64,000 nucleotides of DNA from Dimorphilus gyrociliatus. Lineage: Eukaryota; Animalia; Annelida. Of the stretch, positions 1 to 64,000 are shown piece by piece. The translations under genes were made by a program, and so were the position numbers. The notes under the pieces were generated by a model. It was not told the origin of the DNA and made no database searches. It saw nothing but the letters and a program-made list of their open reading frames with translations. Every line of letters begins with the position of its first letter. Position 1 is the stretch's first letter. The DNA is taken from NCBI GenBank assembly GCA_904063045.1, contig CAJFCJ010000068.1, positions 78,453-142,452 on the forward strand. Reading direction: 5' to 3'.

Positions 1-2042
1 AAAAGGTTAAAAAATTATACATCTTTTGTTGTTGATAATCACCATCTATCAAAACCTAAACAAATTCAGACTGTTTGCAAAAGGAACAAGATTTTTGCAA
101 TAATCATTGTACACCAACTTGGATCTTTAATGATGGAAGATATGATTGCCAGGATAAATCTGATGAAGCTATTATATTTAATAAGGACAAGAATGATTGC
201 TTTTTATATTATAATTCATTAGGATATGCAAAGACAAACCTATTCAGAAAATATGAATGCTGTAATACAACATGCAAGATTGGTCGATATAATTGTTATA
301 AATTAAACTATTGCATTTCAATTGAACAAATCTGTGATGATATCCATCATTGTCCTCTAGGTGATGATGAAGTAAATTGTGGTTAGTAAAATTCTCTCTC
401 TCACACTAACTCAATTTTACTTATTTGTCCAAGATGCATTTATACCAAAAGGATTCTTTAAATGTAGCAATGAAAGACATTTCTTAAATTATGAAAAGGT
501 TTGTGATGGTATTGTTAATTGTCAATATGGAAGTGATGAAATACTTTGCAACAAATTTAAAAATTCAAATAAAATTATTAAAAATTGCTTTGAACCTTCA
601 CCTTTTACTATTGAATGTAAATTTGATATTTTTCCACCAACAGCCATTTTGGATACAATTTATAGAAGAGTTAGTATTGAAGGTAATTTGCATAGTCATA
701 ATCTGGAAAAATCTATAAATCTATTAAATTTAACAATTTTCAATGGAATTTTAAACAAAAATTTCTCTTCAAAACTTTTTCCAAATGTAATTTATCTAAG
801 GCTTAAAAATGTGTCATCATTAAATTCATGGAATACTTCAAAAGTTTTTACATCAACTTTAAAACTGTTACAGCATCTTGACTTATCAAATAATCCTTTA
901 AATAGTCTACAATTTATTAAGATATTACAGGCTAATTATCTAGCTTATCTTGATATTTCATCAACAAAACTTGACAAAATTCTCTTTGGAGAGTTTAAAT
1001 TTTTAAAACATTTAAATATTTTAAAAATCAGAAAGTGTAATATAAAATTTATTGAACAATTATCATTTACACCATTTGAAAAAAATCTGGGTCAAATTAA
1101 TTTAAGTTTTACAAATTTACCAAAATTTTCATTGACAACTATTGTTGAAGATTTAAAAAATGTTGAGAAAGTATGGACAAATGATATGACTTTATGTTGC
1201 CTTTTATGGCAGTTTAATAATAAAAAAATTGAATGTAAATTCAAATTTAATGCTCATAAAACATGCTCAAAATTAATTAGTTTAAATTCAACACGTTTTC
1301 TATTTTGGATACTTTTATTTTTTGGTATATTGGGAAATTTTTTCACAATTTTATTAATTATTTTCTCTGAGCATTTACAATCAAAATATTTCTATCTATA
1401 ATACTCAACTGGTGTTCTATTAACAGCAATTTATACTTTTATTATTGTCATATTTGACATACATTATGGTGACTTGTACACAAAAAATGATGAAGTTTGG
1501 AGATATAGTCTAACTTGTAGATTGCTTAGACCAATTTTGATTATATCATTACTTATGTCATCAATAAGTATGGTATCAATTACAATTGAAAGATATGAAG
1601 CTATAAGCAAGCCTTTTGATGAGCCATTCTTCACTAAACATTCAAAAATACTGGCAATGTGTTTAGCACTAATTAGCATATTGATAGGAATATTAGTTTT
1701 CTTTTACTTTAAAGTACAAATTTTCTTTTAGTCAGTACAATTTGTTTTTTTTTAAATCTTTTGCAAATTTCACCTTTTAAGGAAATGTTTACTGATTCAT
1801 CAATATGTTTCTATTTATATATGAAAATTAGTATGAAGGGTGAATGGTTTATCATTTTCACTCTATTCAGTATAATGATACCAGCATCTGGCTTTGTAAT
1901 ATCAGTACTCTATCTAAAAGTTATTTATATAGCTAAAAATTTAAAAACAAAGATTGGTATGAACAACTAAAGGAAATCAATTCGAAAAAGTATATTTGTA
2001 TTATCATTTGTATTAACAATAACAACAACAGAAAATAAATGA
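1..2042 (+). pseudogene. LDLa-LRR-7TM receptor (GRL101/LGR type C-like), 5' end outside window, disrupted
   Basis: LDLa motifs (CDDIHHCPLGDDEVNC, CDGIVNCQYGSDEILC), LRRs (LQHLDLSNNPL, LAYLDISST), then TM1 (FGILGNFF) and TM3 (SITIERYEAI). GT-AG introns at 382-433 and 1714-1781 keep the frame. In-frame TAA at 1399-1401 and 1968-1970; TM6/7 degenerate. Confidence 0.85.
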
Positions 2043-2961
2043 TACTTACAAATTGAATGTCACAAAAATCAGAATAAAAACTTTCACCTCTGAAAAGAAT
2101 ATGTACTCCTTGTTGGAAATATTCTTCGAAAATCTCTTCAAAGGTCAAGAAATAGATTAAGCAGGCTTTAAAATGTTTTTCAAAAAAATTGATAAAATAT
2201 TTCTCTTTCTGAGCTATTCAAATTGTTTTGAATAAAAAAACATTTCAAAAATTCAAATTGTCAATAGAGCAGCTAATTACTGACATTTCATCACCTAAAA
2301 TTATATTACATGTAGGCAATAGCAGCTTTCCAGATTTTGGCAGACAAACTGCCCAAGAAAATAACTTGTTTGGGAACTAGGCATATATGCTTCATTATTT
2401 TTGCAAACGCTTCCCAGATAACTTTTGGATTTGTGAACTATCAACTCTTGTATAAGAGTTGTATAAATTGAATAGTTCATAGGGTCAGTTAGTAGCTCAT
2501 TTAGTCAAAAAATAAGAAAGAAAATTACATTACAACCAAATATAGATACTTTAGAAGTATGTTGTTGTTGAAAAATCTTGATATGAAACATTTAAATATA
2601 TAGATAAATTAACTTTACACTCTGTTTTCTATCAAAAGTTTGTTTACAGAATGACTATTAGTGCAATATTGTGTAAAAAGAGTCCAGCACTGAGTTCAAA
2701 TCAATATATTTTTCAGAAACAAAAGAAAACGTGGCTATTGTATGATGAAATGAGAATAGCAATTAAAGTTTTCTTCATCTCCACCCATATCTATCATTCA
2801 TTTCACTATTTTGCAATTACTAAATTGCTCATTATCTCTATAAATTTTTGTACTTGACGTTGGTTTCTTGAGGTCTTTCTAAAGAAATTATTGTTATATA
2901 AGAGAGTGACAATCTTTGTATTGACAAATTTTTCAAAGTACTGAGAAGAAAAGAAAAAAGT

Positions 2962-4026
2962 ATGAATAACTCATCTTATTATCCATCATTTCCAGAAATA
3001 CCAGATACAATGGACTGGTTTATAGGTGTGAGAACTATCACATCAATTTGCTTTATTATGGGTATGTTTGGAAATGTTGTAAGTTATATTATCTTCAAAA
3101 AGGGTAGTATGAGTGGAACAACAACAGCAATTTACCTTTGCAGTTTGGCAATTGCAGATATTTTTACCATAATAGCCTGGTTCTTTTTACATTTGTTTTA
3201 TACAGTTGAACTAAGAGTTTTTCAAAATCGCAGAGATATTTTATATTTTTCTTGTTTGGCAAGAGAAGGATTTAGTAAGATGACTCAGCAAGCCAGTACA
3301 TTAATACTTTGTGCAATGACTATTGATAGAAGTGTATTTGTACTTTTTCCAACAAAAGCCAAATCCTGGATTTCAAAGAAAAGAACAATCGCCATAATTT
3401 CAATAATATGTATTCTTTCAGCTGTGGGTTATTCAATTGTTTTTATCATGATAGATGATGTTTTAATTATTGATAATCCTTTCAAAAAAGACTCTGGATT
3501 GTTCTTTTGCATTGCTAGAAGTGAATCATGGGATATCTTTTACAAAAAGATTACTCCAACTATTGAGGTAGTTGCCTTATATTATGTACCTGGATTCATT
3601 CTTATTATAACAAATGCACTAATTCTTAGAGCATTGATAACAGCTAGCAGAGAAAGAAAAAAACTTACAACTGCAAATAGTAAGGATGATAGGAAGGGTC
3701 TAAATTCATCAATTCTTCTCCTTACTATTTCAACATATTTCATTTTATGTTCAGTACCAACAGTAATGTTGTTTGTATATGTAAACTATTTTTTGAAAAA
3801 TCCTACAACTGATGATGTTGCATTCTTGAAAAAGGGAGCTTTGCTCTCGGAAATTACAGTCAAATCAAATAGTGCATTAAACTTTTACTTTTATTGCTTA
3901 AGTGGCAGAAAATTTAGAAGTGAATTCCTAGCATTATTCCAGAAAAAGTCAATGAAAAGTACAAATTCCAGTAGAAATACAATTGAAAAATGTAATACTT
4001 TTAGTAAACAAGTTACTTCATCCTGA
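2962..4026 (+). CDS. Intronless class A (rhodopsin-like) GPCR, peptide-receptor-like, intact
   Basis: 354-aa ORF with seven hydrophobic segments: GN in TM1 (MFGNVVS), LAIAD in TM2, DRS at TM3 end, TM7 NSALNFYFYCLSGRKFR. Confidence 0.93.
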   Translation: MNNSSYYPSFPEIPDTMDWFIGVRTITSICFIMGMFGNVVSYIIFKKGSMSGTTTAIYLCSLAIADIFTIIAWFFLHLFYTVELRVFQNRRDILYFSCLAREGFSKMTQQASTLILCAMTIDRSVFVLFPTKAKSWISKKRTIAIISIICILSAVGYSIVFIMIDDVLIIDNPFKKDSGLFFCIARSESWDIFYKKITPTIEVVALYYVPGFILIITNALILRALITASRERKKLTTANSKDDRKGLNSSILLLTISTYFILCSVPTVMLFVYVNYFLKNPTTDDVAFLKKGALLSEITVKSNSALNFYFYCLSGRKFRSEFLALFQKKSMKSTNSSRNTIEKCNTFSKQVTSS

Positions 4027-4189
4027 AATTTCAGGTAAATTCACAGTTTATTTACAATTTTTAAATACATTTTAATTTTTTTGAAATGTACCTTTCCATT
4101 AAGATTTTCAATACTGTTTTAGCTCTTTACAAACACCCTCAAAACCCATGTTCACACACACTCACACACACATACAGGTAATAATTTTC

Positions 4190-5150
4190 TTTTTTTTTGT
4201 AAATATATATCATTACTCTAACATTGTTTTGCAGATAGCAGCCATTTTTGGATTTATACAGGCCTAAATAAAAGGAGATATGAACCTCATTAGTAGCTGT
4301 TATTAGCTTTCAATAGCCATTCAAAATTGCAGAGTACTCTTTAATGCATTACAATTCTATTCATCACACCTTTCACAAACTGGATTAAATGGCAGAATAT
4401 TCAGAATAGAATTGTCTTCAAGTAATATCAACTATTCATTTTATAAGAGTAGCCAATTTTCAAATAGTAACTCTTGTAGGAGTTGCTCAAAACATTCACA
4501 GAGATAAATGGAAATAAGCACTTCCTTCAAGAAGCATTTCTTCTTAACGGATCCAACAGAAAAGTCCCCAAATGCATGGTTTAACCCTAACCCTATCCTA
4601 GCCCTTGTCTCTGCCTAACCTGTTTAATTACCCGTAACCCTTAGGTGGAACCCCCCTAACTACAAATCAATACCTACTTTACTCCTTCTGATCATTTTTC
4701 AATATGAAATTTTGCTTTCAAAAATCTCACTTGGGGACGTTTTCTGTCAGCCCCCTTCTTAACATACAGTGTAACTAAAGTCTGAAAAATATGGGTGCAG
4801 CAGAAAATATCCACAAATGACAATGTCAACAAAATTATTCTATAAGCAATACATGACTGTTTATTGAAGGAAATATAATTATAAGATTTTTCAATAAATT
4901 TAAGTTAATGATGTAATGATAGGTCAGCAATTTCTCTTAGAAACTGTTTCCTGTTTGTAGCTTCCTTTATTGATTTCATACAAAAAGATAAATCTGTTTG
5001 TTAACATTTAAAACATTAGCATGTTTTTAGTAGGTCATAAAATAATGCAAGATGTAACAATTTTTGGTAGAAGTTGGATTATGTCCAATACACAAAAATA
5101 GTCAAAGGTCAGTATAATTGTATTCCTTTAAATTTGAAGCAAAACCCTTA
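4190..5150 (-). pseudogene. Highly degenerate class A GPCR remnant, probable paralog of 5907-6914, interrupted by a MITE
   Basis: Minus-strand fragments LTNRFIFCMKS (cf. FIYRYLFVKYP) and FISPFI*ACINPKMAAIC (cf. IFIQAINNPIIAII) occur in the correct order, with many stops and frameshifts. Boundaries approximate. Confidence 0.35.
4549..4754. mobile_element. MULE-like MITE with internal telomere-like CCCTAA repeats
   Basis: TIRs GGATCCAACAGAAAAGTCCCCAAATG / CACTTGGGGACGTTTTCTGTCAGCCCC. Perfect 9-bp TSD CTTCTTAAC (4540-4548, 4755-4763). Internal TAACCCTAACCCTATCCTAGCCC. Confidence 0.8.
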
Positions 5151-5906
5151 CCAGTACAAACTAGAGATTTACTATTACTGAATAATTTTTGTTACAATCA
5201 ATTGAAAATTTACTAAAATTATCATCAATTTAAGGAATTTTACATTAGCATTTGAACATAAGGTCAGCTTTTTAAGTACATTTATACACCAGTTTTCTAA
5301 TCTCTTGACAATTATTTATTAAATAGAATGTCTCTCATTTTGTCATATACCATTTTAAATAGGTCACAAAAATCCTGAACAATTAGCATTCAGCTCCTTA
5401 AACAAAACACATAACATCTTAGCTTTTCTCTGATATTTGTTTGCCAATTTTGTTAAAATTTGTAGCAAATTAACCCTGACTTAATAAGTTTTTTATAAAG
5501 GAAATTAATTTATTTTTCAAATTGAAAAAAGTTTTTTAAATTTATCCACAAATTTGAAAATTAAGGCAAGCAGGTGTAGGAAAGTTGAATAGCATGGTAG
5601 ATAGTGTGTAGCACTTGCCAAGTTACCAACAAACCTCCAACCAGAAAGAGTAAGAGTCTTCTTCTAGCAATTCTAATATACTAAAATATTCAGCTTGTCT
5701 CCCCATGGTGTTTCAGGTGATTTTCTCAGGTGAAAGGTAGATATAGAGATAGAGATAGCTGGTTTAAATGAAACTCTTGTGAGTTTATATACTCTTTGAT
5801 TAGTCTATGTTATCCAATCATCAGTTTACATTTGGGAAAATTTTTGAATAGTATAAAAATTTTTTATTTGAAAAATATTGAATGAGGTACAGGTGAAAAC
5901 ATCAAT

Positions 5907-6914
5907 CTATTCTACAGTAGGTGAAATATGCCTTTTTCTCAATTTCGCTATGTTCTTTAAAGATGTTTTGATTGCTGAATTACTTATAATAGCTATAATT
6001 GGATTATTAATTGCTTGAATGAAAATTGAATAGTTCAGGATATTTCCAAAGTTTTTAAACAATTGATTATTTATGTACTGTGAAGTATAAAAAATGAATG
6101 CAGTATTTAAAAAAACAAACATCATGATGCACAATTGGAAAAGAGTGGCTTTTGATGATTTTGAAAGATTTTTAACATTTTGAGTTTGAGTTTTCATACT
6201 ATCAGTATGTAATTTGGCAATTTTTAAAGTTTTCATATGTAGGATTACAGCTCCAAAAATATAAGGTATATATAATCCACCGTATACAAGAAAATATTCA
6301 GGAGGAAAGCTATAATATCCATTGCAAAATTCTCTATTTCCATATCCCATAAATTCAATATAGAGTGGGAACATACATATTAACAAAGTGATTAGAATGA
6401 TACTTACAAATATCAACAACAATCTTTTTGGGGTAAAATATTTTTGAAATTGAAATGGATATTTAACAAATAAATATCTATATATGAATACAAATAATAA
6501 TAAACATTGAGTATCAGCAAACAAGATTCCATTACTTGAACTTATTAAGATACAAATAACAGGTGAAAAATTTTCAGGATTGGCAGAATTTCCCAAAAGT
6601 CTAAGTATAATAAACCATATTATTGATATTAAATCACATACAGACAATGCAGGTATGAATATTACAACAGTTTCTCTTACAATTTCATAATTAACATATG
6701 TAAAAATGACAAGAAAATTTAAAAATAATGCTATAATAAACAACAAATAGACAATTGCTTTTAGGAGATCATTGTCCCAATTGAGTGATTCATTAATGAG
6801 TAGTGATGGTGATGTTGATAATCTAATAGTTTGATTTAGGTACATCATTTCAACAGACAAAATATCATCATTAAGAATAATTTCAAAACTGAGCATATGA
6901 CAATGTAATATCAA
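5907..6914 (-). CDS. Intronless class A GPCR-like 7TM protein
   Basis: Stop-free ORF with seven hydrophobic stretches: LN in TM1, LSVCDL in TM2, YRY at TM3 end, NNPII in TM7. First ATG at 6848 is the likelier start. Confidence 0.85.
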   Translation of the reverse strand: MILHCHMLSFEIILNDDILSVEMMYLNQTIRLSTSPSLLINESLNWDNDLLKAIVYLLFIIALFLNFLVIFTYVNYEIVRETVVIFIPALSVCDLISIIWFIILRLLGNSANPENFSPVICILISSSNGILFADTQCLLLFVFIYRYLFVKYPFQFQKYFTPKRLLLIFVSIILITLLICMFPLYIEFMGYGNREFCNGYYSFPPEYFLVYGGLYIPYIFGAVILHMKTLKIAKLHTDSMKTQTQNVKNLSKSSKATLFQLCIMMFVFLNTAFIFYTSQYINNQLFKNFGNILNYSIFIQAINNPIIAIISNSAIKTSLKNIAKLRKRHISPTVE

Positions 6915-8049
6915 TATTTGAACTATGTTGGCTTTTTATAGACACAGAAGAAGCAATAATTGATGTTGTATAAATGAAAGATAAACAAGCATCTAAATAT
7001 TTAATGACTAAAGCTTTTAACAAGAATAAACAAAGCTATTTTCTCTTTCTTTAGGAAGATGTGCCAATGAAATGTTACCTGTAATAGGTTAAGATGATAA
7101 TAATAAATTATTCAGGGTTAATACACCAGCAATGTAAATCTGTTTGACAAACATTTTAAATGGTATGTTGATTTGCTTTTAGCAATCCCTATCTCTCAAT
7201 TACTAATAATTTTTGACAGTGGCCATATTTAAATATGGCTTACAAATTAATTTTGTATAGAATCAATTGTTTGTAATTGGAAAATGTATTTCAAAAGTAG
7301 TAAAAAATATTGTTATCATAGAAAGTGTTCACAAGTAAAAAAAAACAACATTCATACACTAAATAAGATTGTTTTAATTTGAGCATTGAAATTTCTTTTG
7401 TAGAATCTTTTTTACTATTATTCCAAATGAAAAAATATCCTTTTTGTCACTTCCTCTGTGATAATTGATGGCACAAATAGAGTTTGGTTGTATGCTGAAA
7501 TATTCTTCTCTTTCCTAGATTTATAGAAAAAAGAATGTAGTAGTTTTTTTGTTTGTTTTTCAAAGAAAACAAACAATTTCTACCTCAAAATAGATTTCAT
7601 CCAATGACAATGATCCATCAAATGATAAAGAACTTTGATGAACAATTGAAATAGTCTTAGAGATATCTTTTATGCACATTAAATAGAATTGATTCAAAAA
7701 GAATTCCCTTTTAAATATTATCTTTGAAAATCTTTTTCTAGGATTCACCATCAATAGATAGCCTTTCAGCTGAGTAGTTACAACATCTAAAACTATAATA
7801 AACTATGTTAATAAGATAGATGTACAAAAAGTTTTCAATCTTTATCTACAATTTTGAGTGCTTAGAGAAAGAGCCGCATTCATTTCCTGTATTCTAACTG
7901 GAGGAAAGGTGGAGGATGGGGAAAGGGGAAGGAATTTAAAAAAAAATAGCAAGTAGTTGAAAAAAAATAGAGTCCACAATTTTTTTTATAGAATTGAGTG
8001 CGAACCTAGCCATTTGCAAAAAAAGTGGACTCTTGAACTTATACTCTTT

Positions 8050-11000
8050 CTATATTAACATGTTATCCTGAAATTTCTGTTTATTTGTCTTATATCTTCT
8101 AAAACTCTCTTCAATACTTGAAATAAAAGGATATGAAATTGAATTTAGTGGAATAATGAGTACAACTATAAATTTGTAGATGTCATCTTTCATTATGAAA
8201 TTAGTAAGCCATGAGAAAATTCCTAAGAAAAAAGAATATATAGAAATTTTTAATTTAAACTAAGAGAAAAAGACTGTTTTGGATATTCTCTCTCTCTTTC
8301 TTTCTCTTCTTTTTCTAGTTCACTTAAAAATTGTATTAGAAGAAAATACAAAATTTGACAATTTTTAAGTAAACTTCTGAGAGTAAATCTCCTTTATTCT
8401 TTCTATTTTACCTAGAATAAAAACTGGTAACCAAACTAAAATACTAAGAAGCATCTGTATTAGAATACTCTTTTTAATTTTTTTCCCAGCATTCTGCTCT
8501 TTTTGCTTGATGGAAACAGTTTTTGAAGATGCTTCTATGTGAAAGAAAATCTTTACATAAAAAAAGATTGTTAAAGTATGAAGCATTGGTTGATAAATTA
8601 TAAAAAATATAAAAGAAAACATCCAGCCTTGACCTCTTAAGCTTCTTATGAAAATTTTCACACAAATAGGAGATTCGCTATGAAATTGCTTTATTTTTGT
8701 TTATTTTAGAAAAGAAAAAAGAAAATTTGTGTACTATTAATCTATGATCAAAATCCAACAGACTAAAATGCCTGTAGAGCAACCCAAATTAGCCCTACCC
8801 TGACCTTTTTCTTTGGTAATTTTACTGACTAACCCCTTGGGTTGTTGTCATTAATCGAAACGTTATGCAAACGTAATGAAACTATAGACAGGCACTTATT
8901 CCGTTCAAATTTGAATATTGTCTTACATGCCCATAATAAAATGGGAATAAAGAAGCCACAATAGAAATGCTCAATGTTAATAATATAAATGATTGTTGAT
9001 AAGAGGAAACCAGGGATTTTTTAAATGGATGAATGATTACAGAGTGTCTTTCAAAAGCAATAAGACACATTGTTGAACTGGATAGCATCATTGCGAAATA
9101 ATATTTAAAACCCAACACCTGACAGAAAAGACTCTGTCGCCAGCCAATATCATTTTCAATGTAATTGTCATTGTAATAAACATCAGCTATTGCTATGGAA
9201 ACGAGATAGAAACAGATGGATAAATCACTTACATTCTCCAACAGTGTAAACTTTTGCTTAACAATAAATTTTGATTTGATGAGGAAATAGATTAGGCTAA
9301 AATTTCCAATTAGGGATATCATTGTGATTAGCCAATGAGCAACTTTCTTAATATATGATCCTATAATTCCGGAACAAATTTTCCATTCTCTACTGGACGT
9401 TCGACAATTGGTCACTTTTCTCTTCGACTGCCAAACAAGGCAACAAATGTACAAATTTTCAACACGAATCATTTCTACATTTACAATAGATCTTATAAAT
9501 TCATTTGTTAATTGAAATGATAGTTTTGTTCCTCTAAAGTCTAATTTTCTCAGTTGTATCTTTTGTGAAAATGCTAAATTTTCAATTTTCTTTACAATAC
9601 AATTTCTTAAAATAAACACTTCCAAGTATTTCAAATCCAACAGATCAATACCGGAAATGATGATTATTTTTGTATTTGAAATGTCAAGGTGTCTTATGAG
9701 ATGACAATTGAGCTTTTTAATGAAAGATAGTGATGTTATTGGATTGAATTGGAGGATTAATGTTTGTAGAATTGATAATTTAATATCCAAAATTGATGCT
9801 CTATCAGTTAATTGTAAATTTACCAATTGCAAATGTACTAAATTTGGAAAATTTAATTGTAAACTGGTAAATTTTACATTGTTTTCAACAATTAAAACAT
9901 TCAATTCAGTTGAATTTTTCAAGAGATTCTTTAACAAATCATCATTACTATTTCCACCGGAAATGGTAATTTTTTTTAAATATTGAGTATTATACATTAA
10001 GGAACTATTGGTGTAATTGTTGGTGTTTTTTGAAGAAAAACTACAGAATAGATAAAAAGTCAGGGTTGTATTGCAATTATCTATTTGAATGTTTGGAAAA
10101 TTGCATAAATATTCATCACTGCCATCTAAACAGTCTATAATTCCATTGCAAACATGCTCTGGATTAAGAAATATCCTTTCATTTTGACATTTAAAAAATC
10201 CTCTCATGTTTAATTTATCTTTTGTTTATAGACAAAAAAGTTTTCTACAGCGGTTGACATTGACATTTTAGTATTTTAAAAAAAAAACACCTACCACAAT
10301 TCACTTCATCATCTCCTTGTCTGCAGTGAGCAACACCATCACATAGCAAATCACTGGCTATATAATAACCTTCTCCAATGCATAGATATTGTTGGACATT
10401 TATGTATATTGCATAGTTTTGTTTGATAGAACATGTCAGTTTTTGGATGGCCCAATGAGGAAAGACTAAAGTAGCAATTTTCACTTTTGTCAATAGGGAT
10501 TTGACGTTTTGATTCGTCATTTCTGTTTTCACAGTCATATTTGTTATCATCGTTGAATCTTTTTGCTATGCAGTATATTCCACAGTTCACTTGGGTTTCA
10601 TTACGACAGTCTGATAAGCAAAGGGTTAGGTTTTGGGGTTAGGGTTAGGGTTAATTTCAGAATTGGACCTGTAGTGTAGTTTTTAACTAATGCTTTAAAA
10701 TGATGACAATATTCATCACTACCATCGAAGCAGTGTTTTTCATTGTCGCATACATTATTCTTATCAATACATTGATTTGTTGTTGAGCACTTTCTATATA
10801 TATGAATAATCAATTAATCAATAAAACTCCCTTAATTTACAATGTTAGCTTTGTCTTTTTACATTCTATTGGCATCAGCTTGACAATCATTTGCAACTGT
10901 TTAGACAGATTGTTTAAAAATTGATTTTAGAGCATAATTCATAAAAAGAACACTTACAACAAGACTCTTCATCTGATTTGTCTGGACAATCAAAAATATT

Positions 11001-11237
11001 ATTGCAGACAAGGTTAGTGCTAATTTTTTCAGATACATTAGTAAGACAATGGAAAAAGTGTTGAACGCCATTCTTAGAACAGTCTCTTTCATCCCAATCA
11101 CCAATCAAGCAGTCGTTCTTTCCGTTGCAGTGCGAAACTGTATTTATATAATTTCCATCACTTTTACAAAATATATAATATTTCATTATTGCTTTTGGAA
11201 TCATTTCAAATGGATATTGAAAAAGTGGAAAATTCTC
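8050..11237 (-). pseudogene. Multi-LDLa-LRR-7TM receptor (GRL101/LGR type C-like), 3' part; one frameshift
   Basis: At least five LDLa modules in exons 10914-11204, 10601-10813, 10245-10590 and the start of 8882-10207. Then LRRs and TM1-4 (IAFERH), a TM5-6 exon ~8418-8693, and a last exon GIFSWL...IIPLNSISYPF ending TAG at 8050-8052. 1-nt frameshift near 10392 (CP/QYLC), real or sequencing error. Confidence 0.85.
10623..10653 (+). repeat. Short interstitial telomere-like (TTAGGG)n tract in an intron
   Basis: GGGTTAGGTTTTGGGGTTAGGGTTAGGGTTA. Confidence 0.7.
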
Positions 11238-11344
11238 TAATTCTAAAACAAGGAAGAAGGGAAAATAGAGCTGACAACTTGAGTGATTTTGTTCTCTTCA
11301 TTTACCAGTAGTTTGTTGGCAAATTGGTATATTAGCTACAAAAG

Positions 11345-12327
11345 NNNNNNNNNNNNNNNNNNNNNNNNNNNNNNNNNNNNNNNNNNNNNNNNNNNNNNNN
11401 NNNNNNNNNNNNNNNNNNNNNNNNNNNNNNNNNNNNNNNNNNNNNNNNNNNNNNNNNNNNNNNNNNNNNNNNNNNNNNNNNNNNNNNNNNNNNNNNNNNN
11501 NNNNNNNNNNNNNNNNNNNNNNNNNNNNNNNNNNNNNNNNNNNNNNNNNNNNNNNNNNNNNNNNNNNNNNNNNNNNNNNNNNNNNNNNNNNNNNNNNNNN
11601 NNNNNNNNNNNNNNNNNNNNNNNNNNNNNNNNNNNNNNNNNNNNNNNNNNNNNNNNNNNNNNNNNNNNNNNNNNNNNNNNNNNNNNNNNNNNNNNNNNNN
11701 NNNNNNNNNNNNNNNNNNNNNNNNNNNNNNNNNNNNNNNNNNNNNNNNNNNNNNNNNNNNNNNNNNNNNNNNNNNNNNNNNNNNNNNNNNNNNNNNNNNN
11801 NNNNNNNNNNNNNNNNNNNNNNNNNNNNNNNNNNNNNNNNNNNNNNNNNNNNNNNNNNNNNNNNNNNNNNNNNNNNNNNNNNNNNNNNNNNNNNNNNNNN
11901 NNNNNNNNNNNNNNNNNNNNNNNNNNNNNNNNNNNNNNNNNNNNNNNNNNNNNNNNNNNNNNNNNNNNNNNNNNNNNNNNNNNNNNNNNNNNNNNNNNNN
12001 NNNNNNNNNNNNNNNNNNNNNNNNNNNNNNNNNNNNNNNNNNNNNNNNNNNNNNNNNNNNNNNNNNNNNNNNNNNNNNNNNNNNNNNNNNNNNNNNNNNN
12101 NNNNNNNNNNNNNNNNNNNNNNNNNNNNNNNNNNNNNNNNNNNNNNNNNNNNNNNNNNNNNNNNNNNNNNNNNNNNNNNNNNNNNNNNNNNNNNNNNNNN
12201 NNNNNNNNNNNNNNNNNNNNNNNNNNNNNNNNNNNNNNNNNNNNNNNNNNNNNNNNNNNNNNNNNNNNNNNNNNNNNNNNNNNNNNNNNNNNNNNNNNNN
12301 NNNNNNNNNNNNNNNNNNNNNNNNNNN
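11345..12327. other. Assembly gap (N run)
   Basis: Continuous Ns. Confidence 1.
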
Positions 12328-12458
12328 TGGGTATAAAAGATAATTTCCAGATAGGCGAAAATCTACAAATTCAAATGTTAACTATAATTAACATAGACAC
12401 TTTTTGCTTGGATATCTCTGTATAATTGATGGCATTTCTGTTTGACATTTGTTCCAGT

Positions 12459-15116
12459 TCAAATGGGATTTACCTGAATTATTTCTCTATTAAAGAGGCA
12501 AATAGCAGCCTTCATGGACACTTGTGAGCAAATTGTCTTGCATATGCTGATTTCATGACGGTAGCCATTTAGAAGGAGAAGAGAACCAAATGTTTTTGAT
12601 TCGAGATAAAAATTTGTTTTTATGCTATTATCAATGTTTACATCCAGTGTTAAATGTCCATTTTTGGGTGCAAATTTCACTTGAGCATCTGGAAAATAGT
12701 AGGCATAAACAGAGGGACAAAATGAATAGTTGATGAGTATGCTTGGAATTGAGTAGTGTTTGAATGTCAATTGATAAATGTATGCCTGACTGACTGAGAA
12801 GGGATTAGAAAAAACCTGCAAACCTGCTTGCCATATTGTACAAAAAATATTTAAGAAATTATATGATCTTTTAAGCAGCAAAGGCGCCTTATAAAATCCA
12901 TTCCAAACAGCAAAATAGCTGCTATTAGGCAAAATTTGTTCATGAAATAGTATAAATTGACACAGATTGCACATTTTTTCATTTGCCATTTCATGACTTT
13001 CAAACTGTTCCTTTAGTTGAAAAATGCTTTTGTTGTATTTGACATACAATTTATAATATAAATTTTCTGAATTTGCAAATATATCTTTAAAAATAAACAA
13101 ATAAAAAGAATTAATTACAAAAAGAATAGACTGGTTACATAGACTTGGGGAAGGGCTTTGGTTTTGACAGAAAACATCTACAAATGTATGATTTTACCAT
13201 AACCCTATCTCAGACCTTGCAGTTGATTGATTGCCTAATCTTTGTCATCAAAAATGTTATTTAAATGGATGTTTTCCATAGCTAACCCAATCCCCAGGCA
13301 GGAACAGGCAACCAAGTAAATAATCAAAACTGATTTGAACAATAAAAAACAAAAATTGTTTGCCTCTGCCTTTTTTTTAAAAAAAAAAACAAAATAGTTT
13401 AGAGGTCATAAGGTCAAGTTTGAAAGTTTAGGGTTGAGGTGAAAAAAAAAATTTAAAAAACATGATCTTTGAACAAAAAAGCTTCAATCAGCTTACAATG
13501 TCATCTGAATGTAATCATGAAAAATCATTGTTTTCTTATGAGTATTAAGAATTTTTGAATATTTGACCATAGAATAGAAATCATCATATCCAAGTAGTTT
13601 ACAAATTTTGTTACTGAAATAAGTAGGAATTCTTTCATATTCAATTATCCTATTCAGACTTTCATTTTTCAATTTAACTTGTAAATTTCCAAAATGGTAC
13701 TCATCGGACTCTTGCACATGTTTCATAAAGAACTGTAAATCATTCAAACTATAAGAGACAACTAAAAATTTAAGTGAGAACAAATGAAAATTTTTGTAAA
13801 TTGTTATTAAAAGAACAAACACTCTTTTTTGGCCAACTTTGATCCACAAGTTGTTTGCAGAATTTTAAGGGAAACGTATTCTAGCGGTGATTTTACTGAA
13901 TAATGACATCCTACTACTTTTTTATCAACCATTTTACAACCGGAAATGAAATATTTTATATAATTTCCCTTATGGTAATAAAAATAAAGTAAAAAAATTA
14001 GAAAAAAGTGGTTTGGTTTTAATTAAAAAAAAAAAGGTAATTTTTCTCCTCTTTACAATGTTAATGATCTTTTCTTTACAAATTTTAACAACATTTGTCT
14101 GGTTCATAACTTGACATATAAATATACAGGTAGCCTGCAAATCTGCTGAGTTGACAAAAACTCTAGGTACCATTAGGAGAGACTTTGTTTCAAAGTAAAA
14201 GTCATTGTGGTAGGATTGTCTATTTGTTGTGAAAGGTGGGAAAATGGCAGTTAAGTCTTTTAAAAAGAAGAAAAAGATAATGATGAACAATGATGAAAAA
14301 ATAAACATTGACCATTTAAATCTTGGTATTGGCAATATAAATAGTTTAAAGTTCCAATTGAATTTGTTTTATTTACAATTTCTTCTTGATAAGTCTCTTT
14401 ATTAAATGTTATTATTTGATCTTCATTTTTAAATTCCCTATAGAAAGATGGCTCTGATTTAACAGCAAATAAACTTTTCTTGCAGTGTTCATTAAGATTT
14501 TGTCCAGAATTTTCAATATTAAAAATTTGATTATTGATTTTAAAATAGAGTGAATATAGAAAGGTTTCTTTCCAAACAGCAAAATAATCTTTTGTTTGTT
14601 TTTTAAATATGTCATTTTTTTTAAATTTAAAAAAAAAATATTTTAAAGACTAACAGTTTCTATTCTTTTTCAAGCATTTCACAATAATTTTCTCATAGTA
14701 AGGGCATTTTTTCTGAAATTCTCTGCAAAAGAATATGTTTGTTTTATGGCATCTTTAAAAACAAAGAGTAGAAAAAAGAATTTAATTTACAGAGAAAGCA
14801 AAGACGGAGCGCCATTGATGTATGCTTTTTTATAAGTGAAGCATGATTGCTGAGCTAAATTTTCACCACTCAATTTATGGAATGAAATATCTGAATTATA
14901 TCCCATTTGAATACAAATATCTAAACTATAATTTGGATATAAATAAGTATTTAAAGAAATTAAATAGTTTGATTTATATTTTATTATTCCCAAAATATAA
15001 TCATCATTCTCATGCTTATCTTCCAATGATAGATGTTTTCTGCTAATAATCACTTTTCCATGAAAGATTGAGTTGAAAATTATGAACAAAAATATCAATA
15101 TTATATTTAAAAACAT
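12459..15116 (-). CDS. Signal peptide plus degenerate SRCR-like repeat exons; probable 5' part of the receptor at 8050-11237
   Basis: Hydrophobic N-terminus MFLNIILIFLFIIFNSIF. Repeated G(I/N)L..K......IC..(L/M)GY motif (ICIQMGY, ICKLLGY). Same strand as the LDLa block. The same architecture is seen without a gap at 47205-50399. The link across the gap is inferred. Confidence 0.55.
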
Positions 15117-15436
15117 TTTTGCTTGAATGATTTTCTTCTCTTTTACCTGAACTATCTCAATTATTTATAATAGATCACATAACTTTTCTATAATAATAGA
15201 CTTTTGTGTATATTGCAATAATACTATCTATTGTACAAACATTAAATAAAAATTCTAATAATACTCTTCAATTGTTTCCATGCTTACTGAAAAGAGAACA
15301 ATTGCATTCTCATATTCATAGAATAAATATTTTATCACATTTCTCTTCTACAGATTCCATCATTAAACTGAACAGCAATAAGGGAAAACTTGCTCAACCA
15401 GTATTTAGGTGGACCACTAACAGTGTGGTTAATCAC

Positions 15437-15585
15437 TTGGCTGTACCTAACCTCTTCCATTATCCCTAACCCTAAGAGGAGAGTCTCCCAAGTACCAGTC
15501 AGTTGCTGTCTTCTTCTTCCTAACCATAATTCAATCCAAAGTCTACCTTTAAAACTTCTAATTTATGGATATTTTCTGTTGACTC
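15437..15585. mobile_element. 5'-truncated copy of the CCCTAA-containing MITE
   Basis: CCCTAACCCTAAGAGGAG...CAGTTGCTGTCTTCTTCTTCCTAACCAT...GGATATTTTCTGTTGAC matches 35515-35668. Confidence 0.75.
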
Positions 15586-15760
15586 TATCTCTTATGCATG
15601 TACCGCCACCTATTGGCAGAATGATAAACAATAAATACCCAAAATAGAGGACAATGAATAGAAATATTTTGTTCCAATTTATTTTCAGAAAAAAGTTAAT
15701 AAATTATATAAAGAAATAAAAGAGACGAATGAGAAGTTTGAATAATTTACAAAAGTCTTA

Positions 15761-17080
15761 CTAAACATTGACAATAATAAAAAAGTCTCTATTTAATGAA
15801 AGCAATTTTGATGTGAATATTTTAAGATAAATTCTTAAACAATAGCCAGGTTTACAATTACATTCAAAGAAACAAGTATCAAGCATATCAACTTCTGTAT
15901 AGTAACCATTTGCAGTATTGATCAATTGACAGTCTTCTATGTCATGATTTGATAATGCAATCAGAGTAAATGCTTGTTGTTTACATGAACTTATTATAGA
16001 TACACCTTTTAGTTCAGCAACTATTTTCTCTTTTCTATTTTCTGAGACATCAATTGATTCGGAATCTTTAACATTACAAGAAGCTATCTTTTCTTTTGGT
16101 TGATTAATTGAATTAATACTTTTTATCACCCAGTTTACACTCACACTGGAATTAATTGATGAACCAAAAATGTCAATTTCACATATTGTTAGACCAAGTT
16201 CACTGGCACCAACATCTTTAAATACAGCCAAATATTGACCAAAAGTATTTTGTGGACATCTTCTAGTTGTATAGAAACTTCCTGCTTCTATACTACCACA
16301 TTTTTTCTCAGGCGTCCATGGTGGAGGATCTGCGCTGTTATTTGAAACAATAATTTTCAAATATCCCAAACAGTCAAGTACGCCTACTCTATTGATTAGA
16401 GAAACGGCATATATTTCACTTTGCTTCTGAAGATCAATCATCCACCAAGTGGGTTCTACTCTGCCTGACCACGTGCACAATTGACCTATCCAATCAGCTT
16501 TACTTTGATCATTATTTGCAGACTGTATATTATCTCCCATTCCATTTACAGTCTGTATATTTCTATCAATACCTCTAAGTGTCCAAATTTCTATTTCACA
16601 GATAGTAAGTGTAGAATTATCATTCCTATTCTTTACAACAACAGATTTGGAGTAAAGTGGACCTTTTAAACAGTTTTTGGTAACTGATTCAAAAAGATCT
16701 ATGAATTTCGTAATGACATTACAAACTGTAAACAGATATTTTTGATGTTCAGGATCAAATGTTGAGTAGGTGCTTGTCAAAAATACAACATTTTTCATAT
16801 TAGCATTTTGTTGAGAGTTGAGTATTCTTATTGATCTGACAAAGTAATGCTTTGAAAATGTTATCATCCACCATTGATTGGATACACTATTAATTTCAGT
16901 TTCAAAACAAACACCTGTATGAAATCTTCCATCAACAGCATTGTGTTTTTCATATGTACTTGTTGAACTAACTGAAATGTTGGTCTGATTCAAAGCAATG
17001 TTAACAGTTAAATCATTACATGAAACTGAAATAATAATTCCAAAATATAGAATGCAAGTGAAGATTTGTCTAGTAGTCAT
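15761..17080 (-). CDS. Secreted protein with two fucolectin/F5-8 type C (FTP)-like domains, intronless
   Basis: 439 aa; signal peptide MTTRQIFTCILYFGIIISVSC. Two domains with N(I)AL...AVDG...C..T...WW.I.(F/L)...TICEI(E/D)I, plus a Cys-rich C-terminal region. Confidence 0.8.
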   Translation of the reverse strand: MTTRQIFTCILYFGIIISVSCNDLTVNIALNQTNISVSSTSTYEKHNAVDGRFHTGVCFETEINSVSNQWWMITFSKHYFVRSIRILNSQQNANMKNVVFLTSTYSTFDPEHQKYLFTVCNVITKFIDLFESVTKNCLKGPLYSKSVVVKNRNDNSTLTICEIEIWTLRGIDRNIQTVNGMGDNIQSANNDQSKADWIGQLCTWSGRVEPTWWMIDLQKQSEIYAVSLINRVGVLDCLGYLKIIVSNNSADPPPWTPEKKCGSIEAGSFYTTRRCPQNTFGQYLAVFKDVGASELGLTICEIDIFGSSINSSVSVNWVIKSINSINQPKEKIASCNVKDSESIDVSENRKEKIVAELKGVSIISSCKQQAFTLIALSNHDIEDCQLINTANGYYTEVDMLDTCFFECNCKPGYCLRIYLKIFTSKLLSLNRDFFIIVNV

Positions 17081-17545
17081 GTTCCTTAAAGAACTCTCCA
17101 GAAAATCTAAAACAAGTGTCTAGATAAAGAGTAGAAAGATTATGACCGTTATAATTTATTCAAAACTCTCTCAATTTTTCAATTAGCAAAAACATTGTAT
17201 CATTATATTGAAAAGAGGTGACAAAATTAATTCCTGAGTAGATTTGTCAAAGGGAGTTTGAACATCATTGTAACAAAACTGAATAGGATCATTTATTATA
17301 AATAATATGTCTGGGACTAATGACTTTGGCAAATAGAATTTTAATTATGTATCAATGTATGGAAAAATTTCCCTTCATTCAAGTAAAATGAGTACTGTGA
17401 ACAAATGTTAGTGCGAAAAGATGGTCAATACTTGCAAACAAAAATTTGCTTATTCTATAATCATATGAATATTCATTGTGCACTTAGAGACAGTAGAATA
17501 CTAAGAATTCTTAAATAATACAAAAATATATAAGTAATAAATTAT

Positions 17546-18231
17546 GGGAACAACAGAAGTCGCCCAGAATTTTTAATAGAAGTCACCCAGAGCTATGACA
17601 GAAGTTGTCCAGAACTGTGATAAAAGTCTCCTAGGACAGTGAGAGAAGTCACCCAGTACTATAGGAGACATAATCTCTTTGTTCTTTTTTTCTATTTAAT
17701 TTCTGACAATTGAAATATGTAAAAAGTATTAATAAATATAGAATGTATAATTTAATAGAAATTAAATAATGTACTTTGTTGTATTGTAATTGTAGGAATT
17801 TCTGCTTCTCCGGAACAGTATTTGTCTTCTTCAATCATTGATCACCTCAGCAAAGTACTGCAAAAATATTGCCAGTTTATCATCCAAAGAATATGTATTG
17901 AGTAAATGAGCTTCTAGTTCTAAACAAGTAAGTTTAAACAACCAGCCAACGGTTAAAGAACTGAACTGCTGAGCTGGAGAAATGTATTTACTTTTATACA
18001 TTTACCAAAGCTTGGGTTCAATTGGTCAAACGATTAAAAAGGTGAGATGCAACAGTCTCATAATCCACAAGAAACAAAGAGAACAAAGACTATTACACTT
18101 AGATCATAATGATAAGGCAAACATGACATGGCCAACATTTGCCGCTGCAGATTAAGTCAAAAGTTCTGGGCAACTTCTATCATAGTCCTGGACAACTTCT
18201 GACACAGCTCTGGGCGACTTCTGTCATATTC
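17546..18231. mobile_element. MULE-like foldback element with AGAAGTCGCCCAG subrepeats, containing an LTR fragment
   Basis: Starts GGGAACAACAGAAGTCGCCCAG, ends CTGGGCGACTTCTGTCATATTC. 9-bp TSD ATAAATTAT/ATAAATTAC (8/9). Homologous to 60827-61783. Confidence 0.85.
17770..18040 (-). mobile_element. LTR fragment (family 2) nested in the foldback element
   Basis: TGTACTTTGTTGTATTGTAATTGTAGGAATTTCTG...AAGAATATGTATTGAGTAAATGAGCTTCTAGTTCTAAACAAG shared with 32021 and 45496 copies. Confidence 0.8.
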
Positions 18232-19067
18232 ATAAATTACTACAAATTAAAATATATTTACATCTACATGTTTAAAATTTTTTAAAAGGAATATTCACTT
18301 TAAAATGATTGTCTTGTTTAGAGCATTACCACTCTATCATCAATTTTTGAAATTCTTCTCAAATATTGATAAAAAAAGCTATAGTTTGTTACAAAATAAT
18401 ACATAGATTGATTAACAAACAATTCTAGACCTCTTCCTCTTCTAATGATCCTATTGGAATTGAAAGTGGAATTATTCCAGATTTGGCAGGTGAAATGTAA
18501 AACATCAAATATTTCAATAGAAATGTTTGAATGAATACAGATATATTTTATATCATTAGAATCATCTTTTAATATCCTTTTACCTTGTTTATATATGTCA
18601 AGGTGGTTCCTTTAAAATTTTATGAAAAAGTGACAGGAAATAGATAACCTGGCAAACCTTGGAGTTTTTTTTTGGAGAATTAAAAAAAGCAAATTATGAG
18701 GCCTTACTTTAGTACTGAACATTAATATTTATTGAGTGTTACAGATGATAGCTTTCAAAGAATATCACCAAAAAGAGCCTTCAAAATAAAATATTTAATC
18801 AATCATATATATATAATACAAAAAAAGTACTATTCATCCAAATCTAGGATTTAACTTTTCAAATTTTAAATTGAATTTACTCTTTTGATAAAATCTTCTT
18901 CTTCACCTGAGATCAGCCTATAAAATCCTCTACAAAATCAAAACACAGCCAGTCAAGTTAGAAAATATATATAGAGAGAGAGCCATTCATTTTCTGAAAT
19001 CTTTTCAATCATTTCCTTTATATTTCTTTACACAGCCAAGAGCCTATTCAATGTATAGAGTTATATA

Positions 19068-20395
19068 TTAGGTACGAATGAAAAGTTTCAGTCACTGTGT
19101 GTTTTTTGTTAGAAATATTTGATGAATGTGGTTAATTTTTGTGTATGTTAAAGCCTAAAGTATATGCTACAAATATTGATAATTTAATTTTTCAATAGTC
19201 CCCTCCTTTTTCTATACAAGCCTGCCATTTGCTAGGAAGTAGAGTGATGCCGTTCCAGTAAAACAAGGTTGGCTTTCTCCTCAGAAAATCTTTGACATCT
19301 GTCTTCAATTCCTCCAAATTGTCATAATGGGATCCTCTGATATGGTCCTTCAATCTCCCAAAAAGAGAATAGTCAGAGGGAGCCAAATCAGGACTGTAGG
19401 CTGGGTGAGGGCATAATGACCACCCTTGATCTCTTATGAAATCTGTTGTGTAGAGACTTGTATGTGGTCTTGCATTATCATGCTGTAGTATCATTTGTTT
19501 TCCAGGTCTAATTCTATGCAACCTCTTCCTTAGTCTCTTTAGGGTCTCAACATATTGTATTGAGTTGACTACTTCTCCATACTCCATGAATTCAATGTGG
19601 ACTAAACCAGAATAGTCCCAAAAAACTGAGCACATCAGTTTTTCTGCTGACTTGGCCATTCTAAGCTTCTTGTCAGGTGGAGATGATGTGTGTTTATAAG
19701 TCAAAGAAGACCTTTTAGATTGTGGATCATAGAGGTGTACCCAGGTTTCATCTCCAGTCACAATTTTTTCTAAAAAGTCTCTTCCTTCTGCTGTGTATCT
19801 TTCAAGTAGCTCCATACAATGACTCACCCTCACCTGCTTCTGGTCCAGATTGAGAGCATAAGGAATCCATTTTGCACAGATCTTTCTGTATCCTAGCTCC
19901 TTTATAATTTTCCCTACAGTCTGTTGACAAATTTCTATTTGTTGGGCGATTGCTCTCTGAGAAATGGTCCGATCTTCTCTGATAAGCCTGTCAATTTCTT
20001 CTCTATTCTGACCTGTTACAGCTGTGCTTGGACGACCAGATCTTGGCAAATCTTCAAAATTTTTTCTTCCTTTTTTTATGTCAGATACCCACCTCCTTAT
20101 TGAACTTTCACTCAGAGTTTCATCCCCACAAAAGCTTTTTAACCGCTTATAAATTTGTCTCGCAGACACCTTCTCATGCACTAAAAATGCTATGACTGGT
20201 AGTTGATCAGAATGTGTGCACATGACTTGCAGTTGCTTATACCAAAATAAATTTGTAATGCCTCAACAGAATCGAATGAAAGTTTGCACAGTGAAAGTTT
20301 ACTAATTTCCTAAGATTATTGGAAAGTATCAATGATATTAGTTAAGCCATTTTAAAATTACAGCACAGTGACTGAAACTTTTCATTCGTACCTAA
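19068..20395 (-). mobile_element. Full-length mariner transposon
   Basis: Perfect 32-bp TIRs TTAGGTACGAATGAAAAGTTTCAGTCACTGTG; TA TSDs at 19066-67 and 20396-97; 1328 bp. Confidence 0.97.
19192..20223 (-). CDS. Intact mariner transposase, DD34D
   Basis: 343 aa; HTH region with RSGRP; WIPY (WVPHEL-equivalent); TGDETW, HDNARPH, YSPDLAPSDY; 34 residues between second and third Asp. Confidence 0.97.
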   Translation of the reverse strand: MCTHSDQLPVIAFLVHEKVSARQIYKRLKSFCGDETLSESSIRRWVSDIKKGRKNFEDLPRSGRPSTAVTGQNREEIDRLIREDRTISQRAIAQQIEICQQTVGKIIKELGYRKICAKWIPYALNLDQKQVRVSHCMELLERYTAEGRDFLEKIVTGDETWVHLYDPQSKRSSLTYKHTSSPPDKKLRMAKSAEKLMCSVFWDYSGLVHIEFMEYGEVVNSIQYVETLKRLRKRLHRIRPGKQMILQHDNARPHTSLYTTDFIRDQGWSLCPHPAYSPDLAPSDYSLFGRLKDHIRGSHYDNLEELKTDVKDFLRRKPTLFYWNGITLLPSKWQACIEKGGDY

Positions 20396-20991
20396 TATAT
20401 GAATATAGCTCACTTGTATTTTTCTATATACTGCAATCATTTCCTAAAAAATTCTACTTTACCATTTCATGAACAAATTTTATTTAGTCTAATTAACTTT
20501 TTGAAATTTATTTTTTTCCTTATTTTCCAGTTTTTCATGTTTCTTACTATCCCAACACCCTTATTTACTTTTAATTTTACTTTTGTTGTTTGTCCTAGTT
20601 GTTTTTAAATATATTTTCTATCTTCTACTTTTATTATAATGATCATAATAGACCTTTATGAATCACAGGTCCCAGATTATAGAGAGATGTACAAAACAAT
20701 GGTAAGTTGAGTGGATAGGAGAATAATAAAAAAATTCAGAAAATAATTTCATAAAGACAGCAGTTCCTAATAGCCACTCTAACCTTGGCCTAACAAACTT
20801 TCAGTGTGTGTGCATTAAAGGCCTGTCAATCAGTACTTGATTGGCAAATCCTTACACCAAGACCTAACCCAAAAAAATATATTTGAAAGCTTGTGACAAG
20901 TTTCACTTTTGCAAACTTTCTCCTCTTTTTACAGAATTGGTAATAGACACCTCTAAAAGAGCTATAAACAAAAAGTAAGGTAATGAAAATA

Positions 20992-21430
20992 CTTTAAAGA
21001 GAAAATTCAATGCCTATTGAGTACTTTTCAAATAGAATTGAATATTATAGTTAAACAATTTAAATAGAAAAAATTTCATGTTTCAATTGACCTATAATAG
21101 CTTTTACATTCAATAAATGTCTTAATCCTATAAAAACATTTATTACTTTAGAACTGGACATATTTTTGCATACTAAAGAATAAATTGACTATTGTTCTAC
21201 AATTCAAATACAGGGAAAGGTAATAATTTCCAAACAATAAAAAATTAAATAAAAATATTAGAAAATAGAGTTTTGAATGATTTATTAAACATTCTGTGCC
21301 TCTATCAACTAAATTGGAGAACATATGTCTAGTTCTAAATAAATAAATTTTACTATTTAAATCGTTTAACAATAATATTCAATTCTATTTGAAAAGTACT
21401 CAATAGGCATTGAATTTTCTCTTAAAGTGT
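20992..21430. mobile_element. MITE/foldback-like element with ~85-bp inverted repeats
   Basis: AGAGAAAATTCAATGCCTATTGAGTACTTTTCAAATAGAATTGAATATTA (~20999-21048) is inverted at ~21375-21424. TSD not resolved. Confidence 0.7.
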
Positions 21431-21515
21431 TTTTATTAGTAATAAATATGAAGTGAATAATACTTTTAAAAAGGCATTCAAATATTTAAGTAGTTCAACC
21501 TTATTTTCTAAAATA

Positions 21516-23175
21516 TAGTGGTGGACTAAAAAACCCGGACACTGTAAATTTTGATAGGCCAATTTTTAAATCACCCCAAAAATATGTTTTTTAGTTTGAA
21601 ATTAGTTTTTTTAGGCAATTTACATTAATAAAGGGTTATATTTATGTAATATTGAAAAAAAATGACAAAATTATCATATTTGTGAATATTAATAGGAAAA
21701 AAATTTTTACTAATTTTAATTAATTTTTTCTTTATTTGGCCGTGAGACATTATTAACCGCACATGCATTTTATTTCCAGTTTTGGATTCAAATTAACATC
21801 CCAAACAGAAATTTTTTTTGACCAAACTAATTTTCAAAGTTAAGTAATCACTTTTGATCTATTTTAATTACTGTAGTTAACTATAAATTATATTTACTTA
21901 ATTATGGCATGGGGTAAAGAGGTTAGGAATCTAGTATTTAAGAAATATGAAGAATTGCGAAAAATTAGGGCAACTGCAAGGGCTTTGGGAATGGCACCAT
22001 CTACCATTAATGACATTTTGAGATATCAGCCACCGCAACAAGAGAATAGGGGTTGTACAAAGAAGCTAACAGAAAGAGACATAGTCAGGATAAAAAGAAT
22101 AGTAAAGAGACTTAAGTGAAATAAGGAAAGGGTTACAGCAGGAAAGGTCTTAGCAGAATTAGAGGTTGATGTGAGTCTCAAGACCATTCAGAGAGAGCTG
22201 AAGAGGCAAAATTATAATTATAAAAGGATTAGACAGAGAGTTGATCTCACACCTAAGGATTGAGCAAGAAGAAAAGAATACTGCCTCAAAATAATTCTGG
22301 AAAATCTGGACTGGTCAACAGTGATTTTCATGGACAAGGCCAGATTCTCTCTGAGTGGGCCTGATGATTTCAGGACATGGACAAAAGATGTTGAAAAAAA
22401 TTTTAGAGTAACAAAAAATATGGGAAGAGGTGGAGTGATGGTTTGGGGATTAATAACCTCAGATGGGGTATTTGAGGTTTGGAGGATAAGTCAAAAATTG
22501 ACTGCCCAAAATTATAGCTGTTTTGTTGTGGAAGATGTTCTTCCTGTCATTGAAGAGATATCACTCAAAATGGGCAGGAATTACATCTTCCAACAAGACA
22601 ATGCAGGCTGCCACACAGCAAGAGCAACTAGGAGGGCCTTTAGAATGAATGGTATCAATCCAATTGATTGGCCAGCAAAGAGCCCTGACCTGAGCCCTAT
22701 AGAAAATATGTGGCACCTGACAAAAAATTTAGTTTATGATGGGGCACAATTTCAATCTGGGGATGAACTGTGGGAGAAAATAAAAAAATGTTCATACCAG
22801 GTTATAAGTCAAAATCCTGACTTGCTACCAAATTTATATGCAGGGATGGGAGGTAGGATTAGCAAATGTATTGCAAATGAGGGTTGTCATATTCAAAAAT
22901 AATAAAAATATTAATCCCCAAACCATCATCTGAGTAATAATGTCTCATGGCCAAATAAGAAAAAAATCATCAAAAAATGGATAATAAGAAAACAAAAACA
23001 CCTATATGAAAACTTATTTAAATCATATTTAAAAGAAACTCATGTATATATCAAACTTTAAACTACTATTTTATACCTGAAAAATAAAAAAAAAAATCTT
23101 TTTTCCTGGTGAAAAAGATTTATAACATTCGGCCTATCGAAATTTATGGTGTCTGGGTTTTTTTGTCGACCACTA
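21516..23175 (+). mobile_element. Tc1-like transposon, defective
   Basis: Imperfect outer IRs TAGTGGTGGACTAAAAAACCCGGACACTGTAAATTTTGATAGGCC / GGCCTATCGAAATTTATGGTGTCTGGGTTTTTTTGTCGACCACTA. A second inner IR pair at ~21725-21756 and ~22934-22967. TA context at ends. Confidence 0.9.
21904..22902 (+). pseudogene. Tc1 transposase DD34E with two in-frame TGA stops
   Basis: One frame throughout; TGA at 22117-19 and 22261-63 (consistent with CGA>TGA). FMDKARF, QQDNAGCH, SPDLSPIEN; 34-residue spacing. Confidence 0.92.
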
Positions 23176-23316
23176 TGTAACAAAGAAACCTAAATAAAAA
23201 ATTTTTATATTACATTTTTGCCAATAGGTTGCGCTGTCAGTATTGAAATTTTCAAACTCCTGTCACTTACAAAACTGTTTTTTTGTCAAGACTAGCTGTT
23301 GCAGATAACTGGAAAG

Positions 23317-25386
23317 ATGGTCTGTGTAACATGGCCATTTATAGTATTTATTCTTTTTATAATGGCTCCTTTAGGGATATCTATTGGCAATCCTGTAAAA
23401 GAGGAGAAAGTTTGCAAAAGTGAAACTTGTCACATGGTTTCAAATATATTTTTAAGCAGTTTTGGTGAGAAGTAAGTAATTATTAGATAGTTGAACCTAG
23501 AATTAAATATGTCATCCCTACTTAAAATCATATAGTACAAACAATATTTGTTGCAAAATCTTTGAAAAGTCACTCATTTGGCAAAAAGAGGGAATATTGT
23601 ATGGTTTAACAACTGCAAGTAAACCATTGTATCAGCATGTTTTGGCAAAACAAGAAAATGCAACTTTTGATAATCGGGGATTAGAGAATTGCAGAATTTA
23701 TTACCAGTCCTGTTTAGACCATTCTCAAACAATTGAAAAGTTAGGAGCAGAGCCTCTACTTGGTCTAATTAGAAGCTTAGGTGGTTGGGGTGCTGATAAC
23801 AAGTCTTCTGTTTCAAAAGAAAATTTTCAGGACACAATAGAAAAGCTGACAGTACACAATATTTCACCTCTATTTTCCTTGAGAGCTACTAAGGATAAGA
23901 AGAATTCATCAAGGATTTTGTACCATTTAGAGGAAGGAGATTTGGAATTAAAAAGAGATCAGTTAATAAATGGAACACAGCCATTGAATATAAGTAGCAA
24001 CAAAGCACTAACATCTTTTAAAAAATACATAATGAACATAAATGAACTATTAGGAGGAGAGAAGAGTTCTTCTCAAAAACTGGCTATTGATATTATAACA
24101 TTCCATCAAAAAATAGCAAGTGTAAGTCTCAACTTCCATTAAAGGTATCATTATTCTCTGAATTATTCATTAATAGTTTAGCAGTAATAAAAAAGAGAAG
24201 AAAAATGACATTAAGATGTTCACATTTAAAGAATTACAAGAAGAATTCCCATTTGTAAGTAGTTTTTGTTTGTTTGTTTGGCTTTACTTATTGAGTTGTT
24301 ATTTTTTCTTCATTCAAGATGGATTGGCTTCAGTTTGCTAATAATCAATATAAATTTCATAATATTAGTAAAGTTATTAGTGAGGATGTGTCTGTTGCTA
24401 TTCCATCCAATAGTCAATATTTTTATAAATTAAATACATTTCTTAATCAAACTCAACAAACTAAAGAAGGAAATAGAACTTTACACAATTTTTTGATATG
24501 GCAAGTCATTCAAGATTCTATTTCTTCCCTTTCAAAACCATTTAGACAAGCAAAAGAAGAATTTGATGGTAAAATTTCTGGGAAGAGAAGCAACAATGAA
24601 AGATGGCTTAACTGTTTAATTGATATCAGTAAGTTGAACTAATTAAAAGTGATTAGAATTTACTTTAAAAATTTTAAATTTCTTAGAAAAAGACATTGGA
24701 TCTGAACTTGTTGAAACATTTGTGGAAGCAGCTTTCTTTAGAGAAAGTGAAAGGGAAATTAACATTGCAGCAGACGAAATAATATCTAGTTTTGAGCATA
24801 GAATACAAAAAGTGGATTGGCTATCTTCAAAAATAAAGAACAAAATCCATGAAAACATATTAATCATTACTGATAAGATAAAACATCCATATTTTGTACA
24901 AAAGGAACATATCACTTATCAAATATATGAAAATTGGAACCCTAAGATATCTGAATACTTTCAAAATAGATGGAATTTAAAAGGTACTATATATGAAGTT
25001 TCTAAAAATGAAATACATATTCCAGAAGGTGTATTACAAGAACCATTTTACTACCCTAAAAACTTTCCAAAATCAGTCAGTTATGGCGCAATAGGTCATG
25101 TTCTTGGACATGAATTATCTCATGGTTTTAGTGATAGTGCTGAGGTGAAGGTTTTTTTGCCAATATTTTATATATATGTGAAATAATATTTTGTTTACCT
25201 TTAGAATTTTGACAAGAATGGAGAATTAAAAAAAGAAATTGATAATAATATACAAGATTTAGCCAATAACCTAACAGTCGAAGAATTTAACTTACCTGGC
25301 CTTGAAGATAAAACACCTAAGGAGCTGTTCACCATGTCCTATAGATATTCCTCGTGCTTAGCAAACAAGCCAACATTTTGCTCATA
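23317..25386 (+). CDS. Divergent M13-family (neprilysin/ECE-like) metallopeptidase, multi-exon; 3' end may lie in the gap
   Basis: N-terminal hydrophobic anchor then VCKSETC; EIHIPEGVLQEPFY; GHVLGHELSHGF (HExxH); NFDKNGEL; LPGL...ELF. GT-AG introns near 23472-23535, 24629-24688 and 25147-25204. Confidence 0.85.
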
Positions 25387-25579
25387 ATTTAAACATAAGG
25401 AAAGAAGAACTAAAAAATTCTTCTCAGATTTTGTTTCACTCAATTAATTACTAATCAATTATTTCCAGAAGCCCTTAAATACATTTTGCAAAAGGTGTCA
25501 GTAAATACCAAATTATCATTGATTTATAGTTGTTATCATAAGTATTATAGAGTTTACTACCAGTTTTTTTTTAATTTTG

Positions 25580-26543
25580 NNNNNNNNNNNNNNNNNNNNN
25601 NNNNNNNNNNNNNNNNNNNNNNNNNNNNNNNNNNNNNNNNNNNNNNNNNNNNNNNNNNNNNNNNNNNNNNNNNNNNNNNNNNNNNNNNNNNNNNNNNNNN
25701 NNNNNNNNNNNNNNNNNNNNNNNNNNNNNNNNNNNNNNNNNNNNNNNNNNNNNNNNNNNNNNNNNNNNNNNNNNNNNNNNNNNNNNNNNNNNNNNNNNNN
25801 NNNNNNNNNNNNNNNNNNNNNNNNNNNNNNNNNNNNNNNNNNNNNNNNNNNNNNNNNNNNNNNNNNNNNNNNNNNNNNNNNNNNNNNNNNNNNNNNNNNN
25901 NNNNNNNNNNNNNNNNNNNNNNNNNNNNNNNNNNNNNNNNNNNNNNNNNNNNNNNNNNNNNNNNNNNNNNNNNNNNNNNNNNNNNNNNNNNNNNNNNNNN
26001 NNNNNNNNNNNNNNNNNNNNNNNNNNNNNNNNNNNNNNNNNNNNNNNNNNNNNNNNNNNNNNNNNNNNNNNNNNNNNNNNNNNNNNNNNNNNNNNNNNNN
26101 NNNNNNNNNNNNNNNNNNNNNNNNNNNNNNNNNNNNNNNNNNNNNNNNNNNNNNNNNNNNNNNNNNNNNNNNNNNNNNNNNNNNNNNNNNNNNNNNNNNN
26201 NNNNNNNNNNNNNNNNNNNNNNNNNNNNNNNNNNNNNNNNNNNNNNNNNNNNNNNNNNNNNNNNNNNNNNNNNNNNNNNNNNNNNNNNNNNNNNNNNNNN
26301 NNNNNNNNNNNNNNNNNNNNNNNNNNNNNNNNNNNNNNNNNNNNNNNNNNNNNNNNNNNNNNNNNNNNNNNNNNNNNNNNNNNNNNNNNNNNNNNNNNNN
26401 NNNNNNNNNNNNNNNNNNNNNNNNNNNNNNNNNNNNNNNNNNNNNNNNNNNNNNNNNNNNNNNNNNNNNNNNNNNNNNNNNNNNNNNNNNNNNNNNNNNN
26501 NNNNNNNNNNNNNNNNNNNNNNNNNNNNNNNNNNNNNNNNNNN
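25580..26543. other. Assembly gap (N run)
   Basis: Continuous Ns. Confidence 1.
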
Positions 26544-26683
26544 NTTTAATATTTGTCTCGTTTTCGAGCGAAGCGTTGTATATATATTTGGAGAGTGTTT
26601 TAGAGTAAAGCCTATACTGCAAATCTAAAGAATTGAATGTAATAAACACGCGAGTATATAGTTGAACAATTAGAGAAGAATGC

Positions 26684-27455
26684 TTGAATGTTTGTATTCA
26701 CATTGAAAGTCTAGCAAATAATTGTCACTATCACCTATATGATATTGAAATTGTCTTGCAATTGAGCAACTATACTTTAATTGATAAGTGGGAAAATTCC
26801 ATTTTTTCACCAGATAAAAGCCTAGAAACTCTGAAAAAGATTTCCCTTGTAAGTGGCATATTGTTGAAAAAGCTATGACGTAATTTATTTTCTTGTCAAA
26901 TATCAGCGGCATTCGAAAGATTCGTTTGGAGAAGAGAGCAAATGTTTGTTGAATAAAGAAAAATCATCTGAAAATTTTTACACGGAGTTGACTTTCTAAA
27001 ACATCTTACACAAAGTACATTTTGGTATTTTGAACACGTGACTCTTTCCTTTATACTGCAAAAGTTGATTACCTATCAATCTATCTATTTGGTGGAGAAT
27101 ACTGACATTCTGTTGCTTCTAAATCTGGCCAAACTGGTTATGTTTTTTTCCTCTAAAATCAATAGAATAATTAAGTTGGTGTAGTTTTGCCTGAGACGAT
27201 AATTACTGTTTGAGGCGCAAGCCGTTTGTTCACTAAATAATCTATCAAACTGCATTGCTCTGCAAAAATTGTCACGTAATAACATCGGTGTTGGGTGCTA
27301 TCAGCTATACGTTGTTAGTTAATCTCTTATATAGCGACCACTATCAATATGTTACTGCGGACGATTACGGAAATCTGGACCATAACTACATTTGTAACAA
27401 ATTAGGATATTCTTCTTTTCATTCAGCAGAGATGTTTTGTCTCTCAGGTGAATGA
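26684..27455 (+). pseudogene. Fragments of another SRCR-like repeat gene
   Basis: LVSGILLKK and HNYICNKLGYSSFHS match the GIL..K / IC..LGY.(S/D)FHS motif of the local family; fragmented. Confidence 0.45.
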
Positions 27456-28019
27456 TATAGAGCGTAATAAACAACGGAGAATGAATTCCAGATTTTGCTG
27501 AATTACTACTTTTTGCAGATTTCGGCTACGAATATACAAGTTTTGCTATTACACCAACAGTAAAATTACACCTTTTTTTTTTCACTATTTCGCTTTACTT
27601 GAACGTTTATATCTCTGTTTACGCTATCATCTTAGTTCTGCCATATGTTGAGGACGCATTTCTTTGAAAAGTACCCAGTTGTAACGTCGTATAAATATAC
27701 AAACGACTTTGAATTTGGTGAATACATCTTCACTTCTTTTTCCTTCCTTATTACCAGTTTATTTTTTCCGTTCAATTAAGAATCGTTTGAAAATGAATTT
27801 CCATATAGATTTTTGAATCAGAATGACAAGAAATAACAAAATCGAAATAAAAGAACTAAATGAAATAGTAACTAATGTATGCCTAGACTACTTCAAAATA
27901 AATCTCTTTCTTTAATAAAAACGTGCATTTGAAAAAGGTGTTGATTTGACAATTAGGGTTAGGAAAGTTTTCTCTACTACCGATAGGTTTAGGGTTAGAG
28001 TCCCATAGGTTGGCACTGA

Positions 28020-28435
28020 CGTATCTAAATTCTGATGAAAGTCAAATAAATTTCACCAAAGGTTTAGGAAATCAGAATGTTTTACGGGATGTCAGAGTTA
28101 ATTTTTGTGTAGTTTAATTGGACTGTCACAAGCTCATCCAAACGGAGTTGAGACAGTTCACTCTGGAACAGTTCAAGCCTTTTGACATCAAGCTACAGGT
28201 GCATATAACTTCAGGTTCACCTTACTGTTTTAGTCAAATGGTCCTCTTTTCAACTGACTCTTTCCTTCAAAGATCATTTGGAAACAACCTCTCTGGAACA
28301 AGTCTTGCACACTTCAACATTGGCTGGTAGCTTGGCAACCTACTATTACCCACAATCTACTCTGCTATTGAACTTTCATATTGTTACTTGCTTAAGTATT
28401 CTATTTCAAATAAACCATTTAAATTAAACACTTAC
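28020..28435 (+). mobile_element. Diverged LTR remnant related to the LTR at 50624
   Basis: ATCATTTGGAAACAACCTC...TTGGCAACCTACTATTAC...CTACTCTGCTATTGAACTTTCATATTGTTACTTGCTTAAGTATT...AATAAACCATTT aligns with 51015-51180. Left boundary approximate. Confidence 0.8.
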
Positions 28436-28869
28436 AAATAAATAGTTGGATTCTGGAATTCAAAGTAACCTCTTCATGACACAATCCAATTTTACTGATA
28501 ATTAATTAATTTATACAAGAAGCATATCCATTCAATTTTCAAATTTATAAAAAGATTCCAAGTAGTTTTTGCAATGGATCTCTCTGTGTAAGTAATTTAT
28601 ACAGAGTTTTAGTCTTTTATCAATTAGTTGATATTTTTTATGAAATATTTCAAATGAGAAATCTCACTCACAAAAGATTTTATTCTAAAGTGATAAATGC
28701 ATTTACAGGCATTGATTTGTTATCAAATTTCATTAAAAACTTGTTTAAATATTGTGCAAAACTAACATTTACAAGAAAAGAAAAGCCATTATAAAAAGAT
28801 CAAATGTTCAAATTTTTCATGCAACTTGAATGTCTACAAGAATCTTTTTGAAAAGCATTAAATTCAATT

Positions 28870-30955
28870 ATGGCTTCAATCTTTAATCTCTTAATTAAAT
28901 TTCTCATATATTTTCTATTTATAATTGAAATTTCTCCATTTTGTCAAAACTATAAAGGAAGATATATAATGAACATTAATCAAAGAAATGCTAATTTCTC
29001 CATAGATGCAATAGAAGAGAATGAAAATTTTATCTATGGAATATTAAAAATTAAAATATTATCAACAAGTAAAATTGGACAACTTGGTTTTATTCCATTT
29101 CCAAAAAATCAATTTTCAATTACATATTTCCAAAATATATGCAATTCAATGGGATATGATTCAAAGTTTAATCTTACTCAAGCTTGTGCAGTGGACCAAC
29201 ACAGTAAAAATAGATTTTTAAAAATAATCACCAATTTCTAAAAACTCAATTATTTTCAACATTTTCATTAGAAAGAGCAGAATACATTTTGGTATTTAAT
29301 AATAACCAAGTTCAGTTGTGAGTTGTTTTGTCTTGTACTAATAGTGTTTTTTTGTAAGAAACTTCAAAATAAAACTCTGTTCAATAGGTTTGAATATTCT
29401 GAAAGAATGAAAATGAATATAGCTTTAGTGTGTTTAAAATGTTTCATTATTCATAAACCTTGTAAGGAAAAAAAACCGAATATTTAATCAAGTAGAAAAT
29501 ATCCATGATTTCTAGTAGTCTTTTGTAGATCAGTTGACTGACCATAGTATATTAAGATAAGAATGGATATTTTCTGTCAATTTTTTCAAACAATGTTCAT
29601 GCAAGCACCAATTAAACTGATTTTTTTCATCTTTTCAACTAGTTTTATTTGCCTATGAAATAAAAACTTCAAAATATCAACTATACGTGAGATTTAATGG
29701 AAAAACTATTATGTTATTGAGACACTATAATGTGAAGACAGCAAATCAATGCAAAAATGCTTTATTCTTTCAAAATTATCATGAAATGATTGATATAGAC
29801 AGCAATTATTTTGCTGTATTATATAATAATAAACTATTAAATTTTTATAACATTAATAAATACAATGATTTTAGTCAATTAACATTTCTTTGTGACTTTT
29901 CACAGTTAAAAGGTTGGTGGATGACTCATCTTTAAATTGAATTGTTTAGATAACACTTGAATTATTTCTGCTAGATTTTGTGATTGAAGAAATGCCAAAG
30001 TTTTTTCTTAGTATCATTTTCAAAGATTTACCATTTCCAGTTGGAACACATTTTATGATAAATTCCAAAACATTGGGACATTTTCCACTGTTCTTCAATT
30101 GGGAGGAAAATAATTTCAAAATTGGAACATCTTTGTGTAAATTACAATCAAAAATACTTGGACCAGAATATAAAGTTATAGATTTGAGAAGAAGTCTGAG
30201 AGCATACTTTGCAGATAGCTGTAGAACAATTAGTAATCATTTTTATGAGAGTGTCATATCACTTTCAAATTGTAATTTGATAAAAGATGATTTCACCACC
30301 TGTACAATGTCAAATACTCAAAATAATATTAAAATATTGCTTGTAGTCTGTGAAACAGGACCATATAATGGTTTTTATTTCTGTTTATTAATTTTTAAAT
30401 TAATAATATTTAAGTAAAATGGGAAAATTTCCATAGATTTTCATTATAGACTTTACAGAAACACTAACAATACATTAAATTTTGGCACTAGTCACAATCT
30501 TACACAATTTGTTGGAAATTTACAAATCCTTTATATACAAAGTTTTTTTATAATAAAAAGTTTATGTAACATTCCAACCAAAATTTGACAATTTTAATGT
30601 GATTTTTACCTTTTCTTTTGATTTTTCATTATAATGCTTCTAGTAATGATATTATCAATTTTTAAATATATACATCATGCAATAATTCTGACTCTTCTGA
30701 TGAATTTCACTTTAACAAATAATTATTTACTAAGGTTTGATAAAAAAATCAAAATCTTGAGAACACATCCTTTATTTGCAATGATCTTTTCATTAGCAGT
30801 CAAATTAAAGAAAAATATTGTCTTTGTTTTAAAACATGCCATATCAAGTGCATTCAAGGTTTGTATTATTTATGACTTTACAGTATCATGCATTCAAATA
30901 ATTCAGATCCATCATCAAATTCGCCATTATTTTTGAGTTGTTTTCAAATCTCAGA
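28870..30955 (+). pseudogene. Signal peptide plus SRCR-like repeat exons, truncated or degenerate
   Basis: MASIFNLLIKFLIYFLFIIEISP; YGILKIK...ICNSMGY; 145-aa exon ending LLVVCETGPYNG. Segment 30845-30955 is paralogous to 40425-40535. Confidence 0.55.
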
Positions 30956-31244
30956 TGCCTGGGATACATTCCACCCCAAAAAATAAGCCTACTACATTGT
31001 AATATTGATATTTCAGAGATACGTTTTGTTTGAAGTGCTTTGAATCCAATAAGAAGATGTCAGATTTAAAACTTGTTTTAACAAAAAATTGGTGAATAAA
31101 ATGGATAAAAAAGTAGACAATACATGAAAATACTGACTTTATTAAATTATAACTTGAGATTAAAGCTAAACACACAATTACAGTTGCCATAGCAATAGCA
31201 CAAACATTTTTATAATAGAGTACACTGAAAAGAAACTTTTCTAA

Positions 31245-33240
31245 TCAAGTTTGTTGAGAGTTTTTCAAATCCAAGCTACTTGTTTTACTTTTTAATATTG
31301 GAGATTTGCAGCATCCAATCAATTGCAGAAGTTCATTCTTAAATGTTTCACCACATAGGCAATAAAATATAAAATTGATCACATGATTTAAACTGTTAAT
31401 GATCAATATAAATTCATAAATGATATGCACTGTTTGCGATTGATAGAGATGTGGTGCAAATTTAAGTATATGAATATTAATGACAGAAACTGGAAATGTT
31501 GTGATGATGAATGATGTTGATAATAGAAGAGTTAAGATAGTTAGTTTATTTGTTGTTCTTTTCAATTTATCATCATTGGTATTATTACTTTTTTCACCAA
31601 AATTAGTCATTTTTGTGGTATGAACCTTTAATTTATAAAGTATAAGAATATTTAATATTCCATAATATTGATGGAAATAAAGAATAAATAAGGTTATGAT
31701 TGAGATAAAAGTACTCTTCAAGAAAATTATTGACACCAGGATTGGATGGAATACAATGAACTACTGTTGGTGTAAACCGTATAGGCGTTTCATTTGCACT
31801 AAATTTTACCAAACTCATTCCAATTCCATAGATGATTATAGCAAAATTATCATACTGCAAATTTTAAGTGTAGACCAAACTTTTGCCTTTACAGGAAATG
31901 CAATACACAAAATCTATCAAAAGTAACAGCACAAGAGTTAAAGATGATTTGTGTAAAAGAAAGTATATAAATCTGAAAATTTTACAATCAACCAAAGAGC
32001 AACCCTCATACAACTCTTATTGTACTTTGTTGTATTGTAATTGTAGGAATTTCTGGTTCGTCACAACTGTAATCGTCCTTTCCAATCATTTCCAACTTGC
32101 CAAAGTACTGGTCCAAATGAACTTTAAAGTTCGTCCACAAATAGTCTAACAAAGGCAATTTCGGTAGAAATTGATTAACAAAACACCAGTATTTCGTCAA
32201 AGAATATGTATTGAGTAAAATGAGCTTCTAGTTCTAAACAGCTAGTTTAAACAACTAGCTGACGGTTAGAAAACTGAACTATCAACTGTTAATTTCGTAG
32301 GGTTTATATACTCTTTAAGGGTTGATAGTTCACAAATTTCAATGTTCACAAAACAAAAGTAACATTTAAAGACAAGAAAAGTTCTAAATATGGTCATGTT
32401 TTTATTGTTTTCCTCTTCTAAATAATAGTTGAATTTCGAAGGTTGGAGAGTTGCATAAGATGTAACAATTTTAGTAGGACAAGTCCAACATCAAGAAACA
32501 TGTAGATTGTATATTTGACCGTTTTTATATTACCTTAATAATGATATTCAATTGATTGAGTTAGTAAATTTAGCATCAGCATATAAGGAGGAAGTATATC
32601 TGATTAATGCATGTTAAGAAGAAAGTATTGTGTATACAATACTGTTGAATAGTGAATATAATCTAAACTTAGAATTTAAGCATAATTGATAATTAATTGA
32701 ACTAGTTTTAGTTCGAAATCATAAATGTATGGATTAATAAATTGTAATATTAATGCTAGGTTGCAAATAGCAAATATTCTTTATATAATTCAATAGGTTT
32801 TATTACTGCATAATGTGTATGCACTGCCTATGCGAAACTAGGTCACTACTGCTTATTTTATCAGTGCTATCTGCATAGTACAATACTGGTTCAATACTAC
32901 TTCTCTATTGTAGAAATAGCTGACGAATGTATGTGTACACTTATATTTAGAAAGTATACCCTCTCATTCATTGCCAACTATTATTAGAAGATCAGCTAAT
33001 GTACAATTAACATATACCTGAAAAGGTAGTTTTCCATAGATTACTCTTCAAAATTGTAATCACTGACATTAGATTAAATGGAATTCCAAAACAATACCAA
33101 CTGATATAAAAATATTGGTGTTATTAGTTCTGCAAATTTCTCCATAATAGGTAGGCTACATATGTTTTGCTGGTAGCATTTTCAGCATTAAGAAAAGTAG
33201 GATTCAATGTCACATTCATGTTTACTTCAAAAATTTCTGT
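31245..33240 (-). pseudogene. Class A GPCR pseudogene (paralog of 2962-4026) split by a solo LTR
   Basis: TM1-2 remnant (GIPFNLMSVITILKSNLWKTT...LADLL) at ~32945-33240. TM3 (CAVTFDRF..FPVKAKVW) at ~31850-32015. TM6-7 (FIITTFPVSV, NHVINFIFYCLCGETFK) at 31245-31736. Several frameshifts. Confidence 0.85.
32021..32939 (-). mobile_element. Complete solo LTR (family 2), 919 bp
   Basis: Termini TGTAC...GTACA; perfect 5-bp TSD CTTAT (32016-20 and 32940-44). Confidence 0.9.
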
Positions 33241-33499
33241 CTGCATTCTAACAGCAATAATTTGCTATCTTTATGCTGAAAGATGAATAGGAAATAATAG
33301 GATTAAGTAGCCTTACTTAATTTGATATTTAATTAATTTCTTATTTGATACGAGTGCATTGATATATTAAAAACACTAGTAAATCAAGCCAATCAAAAAA
33401 TTAAAAAATCAATCCTTATATCCCTTTTGATTGTTCTTCTTTAATTTTTGCACATACAACTCAAGATTAATTATCACTGGTTCTACTTTAAATTTTTCC

Positions 33500-33749
33500 A
33501 CAATATCCTGTTCTGGAAGTGGGAAGAACTTGATGAAGCCCTTCCATTAATAGGAGAGCTTTTGACCAGTCCCATTCATAATATTAGGAGTTCTTTGTTC
33601 AGTTGAGTTCTTTTTCTCTAGTTCCAGTAGGAGCTCCTTGTTTCTCTTATTAGCTTCCTCTAATTTGTTATTAGCTTCCTCCAGCTTACTGGAGCTTGCT
33701 TTGATTGTACTTTCTAACTCTACCACTTTGTTCCTAAGATCTAAGTTAT
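33500..33749 (-). other. Coiled-coil-encoding fragment running out of a gap, origin unknown
   Basis: NLDLRNKVVELESTIKASSSKLEEANNKLEEANKRNKELLLELEKKELN with a short tandem KLEEAN repeat; GC higher than flanks. Confidence 0.35.
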
Positions 33750-33844
33750 NNNNNNNNNNNNNNNNNNNNNNNNNNNNNNNNNNNNNNNNNNNNNNNNNNN
33801 NNNNNNNNNNNNNNNNNNNNNNNNNNNNNNNNNNNNNNNNNNNN
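33750..33844. other. Assembly gap (N run)
   Basis: Continuous Ns. Confidence 1.
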
Positions 33845-34203
33845 ATAAGAACATTCTCTAAATGAAAACAACAGAATAATGTTTTTCAGAAGAATGAATA
33901 TATTTTTATTGTTGATTTTTTAAAAAACATTTAAAGAAATATCTTTGAATACTAGTTTTAGACATTGTAGAGTTACAGTTGAAATAATTGATGTCAACTT
34001 TTTGGATAAAAAATTTAGATACTCCATTAAACCATTAATATAAAATGAATATTCATTTTAATCTAGATAATCTAACAATTTCATTTGGCTTTAAAAAAAA
34101 AGTTACAGTAAGTTTAGCATTTTTTTCAAAAAATAATAGAAAAACCTATCCAAAAAAATTTTAGATACAGATTTTTAAAATTGTTTGGTGAACGTCATTC
34201 ATT

Positions 34204-35755
34204 TTGTATAAAATGTTTCTTTATTCAAAAAATGTGCAAGAGAGATTAAAATATATTATATTTGTTAGATTAAAATTGATAAAAAATTATTTTTTTTTTA
34301 ACATAGTTTTCTTTGCTACAACATTCACTAATACTCAACAGCCATTTCAAATTATGTCAAGATATAACGAAACGAGTTACTTTGTTCAATTTCAAAATAT
34401 AAAACAAATATTAAATTATGTTCTAAGACACAATTTTTTAAAAGAAATTTGAAAAAAATTGCAGTAAATTCAAAATTTTATTTATTTGTTGATGGTAGAG
34501 ATTTAAATAAGTTTAAAATTCAAAAAAATTGATTCAATTGTAAATTTAATGAATTAAATGGTAAAATTCAAAAAAAGAGCTGAAAAATGAGTACTTTTTT
34601 GTGATAATTGTAAATTTTTTTTAGATAATGTTATAGTAGAAATATTTTCAATCTATGAACAGGAGCTGAAACTTTATGGATTCTATTTGATCAAATCAAA
34701 AACATTTGGTTTTTTACCACTGAATTTCAAATTCAATGAAGATTATATAAATAGTGGCAAAGGTATATGCAAACTAAAAGGAGAGTTGGCAAGTCCAAGT
34801 CAGCCTTTTTTTCAAATTTACAAGATATCAAGTATGCCTTAAATAGGAGCTTGCTGAAATTTTTTTAAGTGATTGCTTAAAAATTCAGGATAAACATTAT
34901 AGTATTTGTCCACTAATTAATCAACATTTACACCAAGTTGGAAATGTAGTTCTAGATTATTGTAAATGGGATAATACAGCATTGTGGGGATGCGAAATTT
35001 TTGATATACACAAACAAAATGCTTATACAACTAGACCACATTGTGTAAAGAAACAAGATTTTCAAAGTCAAAAAAAAACAAATTTATTATTAAAATATTT
35101 TCTTCTATCAAGACAAAATATTTTCAGATTTTGCTTTCAGGTTACATTATAATAAATCATCTTTATATTATACAAAGAATAATCAAACCAAATTTAAATT
35201 TATATGAGTATTTCAAGTGTTTTATAATGAGTTTTGGTATAAAGTAAGACTAATAGATTTAAAATATTTGGAGATTACAGCAATTTGTAAATATTTTGGA
35301 TTTTGGAGTGGAACAATTACACAGTGGCCAGAACATAAGAAATTAGGAACAAAGGAATTCTTTTCATTTAAATGTAATGGCACATCATTGAAAGATCATT
35401 GTACTGTTTCTCTTTTTCCTCAAAAAAAAATTGATTTAAAGTATCTAAACACAATCTTTCCAGATTCGACAGAAAACGTCCACAAATTGGTGCTTTTACC
35501 CTAACCCTAACCCAGCCCTTAGCTGTAGCTAACCTTTTCCATTAGCCCTAACCCTTAGAGGAGACTCTCCTAAGTAAAAATCAGTTGCTGTTTTCTTCTG
35601 CCTAACCATTTCTCAATCCAAATTTTAGACCTAAAATTTCTCATTTGTGGACATTTTCTGTCGACCCCAAATTTTTCCAATCTTTTTTCTATCACTTTGC
35701 TACAGAAATGAAAATCTTGTATATGGAGAACATAAAACACCAAATTTTGCAATTG
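34204..35755 (+). pseudogene. SRCR-like exons; 5' part of a receptor gene whose continuation is now inverted
   Basis: AICKYFGFWSG...FKCNGTSLKDHC is clearly SRCR-like. The last exon joins 38066 on the minus strand when the inversion is undone. Confidence 0.6.
35462..35669. mobile_element. CCCTAA-containing MULE-like MITE
   Basis: TIRs TCGACAGAAAACGTCCACAAAT / ATTTGTGGACATTTTCTGTCGA. Internal ACCCTAACCCTAACCC. Imperfect 9-bp TSD AATCTTTCC/AATTTTTCC. Confidence 0.8.
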
Positions 35756-36089
35756 TGCACTTGCTTTTTACCTCACTGTATTGTAGCCTGAGGAATTTCA
35801 TCGCACTCTTGTAGCCTTCCTTGGGTGAGTATCTGAATCTTCTAATATCTTTCTTCACATCGTTACTTAGTTGAGTATACAGCAGTTCAAATTTCTCCCA
35901 TTCCTCAACCTCGCCATATTTAGCCACAATGCTTTCATGCCTTACTATAAAACCTTCAAACACTTTGGGCTCTCCTTCAAATAGAATTGTGGTAATCGGG
36001 ATTATACTTTCTCTTCTTTCTGTTTTTGTTGGTGTACCCATTTTTTGCTCACTTGTCATCTTTGCCATTTGGGCTTCTAGCCTTTCCAT
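35748..36089 (-). mobile_element. gag: Bel/Pao gag N-terminal fragment (DUF1759-like)
   Basis: FEGEPKVFEGF...EKFELLYTQL...GYKSAMKFLRLQY, typical of Bel/Pao Gag. Confidence 0.75.
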
Positions 36090-38066
36090 TTTTTTCTATT
36101 TATTGTTAGTATTTTAAAATTTGGTGAAATGCTCTTCAAATCATCAAATTCTATTCCATTCATACAGGATATTTGATAATTCAATGAACAATAGCAACTA
36201 GCTGGGCATTTAAATGAAGCATTACAATACAATTCATCGCTTGCTTTTCTGCAATTAACAATTCCATCACATATTTTGTATACAATTGACAAATGAAGTA
36301 GATTGTTTACCACAATTTTGTTCATCATCCGAATGAGTACAATGAACAATTCCATCGCAAACTAATTCAATTGATATGCAATAAAACTGCTTTTTACATA
36401 AATATTCTCCACTTTGACACATCTTTACCATACAATAATTTAAAACGGAAAATGGAAAATGAACACTACTCAAAATATGACCCATGGAATTATATTCTAG
36501 TTTACAAGGTGTTGTGTTAAATAGCATTCTTATCTCAAAAATTGAACATTTATTTGGGTCCAAATGATTATATTTATTAAAACAAGCTGAAGATTCTTCA
36601 TCACCTTCACTTTCACAATTTAATTGAAAGTTGCAAACCAAATGATTAGGTATGCATTTATTGTCACACAAAAATTGAAATTCTTTTCGACATTCTTTAA
36701 TAATTTGAAAAAAATTGGTTTTGCGGATAAAAAACAAAAAAACTTACACACAAAACCTTCTTTTTTTCCTTCAGATGAAATGTAGGTTAAACAATTTTCA
36801 TCACTTGAATCATAGCAATTTCTTTCATTATTACAAAACAAATTTCTATCAATACACTGAGAGTTTTCACATCTGATTAGAAAAAGATTTCTTCCATTTT
36901 TCATAGATATTATTTTATTAGTTAATTTTACTTTTTTCCATGTAAACATTCATTCAATTCTGTAATTTTTAAATATTATATTTATTTAAATGAAAATTTC
37001 AATGTTTACCACAAAATTTCTCATCATTTCCATTTGGACAATCTTGTACAAAATCACAAACAAATTGATAATTTATTTGTAGGCTATTTGTGCAGGAGAA
37101 TTTAAAAAATTGTTGACAGTTTTGTTGTTCATCTTCACCGGAAATGCAATCATTTATTCCATCGCAGACATAAATCATATTGATGCATAAAGCATCAATT
37201 TTACAAAAGAAAGAATTATATGGACAAGTGAACAGTATTGTATTGTTGTTCAATTCTTTGTGAAAATTCAAATTTAATTTGTCAATTTCTGAAAGAATAA
37301 ATTTCTTTTTGTAACAAAAAATTTTTTTTATAGATTTAAAGATTGTGTTGCAACTTTCTAATTGGAAACAAAAAACATTATAAAAATATTTAAAATCACA
37401 ATTAAATATTTTAAAAACAGTTGAATCAGCTGCTATACTGTCAAAATCAACTTTGAAACATTTATCTATTCTGGTCATGTATGATGTTGACAATTGAGAA
37501 TGATATGTAAAACAATCATCAATGATACTGCCAAAAAAAAAATCATTTAAATTAAATAATTTAAAAAAATTTATTATTGTATTGAATATACTTATAATCT
37601 TTTAAAAGTTGAATGTATCTCAATTCAAAGGGTTTACCATCATCTAATGTTAAAAATTTTCTACCTTTAACATCTTTTGTCTTTAAAACTTAAAAAAAAA
37701 AGTTTTTATACCAATTGAATTCAATTTTATAATTACTTGTAGGTGGAGAAGATCTAAATTTTGATTTTTGTTCAAGTATGTCACTTTTCCAATCACTAGT
37801 GAATAATTGGAATTGTGTTTTTAATTGTAACAGATAAACAGCTTCCTTGGAAATATAACTGGGTAAAGTCATATTTCTTTTTTTGCATATCTCAGATGAA
37901 TCTCTAATTGAAAATGATGTTTTCTCTGAAATGAGATAATAACAAGCTCCCTCGAACATATATGCTAAACTGTTTAATTTACAATCTGAAAATAACCTTC
38001 TAATGCGTCTTTTTTAAAATTTTAAAAATTGCTATAAAATACCTAAAATATTAGATTTTTTACATT
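36090..38066 (-). pseudogene. C-type-lectin-like plus multi-LDLa exons, truncated at start of LRR region by the Bel/Pao fragment
   Basis: FEGACYY...SSEICKKRNMTLP (CLECT-like), followed by about six LDLa modules (CDGINDCISGEDE, CDFVQDCPNGNDE, CNNERNCYDSSDE, CNFQLNCESEGDE, CDGIVHCTHSDDE, CDGIVNCRKASDE). Confidence 0.8.
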
Positions 38067-39330
38067 CAATTGCAGTTTACAAGATTGGAAAGGTTGGGCA
38101 GAATAAAAGACAGCAATATCTATCAGTTAGAGGAACTAACCCAGATCCTGACAGAGGTGTATGGAGACTACAAGGACCGGAATGACTTGGATAATGGTGA
38201 CAAACCTCATCTCTTGAGAAATTGCCCACAATTCAAGAAAATGGATATAGAGGGTTGTAACAGGCTTGTGTAAAAATTGGGACTTTGGGATAATTGCATG
38301 ACGAACAGGCATAACGTAGCTGAATGCTGGAAATTGAAATGTAGGACATGCAGGACAGCAAAAAGTTACTTGCTGCATCAATGTCAAAAGAAGGTCGCCC
38401 CAAAGGTCATGATGGTAAAGGCCCCAAGAATCGAGAAAGAAAATGGGATGACTGCATTGGAACTGCCTGCCAAAAATGGTAACCTAGTAGTAATAAACGA
38501 TACTGGAGAGGACATGTCAATCACTGAGAAAGTGGCAAAAAGAATAAATGCAAGGTCTATAGAGATAGTGGAAATCGAACTCTCAATGATGGGGAGAGTA
38601 GAGAAACACAAGGCTATGAGGCATGAGTTTGAAATCAAGGGAAGATGCCTGGAAGCATTAGAATACCCAGAGATCGCTGTGATAAGCCAAAATGCTATAA
38701 CTACAGAGGGACGAAAGAGATGGCCGTATTTAAAGGACATCCCCATCCCACAACTGAAACAAAGACAAGTAGACCTGCTGTTAGGATGCAACTATGCAGA
38801 CTTGATCACACCCAGGACAATATTGGAAGGAGATGTGAACAAGCCAATTGCCATGCTTTCAAAAACTGGGATGGTCAATAACGAGACAGAGAATAGAAAA
38901 AGGGAGGCAGGCGGAGGTATCTTTGATATAAAAGGGGGATAGCTCAAAGGAACAAAAGCTAACTCTAAGAGATGAAGAATGGGTAGAAAAATTAGATAAG
39001 AACATATCCTGCAAGGAGGGAAAGGTATATGCCCCCATTCTGTTCAATGGTGATGAGAAAGAGCTGCAGTGTAACAGATATATGGCATACAAAAGGTTGG
39101 AGGGCCTACAAAAAAGGTTCACAAGAGATAAACAGTACGAGAAACAATATGATGAAGGCATCATGGACTACATAAACAAGGGTTACGCAAGAAGAAAGGA
39201 AGAAAAGGACATAATAAAATGGTTCATACCATATCACAGTGTAGCGAATCTGAATAAAAAAGGATTGCGAATAGTATATGATTGCACAGCAAAATACCAT
39301 GGGCGAAGCATTAATGATATGAATATTTAA
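38067..39330 (+). mobile_element. Bel/Pao fragment: gag C-terminus with Zn knuckles, protease, start of RT; degenerate
   Basis: HLLRNC; C..C....H.VAEC..KC.TC...YLLH; NDTG protease; LLLGCNY; AYKRL..LQKRF; WFIPYHSV; LRIVYDCTAK...SIND. Stops and frameshifts; no LTR seen. Confidence 0.88.
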
Positions 39331-39646
39331 TGCCCAGTACCTTTTCTGGGTAATCATATATTTTTGTTTCAGGTGGGATGATCTTTCTAATTGCTATCAA
39401 GTTCATCAAGAATGTGGTGATCCACATTTTACTGCTTTTGTAAAGGATCAAAATGGTTTGGGAGCAGAGTTAGTCACCAGATATTATATCTTATTATTAG
39501 CTCTAAAAGATTCTGGAAAGTTAAATGTGCAAAAGAACAAATTGCTTCAATTTAAAATAGTACAACAATTCAAAAAAAGATTTGTCACACACTGTAATTG
39601 TTCTCTTATAATTCTTCAGTAATCTGTTGCCTTGAAACCATTTTCC

Positions 39647-40135
39647 ATAAATGATTGGAAAGTATGGAGAACTGTTGTGGTGAACCAGAAATTCCTACAA
39701 TTTTTATACAACAAAGTACAGATGGCGCTTTAAAATGAAGTGGTAATTTTGGTCTGCTATATTATTGCCAAGGGTACATTAATTCATTGAATTATCACAC
39801 AAAAACATAAGTTATTTAATTCTGAATACATATCAATTGCTGTCTTCTTCTTCCTACCCATTTCTCAATTCAAAATCTAGTCTTGAAATTTCTCATTTGT
39901 GGACATTTTCTGTGACCCCACTCAATAGATATTCTTCAAATGAAACACTGGCATTTTGTTGATTTCTACCAAAATTACATTTGTTAAGACTACTTGTGGA
40001 CAAACTTGAAAGGCTCTATTTGTGTGAGTACTTTGGTGAGTTGATAAATAATTGGAAAGGATGAATACTGTTTAGAAGAAGCAGAAATTCCTACAATTAC
40101 AATACAACAAAGTACAAATATGGTGCAGTCGACAG
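39647..40135 (+). mobile_element. Two family-2 LTR 3' ends, the second followed by a tRNA-Ser-type PBS, with a MITE fragment between them
   Basis: ...CAGAAATTCCTACAAT...ACAACAAAGTACA ends at 39720 (then GATGGCGC) and at 40116 (then AATA TGGTGCAGTCGACAG). MITE right arm at 39833-39919. Confidence 0.8.
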
Positions 40136-41641
40136 CCCACAATTCAACTTTAAGGAATGATATTTTGGTTTATGAAAGTGACAAAACTATCTAAAAAATA
40201 GATGAGTATCTCTCCAAAATAGATGAATTAATGCTAAGATTTAAGAGTAGTGGAGCCAAGATTGATGATAACAGTTTTTTGAAATACCATTCATCAACTG
40301 GGGCACCTACAATTTCTGAAGGTATGGTTAATCCTGATCCTTCTCAACCAAAATTCAGAAATTGAAAGAGAGTTGTTTAAACTAGCTTGTGTAAAAAAAT
40401 ACTCATTGAACATTTGCTTATTGGATCAAATGCATTCAGGGTTTGTATTATTTATGCCATTATAATATCAATCATTCAAAAAATCCAGATTCAGCATCAA
40501 ATTCACCATTATGTTTAAGTTGTTTTCGAATCTCAAAAAGTAATTGTGCTGTAATCTTATAGATAATTGATGAAGAAAAAGAACAAAGCAAAAATGAATC
40601 CAGAGAGGAGTTGAGATTGTCATTTTCTTTTGATAGTATAGAAAGCATTGCTGATTGTTCAATAGGAGTTCAAAGTGTTGTGAAAAAGGAGGATATTATG
40701 TTCAGTAAAAAAAATTGAAATGAATACATTGACACAGTCACTGATGGACAAAATCTCTGATGGACGTTTTCAACAATATCCTCTCAATCCTGGTGCCATG
40801 TTTGTGCTACATCATTATTTAACCCATCTTGTGCCATTTAGTCAACTGAACTATCCTAGCTTTGGCTAAGACAAGCTTCCCCTTTAGGTGACACTAACAT
40901 GCTGACATGAATTCACCAACCCATACTAACACATAATGTGTAAATGTTCTGTTCATATTGTATGCATAACTTTTACTTACATTTCACATCCCAATAAACA
41001 AGACAGTTTACAATTGACATTAGCGGCAAACCTCACCTCAGAGTATTTAAATCCTCATTGTTTTATTCTAATCGTCCTATCGTTTGTGATAGAAAATCAA
41101 AAAAACTTCAGTTGGAACAAAACTTATTTTTACAGCCAATAGCAACAATGAAAGAAATGAAATCAATATCAGTTTTACAAGTTATGTAGACACCTTTTGT
41201 CATAAATGTCAGACAACAAAGGATGATATTTCTATATTCTTCTTTTCATTCTGAGAGAGTAGATGATTTTTCTAAATTTTCCCACGGGTTTATGTTTGTG
41301 TCATGGTTGAAAAAAAAAAGATTCATTTGGAATTCAGTTAAAAAGGTTAGTCACGTATTAAATATGTTGAGGTTACAGTTTAATAAAACTAGAAGTAGAT
41401 GTTAGATTAGCAAACAATTGAGAGGGAGCTGAAAAGGCAAAATCTGAAGTATTGGAGAGTGAGACAAAAACCTGATCTTACTGGTAATAAAAAATTGTTA
41501 ATATCTGTTTATTTTTTAATAGGTCATTTGAAATGACAAGACAATTTTGCAGATTTTCAGTATAGAATTGATAGGAAAAAATTTTAATAATAGATTTAAT
41601 AGTGGTTTAAATGATTGGCAAACATAGGTGAATAACTCGTA

Positions 41642-42806
41642 TTAAAAATTCGAAATAAAACTTTCAAGTGTTTTTGGATATAATAAATCATTGACATTCA
41701 CCAGCCAACATTCCATTTCTCCTCTTGGAGTTATTTGACTTGAAATTATATTCTGATTTACTGTCATTGCAGTTTTCTTTGAGTTTTGAGTAGATTTGAA
41801 AAATTTGTATGATTGATTTCTTACATAGCCCAAAAGTCCACCAGGTGATTTGTAGCTGCTAATATCATTGATAAAAACATCCAGATAAACACCAATCATA
41901 GAGTTTATTGATTTCTTTACCATAAAACTATGTTCCTTTAATGTATTCTCATTCCTTGATATTGTAAAATACAACAAATCATTTTCAACATTCATACTAA
42001 TATCTTTATACTTTGTACTAAATTTAAATGATTCATTATTCCATTCACAAACGTTGGCACTCTGCCAAAAAATTTGTGTAGGTCTTACTTGAAAGTATTG
42101 ACTGTCAAAATTGAATTGTATTTCATGCATATAGTAATCATCCTTTAACAAACCATATACAGTAATATTTGTTTCTGTATCATTGAAAATCTGAATTCTA
42201 TTACCTTTGTTAGCAGTGACATCAAAACATATATGTTTATATTGATTTTGTTTATCATTTTCATCGTGAACAAGTAGCATAAAGTGAGGATCACCATTCC
42301 CACCAGGTGGATCAGTGACTTGTACAACATATGTAAGAACATCAGCTTGGTTACATGTCAGAAGAATGTTAACACTTTCAGTGCCTTCTACTTGACCATC
42401 AGATATTAGAGATACAGTTGCTGTTTTAACAGAACCAGAAGGTAATTCTATTGGATTTGTTCCAACAGGAGCATAATCAGGATCATCCGGTTTTATTCTG
42501 CAAAGAGAGATTAAAGTTAATTGTAAAAAGTTATGTTGAGTAGAAAAAGACATTGTTATTACGTGCAAGTGTCAACAGCATTCCCAGCTTGTAAAACAAT
42601 TTCCACATTTGTGCCTTCTTCACGAGGATCAGTCCCCTGTACAACACCACTCACGTAGACTGTACCTATAGCATTCACTTGTCTGATAGCTAAATAATAA
42701 AATTTGCATGTAGTTCATAACTATTAATGAAACATAAGGAGGACGAAAAAGGATGATACTCACTAAAACAGACACCTAGAAGGAAAATTGAGCAGAACAA
42801 GTTCAT
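41642..42806 (-). CDS. Small secreted protein: Calx-beta/Ig-like segment plus GDPH-initiated ITIH C-terminal-like domain
   Basis: Exon 1 from ATG 42806 (MNLFCSIFLLGVCF); intron 42690-42763; second intron ~42502-42565. Then DYAPV...SLISDGQVEGTESVNILL and GDPHF...ICFDV...IQIFND..TNITVYGLL to TAA at 41642. Confidence 0.75.
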
Positions 42807-44141
42807 GTTCAGGTTTCTGGATAGAATATAACAAAAAAACAAGTCTTTTATACATAAAAGTAAGATTAATAGGCCAACATGGTAGTTATTGTCATATTAT
42901 TATATATGTCCACATATAAGGATATTTGGCAGCAGGGTGCACACTAGATCTTTTGATATTTATAAATTGTATTGTGGCTGTTTTCCTTTTTAATAGGGTT
43001 GAAACTATACCAGGATGAAACCATACATAATTATTCAATTTAACAAAGTAGTCAAGTGCAAAAATTCAAAAAAATATTTTTTTTCATTTGTAATGAACTT
43101 TAATGTCTGCTCATTTGAATATCAGTAATATAATACAATTTTTAAGCCTACTTCAGTTTAAAAGGAATATAGAAATATATAATATAAAATTGCTTGGTGA
43201 TAACACTGCCCTCTACAAGCCATAATAGTAGAAAATTGTCAAGGGACAGGTGTTCATTATAATCATTTTTAAAGACTATTTTCTTATGAAAGTGAATGTC
43301 TTTTAAAAGCAATTGCAAATTATTGGGAATGTTTTCAACACAAAAAAAAGCTAGTTGAAAAAGAATTTGAAACAATTCTTCAATATTCATTCTTGGCTGA
43401 AAAAAGGAAAAATTTGTGAATTTTAAACATCATATCTTCACTTAGTCTTTATCTATATAAAGAATATATTTTTATCATGAATCCGATTCTAGTAATAAAT
43501 ATTTTTTATTGAAAGTTGATCAACTTGAAATTCTATTTAAACCAGAAATTTTGGTGTACTAGCTAAATAATGTCTGGTTAAGTTAAAAGAATAGTGCTTT
43601 TATAGAAACATATGTGATGCAGCTACAGCTAAGGATTGGACTCAATAATGTGTTAATAAAAATGATGAAGAAATTCACATATCAATATCTTATCATTATC
43701 ACTTTCAATGGATAGTAGAATATTAACACTATAAACTTGAAGTGTATTCAATCCTCCATCATTTTAACAAGAAAAACTAATATAAATGTAATCTTCAACA
43801 TATTCTTCAGATTTTTGCTTACAAATTTCTACTACATTTTCATCTTGAGTTTTATATTTCATAAGAATGCCAATGTTCACTTCGAGATCTTCCAATTTTT
43901 TAAAGATCAGCACAGGTTCTGTGCCTTCTTTGAATACTTCTCTGCCATTCATCATTTTATACTCAAAGTTGATGTACTATTTTGTAAAGTTTAAGCATGT
44001 GTTTAAATTATTATCGGTTACAGGTTCTCCATTTTGAGAAGATGAAGAAGAGGAACAACTGTTATGTGAAGAAGTGATTTTAACTCCATCTTCTTGTTTT
44101 GAAAATGAAAAAAATAGAATTACAAATGACAGTTAAAAATA

Positions 44142-44590
44142 TTATTTAAATAAATATATACCTTTATCAATGAATTTTATTTTATTCGCAATATTTGAAT
44201 GTCCATTTTTAAAGAGAATTTTTTTCAATAAAATATCATTCTCATTCTGAAAATCAACTGACGCCAAAAGATTCTTATTGTAGATTCTACCTTCTCCGAA
44301 TTTTATCTTCTGATTACCAAGAAAAAACCAATAGTTTTTCCATTCTTCGCACGAAATTAGATGATAAGAGTTTGAAAAGGTGATATTTTGTTCAGGAATT
44401 TTAGTCTGTAAGATTGATATTCCTTTGTCATCCAAAGATCTCGTATCTAGCATTAGAGTGAAATATTCTCTTTGGCTATTTTCAAAGCTAATGATAAATG
44501 AAGAACAATCATTGGGATTGTTATTCTCTATTCCTTTAATACCAAATCTAAAAGCCAAAAATTTTTCCCTCAGATTATATGGTAGAATGT
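44142..44590 (-). CDS. Exon encoding a Methyltransf_FA (FAMeT-like) domain
   Basis: FRFGIKG...LISCEEWKNYWFFLGNQKIKFGEG...LLAS resembles the FAMeT-domain core. Downstream exons (43.6-44.1 kb) appear disrupted. Confidence 0.5.
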
Positions 44591-44724
44591 AAGTGACAAA
44601 ATGCCATTAAGTTTGAATGTCAAAGATATGCTGATTTCCAACTGAAAGCAATCAAATTTAAATATAAAAATTCAACCGAAAAGTAACATAGCAGTAGGCC
44701 TTTTTCTATTTTTTTTTCAATCAC

Positions 44725-44915
44725 TGTACTGCGTTGTACGGTAATTGTAGGAATCTCGAGTTCATTACGATTGAATTCGTCCTCACCAATCATTTACCAA
44801 TCTGCCAAAGTACTGGTCCAAATAGAACCTTTCAAATTCGTCCACAAGTAGTCTACAATAATCACAGGACATATATGTATGCCACTTCGACAAACTACTA
44901 CCACAGTACCCATTG
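44725..44915 (-). mobile_element. LTR 3'-end fragment, family-2-like
   Basis: TGTACTGCG...GTAATTGTAGGAATC...CCAATCATTTACCAA...GCCAAAGTACTGGTCCAAATAGAACCTTTCAAATTCGTCCACAA. Confidence 0.75.
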
Positions 44916-45495
44916 ATGATAGAACTTTAAGATAAACAGAAAACATCTTATAATTTTCAATTCATTAAGAGTTTCTTTTAAAGGGAGAGAAGAGAGAGAG
45001 AGCTGTTTGATACAACTCATTCAAATTTTTCAATCATTTTAAACAGCACAGAAAACAGAAACTACAACCAAGTTGATATTGAAAACCTGAAGAGATTAAT
45101 GAATATGCTCAATTATAGATATAAAATATGGGAGAATTTATCTCTGGAAGAGTTCAATACAAAAATAGATTCCCTATCAATAGATTCTCTAAAATCATTT
45201 ATTTTCTATATAATGAGCCACTGCAATCATCAGGGTTTTGTTTTAAAGGACAAGCATAGCTACATTAAATATACCAATTTCCTTTATAAAATTACAAAAA
45301 AGAAGATATTGGAAAATTTCAATATTCCAATGACAAACACACTTTTAGATAGAAGACAAACAAAATTTCAAAAATATCTTTATGTTAAAAATAGGGAATG
45401 CATCCAGTGAAAGATCTTCACAGGAGTTTAGTCAGAGTTTACATTCATTTAAAAATAATAATAAGACGAATGAAGAGAACATTTTTGAAGGATAT

Positions 45496-45830
45496 TCTAC
45501 TTTGTTGTATTGTAATTGTAGGAATTTCTGGTTCGTCACAACTGTAATCGTCCTTTCCAATCATTTACCAACTTGCCAAAGTACTCAAACAAATAGAACC
45601 TTTCAAGTTCGTTCACAAATAGTCTAACAAATGCAATTTCAGTAGAAATTAATCAACAAAACACCAGTATTTCGTCCAAAGAATATGTATTGAGTAAATG
45701 AGTTTCTAGTTCTAAACAAGTAAGTTTAAACAACCAGTTAATGGTTAAAGAACTGAACTGACAAGCTGGGGAAAAGCATTTCCTTTTATACATTTCCAAA
45801 GCTTGGGTTCAAGCGGTCAACAGATTACAA
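45496..45830 (-). mobile_element. LTR fragment (family 2)
   Basis: High similarity to 32021-32280 and 17770-18040. Confidence 0.85.
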
Positions 45831-47204
45831 AGTTGAAATCTGACATTATGGATTTTAATGTGAAAAGCTTTTTTTGAGAGATATTAGATTATTCATAATG
45901 TTAATTATTTCTACTAAGCAACCATGTACACATTTGGGGGTTTTGTATTAAAACAGGAAAAGGAAATTGTATGCATATATTGATTGGCTCCATTCAGTGT
46001 GGAGCAAAATGCTCTATTGTTTCATTGAAAAATTTTAACAAAAGAAATCCAGCTGTCTTTTAGAGGAATGTAAGTGAAGTAGTATGCACTTAGATACAGT
46101 GATATATCAGTATTTAGACTTGATAATTAAATGTACATCAGAAAGACTTATTTCGTATAAATTATAATTCTCAAGCTTTAGAAAGACTTTTATTTAGTAG
46201 AATTAGAGTCTAAATTAACAAAGGAATAAACAATATAGAAAAAATGCATGTCAAACTTGTTACATGTTTTTATTCAAAAACAGTTGTGGAAGAGGCAGCC
46301 TTGTTTTTGCAGTCCCATATGTTTGCCATAAGTCATGCAATAGTTTTTCATGTTTTTCTTATATGTGCATTGTGAGACCATTACATGTCAACTTCGTAAT
46401 CTGTTGACCAAGTGAACCCAAGCTGACATTGATGATGAGTTAATGACAAACAAGGTTGTCCTGGACTGGAAAAATGTAGTAGCCAGAATTCTAAGCCATT
46501 ACAATGGAGAATCACAATTTGATATGACAATTAAAGGCCAAGCCTAAAGGCAAGTGTCTGTCCCCACAAGATCACCAAAGGAATGGTATTGAAAATATAA
46601 CAGTGGATCATATAGCTTCCCTTGGGAAGATGGTGAGGATAAGGCAGATACAGGGGAGAATTAGATTGTCGATTTTTCTTATTTTATTTTGTCAAACTGG
46701 GCATTTCCTTTGCACAGGCGTACTCAGTTTATTGAAAAGAATATCTGAGAAAGTGCAAGAAATTTCTCATTGCCTCTCACAATTTAGTAAGAACTAAATT
46801 TAACACACAAAGTCAATAATAGTTATAAGATTATTTGATCAAGTTAAAACTCCAACAAACAGATGGAAACCAAATAAACACATGGTCATTGGACATGTAT
46901 TAAAATTTTGGGAAGAGAATGAATATTTATTGATCAATACACTAAATAACAACAAAATTTCAAACAACATTCCACCCATGATTGTCAAAGGCTTGTTTTC
47001 ATTTTTGGAATTATTTGAAGATCTACTTTAAGACTTTAATTTTTCATTCTTTTGTTAAGGGAAAAAAACCACACACAATGAAGACAAAAAACAAGTTTAA
47101 CTTAAATTTCAATTGAAAAAGAATTTATTATCACGAGAAGAAAAATACTGAAATTATTTAACTTTTATTTCTTCTGTCAGATTTCCAATGAAAAGCTTTT
47201 TTAC

Positions 47205-50200
47205 ATGGAAATTGCAAAGAATTTGTTTGTAATTTTATGGATTTCATTCCAACTATTTTTTGAGACAAAAAATACTTATCTTTCTGGTGATATTTACTTA
47301 AATCTCACTAAAAGGCATTCCTATAAAGTTAAAGGAATTTTAATGGCAAAATTGTCAAATGACACTACAAATTATTACATAAGATATAAACAATGATCTA
47401 CCAGCTTTTCCAGAGAAATATGCAAAACATTAGGATACAATGATTTCCATTCAACTGCACTCATTCAAGATATATCTGAAGGGAATAGATTCCTCATCTT
47501 GTATGATAGAGAAGCTGTTTGTTGTATATTGTAAGTATTAAAAGAAGAGGATTTTCTTTCTTTATTTCAAATTCAAATTCAAATAGCACTTTGTTTCTTG
47601 ATGGAAAACAAACAAAGACAAAAAATTCTGCTGTAGTTTTATCTTGCTTTTTAAAAAATGAGTCATCATGTAAGAGAGAGAGTAAACATTAAATTTTCCA
47701 TAAAAATTATGGTCCTTTCCCTTTGTTATCTAGTTTTGTTTTTTCATACATTTTCAAAGGGAAATAACTTTTTAACTACAAAATTAAACAATATTTTTTA
47801 TCATTTTCAGATCTATTTTCTTTGAAAATTGAACAAAGTAAATTTGTTGTATTTTTAAGAAAAAGTATGGAAAATTTTCTTGTTCAAGGAAATTTTCAAT
47901 ACAAAAATAATCTATGTAAATCAACTGAATTCTATTACATTAAACAAATTGAATATAACTGAAAAGTTGGTGTTTGTGTTAATGTGTTGAACAATGGAAA
48001 TTATTCAATAGAAGAAGAATTGATAGATCTCAACAAGAAACTTGAATGTTCTTTTATAGAATTGAAAGGTAAATACTTTTTTTTTTAAATTAGAGAAAAA
48101 AAGACTGTTCAAATAATTTTTTCTTTCTAAAAGATTTGGAATTAAATATTTACAATTCAAAGAGTTCATGGTTATTATTAAAAAAAAAGTACTATAGGAT
48201 CATATAAAGTAAATGTAACACATTATCTAAAATCCAAAACTATTAGAATCTTTGTACCATTTTTTATGGCAACTATTGAAAAAAAACTTGCTTGTTCATA
48301 CCTATGTTCACTTTTAAACAAGACAATAGAAACTGAAATATGTAGAGATTCCTAATATGATTTTGCAGTTAAATTCTTTCAACTATTTTCTTCATTTCTT
48401 ATATTTTACAATAAATATTTTCCTTTATTTTTCCATGTTTTTTTACCAGGAAGGACAACCAGTTTTTAAAAATTATTTTCAGTTGATGGAATTTTAAAAG
48501 ATGATATTCAATTTTTCACAATAAAAAACTCCAATAAAATGTCTACTTTTGAAGGAATTCTAAAAGCAAGGATATTGAAAGATAATTCTGAATTTTTTGT
48601 CAGATATAACCTCGACATTCCAATTATAACATTAAACTCAATTTGCAAAAAATTAGGCTATAAATCTCTTCATTCTTTACATTTCCCATGGAAAATATCT
48701 AAAAAGATGGCTGCTAATAATTCTAGTTTTGTACAAATTCTATACAATTTGAATTTTTCCTGTTATATGTAAATTTTTTGAGATCATTAAGAGAGGAAAT
48801 ATCACTGCCCATACTAACAGTTTCTATTGTTTTATCAGTAAAATATACAGGTACGGATGAAAGCGAGTGCAGTTGGTTTTCTGTTTTTTTACAATGCATA
48901 ATGAACATATTTACAACAACCTTTTATTGCAATAGATCATCTTGCCCTTATGGACAATATCTGTGCCAAAGGGAAAAATATTGCATTTCTATTAAACAAA
49001 TACGTGATGGAATAAGTGATTGTTGCCTTGGTGATGACAAATCAGTCTATTGTCAAAGCAGAAGTGATGAAATTCTTTGTTCATTACAAACAATTGGGGA
49101 GGTGCCCAAGGTGGACAGTTGAAAATTTTAAATATTTAAAAAATATCAAAATTAAAGGTTCAATGCCAAAAAAATTTCTACAATCCTCTTTAGACTTAAT
49201 GATTTTGAGTATTGAAGATGTTCAGTACAATTTTCACTTTTCATCCAATCTTTTTCTGAATTTGATTCATTTAAATCTCTTGAACATAACAACCAAGAGT
49301 CTAGTGAACAATTTAAAATTCAACTCCTCCATGAAGCTATTACAATATCTGGACATTTCTAAAAATCCAATCATTAGCTTATCATTCCTCTCCTCTCACT
49401 TCAATTGTACAAATTTAAGATATTTGGATATTTCATCAACAAGCATCACTTTTTTGAAAAAATTCGATTTTAAATTATTACATGTCTTTTGGTGTTTTGG
49501 AATTACTGGCTTCCTGGGTAACACATTTGTCATTTTCTGGAACTTTGTTCTTGTAAAAGACTATAGGCTTTACCACCTACTCTTACTATTTAGTGACATT
49601 TTAACCTCTTTCTACGTATTATTCATTGGGATAGCAGACGCCTATTTTTCAACATCCTATTTGGAGAAGGACGAAAATTGGAGAAATGGTCCCTTCAGCC
49701 AATTCTTAGGAGCGAATATGATATTTTTGCTAATCCTCTCCTCATTTAGCACAATACTACTAACGTTGGAGTTAATCCATTTTCAAAGTCAATATATGAC
49801 AAACACACCTACAAATTTATATTCCCTTCAATAATATTCAGTTTAATCATTTCAAACATTCCATTTATTTATGATAAAAGAATACACAATTCAACACCAA
49901 TATGTTTCTATATACATATTAGAAAGGAACAGGGTCATTTCTGGATAATATCATTCATCCTTTTTGGAATAATAACACCGTTATTTAGCTTTATAATTGG
50001 ATTTTTATATATAAATATTATAAGAACTTTGTCAAAATTTAGTAAAGCTTTCGAAAAAAATACAGGTAAAAGGACTGTAAAGAAAAGCATCATAATTATA
50101 ACAATTTCGAATATTTCAACCTGGACAATATTTTCAATATTAGGTTATTCTTTCATTTTCTCGCTTATAGGGCAGTGTAGATAAACAGGAAAATACCATT

Positions 50201-50399
50201 TTTAAGCCTAACCCTTTTGAAATATTTCACAGGAATAGCATCGTTCTTTTACAAGAATAAACTCAATAATAGTCAATTAGGCCTATTTGTTTCAATTTTG
50301 CTACCTTTAAATTCAATTTTAAATCCATTTTCTCTATCACTCAAAGAATATATAAGATATAGAAATATGAAGAAGATACTAAGTATTCAAGAAAGGTAG
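47205..50399 (+). pseudogene. SRCR-like - LDLa - LRR - 7TM receptor pseudogene
   Basis: Signal peptide; KGILMAK...ICKTLGY with in-frame TGA at 47394-96; EGILKAR...ICKKLGY; LDLa (CISIKQIRDGISDCCLGDD); LRRs; internal deletion joining LRR to TM1 (FGITGFLGN); frameshift near 49830; TM7 LLPLNSILNPF. Confidence 0.85.
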
Positions 50400-50623
50400 G
50401 CAAGAATTGTTGCAATCACTCATTTCCTCCCTCTATACCACCATTGAACTCTCCTTTCAATCAGAGATTTTTTACTTGTAAAAGTGAGAAATGATACTCT
50501 TGACCGAGGTATTTCACCTTCTATACAACTTTACTTTTTTTTCTCTAATAAAAATCTATCTTCTCCAGTTTCTGACTTTTATAAAAGTTTATAAAGAGGT
50601 ATTTTTCATTTATAGAAATATTC

Positions 50624-51258
50624 TGTACAACTTTGGTTATATTTTACATGCTTGAACTCTATTATTTTATGCAACATATACATGTACATCTTAAAACCTA
50701 CGCAAGAAAATGCTATAACATTGGCCAAACATAAGTCTGATTAGTCAGCTTGAAGGCTCATCTTTAATTACCAATAAAGGTTTGGCCAGGTTATAATTTA
50801 ATTAACTTGCCTAGGGTGTGGCCAAGTTATAATTCAATTAACCTTCCTAAATGTTGAACCTTGTAACATCCTGTTACTAAAGATAAATATGAACTACACA
50901 TTTCGGCAACTGTAAAGTGATGATTGGATGTCAGAGACAAACCTCAAAGTATATAAATTCTCATTATTCTCATTTGGCATGCAGCTTCCATCTGGACCCA
51001 AGGACCTGGGAAAATCATCTGGAAACAACCTCCACTGGAACCATCCATCTACTCCTCAACATTGGAAGACAGTTTGGTAATTTGGCAACCTGCTATTACA
51101 AACTATCTACTCTGCTATTGAACTCTCATATTGTTACTTGCTTAAGTATTATTATTGCGAATAAACCATTTTAATTTAAACATTTGTTTAAAGGTTCGAG
51201 TAGAACCAGTATTGTTATAACTTGCAAACGCATAGATTTTGCCAGCAAGAGCAGTACA
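50624..51258 (+). repeat. 5' LTR
   Basis: TGTAC...GTACA termini; TATATAAA near 50950; AATAAA near 51160. Differs from the 3' LTR at 4 positions (50757, 50789, 50904, 50959), all transitions. Confidence 0.97.
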
Positions 51259-51262
51259 AATT

Positions 51263-51280
51263 TGGCGCAGTCGACAGGAT
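51263..51280 (+). promoter_or_regulatory. Primer-binding site, tRNA-Ser type
   Basis: TGGCGCAGTCGACAGGAT, 4 nt after the LTR; complementary to ...AUCCUGUCGACUGCG-CCA, the 3' end pattern of eukaryotic tRNA-Ser(AGA). Confidence 0.85.
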
Positions 51281-51318
51281 ATTCTTTTGGTTTATTCAAA
51301 AGTTTTGAGAAAGTAAAT

Positions 51319-52430
51319 ATGGCAGAAGGAGGAAATGGAAACGCCACTGGGGCAGTTACAGACTCTAACCCTTCAACCCAGCAACTCCAACAATTACAAT
51401 TCAGCCAGCAGGAATGTCAGAAAGGCAACAAAGACTAATTGAAGACTATGATAGATTGGTGAGTGAAATGAAAAGAAATCGAATCACAATTCCAACAGAT
51501 CATGGAGATGGAACACATCACCCAGCACAGAACCCAAATGTTGATATCACAACAGTAATTCAAGCATTAAGGGCTGCTTGGGACCGCCCTCAAAGAACTA
51601 TTCTCAAGTTGTATGATGGAAGCAAGGAGTGTTCAAAATTCAAAGAAGACTTTAATCAGGCATGTTATGCTTATGGTTGGATAGGAGAAGATGTTGTGAA
51701 AGCAAATCTTTTAGATTATTTAACTGGTCCTGCAAAGGATTTGGTGTTGGCTCTGGATGGAGAGCCTACTGTGGAGGAAATATGGAAAGCCCTCCATGAC
51801 GAATTTGATCTAGATCCTTTGGAGTATCAGGAGAAATTGCTTAACTTAAAGCAAATGAATGGCGAAAGTGTGGTTCAGTTTGTTAATAGAGCAAAGAAAT
51901 TGATAAAGAGGTTTTCTCCACCTAGACCAATGGAACCACAATTGCTTGCAACTATGAAGAAATAAAACTGATGGAAAGTTTTACAAAGAGGATTACAACA
52001 GGATATTCTACATTTAGTGTACACCTTACATCCTAAATGTCAAACATTGGCAGAACTATATGAGGCTGCTAAGCAAGCAGAAACTTCATTAAAACTAACT
52101 CAAAGAAAACCGATCACAATGGTGTCAAAATTGGAAACTCAACAAAGAAAAGAGACCAAAAAGACCCAGGTAATCAGAAAAGATGCTTCTACAGAAACCC
52201 CAAATTTCTGGAATAGAAAGCATGTACCTGACAACAAAAATGCTACTAAAGAAAAGTTTTCAAGCCAAAAAGTCCAAAGTATGCACCAACTACAACAAAT
52301 AGGTATTATAAGAAAAATCAACCAGCAAAGACGATACTGAAAGAGGAACCTAAGCTACAAAAATTAGAAACATTAGACAATGAAAGCATGTCAGAAAACG
52401 ACGAAGTCAAGATATTCTCTGTTTTTCAGA
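51319..52430 (+). pseudogene. gag: gag, frameshifted
   Basis: LKLYDGSKECSKF...YGW...LLDYLTGPAKDL; FTRGL..D...V....CQTLAELYEAA. Frameshifts near 51405, 51950, 52320. Confidence 0.85.
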
Positions 52431-55400
52431 TAGTGACGAATCCACTTGTCAGCTGTTACAAAGCAAACAATCTGAGCGAAATGCTTCAACATTTATTGGA
52501 CAATTTGAAACTAATACTGGTTTTAAGTTTGATGCCTTGATAGACTCTGGTAGTGACAGATCTTTCATTTCAAAAAAGGTATTAAGACAAGTTCAAGGAA
52601 AAGCATCCTTCCCAGAACAAACTGTGAAAAATGCTAGAGATGCTTCAGGAAATAGCATCGAGATATGTGGAGAAATCATTCTCAGACTTTATTTTAATGA
52701 AAAGATTATTACAACNTATTGGGTGTGACTTTCTACAACAAAATGGAGCTACCTTGACTTTGGCAGAGACAGATTATACTCCAGCAGGTACAGAAAAGAA
52801 TTACCCTGTTGGAACACACTTATCTTTCAAAGGGTTTTACCCAGTTCCTCTTATTATGAAAAAGAATGAGAGTCAAATACATACCCTTCAGACAACAATT
52901 GAACAAGAAAATCCCGAGATGAAGAACAAAGTTACCCAAATTCTGGCAAAATATAAAGAAACTATTGCAGAAGACAGATTTGATATTGGCAATCCAGAGG
53001 TACCACCCTTGGAAATAACTCTTGAACCAGGTTCAACACCATATAGACAAGGCCATATAGAATGCCTCCTCAAAAACAAGAAGAATGTAAGCAACAGATA
53101 GCTGAATTGGTAAAAAGCAAAGTTATTCAACCAAGCAAGAGCAATTGGGCTTCACCAATTGTTTTCGTAAGAAAGAAGGAAGGTAGTCTACGAATGTGTG
53201 TAGATTATAGAAAACTAAACAAAATGACAGTTAAAAACAAGTATCCACTGCCAAATCAAGATGATCTTTTTGACCATTTGGGAGGAGGAAATAAATTCTT
53301 TTCTACAATGGATTTGACAAGTGCATACCACCACATTAACATCAAGAAAGAAGATAGGTCTAAAACAGCATTTATTACACCTTTTGGCTTGTTTGAATTT
53401 ATTAAGATGCCTTTTGGATTAACCAATGCCCTCCTCATTTTAGTTATGTAATGAATTCATTTGTGCTAAAGGATGTAAAGCATTTGTGCCTAAACTACCT
53501 TGATGACATAATAATATTTACCAAGTCGCTGGACCAACATTGGGAAGCATTGGAGACCATTCTTCAACAGATTCAAAAGTACAATTTTAAGATTAAACTA
53601 AGTAAATGTGTGTTTTTGAAAGAACAAGTTCAATTCTTGGGACACATTGTATCAGAAAAGGGGATTGAAACAGATAAGTCCAAGACAGATAAATTATATA
53701 ATTTACAGCCACCAGTGTTTGCAAATTCACTACTAAGCTTTGTTGCATTTTGTGGCTATTACAGAAAATTTATACAAGATTTTGCAAGAGTAGCTAAACC
53801 TCTGTATATGTTAATGAAATACATGGGAAAAAGGATAAATTGCAATGGACTGAGGAAGCCAAGCAATCATTTTTCAAGTTGAGAGATGCAGTAGTTAACC
53901 CTCCTGTATTACAACTACCTGATTTTGCTAAAGATTTTCACTTAACAACAGATGCATCGAATGTAGCTGTAGGAGGAGTTCTTGAACAAGTTTATGTAGA
54001 TGAGAATGGGAAGAAAACAATGAAACCCATTGCCTACGCTTCAAAACAATTCAACAATAATCAAATGAAATATGCAGCCTATCAAAAGGAAGCATTTGGG
54101 TTTACTGGGTTGTAAAGAAATTTTTACATTACCTTCAAGACAAGCCATTCTTTTTATATACTGACCATCAGAGTCTAGTACAACATTTAAGCAAAACAAA
54201 TTGAATGTCAGCACAGCAAAATGGGTCATGGCTTTAATGGATTTAAAATTTACAATTAACTATGTGACAGGACGAAAAAATAGAGCAGATGCATTAACAA
54301 GATTAGAAGAATATACACCCCAAGGAAAGTAACATTTGAAGAGCTAATTCATGGAAAGATCAAAAAGGAGAATTCTCCCTCTATTTCAGTTAAAATGGAA
54401 CAGTATGAACATACACCAGAGTTAACTTTTGTAGCTACCAGTGATAACAGTGAAGAGAAAATTGATTTGTCTTCTGTTGACTTACAGTCAGAGCAAGAAA
54501 AAGATGTGAATTTAAAATCAATTAAAGAATATTTAACATTGGATGGTCAGCTACCTATTCCTTATTTTGGAACTTTTACACCTTTCATAATGGAGATGTT
54601 TGTTCACAAGGAAATGATCTGGATTATCCTTGAAGAAAGAAACATTCTGGTTTTACCTGACCATTTGATGCTAACTCTGCTCCCTAAATTCCATAAAAAT
54701 AAAATTCACAATCACCATGGACCCAGAATGACATTACAAATAATTACAAAGACCTTTTGGCACCCAAAATTAAAGATTATGATTGAGAATTCAATAAAGG
54801 ATTGCACTTTGTGTGAACAAATGAATGGTAGGAGTAGAGTATACCTTTGGTAGAAACCTTTCACCCTGCATCACCAATGGAGTTGGTAGCCATGGATATA
54901 ATGGGACCCTTACCCATGGTTAAGTCATACAGATTCATACTTGTGATAGTGGATCATTTCAGTAGATACACAGTTTTATATGCACTCAAACAGCAAACCA
55001 GTAAAGAAATTGCAAACCTTCTTTTCAACAGATTTTTTCCCATTTTTGGAATTCCAAAACAAATGTTGACAGATCAAGGAAGAAACTTTGTTGGTAAAGC
55101 TTTTAAAGAGTTTATGAAGGTATTAGGTATTGAGAAAATCCAAACAACAGCTTATAGAAGCCAGAGCAATGGACTAGTTGAACGAAGAAATAGAGAAGTG
55201 AGGAAGGAAATCAATAAATTAGTGGTGGAAGAAAATCAGCATAACTGGGTTGCAAACCTACCCTTGATTCAAGCATTTTTGAATCAATCACCTGTAGGAA
55301 GTACAGACTACCACCCCAGGAACTTCTTTTTGGCACCAGCACAAGAACACTGGATTGATGTAACAATGCCATACTACCTCTCCTGAAACAAATGTACTAT

Positions 55401-55720
55401 TTGTATTCAATCACCAGCAGCAATTAGTACAGTTAAGAGCTACAGCCTTCTGTAAATCCATCATGGCAAAAGAACAATATAGGGAAAGAAAGAATAGAAA
55501 TCTCAATCTTCCAAAATATTTTGAGGTTGATGATGAAGTATTCTTAAGAAAATGATGCTGCAAGAATTGCAATAACAAAAATCCCTTCTTTAAAATGGTT
55601 AGGCCCATACCGAATAACAAAAGTCAATCATCAAAAGTGGATATATGAAATACAAATGGATGATATACATGCAAGTTGGTACATGGTAGCAGATTAAGAC
55701 TAGCCAATGAATCTAATAAG
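52430..55720 (+). pseudogene. pol: pol (protease, RT, RNase H, integrase), multiply frameshifted
   Basis: ALIDSG; SPIVFVRKK..LRMCVDYRKLN; MPFGLTNA; YLDD; LTTDASNVAVGGVL; HHCC; MDIMGP, TDQGRNF, SNGLVER (DD35E); WLGPY...VHGSRL. Mostly single-base indels; one N at ~52716. Confidence 0.95.
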
Positions 55721-55819
55721 TTGGAAACAGGGAAAGAAGCAACAACAATCTTTCACCTTGTGGAGAAGGAAATAACACACCTCCAATATCTTTCTCAGGT
55801 AGAAGGAAGAAATGACTTC

Positions 55820-56150
55820 CAATTCCGTTTGAAGAATCAAAAAGGCCAAGAAGTCATTGCCTTGTGTGACACAGGAGCATTGAGATCCTTTATTACTGAA
55901 AAAGAAATCAAGTTAATGGATTTACAATTATGGATAAAGAAACAATTGGCTTACCAATTATAACTTCAGCTGATGGGAAAGCTTTAAAGCAAAAAGGAAG
56001 CGTAAAGCTGAATATCCAATTTGCTGGAGAAAGTATGGAACAGAATTTATAGTTATGGAAAATCTAGACATAGCAATAATACTTGGTTGTGATTTCCTAC
56101 AAACTGTGGGAGCAAACCTCAATTTTGAAGCTAAACAGTGTTCTCTCAAA
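55820..56150 (+). pseudogene. Second retropepsin-like aspartic protease domain (PR2) downstream of integrase
   Basis: VIALCDTGALRSFI (DTG at 55868-55876)...SADGKAL..KGSVKL...ILGCDFLQTVGANLNF. Two 1-nt frameshifts (~55920, ~56030). Confidence 0.88.
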
Positions 56151-59100
56151 TTTGATAGAAGGAAAGGGAACCTGGCTGAAAGAATAAGGCAACCTCAACT
56201 AAACAAAGTCACTATAGCCATGATGGGACAGCATGACTCTTCATCAGAAAGTTCAGATAGTGATGACTCAGAGATGGAAGTTACTAATTCTGATACTGGT
56301 TATGACACAAGCAATACTTTCAAAACAGACAGTAATTACAGTCTCAATGAACCTTCAAGCTCATCTGAAAGTGATGACACAGAAACAAATAATGAACTGG
56401 ATCAAAATACAGATTCAGAGGCAAACATTATCTCTGATAGAGAAGATGAAATATCTAGTTCAGACGATGAGTCAATAATTATTGAAAGCGAAATTATTGA
56501 TATAACCCATTCGGATAATGAGTCAATAATTATTGAAGGTGAAATTATTGACATAACCCATTCAGATAATGAGTCCCTCATAGTGGTAGATTCATCCCAA
56601 GATGAGAAAGAAAATACAAGTGACACAGACAATGAGTCAGTCATATTTTTAGATGAGACTAAAATCATCTCTGAACCAATTAGATTCCCAACAAGAAGTG
56701 GAACCACAATATATAGAGTTAGAAGATGGAATAACTATCAGAGTGGACAACAACACAAAATTTTCAACCATTCAACTATAGCCAACACAGGAAGAGCTAA
56801 CATGAAACAGATGTTGTGGCTTCCACTAGTGATGACTGTAATGGTGATCTGTGGCTGCATCCACTCAATAACAGTCCCAAAACCATCCTACCAAGGTGCC
56901 CATGTTACAAGTGCAAACATTACCTTAACATTTAAACCACCGTTATACTTTTGTTCTAACCAACTACCAAGCCAGGCATTTGATCTAGCAGATGAGCCAA
57001 CTTGTAATATAGAATCACAAGAAACCAAGACAATTACAGCTGATATCTATGAATTGAACTTGGAAGAAATTGAAACAAGAGCAGTAAAATGTCAAGTGTA
57101 TCTAAGAACTAATTTTTACACTTACTATTTCTTTGGAGCAAAGAAGAGGAGGATTGTTAACTCAGTTATCAAAGTAACTCATGATCAATGCAGACAGATG
57201 ATAAAAGACAAACGATCTTTTCAAGGAAAACCTTTAATGGTGAAAAGAAACACTTGGATCCACCAAGATCAGTTTCCTGCTGCCTACACATGGCCAACAA
57301 CGACCAAGGTGCTGGAATACACCACAATTATCCAGTTTGGCAAAGCATATTGGCAACCTCCTAATATGAAAATTACAACTAATCTGGACTACCTGGAAGA
57401 TTGTTTACCAGGGCAGTCCTATTGTGAAACAGAAGAGGCAATTATTGTCTTTAGGAACCTCAAGAATAATTACACACTTGGGCAACAATCACCATGGATA
57501 AAAATTAGCAACAGAATTAGTTGTATCAAATTTGCTGGTCACTATTCTTGTCCAGGGTATTCTATTCTGGACATCCCTTATCAAGATAAGTTTATTGATG
57601 GAATTGGTGGTCCTGGAACAAAAGTACTAGTACCACTGGAGGAACAGAGTTTAATACAGGAAACAAGCAAGGAACACCTATACAATTTGCTACAATATCA
57701 GAAGATTGGCAAGAATGAAGAAAAACGACTATTAAACTATCCCAATAAAGTTAAAGAACAAATTATACTATACAAGCGAAACAACCCCTTACCAAGTCTT
57801 AACCAATGGTACAGAGAAACAAACACAAAGTATAAACTAATGAGAAATAAAGGCACACTCAAGGAAGTTGTGATATATCATCTACAACAACCCATTAGTC
57901 CATCTTACTGGGAGCTGGATAACTATTATATCCAAGAAATGCTGCAAGCAGTCAATTGGACAAGGGCAACAAGACAATCTGTCACGATTTCAAAATATGT
58001 ATACAGTGAGAAAAGAATCAAAAAGAAGGTATTACCAACATTGGGCATATGGTATAAAGGACCACCAGCCAGAGAATTCAAGATTACCTATGAAGGAATT
58101 TATTTTACTCTACACATGAGAATGGCTAAAAAGCAGATGAAGAAGGAAGCAAAACTGAAACATAAGATAAGTAAAAACCCATACCACAAATTCCCATTGG
58201 AAATGAGAGAAGCTGCCCAAACATCTACCTTACTACATGGTATTGATTCAAATTTTAAGAATTTAAAAAAGTTTACCCAACAGCTGTCAAGTCTTCTCTG
58301 CAATCAATTTGTTCAAAGAAGCAGAATGATGGCATTACTAGCAAATTTGGATCCTCAATTGACCACAGTGTTAACAAATGAGTTGGGAATGCACAGTAGT
58401 CAGATGGGAGAATTAGCTATAATTAAACAATGTTCACCAATAGCCTCAACAGAAGTAGTTTGTGACTTAAGCATGATAAAAAAGAATAACAAATGTTCTC
58501 AATTTTTACTTGTCACCATGAACAACCTGCTTTTCCAAGTAGAACCAGTTACTCATGTTTTACAGCAAGTCAATCCTGAAGAGATTACCTATAATGAGTG
58601 TAAGTCTAACAAGTTATTCTACAAAACAACTCACAACCCATTAAATCCTATAAGAAACCAACCAATGAAAGACAAAACGTATGTGTATTATTCAGAAAGA
58701 GGATGCAGATTTCACACTGTGTCTGCAAAATCCATGCAGTTACATATCCACAATCACCTTTCTGAACCAAAAATTGAAATTGCCAGATTAGCTGATCTAC
58801 TCCACCATGGGGTAAAGAAGGATATTGCATACCAGCACTCAAAAATTAAGCAAGTTATCAGTTCACTGGAACAGAAGCAGGCAAGGTATGATAACATGGT
58901 CACTGTTGCAGAGAAAAATGGCATTGTACCCAATTTATCTGGACTTAAACAGTTTTTCCATAGTTGGTACTATAAACCTGGGAAAACACTTTATGTTATC
59001 ATACGAAATATTTGTTTGAGTATTGTAGTGTCAATGGTATGTATCATCATTTTCAACTATATTATTGGAAGAAGAAAACAAAGAGAAGAAATTGCTACCC

Positions 59101-59222
59101 CAAGTGAGAGCACAGATAACTCTCCTGAAAACCCAAAACTAATGAAACAAAGTTGTAGCTTTAGTCAACATCAAACTAATGAAGAAGAACAACCACCTGT
59201 AATTCTCATTAAATCAAGATGA
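56055..59222 (+). CDS. env: Uninterrupted 1055-codon ORF: PR2 C-terminus, acidic linker, class III-like envelope glycoprotein (ATG plus signal peptide at 56802)
   Basis: Signal-like MKQMLWLPLVMTVMVICGCIHS. AVKC...YYFFG.K...DQC (rhabdovirus G fusion-domain pattern). LC...LANLDP.....LG......GELAIIKQC (gB/chuvirus-G pattern). C-terminal TM ICLSIVVSMVCIIIFNYII and cytoplasmic tail. Confidence 0.85.
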   Translation: MENLDIAIILGCDFLQTVGANLNFEAKQCSLKFDRRKGNLAERIRQPQLNKVTIAMMGQHDSSSESSDSDDSEMEVTNSDTGYDTSNTFKTDSNYSLNEPSSSSESDDTETNNELDQNTDSEANIISDREDEISSSDDESIIIESEIIDITHSDNESIIIEGEIIDITHSDNESLIVVDSSQDEKENTSDTDNESVIFLDETKIISEPIRFPTRSGTTIYRVRRWNNYQSGQQHKIFNHSTIANTGRANMKQMLWLPLVMTVMVICGCIHSITVPKPSYQGAHVTSANITLTFKPPLYFCSNQLPSQAFDLADEPTCNIESQETKTITADIYELNLEEIETRAVKCQVYLRTNFYTYYFFGAKKRRIVNSVIKVTHDQCRQMIKDKRSFQGKPLMVKRNTWIHQDQFPAAYTWPTTTKVLEYTTIIQFGKAYWQPPNMKITTNLDYLEDCLPGQSYCETEEAIIVFRNLKNNYTLGQQSPWIKISNRISCIKFAGHYSCPGYSILDIPYQDKFIDGIGGPGTKVLVPLEEQSLIQETSKEHLYNLLQYQKIGKNEEKRLLNYPNKVKEQIILYKRNNPLPSLNQWYRETNTKYKLMRNKGTLKEVVIYHLQQPISPSYWELDNYYIQEMLQAVNWTRATRQSVTISKYVYSEKRIKKKVLPTLGIWYKGPPAREFKITYEGIYFTLHMRMAKKQMKKEAKLKHKISKNPYHKFPLEMREAAQTSTLLHGIDSNFKNLKKFTQQLSSLLCNQFVQRSRMMALLANLDPQLTTVLTNELGMHSSQMGELAIIKQCSPIASTEVVCDLSMIKKNNKCSQFLLVTMNNLLFQVEPVTHVLQQVNPEEITYNECKSNKLFYKTTHNPLNPIRNQPMKDKTYVYYSERGCRFHTVSAKSMQLHIHNHLSEPKIEIARLADLLHHGVKKDIAYQHSKIKQVISSLEQKQARYDNMVTVAEKNGIVPNLSGLKQFFHSWYYKPGKTLYVIIRNICLSIVVSMVCIIIFNYIIGRRKQREEIATPSESTDNSPENPKLMKQSCSFSQHQTNEEEQPPVILIKSR

Positions 59223-59238
59223 AGGGACTCATCTTCAC

Positions 59239-59252
59239 AAAGAAGGGGGAAG
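59239..59252 (+). promoter_or_regulatory. Polypurine tract
   Basis: AAAGAAGGGGGAAG immediately before the 3' LTR. Confidence 0.9.
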
Positions 59253-59253
59253 T

Positions 59254-59888
59254 TGTACAACTTTGGTTATATTTTACATGCTTGAACTCTATTATTTTAT
59301 GCAACATATACATGTACATCTTAAAACCTACGCAAGAAAATGCTATAACATTGGCCAAACATAAGTCTGATTAGTCAGCTTGAAGGTTCATCTTTAATTA
59401 CCAATAAAGGTTTGGCCAAGTTATAATTTAATTAACTTGCCTAGGGTGTGGCCAAGTTATAATTCAATTAACCTTCCTAAATGTTGAACCTTGTAACATC
59501 CTGTTACTAAAGATAAATATGAACTACACATTTTGGCAACTGTAAAGTGATGATTGGATGTCAGAGACAAACCTCAAAGTATATAAATCCTCATTATTCT
59601 CATTTGGCATGCAGCTTCCATCTGGACCCAAGGACCTGGGAAAATCATCTGGAAACAACCTCCACTGGAACCATCCATCTACTCCTCAACATTGGAAGAC
59701 AGTTTGGTAATTTGGCAACCTGCTATTACAAACTATCTACTCTGCTATTGAACTCTCATATTGTTACTTGCTTAAGTATTATTATTGCGAATAAACCATT
59801 TTAATTTAAACATTTGTTTAAAGGTTCGAGTAGAACCAGTATTGTTATAACTTGCAAACGCATAGATTTTGCCAGCAAGAGCAGTACA
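59254..59888 (+). repeat. 3' LTR
   Basis: 635-bp direct repeat of 50624-51258; 631/635 identical, no indels seen. Confidence 0.97.
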
Positions 59889-60826
59889 ATAATATATTAA
59901 TATCATTGTTTGCTTATATTCACTGTGTATTCACTGTGCCCTAGAAAATAAGTAGGTCAAGTTAAGTAGGTCATTCAGGAATTTGTGTAAATTAAACAGT
60001 AAAATAAAAAGTAAATGAAGATAATAGGATGGTTATATCTCTTTCGAATATGTAAAGGATTATATATTAATTTGTGCAAGTGTAGGATGTTAATTTTTCC
60101 CAATTGAAGTAATTTAATAATATATTAAGGTATTGAAATACTATTCTTAATGTTAAAATTTTCGATAATATTTCTCAACTTTAACATACAGTTTTTCATA
60201 AATGGCATGTTTAATTTATTTGAAAATTGGAAACATATTGACAGTTGAACTTTTCAGCAATTAGCTCCTAACTAAATATTAATTTTCTTTTTTTGTTTTC
60301 AATAATATGGAGTCTTTGATAGTTAAAGTTAAGTAGTATAATGCAGTTTCTACAACAATTGCTAATAAGCTTAAGAATTTTAGGTTAGGTCCAAAAGTAT
60401 TTGAACTCAATGCTTGTATTTTTCTTTTCCATGTAAAAATATTTTTTTCAAGTCATGTGACCTAATTTGTTATCGAGGCTTGTGCCATATTATTGGAAAT
60501 TCTATGGCGATTATTTTTTTAAAAAATGAGCAAAACCTGTCCAGTAGTTTAGGAGAAAACTTACAAAACAGTTTTAAGTGGAAAAGTAGAATATTACTAT
60601 TGTTTTGTCTAATTTTCTAATTATCCCAGATGAAAAGTAGGTGATGTTAAGTAGGTCATTCATGAATTTGCAGCAAGTAAATAGCTATATTTGTTTTGAA
60701 TTGTATGGAGGAGTCTTGGATGATTAAAGTTCAACAGCACTATGCAGTTTTCATAAGAATTGAGAATAGCATTGATGATTTTGATGAAACAGATGCATTT
60801 ATCCTGTATATAAGATTATGTGAAAA

Positions 60827-61783
60827 GGGAACAACAGAAGTCGCCCAGGGCAGAAGTCGCCCAGGACAGAAGTCGCCCAGAAATTGATAGAAGTCGCCCA
60901 GAGCTGTGACAGAAGTCGCCCAGAACTGTGATAGAAGTCGCCCAGGACTATGACAGAAGTCGCCTAGAACTGTAGAAGACATAATGTGTTTGTTCTTTGT
61001 TTCTATTGATTTCTGACAATTGAAATATATAATAAGTATTAATAAATATAGAATGCATCATTTAATAATAACTAAATAGTGAATGAATTAAATAATAAAA
61101 TACTGGCATTCTGTTGAAGGTTTCACATAAATATCATTTATTTGCTTAAACTTGTGCACAAACTTGAGGTTCTATTTGGATCAGTACAGCAGAAAATTCC
61201 CACAATCACAATACAAAGTACAGTATTGAGTTTTAAACTAAAAATCTTATGCATTTCATTTAATTTATTAAATTTGTTTCTACATTCAAAGCAGAATTTT
61301 GCCATGTTCATCAATTTCTTTCAAATACCTCTTATGTCAAAGATCATGAGAATTAAAAAAAAATTGTAAGATATATACATGATTTTAAAGAGACTAATAT
61401 TTTTATCAAAACAATTGTTACTTTTGAAGGATTACAATGCAGAAAATCACTTAATTCGAATAGCTAACAATTCAATTTTCACAACAAATCAAGTGGTAAA
61501 ACATTACTCTACAAAAAAAACTGGTAAAACAATTTCTTTCATTATCACTCAGAGATTACAAATAATAAATACAAACTACTTCATAAATTATTTTCATATA
61601 TTTTGCATTTTATTAAGCATACTGTAAACTTCTAGTACACTTCTGGGCGACTTCTGTCATAGTCCTGGGTGACTTCTATCACACTTCTGGGCGACTTCTG
61701 TCACAGCTCTGGGCGACTTCTATCAATGTCTGGGCGACTTCTGTCCTGGGCGACTTCTGCCCTGGGCGACTTCTGTCGTATTC
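60827..61783. mobile_element. MULE-like foldback element with tandem AGAAGTCGCCCAG units in both arms
   Basis: About 7 units in each inverted arm; perfect 9-bp TSD ATGTGAAAA (60818-26, 61784-92); 957 bp; no coding capacity. Confidence 0.92.
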
Positions 61784-63613
61784 ATGTGAAAAGCATATGG
61801 TTAGTTTTGATGAGATTATTCAATAAGGAGACCAATGATTATATGCAGTCTGCATTGAATTGCTGTGTTCAAAAGATCTCAACAATCAAGAGAAAGCTTG
61901 AAGAGAAAGATGGCTTTGAAATTAGTTCCAAGAAGATGCTGGATATATTTGGAATTGATATTTGTAATTATTGGAAATAAGTTAATATTTTTTTCTTGTT
62001 TTTTGTTGAATGAAATGTTAATAATATTAATAAATATTTTACTTCTTTCTTTGTTTCTTACAAAGAAATGAATTTGCTTCAAATTTCATAGAGAAATGGT
62101 ATGAAATAAGGCTATATTTACTAATTAATATATAGGACAATTGTTGATTGGCTGATCAATTCGCCATGGGAGGTAATAGCTATTAGGTCAGTAGTTGAAT
62201 TTTTGTAATTGCTATATCCTACCATCTTCTTTTATATAGATATACTTTTGATATAAATTAATATATACATTACATACCTCCTGTTACTTTTTCACCTAAA
62301 TTTAACCCTTTAAATTACATAAGAGTTGGTGAACTTGTCAAAAAGGACCCTTTATTGTTCTCTATTAAGGTCTTCTTGATAAGAGAAGTGTAAACAAAAC
62401 TTAATTATCAAGTGCTTTATCTTGACATGATTGTGGTTCTCAAAACAATGTTAGTTCGTGGGAATGAAAAACCAAGGTTAATTTAACTATCATTTATACC
62501 ATTTATGGTAAAAATATGTTTGATAACTTTCACATGACCAATTTTAACCAAAATTATATCATTTTCGGTTGAAATTTTATGTAGAATTCAAATATCTTAA
62601 CTAAATTACAATATTCAGAAAAAGAAAATTTTTAATAACAATTTTATTGATTTTCCTCTTCTTTTTATAGAAAAAAGGGGTGATAACTTTAAAGAAAACA
62701 AGTAATAAAGAATAGAAAAGAGGTGAAATTTGTTAATAAAACAAATATCATTTCATTCAAATTTTTTGTTTTTCATATCAAAAGTATGCTTTTATATACC
62801 TATGTTCTAATGAATAAAACATATTTGATATTTTTAGAAATGAAATTGTCTTGATAAAACTGTTTGTACACGTATCTTCTTAATATTATCCAAATTAACT
62901 TCATATTGGCATATATCATTTCTTTAAATGTCATGTGGGTGGAGTTTCCCTTCCTAAAGAAAAGCAATTGGCCAATCAGGAGACAGCATTGCATGGTGGA
63001 CTATATATATACTGGAACATTCTCATTCTTTCACTTACAATCCATTTGGCTTTGATTTCGTAAGGAAGGTAATTCTCTACTAAATATATACAAAATTAAT
63101 GTGTTTTTTCATTTACAGAATCTTACTCATCCAGTTGGCTTGCTATTTTCTTCAAATTTTGAAGTCTATCTGTTAACTATTAATCAGGTATTATGTATAT
63201 TATATTATATATTTATTGGTACAATTTCTTATTTATTTACTTTTTGTTTCAGCTCTTCTTCTGTCTCCTTCATTCCTTCATTCCTCCCTTCCTTCCTTAC
63301 TTCCTTCAATTCTTCCTATCTACATCAGAAGTTTGCTAAGAAATCATTAAAATGTGAGTGTTTCTATATTGTTTTGTCCTGTTCCTCTCCTCTGCAGTTG
63401 AATTTTCCACTGCAAGGTTGTAAACTCTTTTTTGTATACTTCAATATAGGCAAGCATATGGGAAAATGAAAATTCTAAGCACTTTCTTAACTTCTTTTTT
63501 GCTGTTTAACATTGAATTCGTCTAGATTAAAGATTTTCTTGGACAATCTTTAAATTTGATATTTCTTTGATTGTTAAACAGTATAACTTAAAGTTAAAGT
63601 GTTCTATTTGTAG

Positions 63614-64000
63614 GAGTTTAGCAAGATTTTTAAATATAAAATTGAATCCTTGCTACAGATGACAACTTTTGTTAATGATCTCATTGAAGAAGTTAACAGT
63701 ACATTATATGAGATAATTGCTTATTATGACATAGATATGCTATCAGAACCAACAATGTATTCATACTTTTGCAATCATCATATTCATCAATTAAGCTATG
63801 CTCAAGATATTATAGCACTTATATATGACTATAATGAACATACTGATTTAAATAATATTCAAGGAGATGTAATTACAGATGAAATGCAGGATAAAATTTT
63901 CAAAACAATTATAAATATTGATACTGTAATGAATTTAAAAGACATTCTTATTGAATGTGATTTAGATAAATTACCAAATGACTTTCTATTTAGTCTACAG
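63614..64000 (+). CDS. Open frame of unknown function running off the window end
   Basis: Stop-free from 63614 (after TTGTAG) to 64000; ATG at 63659 (MTTFVNDLIEEVNSTLYEII...); acidic; no recognisable motif. Confidence 0.4.

Follow-up and report, generated by a model that had tools for sequence, protein, structure and literature searches.

Retroelements are usually drawn with one protease. A 9.3-kb LTR element of the annelid Dimorphilus gyrociliatus (assembly GCA_904063045.1, contig CAJFCJ010000068.1) raises the question of whether a retroelement can carry two, and of what the second would do. The element lies within the window, by which we mean the whole 64,000-nucleotide stretch of DNA that was analysed. 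An earlier note, made from the letters alone, had claimed that a second retropepsin (PR2) follows the integrase and is joined to a class III envelope. The features of the element, in window coordinates, are as follows.

50624 to 51258, plus strand: 5' LTR, 635 nt, with TG...CA ends
51263 to 51274, plus strand: primer-binding site (PBS), 12 nt identical to the PBS given for Dgyr_errantivirus_1
51319 to 52400, plus strand: gag, in several frames in the window; PNMA match at E 9e-4, below the Pfam cut-off
51459, plus strand: splice-donor-like GTGAGT inside gag, from a sequence motif scan
52500 to 52790, plus strand: PR1, the canonical retropepsin ahead of the reverse transcriptase (RT), with D-S-G at 52543 and a break at an N near 52716
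53050 to 54250, plus strand: RT and RNase H, in several frames; Pfam RVT_1 and RT_RNaseH above the cut-off
54650 to 55710, plus strand: integrase with H2C2, core and GPY/SH3-like tail (WLGPY ... VHGSRLRL), in several frames
55782 to 55798, plus strand: splice-acceptor-like site, a candidate only, 23 codons ahead of the catalytic Asp of PR2
55799 to 56140, plus strand: PR2, the second retropepsin; D-T-G at 55868, ILGCDFL near 56079-56099, three frames in the window
56226 to 56800, plus strand: acidic Ser/Asp/Glu linker with a short tandem repeat, from sequence reading
56802 to 56873, plus strand: internal stretch resembling a signal peptide, with its own ATG at 56802, by hydropathy only and no signal-peptide predictor
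56874 to 59009, plus strand: putative class III (gB / rhabdovirus G-like) envelope ectodomain, from profile and predicted-model searches
59010 to 59222, plus strand: transmembrane helix (59010-59066), cytoplasmic tail and stop (59220-59222)
59239 to 59252, plus strand: polypurine tract, from sequence reading
59254 to 59888, plus strand: 3' LTR, 635 nt, pairing with the 5' LTR

The two LTRs differ by four substitutions and no gaps. The element has the marks of Ty3/Gypsy (Metaviridae), namely two TG...CA LTRs, a PBS, a polypurine tract and the Pfam domain order PR-RT-RH-IN, and the named integrase homologues, among the matches listed, were mostly Gypsy. The integrase tail profile matched the piece 55548-55694 at E 1e-5. 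A poorly resolved RT-RH-IN tree with no outgroup, in which 14 of 57 usable homologues were kept after thinning, placed the window on a long branch.

A retropepsin profile of 97 positions was built from 47 proteases of integrase homologues and used to search the PR2 region. Three unjoined pieces of the window matched profile positions 10-32, 45-71 and 67-94 in that order. When PR2 was read with X at the breaks, the score was 34.1 bits (E 1e-12 for one comparison), while the best of 1000 shuffles reached 4.6 bits. This match covers positions 10-95 and includes the D-[ST]-G triad and the downstream hydrophobic-G-x-D motif, and the D-T-G and ILGCD motifs of PR2 are both intact. A single PR2 piece gave sub-cutoff Pfam matches only (E 0.035-0.08), direct PDB and Pfam searches with the window env or PR2 pieces gave nothing useful, and a word-index protein search returned no relative of the first half of PR2, which is a weak negative. 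Taken together, the ordered profile matches and the intact motifs indicate that, judged by its sequence, PR2 is a real second retropepsin domain and not a chance likeness, as the earlier note had claimed.

The integrase tail had also been described as running into PR2 without a stop. One open frame (55664-55960) does link VHGSRLRL to LCDTGALRSFI, so this part of the claim stands as far as D-T-G; however, WLGPY lies in a different frame from VHGSRLRL in the window, and PR2 occupies three frames, because its reading shifts near 55920 and again near 56045. Further downstream the description held in full: the ILGCDFL half of PR2 is in frame with the acidic tract proper (approximately 56247-56690, roughly 150 residues), the hydrophobic signal-like stretch, seen at 56820-56876 in the env frame, and the transmembrane stretch, and this frame is open to 59222.

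Contigs of four runs from two studies were aligned to the element; the window's own source may be among these runs, and the contigs follow the majority path only. All 12 of the length differences listed (of 44) were common to the four runs. The 5.5-kb contig of run X1 differed from the window by 22 gaps and 2 substitutions, and between 55056 and 57427 the contig of run X3 had no substituted letter. In both X2 and X3, the contig that reaches from integrase core to env carried nine gaps, as many as it takes to account for the window's reading: seven frame changes, near 55310, 55350-55370 (two of them), 55550, 55680, 55920 and 56045, and two length differences that offset each other where the linker ends (about 56680-56750). 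Four of these nine places were inferred from protein motifs. In X2 and X3 the length differences add up to the offset in frame that separates integrase core from env, and in X5 the sum from the integrase core to the first half of PR2 also equals the frame offset, if the other gaps match those of X2 and X3. In X5 a 59-nt skip inside PR2 was considered as a deletion counting against PR2 and was dropped, its ends reading as a minus-strand intron.

The window's frame breaks thus look like assembly or sequencing errors rather than decay, because the length differences are common to the contigs of four runs and because gaps far outnumber substitutions. Furthermore, the start of a natural Dimorphilus paralogue (P0137, DgyrCDS14462) matches the second half of PR2 in one frame, with 24/40 and 37/64 residues identical to two window pieces (approximately 59%), and is unbroken where the window changes frame inside PR2. 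This piece is not alike to the first piece of PR1, and it comes without the catalytic half, so the paralogue's Asp lies outside what was seen. Since the summed length differences equal the frame offset, integrase, PR2 and env are likely to share one reading frame. The claim of a single Pol-PR2-Env frame after indel correction is in this way supported indirectly, by length bookkeeping and the unbroken paralogue; no intact copy with the frame open from integrase through PR2 to env was seen in the contigs of the four runs, and continuity rests on gap counts.

The same contigs bear on whether PR2 belongs to a second element, nested or in tandem. No 4-6 nt direct repeat is common to the flanks of the outer LTR ends of this copy, and the missing target-site duplication could mean a recombinant copy. 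However, there is no RT, LTR or repeat around PR2, and single contigs of the four runs span the integrase, the start of PR2 and beyond with no joint to other sequence. A nested origin is therefore largely refuted already, and we regard it as highly improbable.

The envelope assignment held as well. The last ORF had 13 protein matches, the closest env relative (P0130) being 62% identical. A profile (A1) made from the window env together with 12 relatives matched EBV gB at E 4e-4 and rhabdovirus-type glycoprotein chains at E 5e-3 to 1e-2, and one env relative (P0133) lay above the Pfam Rhabdo_glycop_FD cut-off. With an env model of mean pLDDT 49, the PDB matches listed by Foldseek were all herpes gB (best E 1e-7, TM-scores approximately 0.2), and a BFVD search with the same model returned nyami-, chu-, rhabdo- and herpesvirus glycoproteins, also with low TM-scores. 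A single-sequence env fold (pLDDT 33) was not usable, and ESM Atlas matches were all under 0.9 and are leads only. A word-index protein search found no relatives of the env region (a weak negative), a scan of viral contigs found no match to RT, env or P0058 (an integrase homologue described below), a metagenome scan found no match to env, and a scan of the DNA collection for the integrase gave one 19-residue match. These profile and model searches support a class III (gB / rhabdovirus G-like) env at the domain level.

PR2 had been suggested to be an internal duplication, and the comparison with PR1 gave a divided answer. The two share 26 of 74 residues, and their DNA scored 129, whereas 300 shuffles reached no more than 121 and 52 other slices no more than 107. 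They were sisters at 93/70 in a 32-row protease tree (32/66 rows kept) but not in a larger 47-row tree (47/99 rows kept). PR2 is the best pairwise match of PR1 among 98 other proteases (score 75 vs 68 for the next), but PR1 comes only third among the matches of PR2, where two foreign proteases score higher; the scores of PR1 are lowered because it contains 13 X. An old duplication of PR1 is a plausible source of PR2. The closeness of the pair, which would both be in one chain, also fits the idea that PR2 regulates PR1 through mixed or competing dimers, timing maturation and not cutting itself. We consider this very unlikely: an inhibitor would need no intact Asp, yet the Asp of PR2 is intact, and the third place of PR1 among the matches of PR2 counts against it too.

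Among 120 integrase homologues only one (P0058) has a protease after its integrase. In its DNA, a metagenome contig (L002), a single natural frame stays open for at least 2368 codons. It encodes, in this order, PR1, RT, RH, IN and PR2, next a third protease-like stretch that is degenerate and lacks the Asp, and then ankyrin repeats followed by a signal-like stretch and a membrane protein. Both motifs of the L002 PR2 are intact, and its GPY-to-Asp spacing is approximately 87 codons vs approximately 89 in the window. The two elements are alike in running PR1-RT-RH-IN-PR2 to a signal peptide and a transmembrane helix in one frame (likely so in the window). They differ in that the L002 integrase is only 37% identical to the window's, and in that L002 carries ankyrin repeats and a fibronectin-like surface protein (an ESM Atlas lead) where the window has a fusogen env. 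In the weakly resolved RT-RH-IN tree (14/57 usable homologues) the L002 protein was not sister to the window, so an independent origin of the two designs is likely. Within L002 itself, PR1 and PR2 are no close pair (score 55). The IN-PR-Env order that the earlier note proposed to look for elsewhere was found in part: L002 has integrase, PR2 and a membrane protein, but its cargo is not a fusogen. Of 83 loci, 65 had an integrase, 45 of these with at least 1 kb downstream, and L002 alone had a protease after the integrase. Another locus (L004), 65% identical to P0058 in the integrase region, has no PR2 although its integrase is fused to a signal peptide and a membrane protein; this layout can thus do without PR2. 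Because L002 is the only case among the 65 integrase loci and L004 lacks PR2, the two-protease design is, on the sequences compared, recurrent but rare and optional.

This rarity fits a further possibility, that PR2 is a passenger from a captured or recombined block, or from an old PR1 duplication, with no needed work or an optional role only. The single case among homologues and the single case among loci are the same element, and the degenerate third stretch of L002 shows that such copies decay. Both motifs, however, are intact in the PR2 of the window and of L002, and the identity of the paralogue P0137 to PR2 is near that of P0130 to the env, a comparison for which a common subfamily is not established. 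We still give this possibility some weight because L004 manages without PR2, and consider it rather improbable. If it were true, the finding would shrink to an annotation correction for a known family.

From its sequence features the element is almost surely Dingle, also listed as Annelida_Polychaeta_Dgyr_errantivirus_1. Dingle is the name of this family, for which a gB-like env has been reported (PMC7854359), and the entry for Dgyr_errantivirus_1 in supplementary file 1 of PMC13524379 gives an HSV/gB-type env, 7 copies, and its PBS and LTR sizes. Both are Ty3/Gypsy with a gB-like env and an identical PBS; the listed LTRs are 631 and 636 nt vs 635 in the window, and the listed LTR-to-LTR spacing is 8679 vs 8630, a gap that the length differences in the runs close to a few bases. 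Named D. gyrociliatus proteins are among the window's closest matches, and one of them (P0140, DgyrCDS14789) includes a segment that, compared by eye, hardly differs from the window's Pol; the identity with Dingle was set by PBS, LTRs, length and env type. Because the element is almost surely Dingle, its family and env are already known.

The layout had been put forward as undescribed, and this must be narrowed. The eLife supplement names the integrase tail of Dingle a chromodomain and labels the element GAG-POL with env apart (PMC13524379). The main texts and searched supplements of PMC13524379 and PMC7854359 do not name a second protease in Dingle; each main text uses the word 'protease' a single time, in neither case of a second domain, and the domain map in Extended Data Fig. 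3d of PMC7854359 may show PR2. Passages of PMC12440569, PMC12992720 and PMC5408684 name no second protease either. A literature search on LTR elements with more than one protease, with most subscription papers and figures outside its scope, found no relevant paper, and neither a retrovirus nor an LTR element with two functional retropepsins came to light in the literature searched.

The statement that env is normally a separate ORF is true for Drosophila errantiviruses but does not hold generally. According to passages of the respective reports, env is in frame with Pol in the polyprotein of the Atlas belpaovirus (PMC9094657) and in frame within that of Burro/GYPSM1 (PMC6431247), and several errantiviruses are labelled GAG-POL-ENV (three elements, Dgyr_errantivirus_1 not among them) or POL-ENV (one) in supplementary file 4 of PMC13524379. 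These elements have env in frame with Pol or Gag-Pol, as is likely in ours, and they differ in that no second retropepsin is named in those passages. In addition, the Atlas env is class II and the window env class III, and the Burro env sits between gag and pol, whereas the window env follows integrase and PR2. The family, its gB-like env and Pol-Env fusion as such are thus on record, but the second protease, with its apparently independent example, appears to be undescribed within the literature searched.

We tentatively propose, at somewhat less than even confidence, that PR2, placed between the integrase tail and a class III env and likely in one frame with both, serves as a dedicated cutter, releasing Pol at its integrase end from a tail tethered to the membrane. 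The long protein would be targeted to the ER at the internal signal; all that lies upstream of the signal would stay on the cytosolic face, held by the signal. Retropepsins act as dimers, and PR2 copies crowded on the membrane would dimerise and make cuts next to the integrase tail and within the acidic linker; Pol could then enter particles without waiting for PR1. The earlier note had a dedicated protease releasing either Env or the integrase end; because Env has its own signal-like stretch, host signal peptidase would likely free its N-terminus, and release of Env by PR2 is judged less likely than release of the integrase. By domain order, PR2 lies on the cytosolic side of the internal signal in both the window element and L002. 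A fused layout would otherwise have no means to free Pol from its anchor, and PR2 sits at that place in both. Several observations point the other way: PR1 could make the same cut, L004 does without PR2, the Atlas and Burro passages name no second protease, Env has its own ATG, and the family carries the GAG-POL label in PMC13524379.

PR2 might instead be the leader of a separately expressed Env precursor, made from a spliced message that would join early gag to the start of PR2 and give a short piece of Gag, then PR2, linker, signal and Env, and acting at the membrane, for instance on Gag, Pol or the Env tail. The GTGAGT at 51459 is the sole plus-strand GT[AG]AG between the 5' LTR and 53087, among 13 strong acceptor-like sites in 8 kb there is one that ends at the domain edge of PR2, the join would be in frame, and in the idefix subclade env is spliced from within gag, as stated in a passage of PMC12992720. 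On the other hand, the fit was found after the fact, and any given 60 nt has a chance of approximately 0.09 of holding an acceptor, to be multiplied by 1 in 3 for the frame; the junction is not among the 15 joints listed (of 35) in the run contigs; and no such strong acceptor precedes the signal peptide, although the acceptor scan may for that very reason be too crude. We consider a spliced leader unlikely, although it is the main rival of the cutter. It is compatible with the long frame, and PR2 would then be made at Env levels.

With the dedicated cutter as the preferred reading, a second protease at the integrase-envelope junction of two distant elements would show how an element can absorb a membrane protein into its polyprotein yet release its enzymes, and would bear on the step to infectiousness in many invertebrate elements with a fused env. 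The host is a laboratory annelid with a young, multi-copy family, so the proposal is testable by observation. More generally, and again at somewhat less than even confidence, this may be a recurring Gypsy design, in which a second, active retropepsin was put, on more than one occasion, at the junction where a lineage had fused its integrase to a membrane protein, as a membrane-triggered switch for release or maturation, here possibly also as a spliced Env leader.

The flavivirus capsid is freed from its anchor in a similar way. Flavivirus NS2B-3, acting on capsid, and the alphavirus capsid autoprotease are likewise cytosolic proteases upstream of an internal signal and a glycoprotein. These enzymes, however, are serine proteases of RNA viruses, whereas PR2 would be a dimer-dependent aspartic protease with a presumed comparable role in a retroelement.

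When contigs of run X5 were aligned to the element, stretches of 59-66 nt were found to be absent from them at window 55896-55954, 58575-58633 and 59507-59572, and all three stretches carry GT...AG at their ends on the minus strand. The stretch 55896-55954 begins on that strand with GTAAG and ends in a pyrimidine tract followed by CAG. Judging from these terminal signals, the skips look like introns putatively removed from the element's antisense transcripts. In addition, pieces resembling element proteins were present in three named host gene models, P0137 (DgyrCDS14462), P0140 (DgyrCDS14789) and P0138; in two of them these pieces are fused to unrelated domains, a TIR domain in the case of P0137. 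These models are probably chimeric annotations.

The two LTRs of the element are 99.4% identical, yet its flanks (50612-50623 vs 59889-59900) lack a target-site duplication; the copy in the window is possibly recombinant or mis-joined. Furthermore, a 76-nt piece at 28325-28400 shares 91% identity with the element LTR and probably stems from a related subfamily, as a solo LTR or a remnant. One copy of a repeated element with 22-nt tandem units follows the 3' LTR at a distance of ~1 kb. Other ORFs and repeats in the window were as follows:

376-1401, 8882-10225, 49016-50184: among several LDLa-LRR-GPCR-like ORFs (by eye)
2902-4026, 5907-6935: further GPCR-like ORFs (by eye)
19192-20262: Mariner-like transposase ORF
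17573-18248, 60840-61012, 61617-61725: repeated element with 22-nt tandem units

L002, a metagenome contig, and L004 carry elements related to each other. L004, the relative of L002 that lacks the second protease, contains the following ORFs, the last of which had no Pfam match:

L004:2-1804: integrase fused to a signal peptide and membrane protein
L004:2055-3392: RING-finger ORF
L004:3723-5876: 717-codon ORF

L002, the distant element with a protease after its integrase, contains these:

L002:3-7109: Gypsy polyprotein ORF
L002:7268-8743: ORF of unassigned type
L002:9043-10374: DEDDy-type exonuclease ORF (RNase_T match)

Besides two intact retropepsins and one degenerate retropepsin, the L002 polyprotein contains ankyrin repeats and a membrane protein that is tentatively fibronectin-like.
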